Shown one piece after another: positions 1-64,000 of a stretch of 64,000 nucleotides of DNA. Each line of letters begins with the position of its first letter. The stretch's first letter is position 1. The DNA is from Phoronis australis (taxonomy: Eukaryota; Animalia; Phoronida). The notes beneath the pieces are model-generated. The model was given only the letters and a program-made list of their open reading frames with translations, ran no database searches and was not told where the DNA came from. The stretch spans positions 1 to 64,000 of the forward strand of contig NMRA01000103.1 of NCBI GenBank assembly GCA_002633005.1. The letters are read 5' to 3'. A program made the position numbers and the translations under genes.

Positions 1-3000
1 CTCCTGCAATTCAAATTACGCTCGTAATTACGAGCGTAATTTTACGGCGACACTTTCCCCTCAACGGCCCACCATAGGTATCGCATGGGCTCGTTTAGTA
101 TGACGTCATTTTGACTTGTTCGATCCAGTCAAATGCCAAAATTAAAACATTATGACTAAATAACTCAAAATCCACAATGGGGCTTGACCGGGACAATTTT
201 AATACTTTACCTCAGGCAAGTAATACTATAGCGGCGCACACCACTAATCCAAATAATGACGTAATCATTGCAAAATGAGTCACTAACATGCCGCCAGGAT
301 TCTGAATGGGAAAAATAAGTGGTTTGATATTTTTGACAATTTGATGTGACTGTTCATTTCTATTCCCACTTTCGGTCCATCTCGTAGCCATAGTGTTGGG
401 CACGCCGTCCACTTGACAATCGTATTCCTCGGCCGCCTATATGACGTTGAGAATGAGATGGCCGGTATAGCGACTCTACACGTACTAGCAAGCCTAATAG
501 TCTATAAGTTGTATTGCCATTCAAACATAGGTCTAACAATCCTACACCAGGAACAAGTACCCCTGTTTTAATCGTATGTGTAGTGAAATTAATCCGCTAC
601 GAAAGGAAAAAATAACCCGCAGTGCTGTAGCGCGGGGCCGCGGCGCAGCCAACCACCTTTTCGCTTTTCAATGTAGGCCTAGCGCCTACTACCCCACCGT
701 AAGCTACGGTGTAGCTGGTCGTAAGTGCGCGTAGTTGCAGCCAACCACCTTTTTACATTTTATCGTTACAACCACCTTTTTCATGAACGGAGCGTCTACG
801 CGCTGTAAGTGACGGTATATAGTGGTGCGTTTAGTCTCGATACGATAGCTTACGGCATCAATGCCCTACGCTGACAACAGCATTGTTGTCGAACATTTCG
901 GCGCGCGAGATCACCTGCAGGCATATGCTCGCCAAGTAATGGAATTTTTATGAATATTTCAAGACAAAGACTGAAATAGTTGGTGACGGTGACACACCAT
1001 AGTGGATAAAGAGAGTGGCGAAGGGCCCCCGGCCGAGGACACACCCCGCGGACGACTAAAGTCGTCGTCAGCATATCGTTTCTGGGAGTTACGCTCCTAT
1101 TTTCCTTTATAATTGTGCATAGGGCCCCTTCAGAGACCGCTTGAGAAATGCACGCGGACCTGCCTTCAAATATGTGTTGTTGTACCCTCTTACATTGAAG
1201 ATCCGCCACTGTAAATACCCACTCGTGAGTAAAAAATGGACCTATATCTTTGTGAATCTGGTTTTTACGAGTTCAATGCACTTTTAAAATTCAGCGCTCA
1301 CGGCGATACGATGGGCTTTGGGCGCTTATACCACTTACCTCTAATCAGCGTTCTGTAGGCACAACAACCTCGCGCAAAAGCAAATAAGGCTGACAAAGAT
1401 ATCACCCTGTGTGCTGCACTTGCGAAACGCTTGGTAACATTAGGTTTGTTTCTTGAGAAAATTTTGCGTTTGTGATTAGCTGCGCTCATATAGTGCCCTC
1501 AGTACTGTGTTGCTAATGCCGCAGCGTGATTACCGTCAAATATCACACCTGTAGCTGATGTCACGTGACCAAATGACCTCTATGTGACCTATTTTAGCCT
1601 GAATTTGTTTGACGATTGCCGGATATTGAAGCGGTTGACACTCAGTTCAGGTAAGTTAGTTTGCGTTTCTTTCGAGGACAGGACTTGTGCAGGTATTTCA
1701 AAAACGGCGAACGAGCTCCATTTCTTTACCGGAATTAAACCATGCTGTGCGTTCTGGCCACCCTGGATGGGAGATATCTCGGTGATCTTTGACAGTGCTT
1801 CATCAGTCGGCATCTGTTCGACGGGACAGGTCATTGACTGAAGCGGCTAGCTGAGGTGGACCTCAGTCGTCGGAAAAGACCATTGTTATATCAGGCTCCA
1901 AAGCTATTGTGCAAGCATATCCATTAGTGACCATTTGAAGATAAGTCCATTTTAAACGGCATAAAAGCGCCATTAAACCCAATGTTTTTAGTCTTCCACA
2001 AAACTAGTAAATTTTTATTTTGTCGTGATCTTGGGACGCTTGTACTGCTTCTCATTGTGAGTACGTTCTTTAGTTACGTGAGCTTAGTAAGACCACAGGC
2101 GTCCTCAGCTTCTGACCGTCCCCAATACACTATATAATATATGGGGACGCGATCAGAAGCTGAGGACGCCTGTGTCGAGAGAGACTACTAACCGAATTCT
2201 TTCCCAAGGCTAGAAGTCATTTTGACGAAGGAACAATGTGATACCCGTTTCATATCGACCTGAGTTAAAACTGTGGGAGTGAAAGCTTCTAATATCTCTC
2301 TTGTTATTCAGTGACATGCAGTGTCATGCCAACTCTTGTCTCTGGATACGTTATGTACAACTACTTAGTAGTGCTGATCGAGTGTTCGGTACTGCAGTTC
2401 TCTACTCGGCTCAGGTCAGGAAAATGCAGTGTATGAGGAAGATAATTGTGAAACTGCGTTCTGTCTGTCAGTGTTGCATGTCTCCAGTCACATAGCATTG
2501 AGACGGTAGCAGGATCAGACAAGGAAAATCGGATGACATAACAGCAGCGTTATGACGTAACATACCTTCAGCGGAATAAAGCGCTGAACAAGCTAAACAT
2601 CGCCATTATATATCGTTGTCGCTATGCGGCCATCCAAAGCTTCGCTCCCATGCAGTTCCATGGTGCAGAAAAAGGCCGCAATTCGGTTGGACGCAATCAC
2701 GATTTGCCACAATCACGATTTGTAACGGTCACGATTTGTAACGGTCACGATTTGACACTCCGTGAATCTCTCATTTCCAAGATGAGCAATTAGTAGGCTA
2801 CTGAGGTCTGACTCAAACTGAATGCCACTTCAACCCTCTATAATATCAGATAGTTTATTCCAGTAAACTTCAGCGGCCTGATTTACTGTTCGGTACTGTC
2901 TACACTTCAGTTATAATTCTTAGTTCAATTAGGAAGTGGGTAACATTCGAACAATCGTTTATATGTAACATTGAAAACGGTCATCTTTTATGAGATGACT

Positions 3001-3660
3001 TCGTTTGAGACTATAGTACTGAGCATAGGGTTGAAAGGGGCTAGTTCCCTGACCCAAGGCAGCTCGATCCGTACCTGCCTGGACTCTCAACCTCCTGTAC
3101 ATCTCAAACCATAGACACACTAGGCCTACTTGTGGAACATACATTGTAAATGCATGCATGTAAAAATAAACACAATCGTCAGTGACCCCAATAAGTAGTC
3201 ACAACGCTACATATCAAACGGTCGAGATGTGGCGTCATCATGAAGGTTTACAGTTCTCGCTCACTGCCAAACCATCTTCTTCATTGTATTAACGGCGCAG
3301 CCAACAACACTTGTGAGACCGTCTACCTAGAACTGGAAAAACAACATCTCGTGGAAGTCTACGATATTTCGTGAGTCCGCACAAAAATAGTCGACAAAGG
3401 CGTTACGAGAAACTTAAAGCAGGATAGATTATCAGAAGCAGAAATATTCAATGTCCGATATTACAAGATAATATTCTTCTTTCGTCTTGAAATTTCACCT
3501 CTGGTTGCACGAGATAATCTGACTGGAGGTAATGCTTTAGTGTTGCTTTACTCAGTAGTAAGTTGGATAGGGAGCGACCCTTTACGGGGACACTTAACTG
3601 GTAAATTGCTGATACCGCCCTTGCCGATGACATCCTAGATCCGCCATGCAGTGTGTGATA

Positions 3661-3872
3661 CATGCGTGCACCCAGCCTAAACAATGGGGCGGATGGGGGG
3701 GGGGGGCTCGAATTGAGAATGTGGACCTTTTGCTAAAAAAACGGGGTACGTTCAGAGCTATGAATTGTGCATTCGCCGAATTTTGGCAGTTCCTGCCTTT
3801 TTAGAGGATTTTTCTTGTTTTCTACGTTTTCGGACTTTTTGTTTCTCTGAGCCCCCCCTAGGTGAGCGCATG
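3661..3872. mobile_element. MITE with 5-bp TSD
   Basis: TIRs CATGCGTGCACC / GGTGAGCGCATG; TSD TGATA on both sides. Confidence 0.7.
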
Positions 3873-4028
3873 TGATACAAAACTAGTAGTAACAAAAGAC
3901 TGTCCATACCATATGTTTTTAACATTCTAGATCCGCCATGCAGTGTGTGATACAAAAACAGTAGTAATAAAAGAGTGTCCATAACTACTACATGTTTTAT
4001 CACATTTGTTTTAGGCCAGAACAGAAGC

Positions 4029-4260
4029 ACGAACTTTAAAATTAGCGCATATAGTGAATAACGACACATATATCCAACGTTTCAGTTTATTATTTTAAAC
4101 CATTCTCAAGGAAACAGTGCATTTTGACGTGTACCCGTAAAGTCTGTTCTCCACCTGTGTCGCCTGTTTGAGTATGTGAACTGTTTCCTTGAGAATGGTT
4201 TAAAGTAATAAGCCGAAACGTTGGATAAATATTCACTTACGCGCTAATTTTAAAGTTCGT
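4029..4260. mobile_element. Penelope-like inverted terminal structure with two minimal hammerhead-like motifs
   Basis: Inverted arms of ~90 bp. Each reads TCC-TTGAGAA-T-GGTTT..AARCY-GAAACGTT-GGA (+ at 4186-4225, - at 4073-4112). Confidence 0.55.
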
Positions 4261-5403
4261 ACTAGATGCTTGTGACATCCTAGATCCGCCATGCAGTGTG
4301 TGATACAAGACTAATGATAACAAAGCTTTCCATAACTACAATATGGTTTTCGAAAGCACAACTGGGATGCAGTTGAAGAACTCTTAGTTAACGTCTTGTC
4401 ACACCCACAACGCGCCGCCACATTATACCGAATTCAAAATGCGAACGAAGAGTGCGGAACTATTTTTACACTCATATTCCCGACGAATTCATGTGAGGAT
4501 GTCCTCAATTGCCATAACGAAATGCAGTGTAAAAAAATCCTGCTTTCTCACGTGGCCGAACCAATAGTGGGGCGGCTCATTCATGGCTCATGAAACAGGA
4601 TGGAGGAAGGCGAAAACGGGAACTTCGACAAAAGCGTACCTCGATTGGGACACCGTCCACGGGACCCTCACTTAAATTGTAGGCCTGCATCGGTTAATCT
4701 GCTCACAGTTGTTTTTTCCGTTTTCAGTTTCGTTCGGAAAACCAATTTGGTGTGAGAGGGCGCAGCTATCACCTGTGCAAAGAAACACTTGACCTAAGGG
4801 TTTCCACAAACCGTTACAGTTTTTTTCCACTTACTGTTATCGTCTTTCGAAAACTCTTAATTGTTGAAAAATTAATTTTGCGCGCAGCCGTTCAAACACA
4901 TTCACTGATGTTTCTATTTCAGCAATATCTTATGTGCGATTTTTGTCTCTCACAGTAATTCATAGAACGAGCCACTAGGCTTACGATCCTTATTAATTAG
5001 GGTAAGATCTCTGTAGTGTCTGAACATGGCATCAGTTATGGCTGACAGGTGAACTTTAATTTTCTCAACTTTTCACAAAAGATCTATGGCACTGAATTAA
5101 GTCTTTAAGCCGTGTTGCACCATAGCTACCACCATACAATATTTTGAAAAGTCATGAATATTAACAGTAACCAGCTCCAAAAATATTCAAATGCCGCCGT
5201 AGTCTTCAAAGTTTGAACTGTTCATGTACATTCGAAGAACTCGCCCCAAGTCTGAGATTTTGTTGGAGGCTATATACTTCTGGAAGTTACTAGCTTTTGA
5301 CCTGATTCACAAAAAACGTTGCGTCTTTGTGATTTTATTAGAAATCGACAGTTCGTGACGTTGTCTGTCAGACTTTCGCTGAAGTCAGTGCCGGTGTCTT
5401 GTC

Positions 5404-5497
5404 CATTTAAATAGGGCAATTCTCCACTTGTTTCGCACAAAAGTCATTGCCCGTTAACTGAGTCGCTAGTCAATTCTATTCTGCGCTTCTGGTAAGT
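5404..5497 (+). promoter_or_regulatory. Candidate TATA-like box and non-coding first exon of the BRICHOS gene
   Basis: CATTTAAATAG at 5404, followed ~90 bp later by a strong donor ctg|gtaagt at 5492. Confidence 0.35.
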
Positions 5498-6199
5498 TCT
5501 GTTCAGTTCTTCTCTCGCCGAGAATGTCACTTTAAATTGGTTACTATAAAACTTCTAAAATTTTCCTGAGTCTTGCGTAAAGCAATAACGAAATGTTCTT
5601 TGCACTTCTAAATACAGGGAACAACGGAGACGTTAACGTAAACCTCATGCCTAGTGGTTTAAATTTAGACCAAAGGGTACATGTATATTACGTAAGCCTA
5701 CATTTTTATGGACACACAAACGATATTTTGCTATTTTGACATTCACTCTATAAAGGTCCAGAGCCTACACGTATGCGTGTATTGTTGCAGGAACAGAGGG
5801 AATCGTTTGCCTCCTGATGTTACTCTGCTGCGAATTTCGGTTTTGACCATAAAATCTACATGTAGTTGTCATTCAAGATGCATCCGCATTATGTACTGTA
5901 TGTGCGTGCGTGCGTGCGTGTGTGTGCGCGCGCGTGTTTGTAGGAGTGTTTATGCATGTGTGCGTTCTTTGGGGTCATTTGTCCGGGCGTCCAGGATCTG
6001 CTGCTATATCTCCTAGACTGGCCCTGGTAGGATAGTGAAATTCGTGTTCCTGTGAGCTGATGACAAATGATTCATTTTACTTATTTTGTATTCTGCATCT
6101 GTTACTTGTAATTGTATTCTGTCATAATAAATAACCTTATATCGCCTACCTTGGTCTCCTTTTCATCTTTGGTAACGGCGACGCACGTATCATTTATAT

Positions 6200-6930
6200 A
6201 TATGTCGGTCATAACAGACGACACTTTCGGACTTATCTGAATTCAGCTGCGCGTCCTAGTGCCAATATCAGAATTTTACGTTTGCCCCTGTGTCTTCGAA
6301 GTTCCTCGACGTTTTTTTGTACGGATAAATCGTTTTTTGCATCATTTAGTGGCCATTGTTACAATTGGCTTTTGGCGTCGGTCGTCAGAGAATTATCATA
6401 TAAAATTTGGCAGACGTGTTTCTACTGAGAAGAGCACGACAACCGTCAATTTTGGGACAACTTCGACTACACTGGTGCCCTTAGTTTTTTAGCGTTCGCA
6501 GGTGTATCTCTTAGCTCCTTGCTGGATCTTTGTGATGTCTATATGAACGTGACAACTGAGTGGTGATGGCTTTCAGAGAGATTCGACTACCACTGTGCCA
6601 CCTAGTGACAATTTTAATTTCTAAGTTATTTTCTGCGTCGAAGTTCCTTAGCAAATTTTCATGAAATTTGGCAAAGTAGTTTCTATGAATTTGACGATGT
6701 ATTGTACGCCACGTAATGGCTATTTTTTTATTTTTTTTTCGAGTCTGAGTTTTGAGGTCCGCCTCTCTTTTGGCCAAAACGTTCTAAGGGTCATTATGAA
6801 ATTAAAACTGGCAAGTGTGTTTTTACTGAGAAGTGCTTGGTACTGAGGCGCCCCCGAGGGGCAATTTTGTTCTTTTTGTTTGTGGCTCATGTATACAAAG
6901 TTCTTTGATGGATTTTCATGAAATCTAGCG
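6200..6930 (+). mobile_element. Highly degenerate fragment of the same Helentron-type tandem-repeat family
   Basis: Reverse-complement monomers (e.g. GTGCCACCTAGTG, TTTCATGAAATTTGG); boundaries approximate. Confidence 0.5.
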
Positions 6931-7347
6931 TATAGTTTGTACTTTTTTATTTATGGATGGAAATTTATCAATTGAAATAACTTAGCGTATCATGGAGACG
7001 CTAAAACGTGGCCCGTTTCAGATGGGTTTGACCTATGACCTATGACCTATGCTGCACCCCCTAGTTACATTCTTATTGTTTTATCTTACATTTATTTCTT
7101 TGTCGTCCACCTTCCTACTCGCCTAGCTGCTTGAAGAACCATCATAAAAGATGGAAGTTGTGTTCCCATTGAGGGGAGCAATGCTGACTTGCTTTGCGTC
7201 CCGTACAGGCTGCTTTATGGGAACTGCTATTGTGCATATAGTTTAGACTTTTATCAGAACTATTTCTCATTTAGAAACAGTGAGGGAAATTAGGATTTAC
7301 AAACTAGCTCCATTATTTTTGAAAACGCATTTCAGGGTCTTGATTTA

Positions 7348-7662
7348 ATGCAGACCATGGACGTTGCCAACACCCAGATCGTCGAGGGCTACAAGAACTC
7401 ATCAACACTTACTCCGGACAGACATTGCGTCGACAGCTACAGAATCGCGACAACCGATGGCCGGGCCGGTCGCGATTTTACCGACATGCATTCTGCAGCC
7501 GTCATCGATCCCATCCCAGGGGAGAATCAAGCTCCAAGGCGGAACGCCGGCGAAAGTTACCGGTGGGCTACGACGGATGGTGATGGCGCTACAAAGTCAC
7601 ACACGGGAAGCATGTCTACGGTTCAAGGCTCTGAGTCCGGCCCCAGCTTAGGGGCATCCACA
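7348..7662 (+). CDS. BRICHOS-domain type II membrane precursor, coding exon 1 (cytosolic N-tail); model join(7348-7662,8333-8512,9838-9987,10492-10611,13134-13296,16962-17086), ~350 aa
   Basis: Acceptor tttcag at 7335, ATG 7348 (MQTMDVANT...GAST), donor gtaagt at 7663, phase 0. The start codon is the least certain part. Confidence 0.7.
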
Positions 7663-8332
7663 GTAAGTTGGTACTGTCACTCTTGTACAGTAAACCGAAG
7701 TGCTGGGCAAAACTGTAATTCTTACCCTCACAGTTGCTGCAGGACTTATGAGATTTTCTCTGGGTGCCAAATTGTCCCTGGCTCAAATTACCAGTTCCCA
7801 CGAATTTTTATAACTTAGGGGCCCCCAGAAGCCTTAATCTGGCGATGGATTTTCTGTTCTGTCTTTAAAAACTTTGCACTTTGTTTTAGCCTCGAAGCTC
7901 GTAACATATGTGTTCCTCCGGTCTTATTTCCAACAATTGAAATGATGTTCACTACTTCACTTTTAACTTCTTGGTCCTTAAATTATTATATCTAGCTGTT
8001 AATTGCAATATGACCTTTTCTGTGATACAGTAGTCCATATAGCATCTTTTCGCCTTTTCGCTGTATCGTCATTGTCGGTTTCGTGGGCACTAGACGCTCA
8101 CGTCAGTGTGTGTGTGTTTGAAGCGCAAAAAGTCTGTGAAAGGTTGCCCTAGATTAGTTTATCATACTGCTTCCACGGGGTTCTTTTCTACGTACTTTAT
8201 AGGGAGGTGATGTATCACGCAATGAATGCAAAGATTAAAGCAATATCAAGGGTATCGCTGTCATAACACACCTTCCAAAATTTCATCACTAGTGTCATTT
8301 TTGTTCACATTGTGTGAATTTCTCTCCGTTAG

Positions 8333-8512
8333 GCGGGATTATTCGACGGCAGTAAGTCGTTCACCCTAGGCCTGGAACCCTGCGGTTGTACCAAATCGTG
8401 GATCTTGTGGGTGGTGTCGGGTATAGCGGGCGCTGCAGCTGGCTTGGTCCTAGGTCTCATCATTCACTTTTCCTACTATAATCCGATGATCAGCGACAAG
8501 ATGCAAAGAAAT
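8333..8512 (+). CDS. BRICHOS precursor exon 2 (transmembrane helix)
   Basis: ttag/gtatgt boundaries, 60 codons: AGLFDG...WILWVVSGIAGAAAGLVLGLIIHFSYY...MQRN, with one hydrophobic helix. Confidence 0.85.
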
Positions 8513-9312
8513 GTATGTATTGGCATTTTCAATGATTATAGCTAAACAATTTCGCTCAAATGAAACTTAATGAAAAATTGGGCCTATTCAAGGCTTGGCA
8601 TTTTTGTAATGTAAACAGTTCCATTTTGAGGTTCTTGTTCATTTAATAAGCATGTATGGCATAGTGTTGTTCATTTTCCTATATTCATTCAGTAACTACC
8701 TACGTCACAACAAACCTCCCTCTCACTAATTTTCAAAAGCAAATCAAAGTTTCCGTTAATTTTTGTGATCAGGCCTATGTGGCGGCAACTAGGAAAACGA
8801 ACAAATATTTCTCAAGTGTCCAACAACCTTAACTACATATCTGCCTGTAATGCCATTCTAATTCAATCCAAAAACTTTAGTTCATTTAACATTTTGATGG
8901 AACACGCACATGATTTCAATATTGCGGTGTAGCTGTGAAGTGTCGCACTCCTTGGTTTGATGGTGTTGAACCCTGTTTTGTTGAAGCAGATGGCTATTTT
9001 CTGCTTTTTAGGATTAAATTTGAATCATAGTCTTTGATTCGGATAACAAAAACCCCGAAGTCGCTTGTTCTTGCATTCTATAACGCTATTCGCGGATCAG
9101 TTTTTCTCCGTTGTTAAAGAATGCATCGACACATGAAGACTTTTTTGTAACGGAGTCGAAGACGATGATTGGTTTCGAAGCATAGCACACGGAATTTTGT
9201 TTTGAATTGTAGCTGTTTTCATTTTGTTGGGCAAACTCTGGTCCAGCAACTTTGATATTTGCTGAAAAGAAAACTTCATGTACACTTAATCTTCTGTCTC
9301 TTAAATTACATT

Positions 9313-9682
9313 TATGTATGTACGTATGTATGTATGTATGTTTGTTTGTATGTATGTATGTTTGTATGTATGTATTTATGTATGTATGTTTGTATGTATG
9401 TGTGTATGTATGTACGTATGTATGTATGTTTGAATGTATGTATGTATGTATGTTTGCATGTATGTATGCTTGAATGTATGTATGTATGTATGTTTGTTTG
9501 TATGTATGTATGTTTGTATGTATGTATGTTTGTATGTATGTATTTATGTATGTATGTTTGTATGTATGTGTGTATGTATGTACGTATGTATGTTTGAATG
9601 TATGTGTGTATGTATGTTTGCATGTATGTATGCTTAAATGTATGTATGTATGTATGCATGTATGTATCTATGTGTCTATGTA
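9313..9682. repeat. (TATG)n compound microsatellite
   Basis: Direct reading. Confidence 0.95.
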
Positions 9683-9837
9683 TATATACCTGTGTAACCA
9701 GTTGCCCGTCTCACAGTTTGTTTGACATTTTATTGATCCATTCCTATTTATATTGCAAATCTTGAGTGTCTGTCTGTCTGCCTGTCCGTCGGCGTCTGTT
9801 TACGTAACGGTAATGCCAGTGCACACGTCTCCTTCAG

Positions 9838-9987
9838 CGTATCTATCATCTACCGCGAGACGCCGACATCAATCTGCCCGTGATGCTCGTTAACATCACG
9901 TACGATGACGTCAACACAGTTGTACAGGTTGTATGTAAGGAGAACGGACACTTTGACACAAACGACATTTTATTCGATTTTAAAAAG
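9838..9987 (+). CDS. BRICHOS precursor exon 3
   Basis: cttcag/gttagt boundaries, 50 codons: RIYHLP...DILFDFKK. It ends in the BRICHOS hydrophobic-D-F motif. Confidence 0.85.
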
Positions 9988-10491
9988 GTTAGTGTTTTGA
10001 TGATGTAATCATGTCCAAATGGAAGATTTCAAATGTTGTTATCATGGCTACATTTTTAAGATAATACTATCGTACATTGCATTTAAGTGTAAAGGTTTCT
10101 GTTTTGTTTTAATATAGTAATAAGTTGGCAACACTGGAGGCATTTTTGGGGTCTAATATCACAATAAGAGTGTTTCATGTTTTGTCCCCTAACTCCCCCT
10201 GGTGGCATGTTTTGTCTTTCACATGATGCCACATGATACTACTGCCTGGACACACATGATTGACGTGGTGATGTTTAGTGCAAACGGCCCATTTGCACTC
10301 ATAATGACAAACGGTCAAGAAATGTTCCAAACGTCAAGATTCGGTATCAGTAAAGCCGGACTCACACGTCGTGATTTTTGGCGGTTTGCTTTTGTACATC
10401 GAATGCGAAGGTATATCAATATCGCAGTTGAACGTTGAGACGGTTTCGCCACCTGGTGACAGACTTAACTGCCATCACTCCTTTTCTCCAG

Positions 10492-10611
10492 GGCTGGATC
10501 GTGAATAAGGACCGCTCCGTCAACTTATGTTTTCTCAGGAACATGGACAATGCGGATCTGATTTCGTATACGATTTTCAAAGACACAGCTCGTCATGGTG
10601 GCGACCCAAAG
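10492..10611 (+). CDS. BRICHOS precursor exon 4 (first conserved Cys)
   Basis: ctccag/gtaaaa boundaries: GWIVNKDRSVNLCFLRNMD...DPK. Fits the BRICHOS pattern DF..G.I......C(F/Y)I..M. Confidence 0.88.
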
Positions 10612-10972
10612 GTAAAACCTAACTTTAAAAATCTGGTGAACTATAAAACTGTAGTGAAAGTTGAACTTTGGCTTGCTACGGGATTGGTATATTGGTTATG
10701 CGCTTAGTGAAGTTTGGATGCCGAATTGTTTAATGGATACTGTATAGTTAGCCGTTGGAAAGGGATTTGTTATTTATTGACGTTTATGGATAAGATATAT
10801 GCTACCACAGACTATATTACACGGACCACCAACTCCGCATGTTTTCTATGGACGAAATATGTAATCTTACGAATAACTGACGTCACTATTCACTAGCGAC
10901 ACCTGACAAACATAGCATTTTTTACTTCCGGCAAGTATGTCGTCTGCTAATCGTGGTCGGTTCATATGTGGT

Positions 10973-11957
10973 CAGTGGCGGATCTAGGATATCACAAGGG
11001 GGGCCCAAAATTTTGTCTGTAAACATTTGCGCAAAGCACGATTGTAGATGCGCATAGCACCGAATGGGGGGAGGTCGGGAGGGGGGTTTGCCCCCTCCCG
11101 CCAGGAAAATTTTTGTGTTTTTTCCTCTAAAAACCAAGCATTTTCCTTGATTCCTGAAGAATTATCCAAGAAAAAAAAAACACGAAGAACGTGTCAAACT
11201 TGAAAACTGTAATCTCCAGAGACATGAACTCAGGACCTGGCGGAAAGAGCGCGCGTGCTTTACCACTGCACCACCACGACTTCACTCGGTATTTGGTTTT
11301 AAGAGACCTACTTGTTTATGGTCCACAGCGTTTGCGCGGAAAAGCTACTTCTTTTTGCAATGCTTATTAGGCCTACACTTTTTATATTTTGTGCAATCAG
11401 TTCGTAACAAATTTGTTGTATGTAATATTGTCATATTGCCCAAAAGACCAAATCCGTTTTTTGTGCTGGCATTAATTACGCGATTGCTTTGGAAATCGTC
11501 TTAAGTTAAGGTTTGACAAAGAGAGAATTATGAGTTTCTGAGTGATTCACTAAGGCTTCGCTTAAAATTCACATCTTAGCAGCAGCTTCTGTTTTTTCAT
11601 CGTCACTTAGATTCTATTTTCTTTAAAAAATGAAGTAATTTTCTTCATTGCACAGTGAAGCAGACGACGGAAACGGAGTCGTAGTGCGCAGCGCCACTGC
11701 GGGTCGTCTGGGATATCGCGGGAGAGCCTATACTTCGCCTTAGTTCCGTTACGATTGCGCCGTGTTCCAAATTGGATTCTTGAAATTGGATCTGAGCCCC
11801 CCAAATCACACTAAAACTGCACATATTTAAATCTTGTTTCAACCGTATAATGTTAATTACCGGGGATAATTAATAAACTCAACATTTCCCTACGCTCTTG
11901 CTGTTTTATTTTTTGCGGCAGTCAAGGGGGGGGGGGCGGGCCCCCTGGCCGCCTATG
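10973..11957. mobile_element. ~1-kb non-autonomous DNA transposon (CAGTGGCGGATCTAGG family), copy 1
   Basis: TSD GTGGT; closely similar to 46947-47964. Confidence 0.85.
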
Positions 11958-13133
11958 GTGGTTGTGTGCTCGGCACAAAAAGTACTCACAATACCATGAG
12001 TGCTACTATTGGAAGACTTTGAACAACGTTTCAATGGCAATTCTTTTTTTTTCGTTGTACTGGACAGTAAAATAGATGCAAAAATTTCCCGTCACAATTT
12101 ACTATCCAGAAGCTGAGTTTGCTGTGATTAGAGGGTTGCGCCTACTCTGGGATATTACGGAAGAAAATTTCGGAGTTGCGAATCTGTTGTCTATATTCTA
12201 TGATGCTACTAAAAATTATTGCGTATTTTGTTACACAACTACGCATATTTTCTGGTTGTAAAAATAAATCTTAATTTCATTCTCATTTCACGAAGTATGA
12301 AATATATAAATCGATAGAATGGAGGTAACTTGCACCCCCTGTGGAAATAGGTCACAAATTGAATAGTATAAAATGGGTCTGGCTAAGTCTTGCATCAAAC
12401 ACACACCCATGAACATTTCCCCCAGAGGCACTCGGTTGTCCTATTTATATTCACACCATTGTGACTACATGCAGTGAATAATGAATAGAAAGCTTTTCAT
12501 GTTGAAGTAGGTAACATGCAATACGTGCTCACACTCAGACAGACCTTGGATCTTAATTTGGCCAGCTTTACAGAGTCCTATGTTTCAATTTAACAAATCC
12601 AATGGCCAAAATCGCATTTTTGGCGTTTGACCATAACACTTATGACTATGTCACAATTTAAAACCATTTTCAAGACAGGATTTCTAAAATTGTACCATTC
12701 TTTCTAATGTTTTAATTTGTTTGTTATGCCTACAAAATTTTGAAGAATTAATGTTTGATTATGACAAGTATTTGTAAAATTAATTTAATATTCCATACTT
12801 ATTAGTAGCGTAGTTGCACTCTAGCCACGTCTTGGCTTATTTATGGTAAAATGTCTCCAATTTAGAATAACAATAGTTTCCAAAAGTGATCTTTTCTATT
12901 CATTTTTCAATCAGTGCTTCTAACATCGATATGACCAACATTGTAATGAATGCCCCCAATTTGTCAAGATGTTGATATAGCTATGGAGAACTTCAAAATG
13001 ATAAAACGTTTATTTGTTGCTAGTTGTGTTTCACGAAAAAGTGAAAAAGTAAAATGTCATTTGTTGAGACATTTTGTGTCCTAATGTGTTGACTAGACGT
13101 CAAAGTAAAGCCGTTCTTTTCCTCATTGTTCAG

Positions 13134-13296
13134 AACATGCAGGTCATCAACTATGCTAGCCAGAATTATAACTTCAAGACCAGGACACTGACGGAAGGAG
13201 AAACAAGATCATTGTCAGGGAGCATAACAACTCTCTGTAACGACACAATAGCTTCATGGATGTTGGAACCCTGGGATGAGAAAAACCAAACGAGCT
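13134..13296 (+). CDS. BRICHOS precursor exon 5 (second conserved Cys)
   Basis: gttcag/gtaagt boundaries, phase 1 end: ...RSLSGSITTLCNDTIASWM..., matching the BRICHOS C-terminal L...I..LC.....W pattern. Confidence 0.88.
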
Positions 13297-13547
13297 GTAA
13301 GTAGTGTTGTGCGCGCTCTACCCGAGATCGGGAGGCGCTGGAAGACTTCCATCTTTTGCTTTTGTGACGGATTTAAGCACTTTGAAATATTGTATGTAAC
13401 GAACTTTGTAAATACCGTACCTAATTTTCTCCCTCGGTATTTTTAAGGGACTTTCACAAAACCACAGACAAGTAGGGAGCACGGAGTGTTAATTTATAGC
13501 AAATTCTTAATACAAGTGAACTTCCCCCCTCTAAGCAGTTGCTTTAT

Positions 13548-14520
13548 TATACATCCACATATACAAATGTGGGTGCATAATGCTGTCATCTCATGTCTGG
13601 GCGACCGAAGCTGGATATTCATATACTTGACAGGGTCGTTCCTTTGAAACTGACGACAGTTTTTGTACTGATCCGACTACTCGTGAGCCCCCTAGTGGCA
13701 AAGTTAGTTTTTAGATTTGTCCCTATAACAGGCCACTTCATTGACTGATTTAAGAACATTTGGCATATTGTTGAGGTGACGACCACACCATGCTAATTTC
13801 TAACGGATTCGATGGAGTTACCGTCCCTCTTCAGACCACCGTTCATTATGTCAAAGTCTGCTTTTGGCGTCTGTCTCTAGATTGACCAATAGGCTGCGAG
13901 GAGGAGTATGACACTTACAAGATGTTTTATTGAAGACAACACGACTGGCTTTGATTTTTCGACCAGTTGCAAAACTGTGGGGGTACACTGCTAGCAATTT
14001 TGTTTTTTGCCTCAATATCTTCCAAGTTTCTTTGTGGATCAACATGAAATTTTGTTTTATATTCTCATTGTGGAGGACACGGTGGGCGCTTACTTCGAGA
14101 CCGGTCTGATAACTGTGGTGTCCCGTAGTGGCAATTTAGATTTTCTTTGTGTATGCCTCAAAATCCCTAAAAAAGTTTCTAGACTGATTTTCCTGAAAGT
14201 TGGCAACTAAGTTTTTACTAGACAGTGACGTCTTCCCATTTTCGCATGTATTAGACGTATTCCGCGTCATCTGTTAGCCATTTTTGTTATTTACGAGCTT
14301 TGTTGTCTGTCTCTTGGTCAACCAAAGGATGAATACTGAAAGATGTGTTCCCACTGAGAAGGCGACAGCTGACGATGGTTTTCGGACGGGACCGACTACT
14401 GTGGTGCCATCTAGTGCCATTTTTTGCGTCCAACCCTGTTTCTCCTTTCCCCTTGCTGTATGTTTAGGAAATTTGGCAAGTTGATTCCGATAAACGTGAC
14501 TACAGATGGCTTCTTTAGAA
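13548..14520 (+). mobile_element. Degenerate Helentron/DINE-1-type element (CTCF-motif family)
   Basis: Reverse complement of the family at 34-51 kb. It begins TTATACATCCACATAT...GTGGGTGCATAATGC; motif remnants such as GCCCCCTAGTGG at ~13687. The 3' end is approximate. Confidence 0.6.
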
Positions 14521-15352
14521 CAGTTTTTCCTACTGTTCGTTTTAGTTCTTTGGCGTGTTTTGACGATTTTATGAGATCATCCCCGGCATTCAGACCTGCA
14601 ACCTTCACGTTGCTCTGCTGTCGGATCTAAATCTCCTTTGATAATTGTCAGAGCATCTTAATCGTATTTGGTTGGCCTTGGTTTCAACAAATATCTGGCA
14701 ATTAATGGCGAGAATTGGTGCTTTGTGATAAAGTCACAAAAAACAACAGGTTTTGTTTTATAACTCTGGTCAAAGAGAAGTGCCTAGAAAGTTTACATCA
14801 CCCCACAACAATGCTGAAATGCTTTTTTGCCGTTCCTTTAAATCTCACACCATTTGTAAAAAGCACGTGATTTGTCGCCATGCTGAACTGTTTAGCTCAG
14901 CCTATGGTTTTCCCCGTTACTATGTAGCAGACGTAATTGTTTAGCTCAGCCAAAACCATTGCCCGTGACAAAACATTTTGCTAGAGTGTCAGCGATGGCA
15001 AGAAGGTTTGCAAGGCGATTATTGGTCGAAACCGACACACTTCTTTGCCTTCGAAAAACTCATACGTGTCTCAGTTTCAAAGAGTCATTTCCTTGATGAA
15101 ATTAAATATCAAGTTTTTGGACGAAAAAATTGTCATAAATCGCGTGCTATAAATCACTCGCATAAATAGGATCCAACCGGACGGAGAGATATCAGTTGAG
15201 TAATGCGAAATTCGACTTATCCGATGGCATGGGCGGCACTGCACTGAAATAAGGGGCAGGCGATATAGTCCCCAGCCCCCTATGATGTGCCGCCTATGGA
15301 GTCCATGAGAAGCGTAGCACTGAAATAAGTGGGGGTATGGCCCCATCCCCCT

Positions 15353-15640
15353 CAGTGGCGGATCTAGGATACCATAAGGGGGGGCTCAAGATGTTGCCTC
15401 GAAGAATTGGTCATAGCGCGACTGTATGCACAGGCGGCCCGAAAGTTCCGGGGGCTGGCGACTGTTGTTCCCAATTTCTGTTGGAGGACTAAAAACAAAC
15501 GACGACCACGATTCCGCCGAGGTCTAGGTCCCCCCGCTGCCGTTCCAAGTTGGTTCACTCGATATTTCTTCAATTTTGCTTACACCAGCCACAGAGGGGG
15601 GGGGGCGGGCCCCCTGGGTTCCACCCTAAATCCGCCTATG
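15353..15640. mobile_element. Short MITE with the same TIRs
   Basis: Same TIR pair; TSD CCCCT. Confidence 0.8.
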
Positions 15641-15785
15641 CCCCTATGGTGCACCGCCCATGGGCCAAGTGCACAACACATTTAACCCACTCAAGTTAAT
15701 CCCCTCTCAAAACAGCCGCGTCTTTGTAACAGATCATCACTGGAGCTTAATGTATGATATACTGTGCATCAACGCATAGATATGC

Positions 15786-15835
<50 letters not shown>
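15786..15835. repeat. (TTA)n microsatellite
   Basis: Direct reading. Confidence 0.9.
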
Positions 15836-15836
<1 letters not shown>

Positions 15837-15990
15837 TGTCGTTATTATACATGCTATCGTTGTTGTTATTATTCTTATACAATATCTATGCATACACTTA
15901 TTTTCTTGACTTACTCCTGAGGTCGTTGTCTTCTCGAAATCGAATTCTCTAAGTTATTTTTATAATTTTCTGTTCAAATTTTGTTTGAAA

Positions 15991-16144
15991 AATGAGTGAC
16001 TCTGAATGAGTGACTCTGAATGAGTGACTCTGAATGAGTGACTCTGAATGAGTGACTCTGAATGAGTGACTCTGAATGAGTGACTCTGAATGAGTGACTC
16101 TGAATGAGTGACTCTGAATGAGTGACTCTGAATGAGTGACTCTG
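15991..16144. repeat. 14-bp minisatellite AATGAGTGACTCTG x11, running into the gap
   Basis: Perfect copies up to the N gap. Confidence 0.95.
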
Positions 16145-16907
16145 NNNNNNNNNNNNNNNNNNNNNNNNNNNNNNNNNNNNNNNNNNNNNNNNNNNNNNNN
16201 NNNNNNNNNNNNNNNNNNNNNNNNNNNNNNNNNNNNNNNNNNNNNNNNNNNNNNNNNNNNNNNNNNNNNNNNNNNNNNNNNNNNNNNNNNNNNNNNNNNN
16301 NNNNNNNNNNNNNNNNNNNNNNNNNNNNNNNNNNNNNNNNNNNNNNNNNNNNNNNNNNNNNNNNNNNNNNNNNNNNNNNNNNNNNNNNNNNNNNNNNNNN
16401 NNNNNNNNNNNNNNNNNNNNNNNNNNNNNNNNNNNNNNNNNNNNNNNNNNNNNNNNNNNNNNNNNNNNNNNNNNNNNNNNNNNNNNNNNNNNNNNNNNNN
16501 NNNNNNNNNNNNNNNNNNNNNNNNNNNNNNNNNNNNNNNNNNNNNNNNNNNNNNNNNNNNNNNNNNNNNNNNNNNNNNNNNNNNNNNNNNNNNNNNNNNN
16601 NNNNNNNNNNNNNNNNNNNNNNNNNNNNNNNNNNNNNNNNNNNNNNNNNNNNNNNNNNNNNNNNNNNNNNNNNNNNNNNNNNNNNNNNNNNNNNNNNNNN
16701 NNNNNNNNNNNNNNNNNNNNNNNNNNNNNNNNNNNNNNNNNNNNNNNNNNNNNNNNNNNNNNNNNNNNNNNNNNNNNNNNNNNNNNNNNNNNNNNNNNNN
16801 NNNNNNNNNNNNNNNNNNNNNNNNNNNNNNNNNNNNNNNNNNNNNNNNNNNNNNNNNNNNNNNNNNNNNNNNNNNNNNNNNNNNNNNNNNNNNNNNNNNN
16901 NNNNNNN
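16145..16907. other. Assembly gap (763 N)
   Basis: N run; a second 20-N gap lies at 29516-29535. Confidence 1.
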
Positions 16908-16961
16908 GTGCGTGTGGGTGTATGTGCTTTCGTTAATAGCAATTCATGGTATCTTTTTCAG

Positions 16962-17086
16962 TGTGCAGAACCTGTCTGCCTTACTTCCATCTCGTACCAT
17001 TTGTAAGTTCGATTGAGTCCCAGAGGAAACGCTACAACGTTGTAATGAAATCGTTAGACTGTCCAAGTTTTGGTTTGTGCCTCTAG
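16962..17086 (+). CDS. BRICHOS precursor terminal exon (Cys-rich C-terminal client peptide)
   Basis: Acceptor ctttttcag, phase-compatible: (L)CRTCLPYFHLVPFVSSIESQRKRYNVVMKSLDCPSFGLCL*. AATAAA at 17888. The 763-N gap just upstream could hide another exon. Confidence 0.65.
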
Positions 17087-18668
17087 ACGTCGTCGCATGG
17101 TTTGTTCGCCCTGTTCCGTAAACTACACCCCACTTATGTTGAGTACATTGTTTACTAGCTATCTAACGACAAAGACTTAATGTCTGGAATAGCTTTGTTA
17201 TACCAATATGGACAACAAAACTTGCACATCAAAAATACAATTGGGTGTAGAAGTGTTGATAAGGTGTAAGGTATTGGTTGACTACCAATGGCGCCGACTG
17301 CAAGTCAAGATAGCTAATTTTTGCTTCGAAGTGTTGCATTCAGAGTGTACGTTTGTTTGTGTGTGTGTGTGTGTGCCCGTGTGCACGCGCGTGTGTAATC
17401 ATGTGAAACTACCTCGTCACTTCAATCTCCGAAGGTTCTCTTGATTTTGAATGGGTTCAGGCAACCATTAACTGCGATGATCATCGTACTTGGCTGTTAG
17501 GGAGTTGGGGAAGTTTGGGTTTTGACCGAACTTTTTCATATACTTTCTCGTGCTCACATTGACTACTTTCCCAGATCTGGGGGACGACTGCCCTCCCTGT
17601 CACGCCTGTGATCACAATAATTGGTTTTGTAAAACATTAATACAAATGCCATTGAACACAATATTAGCTGTTGCTGATTCTATCTCCTTTAGAGTACTTC
17701 AGTCACATTTTCCTCAAAGACTTTACGATTAGGCGACATTTTTATAGTGACGAATGGGAGGCAGGTACTTTTTAACTATTCCACTTTTTACGTAATTTGT
17801 ATTACTTGCAAAATAACTCTGAAAGCATTTTTGTCTTAGTGCACGTTGGTTATTGTATTATATTGAGTGCTGGTATTTGATATGAGGAATAAATATTTTT
17901 ATTGGATTTGCAGTTTTAAGAATTTCTGTGTTATCTTTATACATCAGTTTGTGCGAAGTCACTGGCAAAAAGATCTACATTAATCACCAGTCTTGGCTGC
18001 AGCAATCGTCACGTCCAAAAAGCTGTAAGTTACTTGATGGTCACTGCTTATTTACATGTTTTTCGTATATCAAATTATATGGAGATAATATCATGCATCC
18101 TCGTATGTTCTTACGCGTTAAGAGAATGGTAGCTGCGTGATTAACTTCCAACTATTTCCTATTGCTGAGAGACTGTTTCTAACTATAGAGTAATCCCACT
18201 GTCTGCCAAATGTAGCACTATAGGGTGTTACGAATTTGGGTCTTGCCAAACAATTATCTTTGTAAACAATCAACCTTTTTAGATCCTTAATGGAGGCGAA
18301 GAAAAACAAAACTATAGTTGATCAAAAATTGATCAACCGTGCTTCTATCACTTTCCTTGTTGTGCGAAGCATTTTCACGATAGGGGTGGTCTGATGAAAG
18401 AAGGTTAAAACTACTTTTAAGAAGTGAAAAATATTGCCGTTGCTTTGGAACTTCATAGCTGAAACATCATCTACTATGCGTAGCACGAATCACAAGACAA
18501 CTCAAGGGATGTCGTTATTTCCCAATTTATCTAGCACTACCTCTCACACCTAGTGGACAATACCATTTTCTACAGGAATCTCAGAAGCAGACGAACTCCT
18601 GCGGCTGCGAGTCGCCACAAACCACTTGTTTAAAGTCTGTAGATTGACACCTGACGCCCTTAGCGGAG

Positions 18669-18675
18669 TATAAAA
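18669..18675 (+). promoter_or_regulatory. TATA box of the bHLH gene
   Basis: TATAAAA ~230 bp upstream of ATG 18903. Confidence 0.55.
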
Positions 18676-18902
18676 TTCACTGTCATCTCTTCGAATCCAG
18701 TTGTTCTATCGATCATAAATAAGTTTGAGTGGAGAGTATTGCATCTGCAAGCCGAGAAACATTGCGAAAATCAGCCGTCAAAACGTCAGCTTTTCGTCCA
18801 CGAATTCAGTTACATTTGTGCACTGTTTATGGTAACAACACGCCGACAGCTCGAAAGTACGCGTCAAATATCTACACTATATTTCACTCCAAATGTACTA
18901 TA

Positions 18903-19232
18903 ATGCGAAGGAAGGCTTTCCAATCGTCAAGTGACAGTGGAGACGACAATTCTAGCACAGAAATGAGTGATTATTCACTGCAAGTTAAGTACAAAAAGCG
19001 CGGGAGGCCAACCGGAAATAACGCGGCACGAGAGAGAACCAGGGTGCAGAGCCTGAGGAGTGCCTTCCTGGACTTGCAAAGAACGTTACCATCGGTACCA
19101 CCAGACACTAAGCTATCCAAACTAGACGTGCTGGTCCTGGCTACAACCTACATATCTTACCTCATAAAGACATTAGATGACGGTGATAATGTTCCATTTG
19201 ACACAATACAACAAAATTTCCATCCTGTCAAG
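18903..19232 (+). CDS. TCF24: bHLH transcription factor 24/23-like, exon 1 (bHLH domain)
   Basis: [48 protein letters not shown]...FHPVK is nearly identical to the TCF24 bHLH; donor aag|gtaaag, phase 0. Confidence 0.93.
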
Positions 19233-19743
19233 GTAAAGATTGCTAGTGTGTGAATGTGCGTGTGCGTGTGTAATGTTGATACATTCGTTGTCTAGTTTGG
19301 ATAAGCCCTTTAGGGTACACGAGATGGTCTCCGGGGTTAGGAATTACTTGATAATTGTGACATAGGCCCGTCCGAAATGAAATGTGGTACTTATTCTCAA
19401 GCTTACCGTACATGTTTTGGAAAAGATTGACGCGCACCCATTAGGAGAAGTGGACAAAAAGGTCCGCCTCAAAGAAACAAGAAGTCCGAGACGCACAGTG
19501 AAGGTTTTCTTTAGTCCTCCCGCTTTTTTGTCAGCAAAAGGTCAACATCGCCAGAAATTCGAGCCTCCCATATGAAAGGCTGGGTGCGCGTATGCAATGT
19601 AATAATTTTTTTTTTTTTTAAATTCATGTTTCATGGAGGAGGGGTGGTCGTCTATCAAGGGCTATTATTCCCAAGGAATACAGACTTGTTTGTTGTTCAG
19701 CAATGTCCCGTCCGCAAATGTTTTGAACGCAGCACTGAAAGAA

Positions 19744-19875
19744 CCAGCGATGTATTTCATATAACCCAGCGATGTATTTCATATAACCCAGCGATGTATT
19801 TCATATAACCCAGCGATGTATTTCATATAACCCAGCGATGTATTTCATATAACCCAGCGATGTATTTCATATAAC
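19744..19875. repeat. 22-bp minisatellite x6
   Basis: Unit CCAGCGATGTATTTCATATAAC. Confidence 0.95.
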
Positions 19876-21198
19876 CTACATTAAGCAGTTGGCCAGAGAC
19901 AACCCAACTGAATTACGACTTTTGAAACAATGGCAGCTTTGATTTTTCTGTGAATTCAGAGATGAATGTTAATTATAACTTTTGGCCGTGTAACCTAAAC
20001 AGTACATACGTATGCACGTCAATTATTTCTCTCCATTCTCAAAGTAAAACATAGACGTGGATTAGACTTTGTAAAATATTGACGACCTTTCAAATGATTG
20101 GGAACAAGTTAACTTGAATACGATATGTAGCAGCAGCCCAGCTTGCTATAAATTAAACCAACATATTCACAACAACAATGGTGTGCTGCGTAGACCAGAG
20201 AAACACGCGAAACGTAAAATTTGCAACTATTCACGAGATATCGCCATGCATTTCGAGCGAAACACGTGTCAATACTAGCCTTCTTAGAATTTCTTGCGTG
20301 TACGGAATTCAGCCCAAAAAGCAGCTGTTGTATTCCTTTCTCTCACTACCTAGATTTTTTTCGATGAATAACAATGCAATTATTCTAAACTTAGCACCTC
20401 TATCGAATGCAACGACACGCAGACATTGCAAATATTATCTTAGTAAATCGACATTATAAAAACAATCGACCACCCTACTGTTATTTTTATTTGTGTTGTC
20501 TTAGCTAATAGAGCACAGGAATAGCGTCCCCACCTCTCGTATTCCCAACTTAATTAGTCGCTGACAAATTTGAGCTCATCTTAAATTAGCAATCCAGGAA
20601 GAACAGAGACCCCGACCACAGGCTGTCGAGGAATCACTGCCGTGGAATGCAGAGACCAAATAAACAATGATTTTTAATCTAGATGGCAGCTCTGTTGGAT
20701 GACGGCATGTTAGGATACGATAACAAGCTGCTTTCCGACATGAATTTGATGGCCACACGTTGTCTATTGACACACAAACGTAAAGATAAAGAAAATATAG
20801 AGCTTGAAGTTAACCTAGATTTCGAGAGAAACACAAAAATTCAACAATTTAAAGTAGACGACCACAAGCGAAAAATGGCGTCGGCGCATGGAACTGAGAA
20901 CGTGAAAGTATTTTTTAGATTCTGAAGGACATTTGTTCGTGCGATCATCCATCCGCCAGATTGCCACCGGACAAGTATAATAAAAGAAAAATGTGGCTAC
21001 GACTGTGGGATAAAGGGGTGACAAACAGAGAGAGACGCTTGCAATTACCCGGGCGACGAAGCTCTGAAAAAAGTGGGGCTATAGCCCCCCAGCCCCTCTA
21101 TGTTGCACCGCCCATAGACCATGGACAGCGCAGCACTGAAAAAATGTGGTTGGCTATTGCCCCCCCCAGCCCCCTATAGTGCTTCGCCCATGAACTAA

Positions 21199-21721
21199 AG
21201 AGGCATGGAACGCGAAATCTCGTAAAAAATAAGTGTTAAGCAATTCCCGACGAAAGTACCATCTTGCAACGTCTAGTACATAGCAATTCACTTTCCCCTG
21301 TGAGCAAATTTCCTGAAAAAATCACAAAACTCGCGATTTTTGAAATAAGTTGCGAAGGAAGATACCACAGAATTTCAAATCTCCCACCCACTAATGATAA
21401 ATGTGCGCATGCGCTCCCAGTCAGTTGCTTGAAGTCATTTGAGGCCAAAAGTCACATTTTCCATACAAGGGAAATGTGCTACGTTTATGTCCTGCCATAC
21501 CAAATAAGGAGACGTGCTTTGCCATGAGGAAGAAAAATCGACGAGGTAACGAGCAGTTCAGATATTTTTTTTTGGAAAGGAAATGCTTTGGTTTCATCAG
21601 AAATTAAAAATTTTTACGAACAAACACTATAAATACCTGGTGAGCAGGTTGGATTATGTTCAGTGACAGAAAACCACTTTCAGTACTGCAATTTAGTCTG
21701 TTTATCGCGTTCCAAGCCTCT
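21199..21721. mobile_element. Kolobok-type MITE
   Basis: TIRs AGAGGCATGGAACGCGA / TCGCGTTCCAAGCCTCT; flanks CTAA and TTAA. Confidence 0.7.
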
Positions 21722-24700
21722 TTAAGGTTTTCGGGAAATCAGTTTTCAAAGTCGTAAACCAAGGAAAATACGAGTAACAAGGTCCTAAACTAATGTACAC
21801 TCAGCCTATGAACAATAGAAATAAAAACATGCCATGGTATTGTTTATACTTGTATTATCTTAAAAGATCATATGAGTATAAAACAAAAGCACCGTAACAT
21901 CGACTAGGCGTCCATTTTCAGTTGATGCAACACAAACGGCAAGCTACAAATGGTGAATGAATTTTTTCAAGCCTTGCCACATGGTGAGAAGCAGATGACA
22001 AAATCCGTTGGTATACACCCTCTATGCTAACAATTACAAATTTAAAAATGAAAAACCATGTAGAGAATAGATCAAACATAGGGAAGTTTTGCCTCGACTT
22101 TGTCACAGTTAAGGGGAGAAACTGCATGCGTACGAAAGACACTAGGTGGACGAATGTGGGAACAGTTATGATAATCAAACCAAAAATATCACTCGTACGG
22201 GGAACAGTATTCGAAGTCTTTTGGAAAAATGTTGGTGTTGAGGTAAAACCGTTTACACCTTGTCACAAAATATTGAAGTCTACAGAGAGACTGCAATGCA
22301 AACTTCAAATTAAATACACGAGCAGAAAGGTATGATAGCCGCAGGAAGGTAATGTAAAAATTATTGAGGGGGAGGGTGGGGGGTACAAACCAATTCGACC
22401 TCACCAACGTACCTCCTTCCTATCGACACCCCCCCGTTCTCTGTATGTCACCATATTTGTACTGATCCCCCACGTCCGCCGCCATAGGTGGGTTGGGGGT
22501 ATACCTGAGATGCACTCATGAGGATTTGAGTAACCGTGAACCAACAAAGTTTCACGGCGAGTGGGCCTAGAGCCAGCGCACTGACGGGTAGCTGGGATCC
22601 AACAGTGGATTCGATGAGCTAGAGCTAGTCGCTGGTTAGCTCAGCTATGATTCATTTGAGACAGGGAGCTTAGCTCGTACCTATTCCTCTGCGCTGGCTC
22701 TAAGGTCAAGATTCGTTTTATAATGATCAAGTTTCGAGAAAACTTTATTTTATCATAGCCATTCTTCGAAGGAATTTTTGGAAAGGTGAGGTCCCGAGGG
22801 CCCTGGTATGAGTGCCTTTGTGGCCGTTTCAAAATCCCTAATGAAACACAGCCGGTAGTTCGCTTTCTTGTGCCTAGGGAAATACACACTTCATATAGTG
22901 GATGCTTCAGTCCGTGTGTGTAGTATGCACAGGAATGGAAAGCAAATGATTCCGTTTTGAAGAAAATTCATTGCGCAATGCTATTGAAAATTAACAACAT
23001 GAAGGAAGTGCAAAGAGATCCTTTCCAAGTTGATGAGCAATAAGTTTAATTTTATTTATTAAGTACATGTACTTAAACTTCTTCGATCTACGGTTTGTGA
23101 AATTAAGTCCAATAATCTATTTCCTAAGTCAATAAACAGTTTATTGTCATTTCAATTGTGAGAAATTTTTAGGACACTTTGTAGAGCTGTCCGACATTCA
23201 TTTCTTTCAGATAGACAAATCAAATCATTTAGTGTACACTGTATTTGGGGATCTGATGATAGATTGAATTTTCCCAGTGTCTGCATGCAACTAAATTCGT
23301 TGAAGCATTGCCATTTCTTAAAAGATTAGCTTTTAGTTGTAAAAAATCATCAGTCATTCGGCTCATTATCCTTGATACGTAAACCAACAATCGAATCCAT
23401 GAGCAATACGTTTACCTTGCTTTAATGACTTTAAAGTCCTTTTTGATCCCCTGTTAGTGACTTTAAACATCGGATCTTGTACCGAAGTTAAAAAGCAATG
23501 CATTTTTGACATTTGAAATGTGAGTAAATTTTTGGGAATTGTCCAAATTTCATCAATTGGTTATTTTAGATAGGCAAGAAGCGTTCGAGTGCACTTTACT
23601 ATTTGGGGATCTGATTATAGTTTTTTTCCATAATCAGACTTCAACTAAATTCACTGAAACATCATCAGTTCTTATAATATTCGCTTCAAAAATCACCTAT
23701 TAACACCTCGGTTTTCGTAGATACATAAACATGTAAACCAGAAACCAACGAATTTGTTTATCAAAACGGAATGTTATAATCTCCGCAGGCATGATCGCAG
23801 ATTTTTGACAGGTAGCCCGAGGAACATGGGACATTCATATTAAGGTGAATTTTTGCTCATTTCCTAGGTACCTATAACGGTTCACGAGTTTAATTTGAAC
23901 TTCAAAAAAAAAACTGCTGAAATATTTGTTTATTATTGCGAGTATTTTGAGTGCCGCACATGTACACGGCGGTCATCACAAATCGTAGCCCACAGTCTTT
24001 TCGACATCCTAGAAACGACCTTCAAGAATAGTAACTATTCTTGTGATACTACTGGGAAAATACAACATAATTTATAACTAACCATCGGAAGTAGCCTTTT
24101 TGTGTAATTCACTGATAGTGATCTTCACGTACTTCAAAATTCCAACTTTTTGATGGTGGTCAATCCCATTGTCTTTTTCAGATTTTTGGTTGTTTGGGTC
24201 GAATGTTTTGATATTGCTGTGCTGTGCACGGTTGCTTTGGGTTTTTGATGAATTTGGAATCTCAACTTCCCCTCGTGAATACTTGGCAGTGTCAGATTTA
24301 CATGTAGAAGGATACCGAACTGCCCCACCGAGAGGGGGCGCCGTCTGAAATGGAACATGTAAGATGAAAGGCTACACATCGCTAAGGTTGGAGAAGAGTG
24401 ACAGTTCATTCCACTATCGGATAACTTTGCAAGAAGTAACTTTCCTCAGCATGAAAGCCTGTTGTACGATTTGACGAAAAACAGGAAAATAGAAATAATC
24501 GATTCCAACATTGAGCCCTCTCTTCGTGAGCGGGCTCTTAAGAATTTGCCAATTAAAACACGAAAAGGGTGGCCACTTGAATGTCATCAATGGTCCTCCT
24601 CAAAAGCTGGGGCCCTAAATATGAAAAGATCTATATTTTCAAAAGTCAGGAAATGCGCAACAATTGATATAATCTGCCAGGCCATCAATTTTCTCAAGTG

Positions 24701-26702
24701 ATACACAATTTAGAGAAAGTAAAACACAAAAATAGAGCGACAGTGGTCTTCCTTATCCTTTGATGGAGAAGAGTCTCTGGAAAGTATAATTCCGCATTAA
24801 TGCATTTACAAAACTGTCTTATTGAATTTAAAATCCAGTGAATTAATGTGCTCCGCAAAGCTTCGCTTTACGAATTTCTCGAAATATATGTATAAAGGAT
24901 AAAGTGAACGTTTTCAAGAGCGTTTAGGCGACCTACATGTATGCAGCAAAAATGGAAACCCTAACAACAATATCGTGGAGAGGGCCCTCAAAGGGTAAAC
25001 CATGCACTGATACCGAGTTGTCAAATATTCTCTTGAAATTTCTCTTATCTGTATTCGTAATCTTTCCTTTCTCGCCTGTCTCCGGCCCCAAGCCTATGTC
25101 GTTTGCCATGGTTAACACTGACGCCTGCAAGTTTTTAGAGGCATGGGCCCCCTGCCCCCCTCCCCTCGCTTCCTACGACCCTGCAGCCATTGTACGGTAG
25201 TCAGAACTGAATTGCGCCAAAAGTGTCGGTAGGTGCTATCGCTTTAACACGGTTATGTGGAATAGGTGAAGACCAGCTTACCACAAACTTACAAATTCGG
25301 AGATAATACTCTGGTAGCTACTGTAATTATGTTACTTCTACGCAGGTGCCAGGGTTGGGAAATTAAGACAAGCAGAAACTGATGGCCACGAGGGGGTGCT
25401 GCAGTAGTCGGAATGGCACTGAAATTCATCAAAACGTTCGGTGACAGAGAGCTAACCGAAATTAGTCGCAATAAGATTGTAAAATACTAAAATTAAGAAG
25501 TAAACATGTTGGTGTGATGACTGAACGACGAATGTGTAAATGTTATTTATGCAATTTTCTCTTTTAATAAAAAATCAGAAATGACGCGTTTAAGTTTAAT
25601 TTCAGACACTGTACTATGCAATGTTCTCAAAACGTTGTCAGAATTTCTTTGTAATATTCAACTTTGGCACCAGCGCTTTCAAAATTGGGACCTTTAGGAT
25701 TTTTACGAAAAAAAGTATTAGGCTTTGAAGAAAAAGGAAAACGTAATTCAGAAAACAGTGCAACGTAACTTTTTTGAGATTTTTGAACTGTGTTAAACAG
25801 GCAAACATGCAAGGTCCTCTGCAAACTGAAATACACGGCCAAGCCAATTACAGCCTTCTTCCAACGGAGTTGTTATTCTAGGAGTATTGGGCTATCGAGA
25901 AAATGCTAGAAAAACTTTTTTACAGTACAAGGAAACATGATTTAAAGTACTCAAACGCAGACACGTCAAACGATACGTGGTCTAGTCCTTTCGCGCCACA
26001 TAGTGTCACCGCGACCAAACAGCAAAGGATGTAGGAGCGTGTATTGGATAGAACACCAATGTATGTGTGTGTGTGTGTGTGTGTGCGCGCGCGCGCGTGC
26101 GTGTTAACTAAAAGTTCTCGAGGTGACATACAGAAAAGTCGGGGAAGATGCCTAACAGTTCATAACATTTGGCAATTCAGGGTTCAGTGTCGTCAGACCG
26201 ATAACATTAAAGCTATGTTCCATCCCGTATCCCGTTTAGCTGCCTAAAACGAACATCCAATATGGTTTTTTACTCTAATTAACGTGGTCTCATCAGTTTC
26301 CTTGCCGCGAAATGATTCTATTTTCGTACACGGTTCAATTTCGATTTCGCATCCCCCAAAAACCGTCTTGTCGGTAACGGAACAAAATCCTATCATGGAC
26401 GGTGAAAGATATTATGAAACTGATTTGTGTGTCGGCGGTAAAAGGCCTAATAACATTATCACTTCTGAGCCAGTTAAACGTACACGGTGACTGAAATTCT
26501 GTTTTTAATGCATTGCAGGAACGAACTTAACACCACTGCTCAGAGCATACTGGTAGATTGGTAAAAAGTCAAAATCATTCTACAGACTACCTAGTTTTAA
26601 ATATATATATATATATATTTAAGAATTCTATAGTTTTGCAAATGTTTGGCAAATGCAACCTTGTCGATAAGGTCCAACATAGCCTTAATGCTTCTTTTGT
26701 AG

Positions 26703-26765
26703 AAATGGCCGATGAGGTCGCGACTGTACGCAGGGCTGACAAGTTCATCAAACCAAATGACGTAA
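26703..26765 (+). CDS. TCF24: TCF24/23-like exon 2
   Basis: Acceptor ttttgtag, then KWPMRSRLYAGLTSSSNQMT*. This completes the family motif HPVKKWPMRSRLY. AATAAA at 27109. Confidence 0.92.
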   Translation, partial: KWPMRSRLYAGLTSSSNQMT

Positions 26766-27210
26766 ACTTCACGGACTATTTCACCGTCAGTGAAAGATGA
26801 ATCCGCATAGGGAGCCGTTGGAAACGAATCGATATTCCAAATGAAAAACACGTCTTTGTCAATTTAAGGAACTTGCTGTGCAAGCCATCAATGAGTTGGC
26901 GCCTATCTGGAGAAAATGGTCACACAGAGACCCCTGGTGCATAGATGACAAAACAGAACAGCTTTTGCACTTTTGTCATTTCTCGATGTTCTTCCAGAAT
27001 GATCCAACCACACCTCCACCTGGCGGATAGTTAAAGAACGCAAAATCATGGTTCTCTAATGACTTTATACCAGCAGCAGTATCCCTGTTTGTAAATGTTG
27101 TCAATGAAAATAAATTGTTTAAGTAAACTAATACAAATGATATTTCGTACAACCAGCAAATTGGGGCTTTACTACCAGCTACAATAACTGAACACCATTA
27201 TCTTTTAATT

Positions 27211-27356
27211 CAAAACATGGATGCCTAGCACAGGCCCCCAAAACATGGATGCCTAGCACAGGCCCCAAAACATGGATGCCTAGCAAAGGCCCTCAAAACA
27301 TGGATGCCTAGCACAGGCCCCCAAAACATGGATGCCTAGCACAGGCCCCCAAAACA
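27211..27356. repeat. ~28-bp minisatellite x5
   Basis: Unit CAAAACATGGATGCCTAGCACAGGCCCC. Confidence 0.95.
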
Positions 27357-28720
27357 CTGTGAATGCCAACAGCTAGGTACATACACAAAAACACAAAACT
27401 ACAATGTTAGTGGCTAGTAACAAAATCCACAAAAACCAGAATTTAATTTAATCACTTACGACAGTAAAAGGACAAAATTAAAAGTTCACTTTTTGCAAGG
27501 AAAGAGATTTATTTTCAGTTTACAGAATTAGAGAAAATTCACGACTTCCTCCGCCCATTCTACTGCTGATTGTACTAGTCCACATCAAAATGCAGTTTCT
27601 AGAATATGGGTTAACAGGCATGATCTCATAACATTATGTACAAATGATCTCATAACATTATGTACAAAAATAATTCAAGGTGTGAATTTTATTTTTGATA
27701 CAGAGCATGGCACTAAAGGTACTGACATAGAAATGTGTTGAAAATGCTACACTCTATAGTGCTTTATTCATATACATATATACAGACATTCTACATGTAC
27801 GCACAGACAACTTGATCCATAGGCTCTGCCTGTAGTGCCGTGAATCCAAATGGCACCTTTTAGCTTTGTTTTGATGCCACTGGCCATGGAAATTGCACCA
27901 CCAGTCTACGTACTTATAATGTTGTGTATATCTATACAAACAAACCACAAAGGATATTACACAGATGATGCAAAGTAGCGTTGTCTGGAGGCTGCCATCG
28001 TTTCCCCACTCCTGCACCATCTATTGTTCACAACAATAACCAATGCAATGCAGAATTGATATTATCAATGCCAGAAAGAGTTATTGTCATGTAGCTCCTT
28101 GTTCACAACCCTCTTTAATTCCTTTAAATACATCAACATATTGCCAATTTCAAATATGGCGTTAACATGGTGAAATACGCCTTGTCACTAGATGTCGATA
28201 GTGACCTAGTGGCATTCCACATTCCTGTATGGCATGCAGTTCGGTATTTTCCAGACATGTTATTAGTAAGTTCTTTGCAATCACCAGGCCGTCAATTGTC
28301 ACTACTGAGCACGATCAACAGGGTGTCAATTGCCCCACTAACTACAGTGGAATTGTCAAATGAGTCGCACAACTTCTCAAAATGTCCCTGGGTGAAAGAA
28401 ATCGTGTTTCAACTTGACCCGTGTTGAATGCAAGAATTAGAAACTGGGTCAAGCAAAAGATGCTTTTGTGCTCTCACAACAGTAAAGAGTTGCATGTAGG
28501 ATGAATCCTGTTGATCAAAAAAATTATAGGAATGACACACACTATACTCTTGACAGGTGAAAAACAATGTCAACACCTGTCCAGTGAAACACCTGACTGA
28601 GCCATATAGCTATGCAACTCCAAATTAACTCCTACAACAGTTTGGAGCTACAACCTCACTCTCATAGAACAAACATGATATTAGCTTGGCTTCATTCTCA
28701 AGACCATAATAGGCCATGTT

Positions 28721-28808
28721 TCACCAGCCAACATGAGCTGCAAGACCTAAGTAGTTCTGTTGATCACCACCAGGTAGTGCATTGTTCTGCAGCAGCCTGG
28801 GGACAGTT
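28721..28808 (-). CDS. SPICE1: SPICE1 terminal exon
   Basis: (R)TVPRLLQ...QNYLGLAAHVGW* resembles the C-terminal GWFALSTHVS*; phase-2 acceptor ttgcag. Confidence 0.8.
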
Positions 28809-30182
28809 CTGCAATGAAGAATGGAAAAAACCGTAATTGACGACGTCAATTATTCACACTTCAATTTGTCTTACATCACTCTTTGGATATTTACAGAATT
28901 TACGTCTTATTTTGCTCACTTTCTTGCAGAGAAAAGGCCGGGGACACACATATGGTATTTCACTTTGTTAAATATATTTATGTGAGCATATGGACCCGCC
29001 TTACTCCTTTTCCCCCTCATCTTGGTCTATTCCATTAATCCCTTGCGTAGGACTACACGTCGTTTTTCCAGCGTTCGCATTGGTCTGTTGTTATCACGTG
29101 CCTCGAGTTTGGTAAGCTCTGGGCTCTTATAAGCTGATGATTGTCACGCCTTTTTCTTTATTATTGTAACCTCGCTTTCAGTTCACTTTGTTCCGGCCAC
29201 ATTGTTGTAAGTTAAAAACTCATTCAATTTTCTCCTGCACCATCAAGCCCCTCACGGCAAGCTTTTTTTTCCTGTTCTCTCCGATGCCTATTCATTGTGC
29301 TTGTCTTGGTTCATCCTACTTCCGGTGGCTGGGCCATTTTGCCCAGTCTCCCCCGACACATTTTACTCTTGGGTTCGATCCCCTTCATGTCCCGTCTCAT
29401 AACCCCTTTGTGCCCTCTGTGTCAGAAGTGCTTTGCGGCAATGTTTGCCTGCCTAGCACTGTGTGTATTGTGCTCCCACCCCCTTTGTGCCCTCTTGTCT
29501 GAGGCGCTTCGGCACNNNNNNNNNNNNNNNNNNNNTCCTTCCTCGTATATTACGTCACTACACCTTTAGCGCCCTCTGTTGTCACATGTCACCCCCCCAT
29601 TCACGTAACCGTTCATTTTCAGTTGCGTTTTTAATTTCGTTATCTGTCACTTATGACCTGTGCCCCTTTTCGATACCTTATTCCCCCTTTCGAGGTTTCT
29701 GACCTCATTCTCCTACCCCTACCCACGGGGCCCTTCCGCCCATAGCCTGTGGCCCGCCGATGGGCATGAGCTGTCTTACTACATCTCTTGTGGCACTTTT
29801 TATTGCCCATCTTACCAGAGATTACCTATTATACTTATTTACCTGTATTCATTTTATTGTAATTGTACTAGTCATAATAAATGACCTGATATCGCATACC
29901 TCGGTCTCCTTTTCATCTCTGGTAACGAGCTTGTGACGCACGTATCATTTATCTATTATTCGGGACATATGTCAATCATAAATTGTGAATTGTTTTAAAG
30001 AGATCAAAGATGAGTGTCATTTTCTTTGTCGTAATGAAATGCTGCAAATCCATAGACAATGTACATTGTACAATGCACAATGCAAGTTTCAAAAAATTAG
30101 TTCATCAAATTATACACACAATAAAACACAATCAAGGCTTCAAATCCAAACATGGTCCTTCAAGCTGATGAGAAAGAATTAC

Positions 30183-30292
30183 CTCATGTCCGCATTATTT
30201 GGTGACGGTGTCACAGAGAGGGTGTCAACTTGTGGTACTGATACAGTGATAGCGCGTCTGGTCAGGGTGCTTCCTGATTGTGTAGGCGTTAC
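30183..30292 (-). CDS. SPICE1: SPICE1 exon
   Basis: VTPTQSGSTLTRRAITVSVPQVD resembles KRTIEVSIP; phase 0-2. Confidence 0.82.
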
Positions 30293-31324
30293 CTGAAAAG
30301 GTAGGAACTGATTTAGCATCTCTGTCAATTGTTCGTGAAATTAAGCTTCTTCTGCTGCAGTTTTGTTCCCATTACAGGAAGAGAAATCATCAAATTTACT
30401 TTTCACGAATCAGTTACATTCTCTTCAAAACATCACAATGAAGCCTAGAACTAATCCTCAGCGCCATGTCACTCCAGGAAACAAACAAAGGTTATCTGCG
30501 CAATGAGTAAGTAACCGCATGTCTCACATTTTAAAACAGTGAATTGTTTAGCCCTTGCAATATCCTATAAGTGCACCTGGGTGTGCTTTCAGAAAAAAAC
30601 ATACAGAAATGAAAAATACAAAACAAGACTTGTGTTCAATTTCAAACTTTCTATCACTGAATGAAAGTTATTAAGAATGGACAAAAACATATAAGACCGA
30701 GTTAAGTTAACCCTGTAGCTCACCCACCCACCCCTGCTTATCAATGAAGCATTGGCACGTGCATTGTACTCTTGCCATAACGGCTTTAACAGCAAAATTA
30801 GGTCCAACAACTATTAGTGTGGCAGAATTATAATTACAGAATGGCCTGGCCAACTTTCCTGGTATTAGCAAACCAGCTAGCTTTACGAAGACTATGGTCA
30901 AAATATTTAGTAATAATACAGCTTTGTACCAAGGCTATCCTGGTATATCCCCTACAGCATTGGTCATAAGAGAAGACTAGGTGGTTTTAATTGAGTATTT
31001 TGCAGACACAAACAAGTGCTGATACACTGGGTAAGTTTCTAGATATAATTATGGCATATTTGTGGAAATTTTCATGCATTTGTTCATATAAATTTATTGC
31101 TGTGCCATGTGCTTTTTTTGCTAGTTTTTCATTACAGTTATCGGCATCAGCACTAAGTGTTGTTACATTTATTGTTACAAACACACTTGCCTATAACGCA
31201 GTATGTAAATAGGCAACTCTTTGACCCGCACGGAAATGTATATTGCGAACACTTTTCAGTCTGTTCAGCAAGTCACCAGTGGCCACATCACATGACCTAA
31301 TAAAAATTAGTCAGAAAACACTTC

Positions 31325-31400
31325 TGCCTCAGCCGGGACTTGAATCTGGGACCTTCTGCTAATTGTGCAGACACTCTAGACCACTGGGCCATCAGGATCA
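31325..31400 (-). mobile_element. tRNA-derived SINE-like head
   Basis: TGGCCCAGTGG A box and GATTCAAGTCC B box on -. Confidence 0.5.
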
Positions 31401-31525
31401 ATGAGCCATCAGGACCACTGGTCCAATACGGAAAACCAATCAGACTTAGCAGTGGCGTGCTGACCAGACTTAGTAGAGGCATGATAACCAGACTTTTAAA
31501 ACTGTTTGCAAGAGTCAGTACATAC

Positions 31526-31618
31526 CCACTGTTTGTGATGCTTGTCTTTCACAGGTATCTCTGTTGGAACTGTTGGAATGGGTGATATTGATGGAGAGAC
31601 ACGGCTTCTTGACTTTTC
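31526..31618 (-). CDS. SPICE1: SPICE1 exon
   Basis: EKSRSRVSPSISPIPTV...KQW resembles LSPPMSPV; phase 0-0. Confidence 0.82.
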
Positions 31619-32991
31619 CTAAAAATGTGTTGCATAGCGATGTTCTAGTTCAAGTAACATTATTGGTAACAAAAGCAATTTTCTGAAACCAGTCACAGAG
31701 CAGATTCCAACCTTCACATTGCAGTCAAACGGTCAGCAACTAAAAAAACCCACAAACATCAATTTCAGCTACTGGCTCCAGTACGTTTATGAACAGCTTC
31801 ACAAACGAATGTAATAAAGGGTAAGCAAGTTCTGTAATGACACGAATCACTCGTGTCATTACAGAACTAACTTGCTTACGGTAAAAAACAAATCCCCATT
31901 ATTTTTGCTTGTTTCAGGTGTATTAATTTGAAAAAGTGAGCAACATTACTAAAAGTACCACACCACCGACTCAATTTTCAAAAAATGACACCTGGGGATC
32001 TAACGGTCATGTGACCGGAAGTCTGACACCAAATATGCAACAATTACAATGATCAGACAAAATCGGTGGAAATACAACAGCAAACACACGAGTGTCTTAA
32101 AGGGTGACTGAACAGGGTCAGTAACAGTACCAGCGACAGTAACAGTAACAGTCACATTTGGATTTCTACGTCCAAGTCAGGTGCAGTGAATGATGCCACA
32201 TAAATTAAAAATTAATTATAAATTAAACGACAGAGAAGTAGTTCTAGGGATCCTAGGAATTGACCAGAAGATCTTTACCAACTAAAACTGCCAATCAAAT
32301 TGGCAGCAAAAAATTCCAAAAACATGACAATAGGCAGACAGAGTGAAGATGAGCCATGAACTATTGTGATATCAACTTAAGGTATCACACACAGGCCTAT
32401 TTTGATGCCTTGATTTCTCCACAAAATGACACAGTAAATTCTTTCCAAATTAGGACAAAATACGACCGAACAGCGAAACTGTGTTTTATCATTTTGTCCA
32501 TGAAACATATGCAGCATCAAATTTAATGTTTTGCAAGTTCAAGTACAATACCAAGCCCAGTAGCGTGTAGCGGCTTGGTGTTGCCATGGTAATTTGTTTT
32601 CTTGGATGCTCCTCCTTCCGCCCAACATCCTTGTCAAGTAGAGCAGCCACAATGTCAAAAGCCCTTAAAACTAAAGGAGGGCAATTTGGCAACTGTTTTT
32701 CTCAAATATTGGTCAGATTTTAATGTATCCAGCTATCAAATAATGTTTTCAAAAATCCCATAATTCCTTGACTAATTTGAAACAGCTCAATTTAGGAAAA
32801 GTTGACAAATTAATCTCATCAAAGTTGTCATTTAAACACTTTTCTTTCCTTGCAGTGAACGATGTCTAGTGGTGTCTATTGTGACGTGCAAAGTTTGAGA
32901 CATATTTGGAGTGGTTGAACAAGACAGTGATGTATGAAAGATGAAAACACTCCTTTCAATTCACAACGGAATTATACAAAGCTATATTTAC

Positions 32992-33638
32992 CAAGTGAAT
33001 TGCTCTTTGTCGGTCAATAATTTGCTGTAGTTTGTTTTGGGCATCTGAATGTTGTTTGGTAAGCTCGTCTATCTGTTTGGCAAGTTGTTGGCTTTCTGCA
33101 ACAGCCTCGTTTTCACTCACGGAGTGACCAATCGGATCATGATGCCAACTGGCGATACCTTTTGGCCGAGTGGGAAGCTCTGGTTCCTCTGCTGCAGCCT
33201 CATTCCCATTAACAGTTTGGCTAATCAGACCAAAATGTCGCCTGGTTAAACCTGTCAGCTGTTTAGGCAACTTGTGTTCTTCTGCAGCCACGTTTTCATT
33301 CACTGACTGGCCAGTCAGATCTGGATGCTGACTGGTGATATTTCTTGGTTTCCCGTGGAATTCAGGTTCCTCTGGTACAGGGCGCTGAATTGTGTTTTCA
33401 GAAGTAATACCATTCAGCACAGCTGGGAAGGTGAGATAATTTGTCTGCATAGCGTGGTTGAGGGAGTTCTGTAGTGTACTGTTGACAGTGGTCCGGGGAA
33501 GCTCCGAATACTGTGTCTGAGTTGAACCACTCTCAGATTTGGACGCTAATTCATTTTGTTCTGATTTTAAATCAGCTAATTTTGATGTCTGAAAGAGTTG
33601 TCCACACTGTGAATTTGTCATCTCTGAAGAAGCTTCAC
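32992..33638 (-). CDS. SPICE1: SPICE1 large exon
   Basis: Overlaps ORF 32956-33621. Ends QIDELTKQHSDAQNKLQQIIDRQR, resembling [24 protein letters not shown]; phase 1-0. Confidence 0.88.
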
Positions 33639-33829
33639 CTAGAAAGACATTAGAGTTCCAACAATCTCAAGAAGCATGATGGTACCCTGGCCAAATAATC
33701 CAAACTGCTAACAAGTTATTTCATTCTCTCTTTTTCCAGAATAAATTGAATTTGTGCCAAAAATATCAAACCGGTGATGTACCCTGTCGCACATTACAGG
33801 TAGCATGACATAAATTGTAACTGGCACAA

Positions 33830-34004
33830 AATCAATATAATGTACACTTCTATGCAGGGTCAATAATCAATATAATGTACACTTCTATGCAGGGTCAATA
33901 ATCAATATAATGTACACTTCTATGCAGGGTCAATAATCAATATAATGTACACTTCTATGCAGGGTCAATAATCAATATAATGTACACTTCTATGCAGGGT
34001 CAAT
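33830..34004. repeat. 35-bp minisatellite x5
   Basis: Unit AATCAATATAATGTACACTTCTATGCAGGGTCAAT. Confidence 0.95.
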
Positions 34005-34041
34005 AGCTACATAGACTTGACAATAAAGTGCTACATAACTT

Positions 34042-35209
34042 ACAAGAGCAACGCCGAGTGTTGAAATGCGCGCACGAATGCATTGCTAATGATGTGCTTT
34101 TAGGGTTACTTATTTGTATCATAAAAATGGCCACTAGATGGCGCAAAAACATACAATCCATCCAAAAACAGGAACATGCCACATTTCATAAAAATCTGTC
34201 AAGGAACTTCGGAGAAACAAAGGAAAACAGAATAAAATGAAATTGCCACTAGTGGGCACAGTGTCCGTTGGATCCGCCTGAAAGTGGTCGTCGTCTGTTG
34301 TTATCTTCATATAAATACACTTACTAAATTTAGTAAAGATACTGCAGTGGGTTTAAGAGATACAAATATGGGCACAAAACAAAACTACCACTAGGAGGCG
34401 CCACAATAGTCAGTCACCATCATCAAAGGTCGTCTTCACACTGAGAACATATATGCCAATTTTCAAATGATTTGGTTGATACAGTGGTGGACACAAAAAA
34501 CAAGATTTGAAAACATCAAAAATAGCCACTAGATGGTGCAAAAGACCTCGATTCCATCCAAAAACAGGAAGATAGCGTCATCACACCAATAGATGCCTAT
34601 ATTTAAAATTATATAAAAATCTGTTGAGGACCTTTGAAGATACTGAGTTAAACATAAAAAACTAAAATTGCCACTAGGGGTCACAGCAGTAATCAGATCT
34701 GTCCGAAAGTCGTCATCATCCTTATAGTCAACATCATATAAATACACTTGCTAAATTAAGTAAAGATCCTGCCAACGGTTTAGGAGATACAGTCATAGGC
34801 GCAACAAAAACAAAAACAAAACTGCCACTAGGAGGGGCCACAGTAGTCAAAATCGTCGGAAATCATCGTAAACCATCCTTTTCATAGTAAGCACATACAT
34901 GTCAATTTTCACAATTATCTTTTGAGCGGTTTGGTTGATAGAGGGGTGGATGCAAAAAAACAGTAAAAATGGCCACTAGGTGGCGCAAACTACATCGAAT
35001 CCATCCGAAAACGGGAGGCTAGCGTCATCTCACTAATAGGTGCCTACATACCAAATTTCATGAAAATCTGTTCAGGACTTTTGAAGATACAAAGGTAAGC
35101 GTAAAAAACTAAAATTGCCACTAGGGGGCACACCGGTAGTCAGATCCGTCTGAAAGTTCGTTCATGCCGTCCCACTCATGTGTCCACATATAAATATGAG
35201 GGCGCATAA
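34042..35209 (-). mobile_element. Helentron/DINE-1-type element with ~150-bp CTCF-motif monomers
   Basis: On +, ACAAGAGCAACGC..GTTGAAATGCGC end and GGGCGCATAA end; 8 motif-bearing monomers. Confidence 0.8.
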
Positions 35210-35284
35210 TAATTATTATTTTCCAATATTCCAGGGCACTCCTAGATAAGCATATAACAATGAAGACCACTTGTCTTTACTCAC

Positions 35285-35392
35285 CATACATCTTTTGAAG
35301 CTTCATTAGTCGTTCATGTGCCTTTCTATTCTCCTCACTCAGCTGAGCTATCTGACGTGTCATGGGAGAGGCGCCACCTGTTGAGCCATTTT
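35285..35392 (-). CDS. SPICE1: SPICE1 exon
   Basis: NGSTGGASPMTRQIAQLSEENRKAHERLMKLQKMY; tag/gtgagt boundaries, phase 1-1. Confidence 0.85.
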
Positions 35393-36107
35393 CTACAAAC
35401 AGCAGAGCACAAGTTCATGCCTTACAGCAAGGAGTGTAGTTCACTTGTGATCTCGTTGTTATTGCTACTACTAGCGCCGCCAAGTGGTAAATAAGCAACG
35501 GTCAAGTAGGAAGCGCAAGAACAATGAGGAAGGACGCATTTTGCAGTGAGATAAATTGCGCTAATTCATCCATGAAAACTCTAGACGTGTCACTTTTATT
35601 TTTCCTAAGGACCCAGAAAAGGCAAGGATTATTTGTTATTTTGCTTTTTCACTTTGTGTGTTCTTTTCACGGTTGGAAGACAAGTCGATTGCAGTCCCAG
35701 TGCCGCTATCGTCTGCAGTGTACACCATTGCACAGGCTACACTCTTGCCTTCTGCAGATACTTTGTCGTCAACGTAGCTCTACTGAAATTATAGGTGAGG
35801 GAGCATCAGAATGAAATACAGTGTTATGGTAGGCATGATGGCCATCGGTCATTAGAAACAAAAGTCCTGGGGTTATGCGCAAAACGAGGGCCAAATCTTA
35901 TCACCACCTCAGCACATGTTGTCAAGGGTCAGGCAAATAACCAAAATTTGTGACGATTGGAGAGGCTCAACATTCATGTGGCACACCCCTTGGTTTTCAC
36001 ATGTTTCGCGCTCCTGGGAAGGGGTCAACACCCATTATGTGCCCACCTGGTTTGCACTCCTCCCTTGTACCCATTTGCTGGCACTTGGGGACAACTCCTC
36101 CCTGAAC

Positions 36108-36260
36108 CAGTGGCTGGTTTAGAGGGGGCCAAGTGGGCCATGCCCCCCTAAAATTCTCCCAGATTCATTTGGCAGTTTGGGGGTGCGAATGTCTGACGGG
36201 AAAAATCCTGGCTAATACTCTTTAGTGCCCACCTAACTCAAAATCCTGGATCCACCACTG
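36108..36260. mobile_element. 153-bp MITE with 5-bp TSD
   Basis: CAGTGG...CCACTG termini; TSD TGAAC. Confidence 0.75.
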
Positions 36261-36416
36261 TGAACCCTCAGGAGCAATCACTAAAAATATGTAGTTCATG
36301 GAGGTATGAAATGTTACACGGAACTGTAATTTGCCTTATTAAGAACTCAAACACGAAACAAAACCATGATGGCTTTTGAAGGGAGCTTCAAGAGAATGAA
36401 AGCAGGTACACTGTAA

Positions 36417-37882
36417 TGGAGCATGCCACCCAAAAAACAACCTAATTTGTGTCAATTTAGCTCTAGCAGTTCCATAACGACACGTACGGTTGCGTTACCT
36501 GACACCTGACGACAGACGGAGGTGTTGAAATTTTCCAATGACATAATTGGTTTCACACGCAGTCTGTTCAGCAGTTCACAACACGGGTTAATGGTGTCAG
36601 CTTATCGCTTGAATTCATCGTTTAACACCAATAAATCACCAAACTTCGATGTAAAACCCTTAAAAATACACCGAGTTCTTATAAAAACGTGTTGTTTTAT
36701 TTCGCTGTTGCGGATTTATTGGTATTTGAACACACCATAGCCTACAAAGTTTGGCAGGCCAATAAGATCCGTAGCAGGAGTTTGGGGTCTGCTCGGAGTC
36801 AAATTCAAAGTATTCTCCGCGAGATACAGACAAAAGAACCTAGATCTGTGTTGTTTAGACTTGTGATTTTTTTAGTTCTAAACACAAAACGCTTGTTATC
36901 TTGACCAGTGGCTCGGAGTCCGATCAGGCCCATCGCGGCCGGCCGTATTGACTCGTTATCCCGGCCAGTGGCTCAGACATCACAAACATAAACCAGCCAA
37001 AGTTCAGTGGAAACTAAACTTCCAGCCTAAAATACTATACTAGGAGCCTAAGTAATGTGCACGTGATTATGTTGGTGAATTAGCCACGAAACTGCAAATC
37101 TACTTACTCGTCAGGCGCCGCGAATTCAGGATCCGCTTTAGGCCACAGCACCGTCTGGGCAGAAGTTGTACATTGACAATCATTATTTGAATAATTTAAT
37201 GTAAATAAAGATTCCCCTAACACCTGGCCGTGGGATGGAAATCGAGTTGTTTTACAACAGTTTCTGCAAGCAAACACTAAATTAGCATGAGCTCACACGG
37301 TCTCGGTGTCCCGTCAATTAGTTTTATTGCACCTAAAGCCGGTAACACAGTGATTTATTCATTGCTGGCTTCCCAAATCATTTGAACTCATGAACACTCC
37401 AAGGCATTACAAACTGCATGTAATGAGACAGACTTTGTTTCAGTTTTATATAAGTATTGGCTGGGTTGAGATTAATTCATTTTGAAACAGAACGCTCAGT
37501 AATAAATGTCAACATGGCAACGTCTGCAGGCCACAGACACGGAAATGTTTCACGGCCTCATACTTGCTATTTACAGCGAACCTTTCATTCTTCACTACCA
37601 CGATTCACTTCCTAAGCATTACGGACTCTCGAGGAAGTAAAAAAAAAGATATACCCGCTTTCCAAGTAGCTGCACAGTTCGGACAAACGGGAACGATGGA
37701 CCGCAACACAGCGGCATTCACTCTGCAGATGAACGACTGACGTCGCTAGCGTCGTTTCTCACCTTCTTCACAGGTTAGCGCGACACCTATTGGCAAGGTA
37801 AGGTCGACCGTATGCGAGGCGATGTGGATATAGACCGATTAAGACGGCAAAAAAGACTAATTAAATCGGGTGGCATTCTCCT
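36417..37882 (-). mobile_element. Kolobok-type element with a decayed THAP domain
   Basis: TIRs TGGAGCATGCCACCC / GGGTGGCATTCTCCT; flanks GTAA and TTAA; THAP relic at ~37525-37705 on -. Confidence 0.6.
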
Positions 37883-38590
37883 TTAATATTGATTAAAACA
37901 CAGTCACATTTTCATTCTCATTCGATTATAAGTGGGTGTTAGTTTACGTTTACCCATTTTCAATCACACAGTAATTTTATTGCACGTCGAACATCATTAA
38001 AGTATGAATTTATCAGCGTTTACATGGTTTGGACTGCGCCACTAAATTAGTGTTGTTTATTCGCCGCTTAGGACGCTAGTGTTTCGACCGATTACCACTG
38101 CGGCGAATGACAAGATGGCAGCATAAAAGCATTACAACAAAATAACCCAGAATTCCCCGTCATGTTGGCTGACTGGGAGCTGAATTAATGGTCAGAAAAG
38201 TCTCCCCTGATGACTGAGAATGAAGGGAGTTAACAGCAATATTAGTAAGGTGACTAAGGTGTTCGTTAATTTTGCCACACCAATAGATATTACCAGTCAT
38301 TTTTGTTATTAACAGAATTAGCCGTAATGACAGGTAAACAGTACTTTGCTCAATTGGTCTTCTAATGTAACTACTTTGCACAAAACGTCAGAGGCATACG
38401 ACACTAATATGCTGCGAGGTGTTTTCTGAATATAACAGACTTGATAAGCACTAAGTAGCGCTATATAAGAAAGGGTCGTCTGATATCTGGAGAGATTGAA
38501 AACAGAGCTGTTAACTATGACGGGTATGTTTGTGAGTGACTACCTGAATGCAAGTATTTACACACGGGCAGGAATGTTGAAACAACAAGT

Positions 38591-38783
38591 GCCATCCTGT
38601 GAACACAAAAGCCCTCATTATAACGGGCGCCATCCTGTGAACACAAAAGCCCTCATTATAACGGGCGCCATCCTGTGACGATCAAGGCCCTGATTACAAA
38701 ACGCGCCATCATGAGATGATCAAGGCCTTCATCACAACAAACGCCATCATGTGAAGATCAAGGCAATCATTACAAGTGCCATT
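38591..38783. repeat. Degenerate ~38-bp tandem repeat
   Basis: GCCATCCTGTGAACACAAAAGCCCTCATTATAACGGGC and variants. Confidence 0.75.
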
Positions 38784-38834
38784 ATGCGAACAAAGCAGGA
38801 GTTCTATTGGTCAGTCTCCCACCAGCAACTATAC

Positions 38835-38996
38835 CTTTCATAACTAGTGCTGATCCAACCTTGGTTAGTCTGGGAGGGGACAGAGGTATAGCCTGGCCCC
38901 TTTGATGCTGCTGTACATGAGTGGGCAAGGCACTAAGAACGGTAGTCATCTGTGAGGCTAGCTCATCCACTGTGGGAGACATCTGGACAACGGGCA
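38835..38996 (-). CDS. SPICE1: SPICE1 exon
   Basis: ...QAIPLSPPRLTK resembles PAVLLTPPRQK; phase 1-1. Confidence 0.78.
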
Positions 38997-39446
38997 CTGG
39001 ACATAAACATACAGTATCATAAATACTCAATCTAATGCTTATTGTAATATTCAATAAAATATTCAATGTAATATTCAATGTAATAAGTGATCTTGAGCTC
39101 ATGGTCTTCCTGTACATTACTTTGAATATTACATTGAGTATTACAATGAATTGAACTTAAGACTAAAATCGAAAACTGACTACGAAGCCAAATTTGTAAA
39201 ATTTGAAAATAATGACTGGTCATTTTTTGTGTTTAAAATTGAAAAAAATTTGCAAGTCTGAACTTAAACACACGGCTATGCTCTCCTGTCTGAATTTCAT
39301 GAAAGAATAATTCTAATTTATCACTAAACAGACTCCAAACTTTGAGCGACCGGCCTCAGTAAGTTAGCCTACCCAACTTTGTAGACTACGGTACCTTCAA
39401 AATTTCTATAAATCCCTAACAGTGAAATAAAACAACTCATTTGTTT

Positions 39447-40817
39447 AACAAGAGCATTGAAATGCGCCCACGAAGGCACCGCAAATGGTGTGCTTCTAAG
39501 GGTGTTTATCAAATATTATAAAACTTCAGAGAAACAGAGGAAAAGGAAAAAAAAATAAAATTGCCACAAGGGGGTTATGGGCGCAAATCAACCATGACTG
39601 ATACTAGGAGGCATTACAGTAGTCGAAGTCGTCGGAAAATCATTGTCAACCATCATCTTCACACTAAAAACATACATGCCAATTTCCAAAATCATACTTA
39701 GATTGATTTGGTTGATAAAGTGGTACACACAACAAACAGACTACAAACTAAAATGGCCACTAGATGGCACTAAATACGTCAAATCCATCTCGAAACAGGA
39801 ACATGTTATCGTTTCTATAGCAAGCTATTTACAAAATTTCTTAAAAATCTGGAGTTTGAATTAAAGAAAAAAGAGAAAACGTAAAAAAATTAAATTGCCA
39901 CTAGGGGGCACAGGGTTTGTCAGACTCGTCTGAAAGTCGTTGCCGTCCGTTGTCAACTTCATATAAATACACTTGCTAAACTTGATAAAGATCCTGCCGA
40001 GTTTTAAAGATACAACCATGGGCATAAATAAAAATAAAAATAAAACTGCCACTAGGAGGTGCCACAGTAGACGAGGTCATCAGAAAATCATTGACAGCTG
40101 TCCTCTTCACAGTAGGAGCATACATGCCAATTTCCACAATCATCCTTAGAGTGGTTTGGTTGATGCCAAAAAACAGACTCAAAAACAATAGAAATGGCCA
40201 CTAGGTGGTGCAAAATACCTGAAATCAAGGTGAATGGATAGCGTCACCTCACTAATAGATCATTATCTGCCACAGTTTATGGAAATCCATTGAGGACCTT
40301 TGAAGATACAGGGGTGAGTGAAAAAATCTGAAACTGGCACTAAGGGGCACACCAGTAGTCCAATCTGTCCGATAGTCGTCGTCGTGATACGTTGTCAACT
40401 TCATATAAATACCTTCGCTAAATTTAATACTTTAGAGCGTTTAGGCGATACAGCCATGGGCACAAAAACAAACAAACAAACAAAACTGCCACCAGGAGGT
40501 GCCACAGTACTTGAAGTCGTCGGCAAATCATTGTCAGCTGTTTTCTTTACAGTAGGAGCATATATGCCAATTTTCACAATCATCCTTTAAGTGGTTTGGT
40601 TAACAGAAGGGCGGACGCCAAAAAACTTGAAAACAGAAAAAAATGGCCACTAGATGGCGCAACGTAATCTAATCCATCTGAAAACGGTCATCTGCACATC
40701 TGCCAAATATCATCAAGATCCTATGAGGGGTTTAGGAGATACAGGTGCTAACCGCCAGATGACAGACTTCCAGACAGAGATGATGACAATATGCACCCAC
40801 AAATGTGAATGCATAAA
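39447..40817 (-). mobile_element. Helentron/DINE-1-type element, same family
   Basis: Same termini, ~9 monomers. Confidence 0.78.
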
Positions 40818-41575
40818 AACTCAATGTATTTGTAAAGGAATTTACATCGAATTTTGATGATCTATTGGTGTAAAATGATGAATTCAAGCGAAAAGCTAAC
40901 ACAAGTAAGCGTCCTGGGAACTACTGAGCAGACTGTGTTAGAACCTGTGATGTCATTGTTTAATTGTCCTGGGAACTACTGAGCAGACTGTGTTAGAACC
41001 TGTGATGTCATTGTTTAATTTCAGCAGCTCTGTCTGCCCTCCGGTGTAAGGTAAAAGAACTGAACTTGCTGTTATCGAGTGGAGCTACTCGATCTAAACA
41101 CATTGGTTTTTGGTGGCATTCCCCTTAAAAAACTCTGGCCATTTCCAGAATTAACACAATCAAAAAGACGTTGATGATATCAATGCACTTTTCATGGCCT
41201 CGACACCGATCTACTGCTCCACTATGTAATCCTGTCATTACAGCTTGTATGCGAGGTGTTACGGTATATTGTCAATATGGCCAATGATACTTGTGGATAC
41301 TTGTTATGTCAAGCACGCACAAATTGAATGTTGAGGATCAGTTCAGTTATAGTCTGACAGTCGACTTAAGGGGTCGACTATGTACCCACTCTGCCCCAGC
41401 CGAGTTATGTTCAACTTTAGTTCCCCTCTGCGTTGGATATTTGGAATATTGCAGTCTTTATGCTTGGAAGTCTCGACACAACATGTTTTCACAAGTCACG
41501 AGGAACAACTTGAACAACAACTTGTAAGTTTATCTTAGGCAATGTGCTGAATGCACAGTCCATTTTCAGTGAATA

Positions 41576-41826
41576 TCTACTTAAAATTAAAATATCAGTG
41601 CATTACCTCACCATTCTACTTAAAATTAAAACATCAGTGCATTACCTCACCATTCTACTTAAAATTAAAACATCAGTGCATTACCTCACCATTCTACTTA
41701 AAATTAAAACATCAGTGCATTACCTCACCATTCTACTTAAAATTAAAATATCAGTGCATTACCTCACCATTCTACTTAAAATTAAAATATCAGTGCATTA
41801 CCTCACCATTCTACTTAAAATTAAAA
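41576..41826. repeat. 39-bp minisatellite x6
   Basis: Unit TCTACTTAAAATTAAAAYATCAGTGCATTACCTCACCAT. Confidence 0.95.
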
Positions 41827-42712
41827 AAAAAGCATGACTAATCAAAACGTGTCGATGGTTATATCATTGTTAAGTGATGAAGACTAGGCGAACTGTGACG
41901 CCATTTTGTTACTTTACCGTACAAGGAAACACTGACGCGAACCATGTTGAGCATACCGATCAATTTTTTTACCACAAACGACTCAAACAAAATCTAATTA
42001 GGTTGTTTTAATGAGAAAAATGCATACAAAAGTTTTCAGTGACTGCCGATAGCAGACTTCTCATGCTATGACTTAAAATTTAAAAAAATCAAAGCCAGAA
42101 TTTTCAACTATCTGACTGTCATTTTTCAGTCCGCTCAGGATGGTTAATAATAGTTACAGCTGTACAAAAGTCATGTTTGAATTTTGTGACAAACTGCGAC
42201 AAAAGTTCGATGCATTGCTTAGAGTGCAGGCCCATTGTCACAAGGGATGATTTATTTCCAACAGCCCTGCTCAGCAAGCCTATCTACCTGTTTTAGGAAT
42301 TTTGGAAGTATTATGTAATGTTTTTGTTATCTATGCAATTGTAATGGCAGCTTCCAGTGGTCTCCTTCATTTTTCATGGTGACAACAAAATTTTTCGTCT
42401 ACACCTATGTCGTTACATGACCTGTTCTTTCACGTATAGCCCTTAGGAGACGTTCCCGGTGGTCACCCGCTACAATTGTCTAATTCACCAAACAAAATCA
42501 AACACAACCCAGACACCTTTATGAAAACAATATTGAATTCACAGCAACTGCTCAAAATTAAAAAAATACATGACACTCCTTCACAATATTTCACATCACA
42601 GCCTCTGCCTGAAATTTACTTTAATTGTGAGAATGACTGAACACTTTAAGACCACATTATTGCAAAGTATTAATTTCCACCACTGATACTGCACGATTCT
42701 ATAGAGCTCTAC

Positions 42713-42824
42713 CTGAAGCATCAGTCTGCCTAAGTGTGTTGTCTTCACTTGTCATGGAGGAGGGACTGATCACAGCATTTGTCTCCCTTGTATCATGGCC
42801 TACATCACCTGGCTTCAGCAAACT
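42713..42824 (-). CDS. SPICE1: SPICE1 exon
   Basis: SLLKPGDVGHD...TDAS; phase 0-1, cag/gtagag boundaries. Confidence 0.75.
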
Positions 42825-43091
42825 CTGTGAATAAAGTCCAACAAATAACTTCATCACTATTTTATCCATAAGTTGTACAAAATAAGACATCTCTGATAAG
42901 GTGTAGACACTATGCAGAAATAAAGAACTAGGTTTGAGGAACCAGAATGTCATACGTATGATGAGTTTGTAAAATCTACAAAATTAAATATAAAGATGAG
43001 CGGTGAGTCTTAAACTACTAGGTGATGATGAGCAATTTATTACATTTAGGAACTGAACAAAATATCAAAACAAATTATAAGTGCAGCATAC

Positions 43092-43184
43092 CATCAAATA
43101 GTTGAACTTTCCTTCAGCCTCATTCCTATACACAATGAAGTCGGCTTCAAGTTTTGCATGACTGTCACGTAATGTGGTAAACTC
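43092..43184 (-). CDS. SPICE1: SPICE1 exon
   Basis: EFTTLRDSHAKLEADFIVYRNEAEGKFNYLM; cag/gtatgc boundaries, phase 0-0. Confidence 0.85.
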
Positions 43185-43825
43185 CTGTCAAGAGAAAGAG
43201 AACACAGTACATAAACACAAAAAAGACTTATTCTAGTACATAACGTATTGAAGTTTATAATAGCATGAGGCAATCATTTAGAGTAGTACACAAAATATTA
43301 AAGTTTGTACTAGCATAAAGCAATCACTTAGTGTAAGTAATAAAGTTTGTAATAACAATATGCCTAACATGCATAAACGTGACTACAAAACACCAATTGC
43401 ATATCAAAAACATAACAAAACAACCCTACTGTTTGATCAGCTGTCAAATTAGAATCCCCGAAAAAAATCCGATGGTGCATTAATTAGCTGATTCCAAGTA
43501 ACGTGCATTTGTTGGTCGACACATGCAACATAGAATTGCAACAATCAATCACAGAACTAGTCCTTTTTCATTGTGGTTAGTGGGAAAAGTTGTCTGATAT
43601 TGTTCCTCATTTGGCCATGGTTTATAGTATAATAGAGAATGGCCAGGTGTTACATTTATGGTAAAATAAAGAATGGTGAGGTAATGCATTTATGATAAAA
43701 TAAAGAATGGTGGGCAGGGCTTGGAATGACCAATGACAAAAAACGCGGAAAAATTTTACGGCCCAAATCATGCCCGATGTGTACCTTTCCCCGACAAAAA
43801 TCGGGAGGACTATAAAAAATCTCAC

Positions 43826-43918
43826 ATTCGTTAAGACGTCAGTAAGAGTGCGTATGTTGACCACTTCATCCATCAACTGTTGTCTCACGTTAGTCTCGCT
43901 CACCAAGATTTCTTCAGT
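43826..43918 (-). CDS. SPICE1: SPICE1 exon
   Basis: TEEILVSETNVRQQLMDEVVNIRTLTDVLTN resembles EVETRQQLEQ...RELIDALTAE; phase 0-0. Confidence 0.88.
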
Positions 43919-44161
43919 CTACAAATTGAAAGATGTTTTTTTATTGCTGCAATGGACAGTTACACAGCACTACACTGACAACTGGGATCAAACACAGAGA
44001 AATGGACAATTTATCAAAAATTGTAAATAACACTGACTCCAGCAGTGGTTCGGAAGGAAATAATATTCTAAGAACGTAATTGTAGTGTATGAGAAAAGGA
44101 AAAGTGCAAAGCTCAGAACCCTAAAAATAATTTGTATAACGATTAACTCAACTGAGCGTAC

Positions 44162-44362
44162 CTCTTTAAGATAACTAGAAATCCTTGATATCGCTTCCAT
44201 GACAGAGTCCGCATATCCAGTATAGTCCTCACTTAGCAGGGTGCTGTTGGTATCATAAACATTATTGTTGCTGATATTGGTGTTCTTTTTGTTGTTGTTG
44301 TTGTTGTTGTTGTTGCATCTACGCTCCATTAAGCGAAGCTGAGCGTCAATATCACCAAATCC
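44162..44362 (-). CDS. SPICE1: SPICE1 exon (coiled coil, poly-Asn insert)
   Basis: GFGDIDAQLRLMERR...YTGYADSVMEAISRISSYLKE resembles [21 protein letters not shown]. The acceptor (ttaaag) is weak. Confidence 0.8.
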
Positions 44363-45559
44363 CTTTAACATTATGCAATGTACGTTTCATTAAGGTCACC
44401 TGCATCACACACACGAGCGCGCGCACGCACGCACACGCACACACAGTGGTATCAATCACCCACAAACATTACAAACAAAAGTAATCAGACAAGATACCGT
44501 TTCCCAGTCATAACGGTTAATTCTGTAAACAGCAACAAGAGCAACGCAGAGCATTGAAATGCATCCATGAAGGCACAGTGAGCTTTTAGGGGTGTATATT
44601 TGTATCACAGAAATAACCACTAGATGGCGCAAAATAAGTCGAATGGATCCAAAAACAAGTAAATAGAAAGCTACTTATCAAATATCATAAAAGCTGTCAA
44701 GAAACTTCAGAGGAACAGGAAAATGGAAAAAATGAAATTGCCACTAGGGGGGCAGGGCTCAACACTAACGGGTGCCCGATTGCCCGTGTACATGTAGATT
44801 TTGCGTCGGGCAAGTGGAATTTGAAAAGTACTTGCCCGATGGGCAAGTTAAAAAGCTGGCCACATAGGCAAATAGATCCTAAGACTGTCTGCTCGACATT
44901 TGCTCCAAAGTAACGAACCCCGACACAAGCCTAAAAAGCGTCGAAAAAGCCCCTGTGGCAGTCAAAGAAACTCCCGTGTTCGAATGAGCACCGAAAGGAA
45001 AATAGAACGAGTGTGATGCAGCGTGCACAGATGACGCCCGCATTAAAATCCTTTCGATTCTCTAAACGTGCCCTGCTTCTGAATAAGTTGTCATGTGATA
45101 CTACTGATCGTCTGCACTCTGGCAAAACGTCCAAACAAGGACAAATTGCTAAAAAACGAGTTCAGAAAGAATCAAAGCAACAATAAGAAACGAAAAGAGT
45201 GCGGGGATGGGTTCCGTCATGGGAAATTAGGTTTCCTGGCCTGAGAGACGGTGAACAAGGGATGACGTGTGATTTTTGCCAGCGTTTCCCAAGTACAGCT
45301 GGAAGCACCGCGTTCGTCGGCGGATGTAAGTCATACAGATAAGCGAAAAAGCTAAAAAGTGAATGACTGACCACATATTTTCTACATTACACGCAAGTTT
45401 TTAAGGCCTGGTATTTATTCAGGGGGAATTCCAAAGGAAATTCTTATGAATTCCCGGCTCCCGGTGGCGACTCCCGAAAGAAGAGGAATACGGTCTCTGA
45501 ATTGAAGGGTGACTTTTTCGCGGTCAATCTATTTTCCAAAAATGTATTTATTTATTGAA

Positions 45560-46646
45560 AACAAGAGCAATGCAGAGCGTTGAAATGCGCCCACAATTGC
45601 ACCGCATACGGTATCCCTCTAGGGTTGTTTAGTGGTACCATAAAGTGGCCAGTAGAGGGCATATATGTAGTATGTTGTACTTAGCAAAATGGAAAGGCAT
45701 GGTCATTATCTCCTCAATAGGCTAGGGGCAAAATGTGAGTAATCTTAATAATACAAGCACATCCTATACACCAGTTGTTTAAAGCAACACAGAAACATAG
45801 AATTAAAAACAAATTTACCAACATACGAGATTAGAACAGCATTAGAATGCCAGAAACAAATTTCTACTTGGAACTTTTCCTTCATAGTCACGAAGTAACA
45901 CAAAGTATACACCTGAAGACCTATGAAAATACAGAGGTCAATGTAAAATACTAAAATTGCCACTAGAGGCAAATACTAAAATTGCCACTGGAGGCATACC
46001 GGTAGTCAGAATCATCCTAAAGTCGTCATCGTCCGTTGTCAACATCACATAAATACACTTGCTAAATTTAGTAAAGATCCTGCAAACGGTTTGGGAGATA
46101 CAGCCATGGGCGCAAAAAAACAAAACTGCCACTAGGAGGCGCCACAGTAGTCGAAATCGTCGGAAAATCATCGTCAACCGTCCTCTACATAGTAAGCATA
46201 TACATGCCAATTTTCACAATCATCCTTTGAGCGGTTTGGTTGATAGAGGGGTGGACGCACAAAAACAGACTCGAAAACACTAAAAATGGCCACTAGGTGG
46301 CGCAAACTATGTCAAATCCATCTGAAAACAGCAGGATAGCGTCATCTCACTAATAGATGCCTATATACCAAATTTCATGAAAATCCGTTCAGGACTTTTG
46401 AAGATACAAAGGTAAGCGTAAAAAACTAAAATTGCCACTAGGGGGCACACCGGTAGTCGGATCAGTCCGAAAGTTCGCATATGGCGTCCCATTCATGAAT
46501 GGAACATATGTGCCAAATTTCATGAACGTATGTCAAAGGGTTTTGGAGATAGAGCAGCGGATGCCGGACGCCGCCCGGACGGCCGGCCGGACAGAGATGA
46601 CGGCATAATGCGTCCACATACATGTATAAATATGTGGGCGCATAAT
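45560..46646 (-). mobile_element. Young full-length Helentron/DINE-1-type copy
   Basis: On -: subTIR TTATGCGCCCAC, short IR, CCGT-rich microsatellite, monomers, subTIR GTGGGCGCAT, hairpin, CTTGTT end; no TSD. Confidence 0.85.
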
Positions 46647-46946
46647 AAAAGTATATGTGGCATTATTATATGTTAAAATTTGATTTTAATTTTAACACAA
46701 GGCAACGATGACCAAAACTATGTAATATTTTTACGGATAGCAAAAATTCAAATTCAGCTTAAGCAACAACTCAAGTTTAATGCATGAGGGAGCATAAACT
46801 AATGAATACACAGTAGTGTCAAGAGTTCATGTCCTAACTAATTTCTGCGCCTTTGAACGTGAGACAATGGTTCAGATACCATAGTTACTCTTCTATGATT
46901 TGTCTCTCTCATGTTTTGACACACCTTATAAATAAATGTTCTATAA

Positions 46947-47964
46947 CAGTGGCGGATCTAGGTTAACACAAAGGGGGGGGCTCAACATTTTGTCTGTTAA
47001 CATTTGCGCAAAGCACGATCATTGTAGATGCGCATAGCACCGGATGGAGGGAGGTCGGGAGGGGGGATTGCCCCAGGAAAAATTTTCTGTTTTTTTTCCT
47101 CTAAAGATCAAGCATTTTCCTAGATTCCTGAAGTATTATCCAAGAAAAAAGGCAAAGAAATAAAAAACACGGAGAACGTGTCAAACTTGAAAAACTGCAA
47201 TTACCACAGACTGAAACTCACGACCTGGCATTTAGAGCGTGCGTGCTTTACCACTACACCACCACGAATTTCACTCGTAATTTAACACTAAGAGACCTAC
47301 TTGTTTATGGTCCACAGCGTTTGCGCGTGAAACCTACTTCTCTTTGTAATGTTTATTACACTTTTTATATTTTGTGCAATCAGTTCATAACAAATTTGTT
47401 GTATTTAAAATAGTCTTCAATTGCTCAAAAAACCAAATCCGTAATTTTGTGTTGGCATTAATGACGCGATTGCTTTGGAAATCGTCTTAAGGTTTGACAA
47501 AGAGAGAATTATGAGTTTCTGAGTGATTCACTAAGGCTTCCATTAAAATTGACATCTTACCAGCAGCTTTTGTTTTTTCAGCGTCACTCAGCTTCCATCT
47601 TCTTTAAAAAATGAAGTAAATTTTCGTCATTGCACAGTGGAGCAGACGACGGAAACGGGGTCGTAGTGCGCAGCGCCACTGCCGGTCGCCTGGGATATCG
47701 CGGGAGAGCCTATACTTAGCCATAGTTCCGTTACGAATGCGCCGCGTTCCGAATTTGACACGTGAAAATGGATCTGAGCCCTCTCCCTCCCCAAACACAC
47801 TAAAACTGCACACATTTAAATCTTGTTTCTGCCGTATAATGTTAATTACCGAGGTTAATTAATAAACTCAACATTTCCCTTTGCTCTTGCTGTTTTATCT
47901 TTTGCGACAGCCAAGGGGAGGGGGGGGGGGGACAGATGCTCTGCCCCCCCTAAATCCGCCTATG
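46947..47964. mobile_element. CAGTGGCGGATCTAGG family, copy 2
   Basis: TIRs CAGTGGCGGATCTAGG / CCTAAATCCGCCTATG; TSD TATAA. Confidence 0.88.
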
Positions 47965-48800
47965 TATAAGAAGAATCGATAAAAAATAGCAACTCATGTA
48001 TATAGCATGCACGACACAAGAGGAGGCTCAGCACGGGCAGCCCTACCGTAACAGATTACCTAGGTGTGCACATGCACGGTGCTATTTGGGATTGTACTTG
48101 CGGCAAGTGAATTTGTTGTTCGGGCAAGTGGCTTAAAAAGTTAATGTTGAGCCCTGGGGGCTATGGGCGCAAAAAAACATAACTTCCACTAGGAGGCGCC
48201 ACAGTAGTCAAAGTCGTCAGAAAATCATCGTCAAGTGACATCTTCACACTAAGAACATATATGCTAATTTTCACAATCATGTTTAGAGTGATTTGGTTGA
48301 TAGAGGGGTAGATGCAAAAAACAGATTATAAAAGAGTAAAAATGGCCACTAGATGGCACAACATACATCACGTCCATCCGAAAACAGGAGCATGTCATCG
48401 TTTCAACAGATTACTATTTACCAAATTTCATAAAAATCTATCAAGGAGCTTGAATTAGGGAAAAAAGAGGAAAACAGGAAAAATTTAAATTGCCACCAGG
48501 GGCACAGCATTTGTTGGATTTGTCTGAAAGTCGTCGCCGTTTGTTGACAACCTCACTTTTAAGTATTTAAAATACACTAACTAAATTTAATAATGATCCT
48601 GAAGAGAGCTTGGGAGCTACAGCCAGGGGCGTAAATAAAACAAAACTGCTACTAGGAGGCGCTAGAGTAGTTGAGGTCGTCGGAAAATCATTGACAGCCG
48701 TCCTCTTCAAAGTAGGAACATACAAGCCAATTTCCACAATCACCCTTAAAGTGGTTTGGTTGACAAAGGGGCGGATGCCAAAAAACAGACTCAGAAACAA

Positions 48801-50745
48801 AACAAGAGCAACGCAGAGCGTTGAAATGCGCCCACAATAGTACCGTATACGGTATCCTTCTAGGGTTGTTTATTGGTACCATAAAGTGGCCAGTAAAGGG
48901 CATATATGTAGTATGTTGTACTTTGCAAGATGGAAAGGCATGGTCCTTGTCTCCTCAATAGGCTAGGAGCAAAATGTGAGTGATCTTCATAATACAAGCA
49001 CATCCTATACATCAGTTGCTTAAAGCACCACAGAAACATAGAATTTTAATTTACCAACATACGAGATTAGCACAGCATTAGAATGCCAGAAACAAATTTC
49101 TACTTGGAACTTTTCCTTCATAGTCACGAAGTAACACAAAGTATACACCTGAAGACCTATGAAAATACAGAGGTCAATGTGAAATACTTAAATTGCTACT
49201 AGAGGCATTCCGGTAGTCAGAATCATCCTAAAGTCGTCATCGTCCGTTGTCAACATCACACAAATACACTTGCTAAATTTAGCAAACGGTTTGGGAGATA
49301 CAACCATGGGCGCAAAAAGAAAACTGCCACTAGGAGGCGCCACAGTAATCAAAGTCATGGGAAATTCAGCGTCAACCGTCCTCTTTATAGTAAGAACATA
49401 CATGCCAATTTTCACAATCATACTTAGAGCGGTTTGGTTGATAGAGGGGTGGACGCCAAAAAACGCAGTAAAAATGGCCACTGGGTGTCGCAAACTAGGT
49501 CGAATCCATCCGAAAATGGGAGAATAGCGTCATCGCACTAATAGGTACCTACATAGCAAAATTTCATGAAAATCCGTTAAGGACTTGTGAAGATACAAAG
49601 GTAAACGTAAAAAAATAAAATTGCCACTAGGGGGCACACTGGTAAGCGGATCCGTCCAAAAGTCGTCATCGTCTGTTCTTAACATCATATAATTACACTT
49701 ATTAAATTTCGTAAAGATCCTGCGAACGGTTTAGGAGATACAGCCATAGGCGCAAAAAAAAACAAAACTGCCACTAGGAGGTGCCACAGTAATCCAAATC
49801 GTCTGAAAATCATTGGCAGCTGTCTTCTTTATAGTAAGCACATACATGCCAATTTTCACAATCATCCTTTGAGTGGTTTGGTTGATAGAGGGGTGGACAC
49901 AAAAATACAGACTCGAAAACAGTAAAAATGGCCACTAGGTGGCGCAAACTATGTCGAATCCATCTGAAAACGGGAGGATAGCGTCATCTGACTAATAGGT
50001 GCCTACATACCAAATTTCATGAAAATCCGTTCAGGACTTTTGAAGATACAAAGGTAAGCGTAAAAAACTAAAATTGCCACTAGGGGGCACACCGGTAGTC
50101 GGATCCGTTCGAAAGTCGTCATGTTCTGTTGTTAACATCATATAAATATACTTACACAATTTCGTAAAGATCCTGCGAACGGTTTAGGAGATACAGCCAT
50201 AGGCGAAAAAAAACAACTGCCACTAGGAGGTGCCACAGTAGTCGAAATAGTCGGAAAATCATCGTCAACCGCCCTCTACATAGTAAGCATATACATGCCA
50301 ATTTTCACCACCATCCTTTGAACGGTTTGGTTGATAGAGGGGTTGACGCACAAAAATAGACTCGAAAACACTAAAAATGGCCACCAGGTGGCGCAAACTA
50401 TGTCGAATCCATCTGAAAACGGGAGGATAGCGTCATCTCACTAATAGGTGCCTACATATCAAATTTCATGAAAATCTGTTCAGGACTTTTGAAGATACAA
50501 AGGTAAGCGTAAATAAATAAAATTGCCACTAGGGAGCACACCATTAGTCGGATCTGTCCGAAAGTTCGCACATGCCGTCCCATTCATGAATGGAACATAT
50601 GTGCCAAATTTCATGAACATATGTCAAAGGGTTTTGGAGATAGAGCAGCGGACGCCGGACGGACGCCGCCCGTACGGACGCCGCCCGTACGGACGGACCG
50701 AGATGACGGCATAATGCGTCCACATATAAATATGTGGGCGCATAA
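48801..50745 (-). mobile_element. Young full-length Helentron/DINE-1-type copy with an expanded monomer array
   Basis: Same structure; shares a ~340-bp unique block with 45600-45950; ~10 monomers in ~450-bp trimers. Confidence 0.85.
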
Positions 50746-51699
50746 AAATTACCACTAGGTGATGCAAAATATCTTGAATTATTCTGAAAACAAATAGATA
50801 TCATCACGTCACTAATAGATGCCTATCTGCCAAATTTTGATGGAAATCCGTTGAGGACCCTAATTTGAAGATACAGAGGTAAACGTAAAAATACTAAAAT
50901 TGCCGCTAAGGGGCACACCGGTAGTCCGATCTGTCTGAAAGTCATCATCGTCCGTAGACAACCCCATATAAATTCATTCGCTCAAATTTAATAAAGATCC
51001 TGCAGGTTGTTTAGGAGATACAGCCATAGGCGCAAAAACAAACAAAACTGCCACTAGGAGGCGCCACAATATTTGAAGTCGTCCGAAAATCATCTTTGGC
51101 TGTTTTCTTCACAGTAGGAACATATATGCCAATTTTCACAATCATCCTTACAGTGGTTTGATTGACCGAAGGGCGGATGCCAAACAACAGACTCAAAAAC
51201 AGTAAACATAGGAACACATCTTCCAAATCTCATGAGGATTTTGTGAGGGATTTAGGATAGAGCTGCGGTCACCGGACGCCCAGACAGAGATGACAGCAAT
51301 ATGCACCCAAATATAAATATGAGGGCGCATAAAAGTGACTGATTGGGCAGCAAAATTCTAATTAAAGAGCGGTTTAGCCCCTTTACCAACTTTCCTGGTA
51401 TCGCTTCCATGACCGACAATGACGGGGAATTAAAATTCTCTGTCATTCTCAGTCATGAGGGACAATACTGTCACGTTGAATTTGGTTTGTCCAGCTGTCA
51501 TGATGAGAATTCCAATTTATGTTGTCTGAATACTGCAGTATTCTTAGCATAGAAGAACAATACTGATATACAGTGACTGTTCATCACAACTGCAAGTAGT
51601 CATCAATTCTAAAAATCCCTACCTACATGGAGTACTTGGATGTACAATTTGAAACCCTTGAAAGATTAAGCACAAATGCTTGAAAGGTCAAGCACAAAC

Positions 51700-51800
51700 C
51701 TGGCTAAATTGTGAAGAATTCTTTCCTCCAGTCAGGCGTGACTTGGTGCGTTTAACTTTGGCAGTGTCATTAATAGCTCCAGCTTTGGTAAATGAGGTGT
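51700..51800 (-). CDS. SPICE1: SPICE1 exon
   Basis: GAINDTAKVKRTKSRL resembles AALNATNAVKRLQTRL; phase 1-0. Confidence 0.85.
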
Positions 51801-51937
51801 CTGTAATAAAGTTTGGTAGGAACTAAGTGTCCAAGTTTGTTTGGTAAATGAGGTTTACACCACAATATTAGCCTCGAATGGCAGATACAACCGTGTAATA
51901 ACTCATAAAGTTATATCACTAGTGAGATAACATTGAA

Positions 51938-52006
51938 ACCGAGGCCGGATTCGAACCCGGGCCTCAAACGTTGCGAGTCGCCGACTTTACCACTACACTA
52001 CTCAGC
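51938..52006 (-). other. tRNA-derived Pol III promoter cassette (not a functional tRNA)
   Basis: A box TAGTGTAGTGG and B box GGTTCGAATCC; poor anticodon and acceptor stems. Confidence 0.6.
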
Positions 52007-52264
52007 GGCTGACGTCATCGAACGTGAAAATAGAATACTTAAATCAGCACGCGCAACAATCGCATGTTCAGCAAAGGGCATTGCACCGACATTTATACGC
52101 TATGAAAAATTAAACGCATAATTTCCATCAAAACGATATTTTAATTCAGTGAAATTTTTCTCTTGTGTTCTCTCACTTGTAAATCACCGATCTCCAATTT
52201 GAATGCGGGTATCGTGTCGTCAGGATCCTTTGACTTGAGCATTATACTCAGTTACTATTGGTAA

Positions 52265-53079
52265 GGGCTGTTCCAGTAAAATCCGTGTGGGAGGGGGGGG
52301 GACGGCAGTAGAAATAAAAATTCATGGGTGGTGGTCTTCAGAAAAAAACTCAAAATTATGGGTGGTCGTTCCTGTAAGAAGAGATGCATTAAAAATGGGT
52401 GGTATTTTTTGACCTGTTAATGTCGATAGGTTGGTTACTTCAGCCGTAAAACTAAAAAAAAATGCAATTGTCCTAACTTATCCAAATACAAAAAAGCCCA
52501 TATTGCCAGTGAACAGAGTGCAATATGTTCACTAAGCCATTAATCAAGTCATGGGCAACTCGATTTGAGCCAACTGTTTGTCTGCAGTCCTATTGAATTG
52601 AAAAGTTATGCAACACTGAACTGGTGTTAACACATATAAGAAAATTGATGATTTTTAAATAAAAAGTATGAGGAGTAAGATAAACAAGTTCCAATATTCA
52701 CTTGACATAGAAGTATAGAAGAGTTCGTGGAGACAGTTTGAGATTCATAGATCCTTATAAATGAAAAAATGTTCATTGAAATTATAGACACATGGTGAAC
52801 AGAGACACCTGGTGGCTGCCAAAAGTATTGCTCACAGGCTACTTTAGTTTTTGACAATATTGGACAAGACAACTAGTTCTTGTCTGTCAGTCATCTAAGT
52901 TCTTAACAGGTCCTCCTGGAGGCAATTTGTTTGCAAGTGTTGGATTTTATATTTAAACCTATTAAAAATAATTAAAAAATTATGGGTCATGGGTTGGAGA
53001 AATAAATGAAAAATACGGGCGGTGGGTATGAAATAAAAGTGCCTTCCCCCCTCCCATACAGATTTTGCTGGAACAGCCC
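52265..53079. mobile_element. PIF/Harbinger-type (Tourist-like) MITE nested in the HINE
   Basis: ~30-bp TIRs GGGCTGTTCCAG.AAAATC.GT.TGGGAGGGGG; TAA TSD on both sides. Confidence 0.8.
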
Positions 53080-53849
53080 TAACCTACTTCAGCAGACGAT
53101 ATTTTCCCGGTCGAAGCTTAGCGTGATAAAATGTGTAGTAAGCTATATTAGTTGCTAAACCTTAATTTATAGATTTATTTTATTTCTATTTTGTTTAAAT
53201 TTTTCAATTGGTTTTGACTATAAGCATTATTTGACAAAAATAGCTCGGCTCTTATTAAAAGGTCACGACTTCCGACCCCGGGCCTCTGACATAGAAAGTA
53301 GTTACAAAGCCGAAGCGAGTCGAGAAAGGTAGATCGATTCATTGCAATGCTTCTCATTCAGTATGTGGTATAAATAGATTATTACATGTTCTCAGCCGGG
53401 GGATAACGACTTCGCCATGTAATAATCTATATGTCTGTAATAAAGTTTGGTAAGAACTAAGTGTAGGAGGTTTTTTTCAAAAAGACAACAAAATTGTTAA
53501 TAAAGTACAATAATAAATCCTCAGACACTACCAGTATTGTCATTAATATGTGACTACAGATACTACCCATACTGGATAAATAGCCAATAACTGCATGAAA
53601 CTCGTTTCTTAACCTAAGAAGTTAATGAAGGATTTCTAAAATACATAATTAGCAACTGGCTTTCTTCAGTTCCTAACTGGATTGGCAAAACACTTAAGCA
53701 CTACAGCAATATATTTGCATTTTTATATTTTATGCCCTAATGGCTCAGTCCAAGAATATCCCTGCTTGAAATGCCGCAGTGGTTCTTCTTAGAACTGGAT
53801 TAGCCTAAATAGTAGGGGTGTCAGGTAGCGAACCTCACCCATAACCCAC

Positions 53850-53960
53850 CGTCCAGCTTAGATGGGTCTGTAGCTGCCTGTTCCTCCTCCAAGTACTGCT
53901 TGAATCGCCGCAGATCCATAACTTCTTGGTACGTAGATTTCTCTTCAATACTGTCATCCC
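53850..53960 (-). CDS. SPICE1: SPICE1 exon
   Basis: GDDSIEEKSTYQEVMDLRRFKQYLEEEQ...; the donor gtgggt gives phase 1-1. Confidence 0.78.
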
Positions 53961-54150
53961 CTGTATCAAGCACACCAACAGTGTAAGCAAATAAATGTTA
54001 CGAGACCCTGTGCTAGTGTAAGCAAACGCACGTTATGGGGGCCCTGTGCTAGTTTAAAGGTATGGCATGGTTATCTCTAATTTTGTAATTTTCCAAGAGT
54101 TTCCTTTATCTATGGAAATTTCCGAGAGTTTTATACCTTTTTCTTTTTCA

Positions 54151-54830
54151 ATGAGTAGGACTGGAAACCATGTTACTGCAGACTGTCATGTCCTGTTATT
54201 CTACGTGTATGTATACGATTGTTCCCCGCCTGACAAGAAGATTAGTTACAATGTAATTCTTGCACCAGATGTCATTCAGACTATTCTTGCACCGCCTTTT
54301 TCTAACGTCATTCCAAAAACATTTATGGAGGAGAAATTTCATACGGGTAATGTACATGCATTTAGTTATTTGACGTGATTTGGCTGGACTTGAGGCGATA
54401 TCGGCGCAAGTACTCCTGTTTCTTGATACACAATAGTTTATTTACATTTTGTTAATTTTCCCCTGTTCTGTCAGCATATTTAACTTTTTGAACACTTTCT
54501 ATTGTATGCCCTTTGCCCGTCGCCATTTTCCTGGGCATTGTCTGGGGGGCTTTGGCTTCTTATCTCCATGGCATTGTATTATGCAACATGTAACTTTGAA
54601 CACAGTTTATTTCTACTTAAACTGCTGAAAATAAAGGAGTAAATCCCCTGTTTTACTCCAACAGATCATGTTTAACCTTCCTGTGCTATTAGTCACTTGC
54701 AGGGGTACAACATTTTGAGAACCAGTTTTCTCCACTGAATAACAGGAGCCAAACTGATTCTCAAAATGCGAGACCCATGCAAGTGACTATTTCCGCAGGA
54801 AGGTTCGACATGATTTCCGGCCCTACTCAT
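54151..54830. mobile_element. Possible TIR element
   Basis: Inverted ends ATGAGTAGGACTGGAAACCATG / CATGATTTCCGGCCCTACTCAT; no clear TSD. Confidence 0.4.
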
Positions 54831-55260
54831 GGAAGATGTATAAGATGACAGAAATACTTTCAAACTGGTTGTCAAAATGCTGACCCATGTATTTATCTAA
54901 TGCCTTTGCAGCAATTGCTGAATTTTTAAGTCTTCCTCCATAAAAAAGCTGACCAGAGGAGATAACAAACTACCAGGTCTTCTTCTGAAGCCTTGAAATG
55001 ACTTATAAACTGAGTATGGGATACAGTGAGACCACTGTCATAATCATGACAACTGACCTACTAAATCAAGGGTAGATTTTACGACAGGAAGCACAGCTAC
55101 ACCACCTTTAAAGTCCTCCTTGCAAACTGCCCATGTGGTTTCAGAAAACACTTACTACATAAATTCTTATTTTCGACACCCTTTCTTTATATTCTTTTCG
55201 CCTTTCTTGCCAAAAGCGATTTTTTAACAGTATTTGACCCTTCTCTCTGAGCGTATAATT

Positions 55261-55760
55261 CAGGGCTTGGAATGACCAATGACAAAAAACGCGGAAACTT
55301 TTACGGCCCAAATCATGCGCGCGCTACTCAGCCTTGAAATGGTCGAAGAGAACCTTTCCCCGACAAAAGTCGGGACTAAAAAAAAAAAACGTTACCACCA
55401 TCAGTAGCATGCGTCTGCGTCCTTTTAGGTCGCCCGTCCACTCCCAATCCACACACTTTTGGCTGCAGAGCCGTAGTATTTGTCGCCGCGGTTTACAATA
55501 ACACGAGACGCTATTGAAAATCCCACCACGCTATCCCAGATGCCCCGGCAATGTTGACAATTTACGTTCCTCCGAAACGTAAAGAGCAACTTCCGCTTTT
55601 CGAGGTGAACGTCGTCTGCAACGCCGCAGTAAGAAAAGACTTTGCCGCGGAAATTTTATATCAAATCCGATTTTTTTTACGCGGAAATATAATAAAATGC
55701 GCGGAAAGAACATTTGAAAAAAGCGGAAATCCGCGTTTCCGCGGAAAATTCCAAGCCCTG
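55261..55760. mobile_element. CAGGGCTTGGAAT MITE, copy 1
   Basis: TIRs CAGGGCTTGGAAT / ATTCCAAGCCCTG; near-identical to 56337-56848. Confidence 0.85.
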
Positions 55761-56336
55761 ATGATTACCGGTTGTCATCGGTTATTTCCGTACCCACATT
55801 TCCGGCTCATCAGTTTAGGAACTTGTCCTGAACGCCGCCATTTTTTCCTTGTAACTGAATGTGCTATGGCTTGCTCGAAAAGTCTTCATTATTTTGTTTT
55901 ATTAGTAATATATCGTGATTCGTTTGCATATGTAGTGTACTAATAGTTTGTAGTTAGTGGTCGTTTTTTTGGAATGTTACGCGTACTTTGTATGTTAAAA
56001 TAGCATTGGTGTTTAGTTCCTTACGTAGGCGGGTCGAACCTAGGAACCAATATGGGTTGAACCAATTTTTCATCAGTTTCATTTTTTCCTCGTTTTGAAA
56101 AAGTACTTTGCTATCATCGGAAAGGTAGAACATTCTACTCAGTAAAAATCGAAAAAGTATCAAAATCGGGGCAAGCACTGTAAAGTTATTGCAAGTTTTG
56201 TGGCGAAATTTGGGTCACTTTGTTTGGATCGCGTCGGCCATATTGGGGGACAGCAGGATGAGTTACGAGTTTAAAACTGTGTAAATTGTTTTCGCCAACA
56301 AATTACGGTGAAATTTAGTTAGACATATCTTTACTA

Positions 56337-56848
56337 CAGGGCTTGGAATGCCCAATGACAAAAAACGCGGAAACTTTTACGGCCCAAAATGGCCAAATCA
56401 TGCGCGCTACCCAGCCTTGAAATGGTCGATGCGATGTGAACCTTTCACCGACAAAAATCGGGAGGACCAAAAAAAAAACGTTACCACCAACAGTAGCATT
56501 AGTCTGCGCCGTTTTAGCTCGTCCATCCACTCCCAACCCACCCATTTTTGGCTGCAGAGCCGTAGTATTTGTCGCCGCGGTTTACAATAACACGAGACGC
56601 CATTGAAAATCCCACCACGCTATCCCAGATGCCCCGGCAATGTTGACAATTTACGTTCCTCCGAAACATAAAGAGCAACTTCCACTTTTCGAGGTGAACG
56701 TTGTCTGCAACGCCGCGGTAAGAAAGGAATTTGCCGCGGTAATTTTATATCAAATCCGATTTTTTTACACGGAAATATAATAAAATGCGCGGACAGAACA
56801 TTTGAAAAAAGCGGAAATTCGCGTTTCCGCGGAAAATTCCAAGCCCTG
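56337..56848. mobile_element. CAGGGCTTGGAAT MITE, copy 2 (truncated third copy at 43715-43820)
   Basis: Same TIRs and internal GCGGAAA repeats. Confidence 0.85.
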
Positions 56849-56952
56849 AGTGTTATATTTCATCTGTTTTTGTCCTGTGATTATGCCATATCTACCATGA
56901 AGCCAGACGAACTCCAAGAAAATGTCAATCGTTTCAAACTACCAAACACTAC

Positions 56953-57065
56953 CTGCACTAGAATCCGTCTCCACATCATTAAGAGCAGTCTTGTCTTGCA
57001 CAGATTCGTTAAGCAGATCCAGTTTGGTCGGACCATCAGTGATTGAAGGCACCAGGGCATCTAAT
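56953..57065 (-). CDS. SPICE1: SPICE1 exon
   Basis: ...LDLLNESVQDKTALNDVETD resembles SIFNESVIEPQALNDVDGE; phase 2-1. Confidence 0.88.
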
Positions 57066-57572
57066 CTATAAGTAAACAAAAGTAAAGGCTGATGGTTGCT
57101 GCAGGTAACAGATACACTGTAACAGCACATTTATCAGGCACTCCATGGCTCATTTCTAGGGCCCATTATTGACCTCATTCCTCCCTGAAAAAATTTAATA
57201 ACCACATGAAATCCCCCTCACCAGGCCCAAAATTCTCATTTAATGATCAAAATATAACCATCAAAAAATCCCCTTGATGTTACAATTAGTTTCATTTCAC
57301 AATCAGTAGCAGGTTATATTAACTGCAGGAGTCAATACTTCTCAGCCATGCATTATAGCTTCAATGCACCAACGGAATTTGGATTAGTTTACTTCAAGGA
57401 CAGGGGTGATCACATAGTATATTGAAGAAGAAATCCAGCAATGCTGACTATACGGTACCCATTTAGGTTTCCCATTGTTGCAGAAAACTCCCCCATCAGA
57501 AGACACAGGCAATTTACAGCTCATCTCAGCGCAGCCTACATACAGTATGCAGTGTTTCCCCTGGAGCATGGT

Positions 57573-58633
57573 CAGGGCTCAACGTTAACTTTTTAAGCTA
57601 CTTGCCCCCTTCGGTCAAGTAGCTGAAATTTTTATTTGCCCGAACAACAAACTCACTTGCCCTAAGTACAATTTCAAACAGCACCTACATGTGCACACTT
57701 AGGTAATGTGTTACCGCAGGGCTGTCTGTGCTGAGCCTCCTCTAGTGCTGTGCATGCTAAATGCTTGAGTAGCTATTAACAATTCTTCTTCTAACAATGG
57801 TCATCGGTACCTTGTATTAGTTTAAAATCAAATTTTAACATAATTATAATAATGCCACATCTACATTTATTTTCAATACATAATTACATTTTTGAAAAAA
57901 AGACCGAAAAAAGTCATCCTTCACAGCGACAATCCTGAAGACCGTATTCCTCTTCTTTTGGAGTCGCCACCGGGAGCTGGGAATTCATAAGAATTTTCCT
58001 TTGGAATTCGCCCCAAATAATTACACGGCCTTTAAAACTGTGTAGTGTAGAAAATAACATGTGCTTTTGCGTTTAGATGAATGACTTGCATCTGCCGACG
58101 AACGCAGTGCTTCCCACTGCACTTGGGAAACGTCAGCAAAAATCACACGTCATCCCTTGTTCACTGTCTCGCAGGTCAAGAAACCTAATTTCCCACGACG
58201 GAACTCACCCCCGCACTTTTTTCTACTCATATTGTTGCTTTGATTCTTCCTGAGGTCATTTTTTAGCAACTAAACCAAGGGCAAGGACATTTTGCCAGAG
58301 TGCAGATGATCAGTAGCATCATTTGACAACTTATTCAGAAACTGCAGGGCACGTTCAGAGAATCGAAAGGATTTGACCACGGGCATCATTTGTGTACGCA
58401 GCATCACACAATTTTCCTGACGATGCTCATTCGAAGACGGGAGTTTCTTTGATGGCCACCAGGAGTTTTTCAACGGTATTTAGGTTTATGTCGAGGTTCG
58501 TTACTTTGGAGCAAGTGTCGAACAGACAATCTTAGTATCTACTTGCCTATGCGGTTAGTACAGGCAGGTACTTTTCAAATTCCACTTGCCCGACGCAACC
58601 TACATGTCGGGCAACCCTTAGTGTTGAGCCCTG
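57573..58633 (-). mobile_element. Uninterrupted inverted copy of the same hAT element
   Basis: Same TIRs and reverse-complement internal sequence; degenerate 8-bp TSD AGCATGGT/AGCGTGAT. Confidence 0.8.
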
Positions 58634-58781
58634 AGCGTGATGGTGAATGACCCCAGTGTAAGCGGAGCCCCATGCAGTAATGAAGTGTCATTATGTGAGC
58701 TCAGTGTATCATTGTAATGTACTTTAATTAGCAACTCAAGTGGAACAGGGCTTCAGATCACACATAAACATTGAATTCTCT

Positions 58782-59028
58782 GGCTCTAGGCATGTACATG
58801 GGCTCTAGCCATGTACATGGGCTCTAGCCATGTACATGGGCTCTAGCCATGTACATGGGCTCTAGCCATGTACATGGGCTCTAGCCATGTACATGGGCTC
58901 TAGGCATGTACATGGGCTCTAGCCATGTACATGGGCTCTAGCCATGTACATGGGCTCTAGCCATGTACATGGGCTCTAGCCATGTACATGGGCTCTAGCC
59001 ATGTACATGGGCTCTAGCCATGTACATG
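58782..59028. repeat. 19-bp palindromic minisatellite x13
   Basis: Unit GGCTCTAGCCATGTACATG. Confidence 0.95.
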
Positions 59029-59519
59029 GTACAAGGAATAGTTGAACTTATTTAGATCTAATTAACTAACTTGTATAATGAAACATCCATTGGTATCATT
59101 TATTGTATTCTTGCTCAACATAAATTAGTTGGATCGCCGTTAGCCGGCAAATCAGACGATAGGCATTCCATGCACAGGACTGCTGAGATATCTGGTTTAT
59201 GATTCATTAAACTATTGAGAGTTTGTGCAACATAAATCACATTGTTGTACTACCTCTTTCGTAAACGTGAACACAATAAAATCGACCATTGCACCACCCA
59301 TTTCATTAGTGTTCCCTGGCACTTCACCATTTTAGAAATTCAAGTAATGTCAAAGTCGATACCTGGTCCCCAACAGAATTCAAAATTAATGCTGTTCACT
59401 GTCGGATAACCAGGCAATACTTTATGTCGGTCACTAAGCAAAGACGAGGATGGAAGGGGATAACATGATTAAATTTAACAAAGGAAAAAGTTCAAAATCC
59501 AATTTTAATTATTGCCAGA

Positions 59520-59674
59520 CGTCATGCCAACAATCCATAATGTGACAGTGTCGTCATGCCAACAATCCATAATGTGACAGTGTCGTCATGCCAACAATCC
59601 ATAATGTGACAGTGTCGTCATGCCAACAATCCATAATGTGACAGTGTCGTCATGCCAACAATCCATAATGTGAC
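59520..59674. repeat. 32-bp minisatellite x~5
   Basis: Unit CGTCATGCCAACAATCCATAATGTGACAGTGT. Confidence 0.95.
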
Positions 59675-60489
59675 GGTGGCACAAGTTACCTGTAAGTTGT
59701 AGTAAAGGTTCTCAAACACAAGCAAAAGGTCTTCTTATCCATTTAGCTTTCGTCCACCAAGGGCGAAGGACTTCGCACATGCGTAGACAGTACCCGCATG
59801 TAGAAATGAGGCAACACAATGCAACGTCCGTTTATTGTGGGGTTACCACATTTGATCTGGATATCTTCCCTGATTTTTATGGGAATATCTCTATTGCCAC
59901 AGTCAATAATGTTCACAGACTCCTAGTCAGTCTCATGGTCAAATTTGTGAGCAACTGATCATGGTCTGATATTCCCAGAAAAGGATGCTGTCCAGATCAA
60001 GATAGGTAACACTACTATAAACAGGGACTTTGGCATTGAGTTCCAAATGGATGCTATCTGCGCTTGTGCCAACTGTGTAGGAAGTCTGTGTCGTTCTGAC
60101 AAAGTCCTCTGCCCATGGTGGACGGATGCTAAATGGGCAAGAAGACCTTTACCTTGTGTCCGAGAATCTTTAGTTACAGTGTGTCACCAAGCTGGTGAAT
60201 TGTTTTGGATACCTGTAATTTGTGTCAGTCAGGGGTGACACAAAATATGTTAGCATATACAAACAGATGACAAGGAGAGAAACTGATAGTGACTGAGGAG
60301 GACACCTGGTGAGGAAGGGGAACACTCAGTTAATTGTTAGCTTATAATTTCAACACCTTGTTTTATTGTTTGTATTGCATTGTATTCAATATCACTTGCA
60401 TTTGTGAAAGCCTTCTTGGAAAGCAGTGATGTCACTGAAGACGTCACGTCCATTTTAAGTATGACAATAAATAAATACTAAGTGTCTAC

Positions 60490-60560
60490 CTGCGGCGGTC
60501 TGTTTCATCCTCCACAGACTTGTTAGGTGCTGTTGTGACAGTAGGTACAACTTGGTAACG
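60490..60560 (-). CDS. SPICE1: SPICE1 exon
   Basis: RYQVVPTVTTAPNKS... resembles GFPNVTVAP; phase 0-2. Confidence 0.8.
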
Positions 60561-60969
60561 CTGGAACAGCATCATCATCTTTATGCAACACAAACTACTT
60601 ATAGTATCCTTAGTATACTTATAGTTTTGGTTGTTAAACGGTCATGAAAAACTTTGTTGGAACAAATCACATCAAGAGAGTAATCCATGTCACATGATCA
60701 GAATAGCATTTGAATCTTGAAAATAATATTTTGTCTTCTGTGAACAAAACGGACTTATGCTTAGGGCTGTTCCAGTAAAATCTAAGGTTTCGTAACATTA
60801 ATTTTGTTAACATATAACTACAAAAACACCAATACCAAACAATTACCACTTGTGATCAGTAAATGTTGGACAGTGTCTCATACTCTTACAACACTAAAGA
60901 GCTGCATGTTGAATGTTTTTATGATCACATGCTGTCACAAAAATTTGAAGAAATTGAAATTAAACAGAC

Positions 60970-61041
60970 CATGGCATTGTCCCCAAACAGATCTTTCACC
61001 ACAGCCAGGGCTTTGTCCGTTCTCAGCAGTGTCTCTTCAAG
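60970..61041 (-). CDS. SPICE1: Spindle and centriole-associated protein 1, most 5' exon confidently found; 15-exon model 61041..28721, ~724 aa, N-terminus missing
   Basis: LEETLLRTDKALAVVKDLFGDNAM resembles human SPICE1 MQDVLEKSDHLIAAAKELF (recalled sequence); tag/gtctgt boundaries. Confidence 0.8.
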
Positions 61042-61168
61042 CTATAACAAAACATGCTTTACTGATATTTTATATTCAGCAAGTCATGTGACTGCCACAG
61101 TCTAAATAATACAAACAACTGCAAAACAAAGAGACTACAAATCCACAAACCAAATGCTTGCAAGATAG

Positions 61169-61682
61169 TTTGACCATATAAATGTCCACAAGGTACTTTG
61201 ACCCTATAATGTCCACAAGATACTTTGACCATATAAATGTCCAGATGATACTTTGACCATATAAATGTCCAGATGATACTTTGACCATATAAATGTCCAG
61301 ATGATACTTTGACTCTATATATGTCCAGATGATACTTTGACCATATAAATGTCCAGATGATACTTTGACCCTATATATGTCCAGATGATACTTTGACCAT
61401 ATAAATGTCCAGATGATAATTTGACCATATAAATGTCCAGATGATACTTTGACCATATAAATGTCCAGATGATACTTTGACCCTATATATGTCCAGATGA
61501 TACTTTGACCATATAAATGTCCACAAGTTACTATGACCATATGAATGTCCACAAGTTACTTTGACCATATAAATGCCGAAAAGATACTTTGACCATATAA
61601 ATGACCACACGGTACTATGACCATATAAATGTCCACAAGATACTATGACCATATAAATGTCCACAAGGTACTTTGACCATAT
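61169..61682. repeat. ~29-bp minisatellite
   Basis: TTTGACCATATAAATGTCCAGATGATAC and variants. Confidence 0.92.
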
Positions 61683-62258
61683 GAACAACGTCTGCAAAAC
61701 ATTTTCAACAATGTCCAGAAGACACTTTGACTATACAACCATATTATTTTAGACACACTGTAAACAATGTCCCAGCATTAACAACGCATCAAATTTCTGC
61801 AGTCGGTATTTTCTTTTACAAAACAACGATACATCCTTTTATGCCATACGCATTGAATCAGTTGATTGCAATATGGCCAAGTAATATAATCTGTTTTCAC
61901 CTCCTGCACTACTTCAAGAGTGCCCTCTGGTATGGAAAGTTTAAAAGGTAGGTCGACTCGATGTCGTTAGCTAGTTCGATCATCAAACTTTCCGAAAATA
62001 GTTTAAAGTAATACAGTTGCAGCAGTATAAATATCACTCGACATGCAATCAGGCCCTAAACGTAACATCTGGTACAAAACTATTAATTATGACACTTCTG
62101 TCTCAGTTTAAAATTGCTAAATATTATATCGTCTGCAACTTAGGCACCGATTGCTCAGTAACCACAGTATCAAATATTGTTCTTAATTAACTATTTTCAG
62201 GCAATGTTACAAGTTCAATGCTTAATTACTAGATAAAACTTAACCTAACGCACAGGTA

Positions 62259-62277
62259 CACACACGCGCGCGCGCGT

Positions 62278-62328
<51 letters not shown>
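62259..62328. repeat. (CA)n/(CG)n microsatellite
   Basis: Direct reading. Confidence 0.9.
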
Positions 62329-62331
<3 letters not shown>

Positions 62332-62540
62332 GATGTGATCTGCCACGGGTGAAGTATTTAAAAAATTTGCCGAAAAATGAAAGAAACTTAGGAATTCGAA
62401 GTAAATGGGATAAATACAAAACGTAACTCGATTGGGGTCTCGGTCGATACGCGGAATAATGTCTCATGGTATGTTACTTCACCTACGCCACTTTCCGTAC
62501 ATTTTGTGTTCATCTTTCAATTCAAATAGGTCACAATAAA

Positions 62541-64000
62541 CAGGGATATACTTAGCCACTCACTCAGTCGCCAATGTGAGTAAAAATGGCGCTGGGCGAG
62601 TAGAAATTGTCTTTCCGGTTGCCCAGGTGGCAAGCGAATTTTTAGAGCACAAAAGCAGTTTACAATTTCACAGATGAACATGAATAAATTTTCTCCTCCT
62701 TGTGCTGTTTTCATCATGAAAACAAAGGTTCAGTTTGGTCAGCGTTTCGATGCTCCGGCAGTAAAAAACATCAGCGCAGTGCACTCCTACCGATTCAGTA
62801 GATATCACCCCTTATGCGATTCATCTAGACAAGAGATCACAGTGGGTGGTCGTGCACAAAGGAATTTGTGGACTAGTCTGAATCGCAAAAAGGGGGGGGG
62901 GGAAACACGGAAGACCAGTCCATGTGCTCACAGCAAGTGAAATTGGGAATCTGAAAAACAGGGGCTGGGTGGTTAAAATCGAAATTTTTGAAAAGCATTG
63001 AGGTGTTCCTTACTGCACGGAGGACCGAGTTTACCCTCACAGAGCTACACTGACGTTGGACTTCAAGCATATCAGTTAAAAGATAGGTTTGGGGAATGAA
63101 GTAACGGACTTCCGACGGCCTGTAATGCACGATACAGTCTTGTGATCCGGAGCGTGATTGGGTTTTTACGTACCTCGGTGGCTGTTCGTCATGTCTTAGA
63201 ACTAAGGTATTCATACGGTCAGTAGAGCAAGTTACTTGAGAGAAAAGACAGATCAAGCAAGATTCTGCTAGTTCGCGGTGTACTTTTAAGGGAAGCACTT
63301 GATTTTGTAAAGATTTGCTTCCTGGTTGACACCTAGGCAACCAAACACCTGCTAATGATTGACAGATCTTCTAACTGATTACTTTGAACTTAGTTTGAAC
63401 AATGTAACATTTTATATACATTGTATATTTCTTTTTTAGTTCAAAGCCAAAACCGCGCTTTTTCAAAGCACGTGCTCAACAATCCGACGATATTACTATT
63501 ATGCATCGGGGTGCTGGATTGGCTGCCAAAACAATAAAGCAAACACACATGTAAAAAGTCACCGGGCAAATCAAAAGTTCAAAGAGTAAGTTTTTGACCA
63601 CGTGGATGTAGACAGAATGTTTGACTTAGCTTAACTACAAGTTAATTTCTTGTGCTGTTGCTTTAGGTTGGGCGCTTCCGTTTTGGTGTCAGAAGTGAGG
63701 AAGAGTGCAGTTTGTAATAAAACTACTTTTGTGTCAGATTTTATCTGGTCAGTCACATCGGTGCTGTATAGGCTGTAGTCTACATTACTACATTGCATGT
63801 AGTTTTGCGCCAAGGCAACGTCTTGCGTTGCAGGGAATTCATCGACTTCAAAAGTTTCTTAGTAGGAATTTATTTTCTAAAAATGATACTAGCCCTAATA
63901 GATGGTGACACCAAAGCATGAAACAATGCTTTTTATTGACATTGGCAGCAAGTGACGCAAACAGCTGGGCGACTGATCTTCGGGCTGGGCGAGTAGATTT
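62541..64000. mobile_element. Probable hAT-like element running off the window end
   Basis: CAGGGATATACTTAGCC start; the subterminal motif CTGGGCGAGTAGA recurs at ~62592 and ~63985. Confidence 0.45.

Follow-up and report, generated by a model that had tools for sequence, protein, structure and literature searches.

A high-copy non-autonomous Helentron family of Phoronis australis with arrays of CTCF-type motifs in its central repeats

The HINE or DINE-1 elements, defined among other features by subterminal inverted repeats (subTIRs) of at least 11 bp (PMC4067079), and Cg_HINE of the Pacific oyster (PMC7492417) are the closest relatives in design of the family described here. All share an 11-12-bp subTIR with an inner inverted repeat, a GTCC-type microsatellite, short central repeat arrays, a 3' subTIR with a palindrome, and T-rich insertion sites. 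A monomer spacing of about 150 bp is ordinary for HINE central repeats, which measure 140-180 bp in oyster (PMC7492417). The Phoronis family differs from Cg_HINE by a motif in each monomer and by a higher-order unit of three monomer types; the oyster arrays lack the motif: 3.37 million characters of supplementary files, for the most part array sequences, contain 54 occurrences of CCACTAG and 11 of CTAGTGG. Helitrons of C. elegans with heat-shock elements (PMC6927752, PMC8896005) are similar in that a rolling-circle element supplies most motifs for one factor, but the factor is HSF-1, its binding has been demonstrated, and the elements are canonical Helitrons rather than HINEs. The Helitron-derived PATCs of C. 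elegans, reported in a study that also noted the oyster Helitron satellites (bioRxiv 10.64898/2026.08.08.743475), are likewise intronic tandem repeats proposed as chromatin barriers; their proposed action is, however, mechanical and motif-independent, in a species without CTCF.

CTCF sites borne by transposons are known from the mouse B2 SINE, HERV and MER20 (reviewed in PMC7786948), lamprey hAT-Tip100 #274 (PMC5504073) and zebrafish non-autonomous DNA transposons (PMC7182764). There, too, transposons spread the motifs and account for a large part of the sites, and ChIP evidence is available; the parts of these papers drawn on here describe neither tandem site arrays nor a Helentron. A link between a MITE and CTCF in amphioxus was not borne out in the portions of the literature covered. 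Another transposon that disperses a chromatin-complex motif is ISX of Drosophila miranda, which we take to be a Helitron-type element. ISX differs in having 77 copies, in being host-selected and in being without a tandem array (PMC4384637). Each half of the present case is known by itself, CTCF sites on transposons and motif arrays on Helitrons; their combination was not found in print.

The window analysed, i.e. the whole stretch of 64,000 nucleotides from contig NMRA01000103.1, contains at 34042-51332 five partly nested copies of one non-autonomous Helentron (HINE) family, the number given in an earlier note on this DNA. Three of the five are involved in nesting, the old copy 3 being split by an unrelated TIR element and by a young copy. 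The features are as follows.

34043-35209, minus strand: HINE copy 1, complete, with eight motifs (34131-35118); from termini and paired ends
39449-40816, minus strand: HINE copy 2, of an older subfamily, with part of the 3' hairpin missing, eight monomers (HMM)
44536-44752, minus strand: 3' piece of HINE copy 3, which is old and split, with motifs at 44617 and 44741
44753-48156, no strand given: unrelated TIR element with ends CAGGGCTC...GAGCCCTG; from self-BLAST to 57636-58633 and 10973-11940, and from junctions
45562-46645, minus strand: HINE copy 4, young, lying inside the TIR element, with motifs at 46129, 46290 and 46435
48157-48802, minus strand: HINE copy 3, middle piece, four monomers
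48803-50745, minus strand: HINE copy 5, young, complete; from termini and junctions
48803-48836, minus strand: copy 5, 3' end, with subTIR (48826-48836), 6-bp-stem hairpin (48809-48823), and CTCTTG followed by T
49285-50565, minus strand: copy 5 central array, a 449-bp trimer repeated 2.9 times (TRF), monomer types A, B and C
50645-50700, minus strand: GTCC/CCGT-type microsatellite of copy 5
50712-50745, minus strand: copy 5, 5' end, in which the subTIR (50733-50743) forms a hairpin with the inner inverted repeat
50746-51332, minus strand: HINE copy 3, 5' piece, with its own subTIR/inverted-repeat hairpin, motifs at 50752, 50903 and 51051
6200-6900, plus strand: degenerate family fragment outside the five-copy interval, in opposite orientation
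13600-14500, plus strand: degenerate family array outside that interval, in opposite orientation, motifs at 13685 and 14404 still recognisable

The TIR element sits in the G-run of a copy 3 motif and itself contains, besides copy 4, a MITE-like repeat (~46947-47960). Copy 5 was inserted into an A/T tract of copy 3, 6 bp from a motif, and over one trimer shares up to 96% identity with family members from other contigs. Its subTIRs form a perfect 11-bp inverted match, and its 5' inner inverted repeat pairs with the subTIR to give a hairpin with a DNA folding energy of -10.3 kcal/mol (z -4.7, reached in 0 of 200 shuffles; z -4.0 in the second copy folded). The 3' hairpin has a 6-bp stem in both folded copies and is energetically weak (z -2.1 in the young, +0.8 in the old copy). 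None of the HINE copies has an ORF of 120 aa or more. Family 3' ends are followed by T in 63 of 65 cases, and T stands at each of the three bases before the 5' end in 71-82 of 90; paired flanks have no common duplication beyond these Ts, i.e. no target-site duplication, with nested insertion sites being compared with the monomer consensus and a true empty site never being among them. SubTIRs, inner-repeat hairpin, 3' stem-loop, microsatellite and T-run insertion without duplication are thus all present, and the assignment as a HINE, or DINE-1-like non-autonomous Helentron, made in the earlier note is almost certainly right.

The central repeats are organised as a 450-bp trimer in which each monomer has one CTCF-type motif; in the copy 5 array these are type A (CCACTAGGGGGCAC), B (CCACTAGGAGGYGC) and C (CCACTAGRTGGCGC). 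The seven motifs that had been read by eye from 49624 to 50526 proved correct in position and sequence; their spacings (147, 161, 145, 143, 161 and 145 bp) follow the proposed cycle of about 147/161/145, and the TRF unit of 449 bp agrees with the proposed ~450-bp higher-order trimer. Set beside the estimate of roughly 35-40 sites on the plus strand, the pattern then used gives 23 exact matches on that strand in 34042-51332, 31 with up to one mismatch and 35 with up to two. The array motifs do lie on the window's plus strand, but the element's own 5'-to-3' direction is the minus strand, so that they are antisense to it. With the stricter consensus CCASYAGRKGGCRS, which is that of the earlier note and not a JASPAR matrix, the interval holds 14 exact matches and 25 with at most one mismatch, all on the plus strand; the entire window has 28 at the latter threshold, against 0.34 expected, and 0 of 100 shuffles reach 28. 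The claim of one consensus site per monomer holds for A and C, whose consensus motifs match exactly, but not for B, one type in three: its motif CCACTAGGAGG departs from the strict consensus at position 9, and only 1 of 105 B monomers is exact.

As had been proposed, the family is dispersed throughout the genome in thousands of copies, with at least 2,853 exact 5' ends (0 in the reversed control). Most copies lie the same way round with respect to host transcription. Among 80 evenly spaced 10-kb samples, 14 contained 65 monomers, from which we estimate about 41,000 monomers, or 1.9% of bases, genome-wide; 18 of the 65 carry the strict consensus and 32 come within one mismatch. The strict consensus occurs 15,009 times in the genome, compared with 43 for the reversed pattern. 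In two genome samples, 78 of 101 and 18 of 22 strict sites lay inside the family, so that roughly four of every five exact matches sampled belong to it. Outside the family the motif is still enriched (23 vs 2 reversed, even sample).

Monomer types A, B and C are only 59-66% identical to one another. All three agree at 12 of 14 motif positions, compared with 67 of 168 columns overall and 9 of 14 in the best other window (P=6e-4), and the motif is near-invariant between subfamilies. The positions that differ, 9 and 13 between types and 8 between subfamilies, are ones at which the CTCF consensus is itself degenerate. In old copies, chosen without reference to the motif, 2 of 26 G/C columns in the motif have a common alternative allele vs 48 of 96 outside (P=8e-5). 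It has to be noted that all such P values are optimistic, since monomers from the same array and subfamily are not independent of one another. The motif was masked when monomers were detected, and statistics were taken from unmasked alignments of them because a masked-alignment readout misregisters some motifs. The earlier impression that the motif is better conserved than the rest of the monomer is borne out across types and after adjustment for base class, when none of 369 other windows comes up to any of the three motifs, but not by raw identity, in which two A/T-rich blocks equal it; because of these blocks, the monomer is under further constraints besides the motif.

Inserted copies behave differently. 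In young copies the rare-variant rate of the motif is not significantly different from background (4.3% vs 5.5% for G/C, 3.8% vs 2.8% for A/T), and the motif is therefore not a cold spot for mutation; in old copies the rate is slightly lower in the motif (12.3% vs 15.5% for G/C, P=0.003), which leaves room for weak host selection. CpG transitions reach 13.2% in family copies vs 3.2% at other C/G, a fourfold difference. Inside the motif the figure is 9.3%, at up to 25 bp from it 14.8% and farther away 11.9%, non-CpG changes being about 3%; the B and C motifs themselves contain a decaying CpG (9.3% transitions vs 2.8% at other motif C/G). This indirect readout, a germline average, gives no drop within 25 bp of the motif, as local protection from methylation would. 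Most inserted copies appear methylated and decaying, and the ideas that ordinary copies shield themselves from silencing or act as host-maintained insulator or loop-anchor cassettes receive no support from sequence.

The host encodes a CTCF (best PDB match CTCF, E 2e-81; 85% identical to Lingula CTCF) with 11 fingers and, 36 residues ahead of finger 1, a YDF motif, and expresses it, as spliced RNA reads in 2 of 2 runs attest. Among the 13 sequencing runs listed, none bears a ChIP or ATAC label and 10 have no recorded library. A YxF motif is the cohesin contact of CTCF. The helices of fingers 3-7 read TSGELVR, ELSKMKR, DTYKLKR, QSNSLKS and RKADLRI, compared with TSGELVR, EVSKLKR, DTYKLKR, QSGTMKM and RKSDLGV in human CTCF. 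Binding of the HINE motifs by host CTCF is predicted and probable; a host-only weight matrix is circular and was not counted as proof of affinity.

Our best explanation, held with moderate confidence, is that this is a high-copy HINE whose monomer motifs likely bind host CTCF and are likely kept by selection on transposing copies, not by a host need for insulators. Selection is placed on transposing donors because young copies lose the motif at the background rate and CpGs next to it are not protected; that the motif is selected among donors we regard as probable. A Rep-helicase-endonuclease acting in trans would move the element by a rolling-circle mechanism into T-runs, usually on the sense strand of a host intron. 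CTCF would sit every ~150 bp, beside A-tracts, leaving too little room for a nucleosome between neighbouring bound sites. Donors whose motifs are intact would then be copied more often because bound CTCF would keep them open to the enzyme; that open chromatin is the benefit to the donor is plausible, though we put it forward tentatively. As a by-product, the majority of CTCF-consensus sites in the genome would come from the family, sharing one direction within an array and aligned with transcription. It is conceivable, if doubtful, that the rolling-circle element has recruited host CTCF as a cofactor, with a selected CTCF site in each central monomer, that the family has contributed ~80% of the consensus sites of this spiralian genome, and that it has placed thousands of polarised multi-site cohesin barriers inside genes, as the prevailing co-orientation with transcription would imply.

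Exaptation by the host, with arrays kept as working insulators or cohesin loop anchors, seems unlikely. The family's share of about 80% of strict sites, the co-orientation of motifs, the YDF motif and the slightly fewer rare motif variants of old copies would suit it, and CTCF anchors derived from transposons are documented in mammals (PMC7786948). It is, however, opposed by the background-rate loss in young copies, by the lack of a protected zone in CpG decay and by nested insertions that break arrays, one of them inside a motif; moreover, CTCF-bordered domains are poorly established in spiralians (PMC10658182, PMC7854359).

Still less probable is that the motif is kept for another binder, such as a zinc-finger protein or the Helentron Rep, or for a DNA feature such as a small hairpin around CTAG, the CTCF match being incidental. 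CTAG resembles the Helitron 3' end, a non-consensus A is kept in type B, further blocks of the monomer are conserved, and a weak 3-5-bp stem (-1.8 to -4.6 kcal/mol) is possible at each motif. These stems are not alike among types, though, and the family terminates in CTCTTG, not CTAG; a strict match is expected by chance at only 1.7e-5 per 150-bp monomer, and the variable positions coincide with the degenerate ones of the consensus. Already disfavoured, and very unlikely, is a neutral origin by chance amplification of an ancestral monomer's motif, with conservation an alignment or mutation-rate effect: the high but not first raw rank of the motif and the neutral decay of young copies would fit, but not the agreement across divergent types, the near-absence of subfamily alleles, the equal young-copy rate (no cold spot) or detection with the motif masked.

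If selection does act on transposing copies, HINE central repeats would gain a possible function, as arrays of sites for a host factor that are selected for the benefit of the element itself. In invertebrate genomes of this kind, a single transposon can dominate the number of CTCF motifs, the statistics of their orientation and their enrichment at boundaries. Because the family's thousands of arrays differ in age and integrity, and so make up a natural series of mutants for CTCF binding and insulation, the role of CTCF in spiralians becomes testable.

Among the autonomous Helentrons of the genome is one of the OTU-Rep-helicase-endonuclease type whose open frame spans 2,119 aa. No terminus of the family was found around 8 autonomous loci, in stretches of which not all extend to both ends of the element. 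Guidance of insertion by CTCF was considered and rejected as unproven: although 7 of the 10 nested insertions fall 5-6 bp from a motif, a target-sequence model built on non-nested sites by itself places 37% there (P=0.04, or 0.07 with a duplicate counted once). Of the non-nested sites, 4 of 62 have a motif within 200 bp, two being family remnants, against a background of 11 of 761.

The family is also present in two further organisms and in a marine metagenome, where 0 of the 40 listed differences (of 108) fall in the motif, a weak indication.

The earlier note had described mobile arrays of CTCF motifs in this window, and a pattern search bore out the motif positions it quoted. On the plus strand between 34042 and 51332, the pattern CCACTAG(G/A)(G/A/T)GG(C/T)(A/G)C occurs 23 times exactly and 35 times with up to two mismatches, and a stricter CTCF consensus 14 times exactly and 25 times with at most one; across the window, 28 near-matches compare with 0.34 expected from shuffled sequence. 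The five proposed copies of a HINE, a high-copy non-autonomous Helentron, were confirmed, the two young ones sitting within an old copy in three pieces, and the trimeric unit of about 450 bp was measured as 449 bp in a tandem array at 49285-50565. The copies and their relatives in the window are:

34043-35209, minus strand, HINE copy
39449-40816, minus strand, HINE copy
44536-51332, minus strand, old HINE copy, split into three pieces
45562-46645, minus strand, young HINE copy nested inside the old split copy
48803-50745, minus strand, young HINE copy nested inside the old split copy
near 6.2-6.9 and 13.6-14.5 kb, orientation opposite to the five copies, degenerate HINE relatives

A TIR element with CAGGGCTC ends lies at 44753-48156 and 57636-58633; one of its copies interrupts a CTCF motif and itself contains two further insertions. 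A run of 783 N with an adjoining 14-bp tandem repeat occupies 16145-16930.

Read on the minus strand, the 5' subTIR pairs with an inner inverted repeat as a hairpin (z -4.7), followed by a GTCC microsatellite, the central repeats, a 3' subTIR whose 11 bp match the inverted 5' subTIR perfectly, a 6-bp stem-loop and a CTCTTG end. In the fetched loci, T follows the 3' end in 63 of 65 cases and T-runs precede the 5' ends; target duplication beyond these Ts was not found in paired flanks. On the strength of the subTIRs, hairpins, microsatellite and absent duplication, the Helentron/DINE-1-type identity assigned earlier stands, and termini, microsatellite, repeats and T-site insertion agree with HINEs as described in the accessible parts of PMC4067079 and PMC7492417. 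A genome-wide count of copies, which had been suggested as a check, gave 2,853 exact 5' ends, widely dispersed. Among 80 evenly spaced 10-kb stretches from large contigs (the even sample), 14 contained 65 monomers and the family made up 1.9% of bases; the genome-wide total is roughly 41,000 monomers. Repeatedly nested clusters were seen at L074 (G000:C16:21000-30999) and L077 (contig C23), the former with more than 40 monomers per 10 kb and insertions 6 bp from motifs. The family also occurs, at 80-99% identity, in contigs of organisms B and C (runs X6 and X8) and in a marine metagenome (X7), possibly through relatedness, contamination or transfer.

The genome contains 15,009 matches to the strict consensus, 12,691 of them in the CCACTAG form, against 43 for the reversed pattern. 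In stretches surrounding the first 100 sites listed for contig C1, 78 of 101 strict sites fell within the HINE family, a lower bound, since some of the remainder resemble distant relatives; in the even sample it was 18 of 22. Outside the family the motif is also enriched (23 vs 2 for the reversed pattern at one mismatch, even sample), so the host owns a separate stock of it. The host CTCF gene lies at G000:C3674 (L018; top PDB match CTCF, E 2e-81) and encodes a protein whose 11 fingers are preceded by a YDF motif; the closest named match among 120 listed is CTCF of Lingula anatina (85% identity), which points to a spiralian host, and spliced reads were present in both RNA runs (one study). An intron of this gene harbours a sense-oriented HINE copy with three motifs (L109:4516-5065), which can be chance because copies number thousands. 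A HINE family with one CTCF-consensus motif per monomer is real and well supported, its CTCF sites being predicted ones.

The trimer consensus was built from 107 trimers, and 741 monomers were detected with the motif masked; 365 (even samples, terminus-chosen loci and window) entered the unbiased statistics, and those from loci picked by motif (273) or by similarity (103) were set aside. Monomer types A, B and C, the members of the trimer, are mutually 59-66% identical with 67 of 168 columns common to all three, and such columns make up 12 of 14 in the motif versus at most nine of 14 in other windows (P=6e-4; P values are optimistic because monomers are non-independent). Their longest common run is GCCACTAGG. 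The claim that the motif is better conserved than the rest of the monomer therefore holds across types and also after adjustment for A/T, G/C and CpG class, when none of 369 other windows reaches the motif windows; by raw identity within types it ranks high, but not first, with 5, 20 and 22 of 369 other windows at or above it in old copies. It is between subfamilies that the motif is conserved: a common alternative allele is found in old copies at 2 of 26 motif G/C columns versus 48 of 96 elsewhere, and their rare variants amount to 12.3% in the motif versus 15.5% (P=0.003, likewise optimistic); in young copies the motif and background values are 4.3% vs 5.5% at G/C and 3.8% vs 2.8% at A/T. 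Among the 65 monomers of the even sample, the strict consensus survives in just 18. The pattern fits presumed selection among transposing donors, followed by largely neutral decay of inserted copies.

According to our proposal, a Helentron would mobilise HINE elements in trans, host CTCF would bind the monomer motifs, and motif-bearing donors would gain an advantage, most plausibly open chromatin at the donor. Predicted bound sites are spaced 145-161 bp with A-tracts adjoining; open chromatin is favoured because, given the size of a nucleosome, this arrangement would leave neighbours no nucleosome room. Exaptation of the arrays by the host is unlikely, and the host-insulator function put forward earlier finds no support in the sequences, the motifs of young copies varying at the background rate. 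Rather less probable still is another binder or a DNA feature behind the motif, and neutrality is improbable. In young copies, transitions amount to 13.2% at CpG versus 3.2% at other C/G, and those at CpG, by place, to 9.3% in the motif (that of type A lacks CpG), 14.8% within 25 bp and 11.9% farther away. Since CpG transitions are high, also near the motif, typical copies appear to be germline-methylated, with no protected zone, and the suggested shielding from silencing was not borne out.

As far as the accessible parts of the respective reports go, TE-borne CTCF sites are known from mammals (PMC7786948), lamprey (PMC5504073) and zebrafish (PMC7182764), where the CTCF-bearing elements could include HINE-like ones. 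The same sort of source describes HSF-1 motifs carried by Helitrons (PMC6927752, PMC8896005), TE-borne MSL sites in ISX (PMC4384637), Helitron repeats as motif-independent barriers (bioRxiv 10.64898/2026.08.08.743475) and an unsettled role of CTCF in spiralians (PMC10658182, PMC7854359). Oyster HINE arrays (PMC7492417) are without the motif, whereas here each monomer has one; CCACTAG in either direction gave 65 matches in 3.37 million characters of oyster HINE supplements, which are possibly incomplete. Motif-per-monomer CTCF Helentron arrays were not found in titles and abstract openings of the openly accessible papers listed. TE-borne CTCF sites and Helitron-borne motifs are thus known, and the tandem motif-per-monomer combination in a HINE appears to be new.

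That all motifs had been seen on the plus strand reflects a genome-wide orientation bias. Of 92 locus-strand groups, 78 have flanks rich in T along the element's sense strand; 2-6 kb away, 56 of 69 are T-rich and 52 of 69 G-rich, the element's own GC skew being about zero. Two control repeats showed no bias (7/12 and 7/17); a second HINE-like family was biased likewise (4/4) and one other repeat was one-sided (0/4), so the bias may not be specific to the HINE family. Stranded RNA over the copy in the CTCF intron was predominantly sense (194 vs 8 and 142 vs 6), the reads deriving mostly from other HINE copies. Hundreds of reads extend beyond the 5' end of the element and enter flanking sequence unrelated to it, suggestive of read-through that starts in host genes. 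Among the window's copies we found minus-strand exon candidates with AG/GT signals; they span 32956-53000, and the introns of such a host gene would contain all five copies. A 236-aa frame at 32956-33666 had no Pfam match. We infer from the flanks, the RNA reads and these candidate exons that copies are mostly intronic and sense-oriented, with motifs antisense to transcription. A bHLH gene exon lies at 18729-19253 on the plus strand (Pfam HLH, E 9e-15).

The genome contains an autonomous OTU-Rep-helicase-endonuclease Helentron with an open frame of 2,119 aa; the termini of the HINE family were not found around any of eight fetched autonomous loci. One large autonomous family (L091:4788-9998 in G000:C523, also C1446, C546 and C3484) encodes OTU protease, Rep, PIF1 helicase and endonuclease, the 2,119-aa frame being the uninterrupted one in C523. 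Next to an autonomous Helentron frame lies another HINE-like end (L098:6900-8660; G000:C546:63900-65660), which has a separate hairpin and bears a cluster of housekeeping-type motifs, which we take to be YY1-, ETS-, NRF1-, CCAAT- and E-box-like, possibly a parallel case of Helentron repeats composed of host-factor sites.
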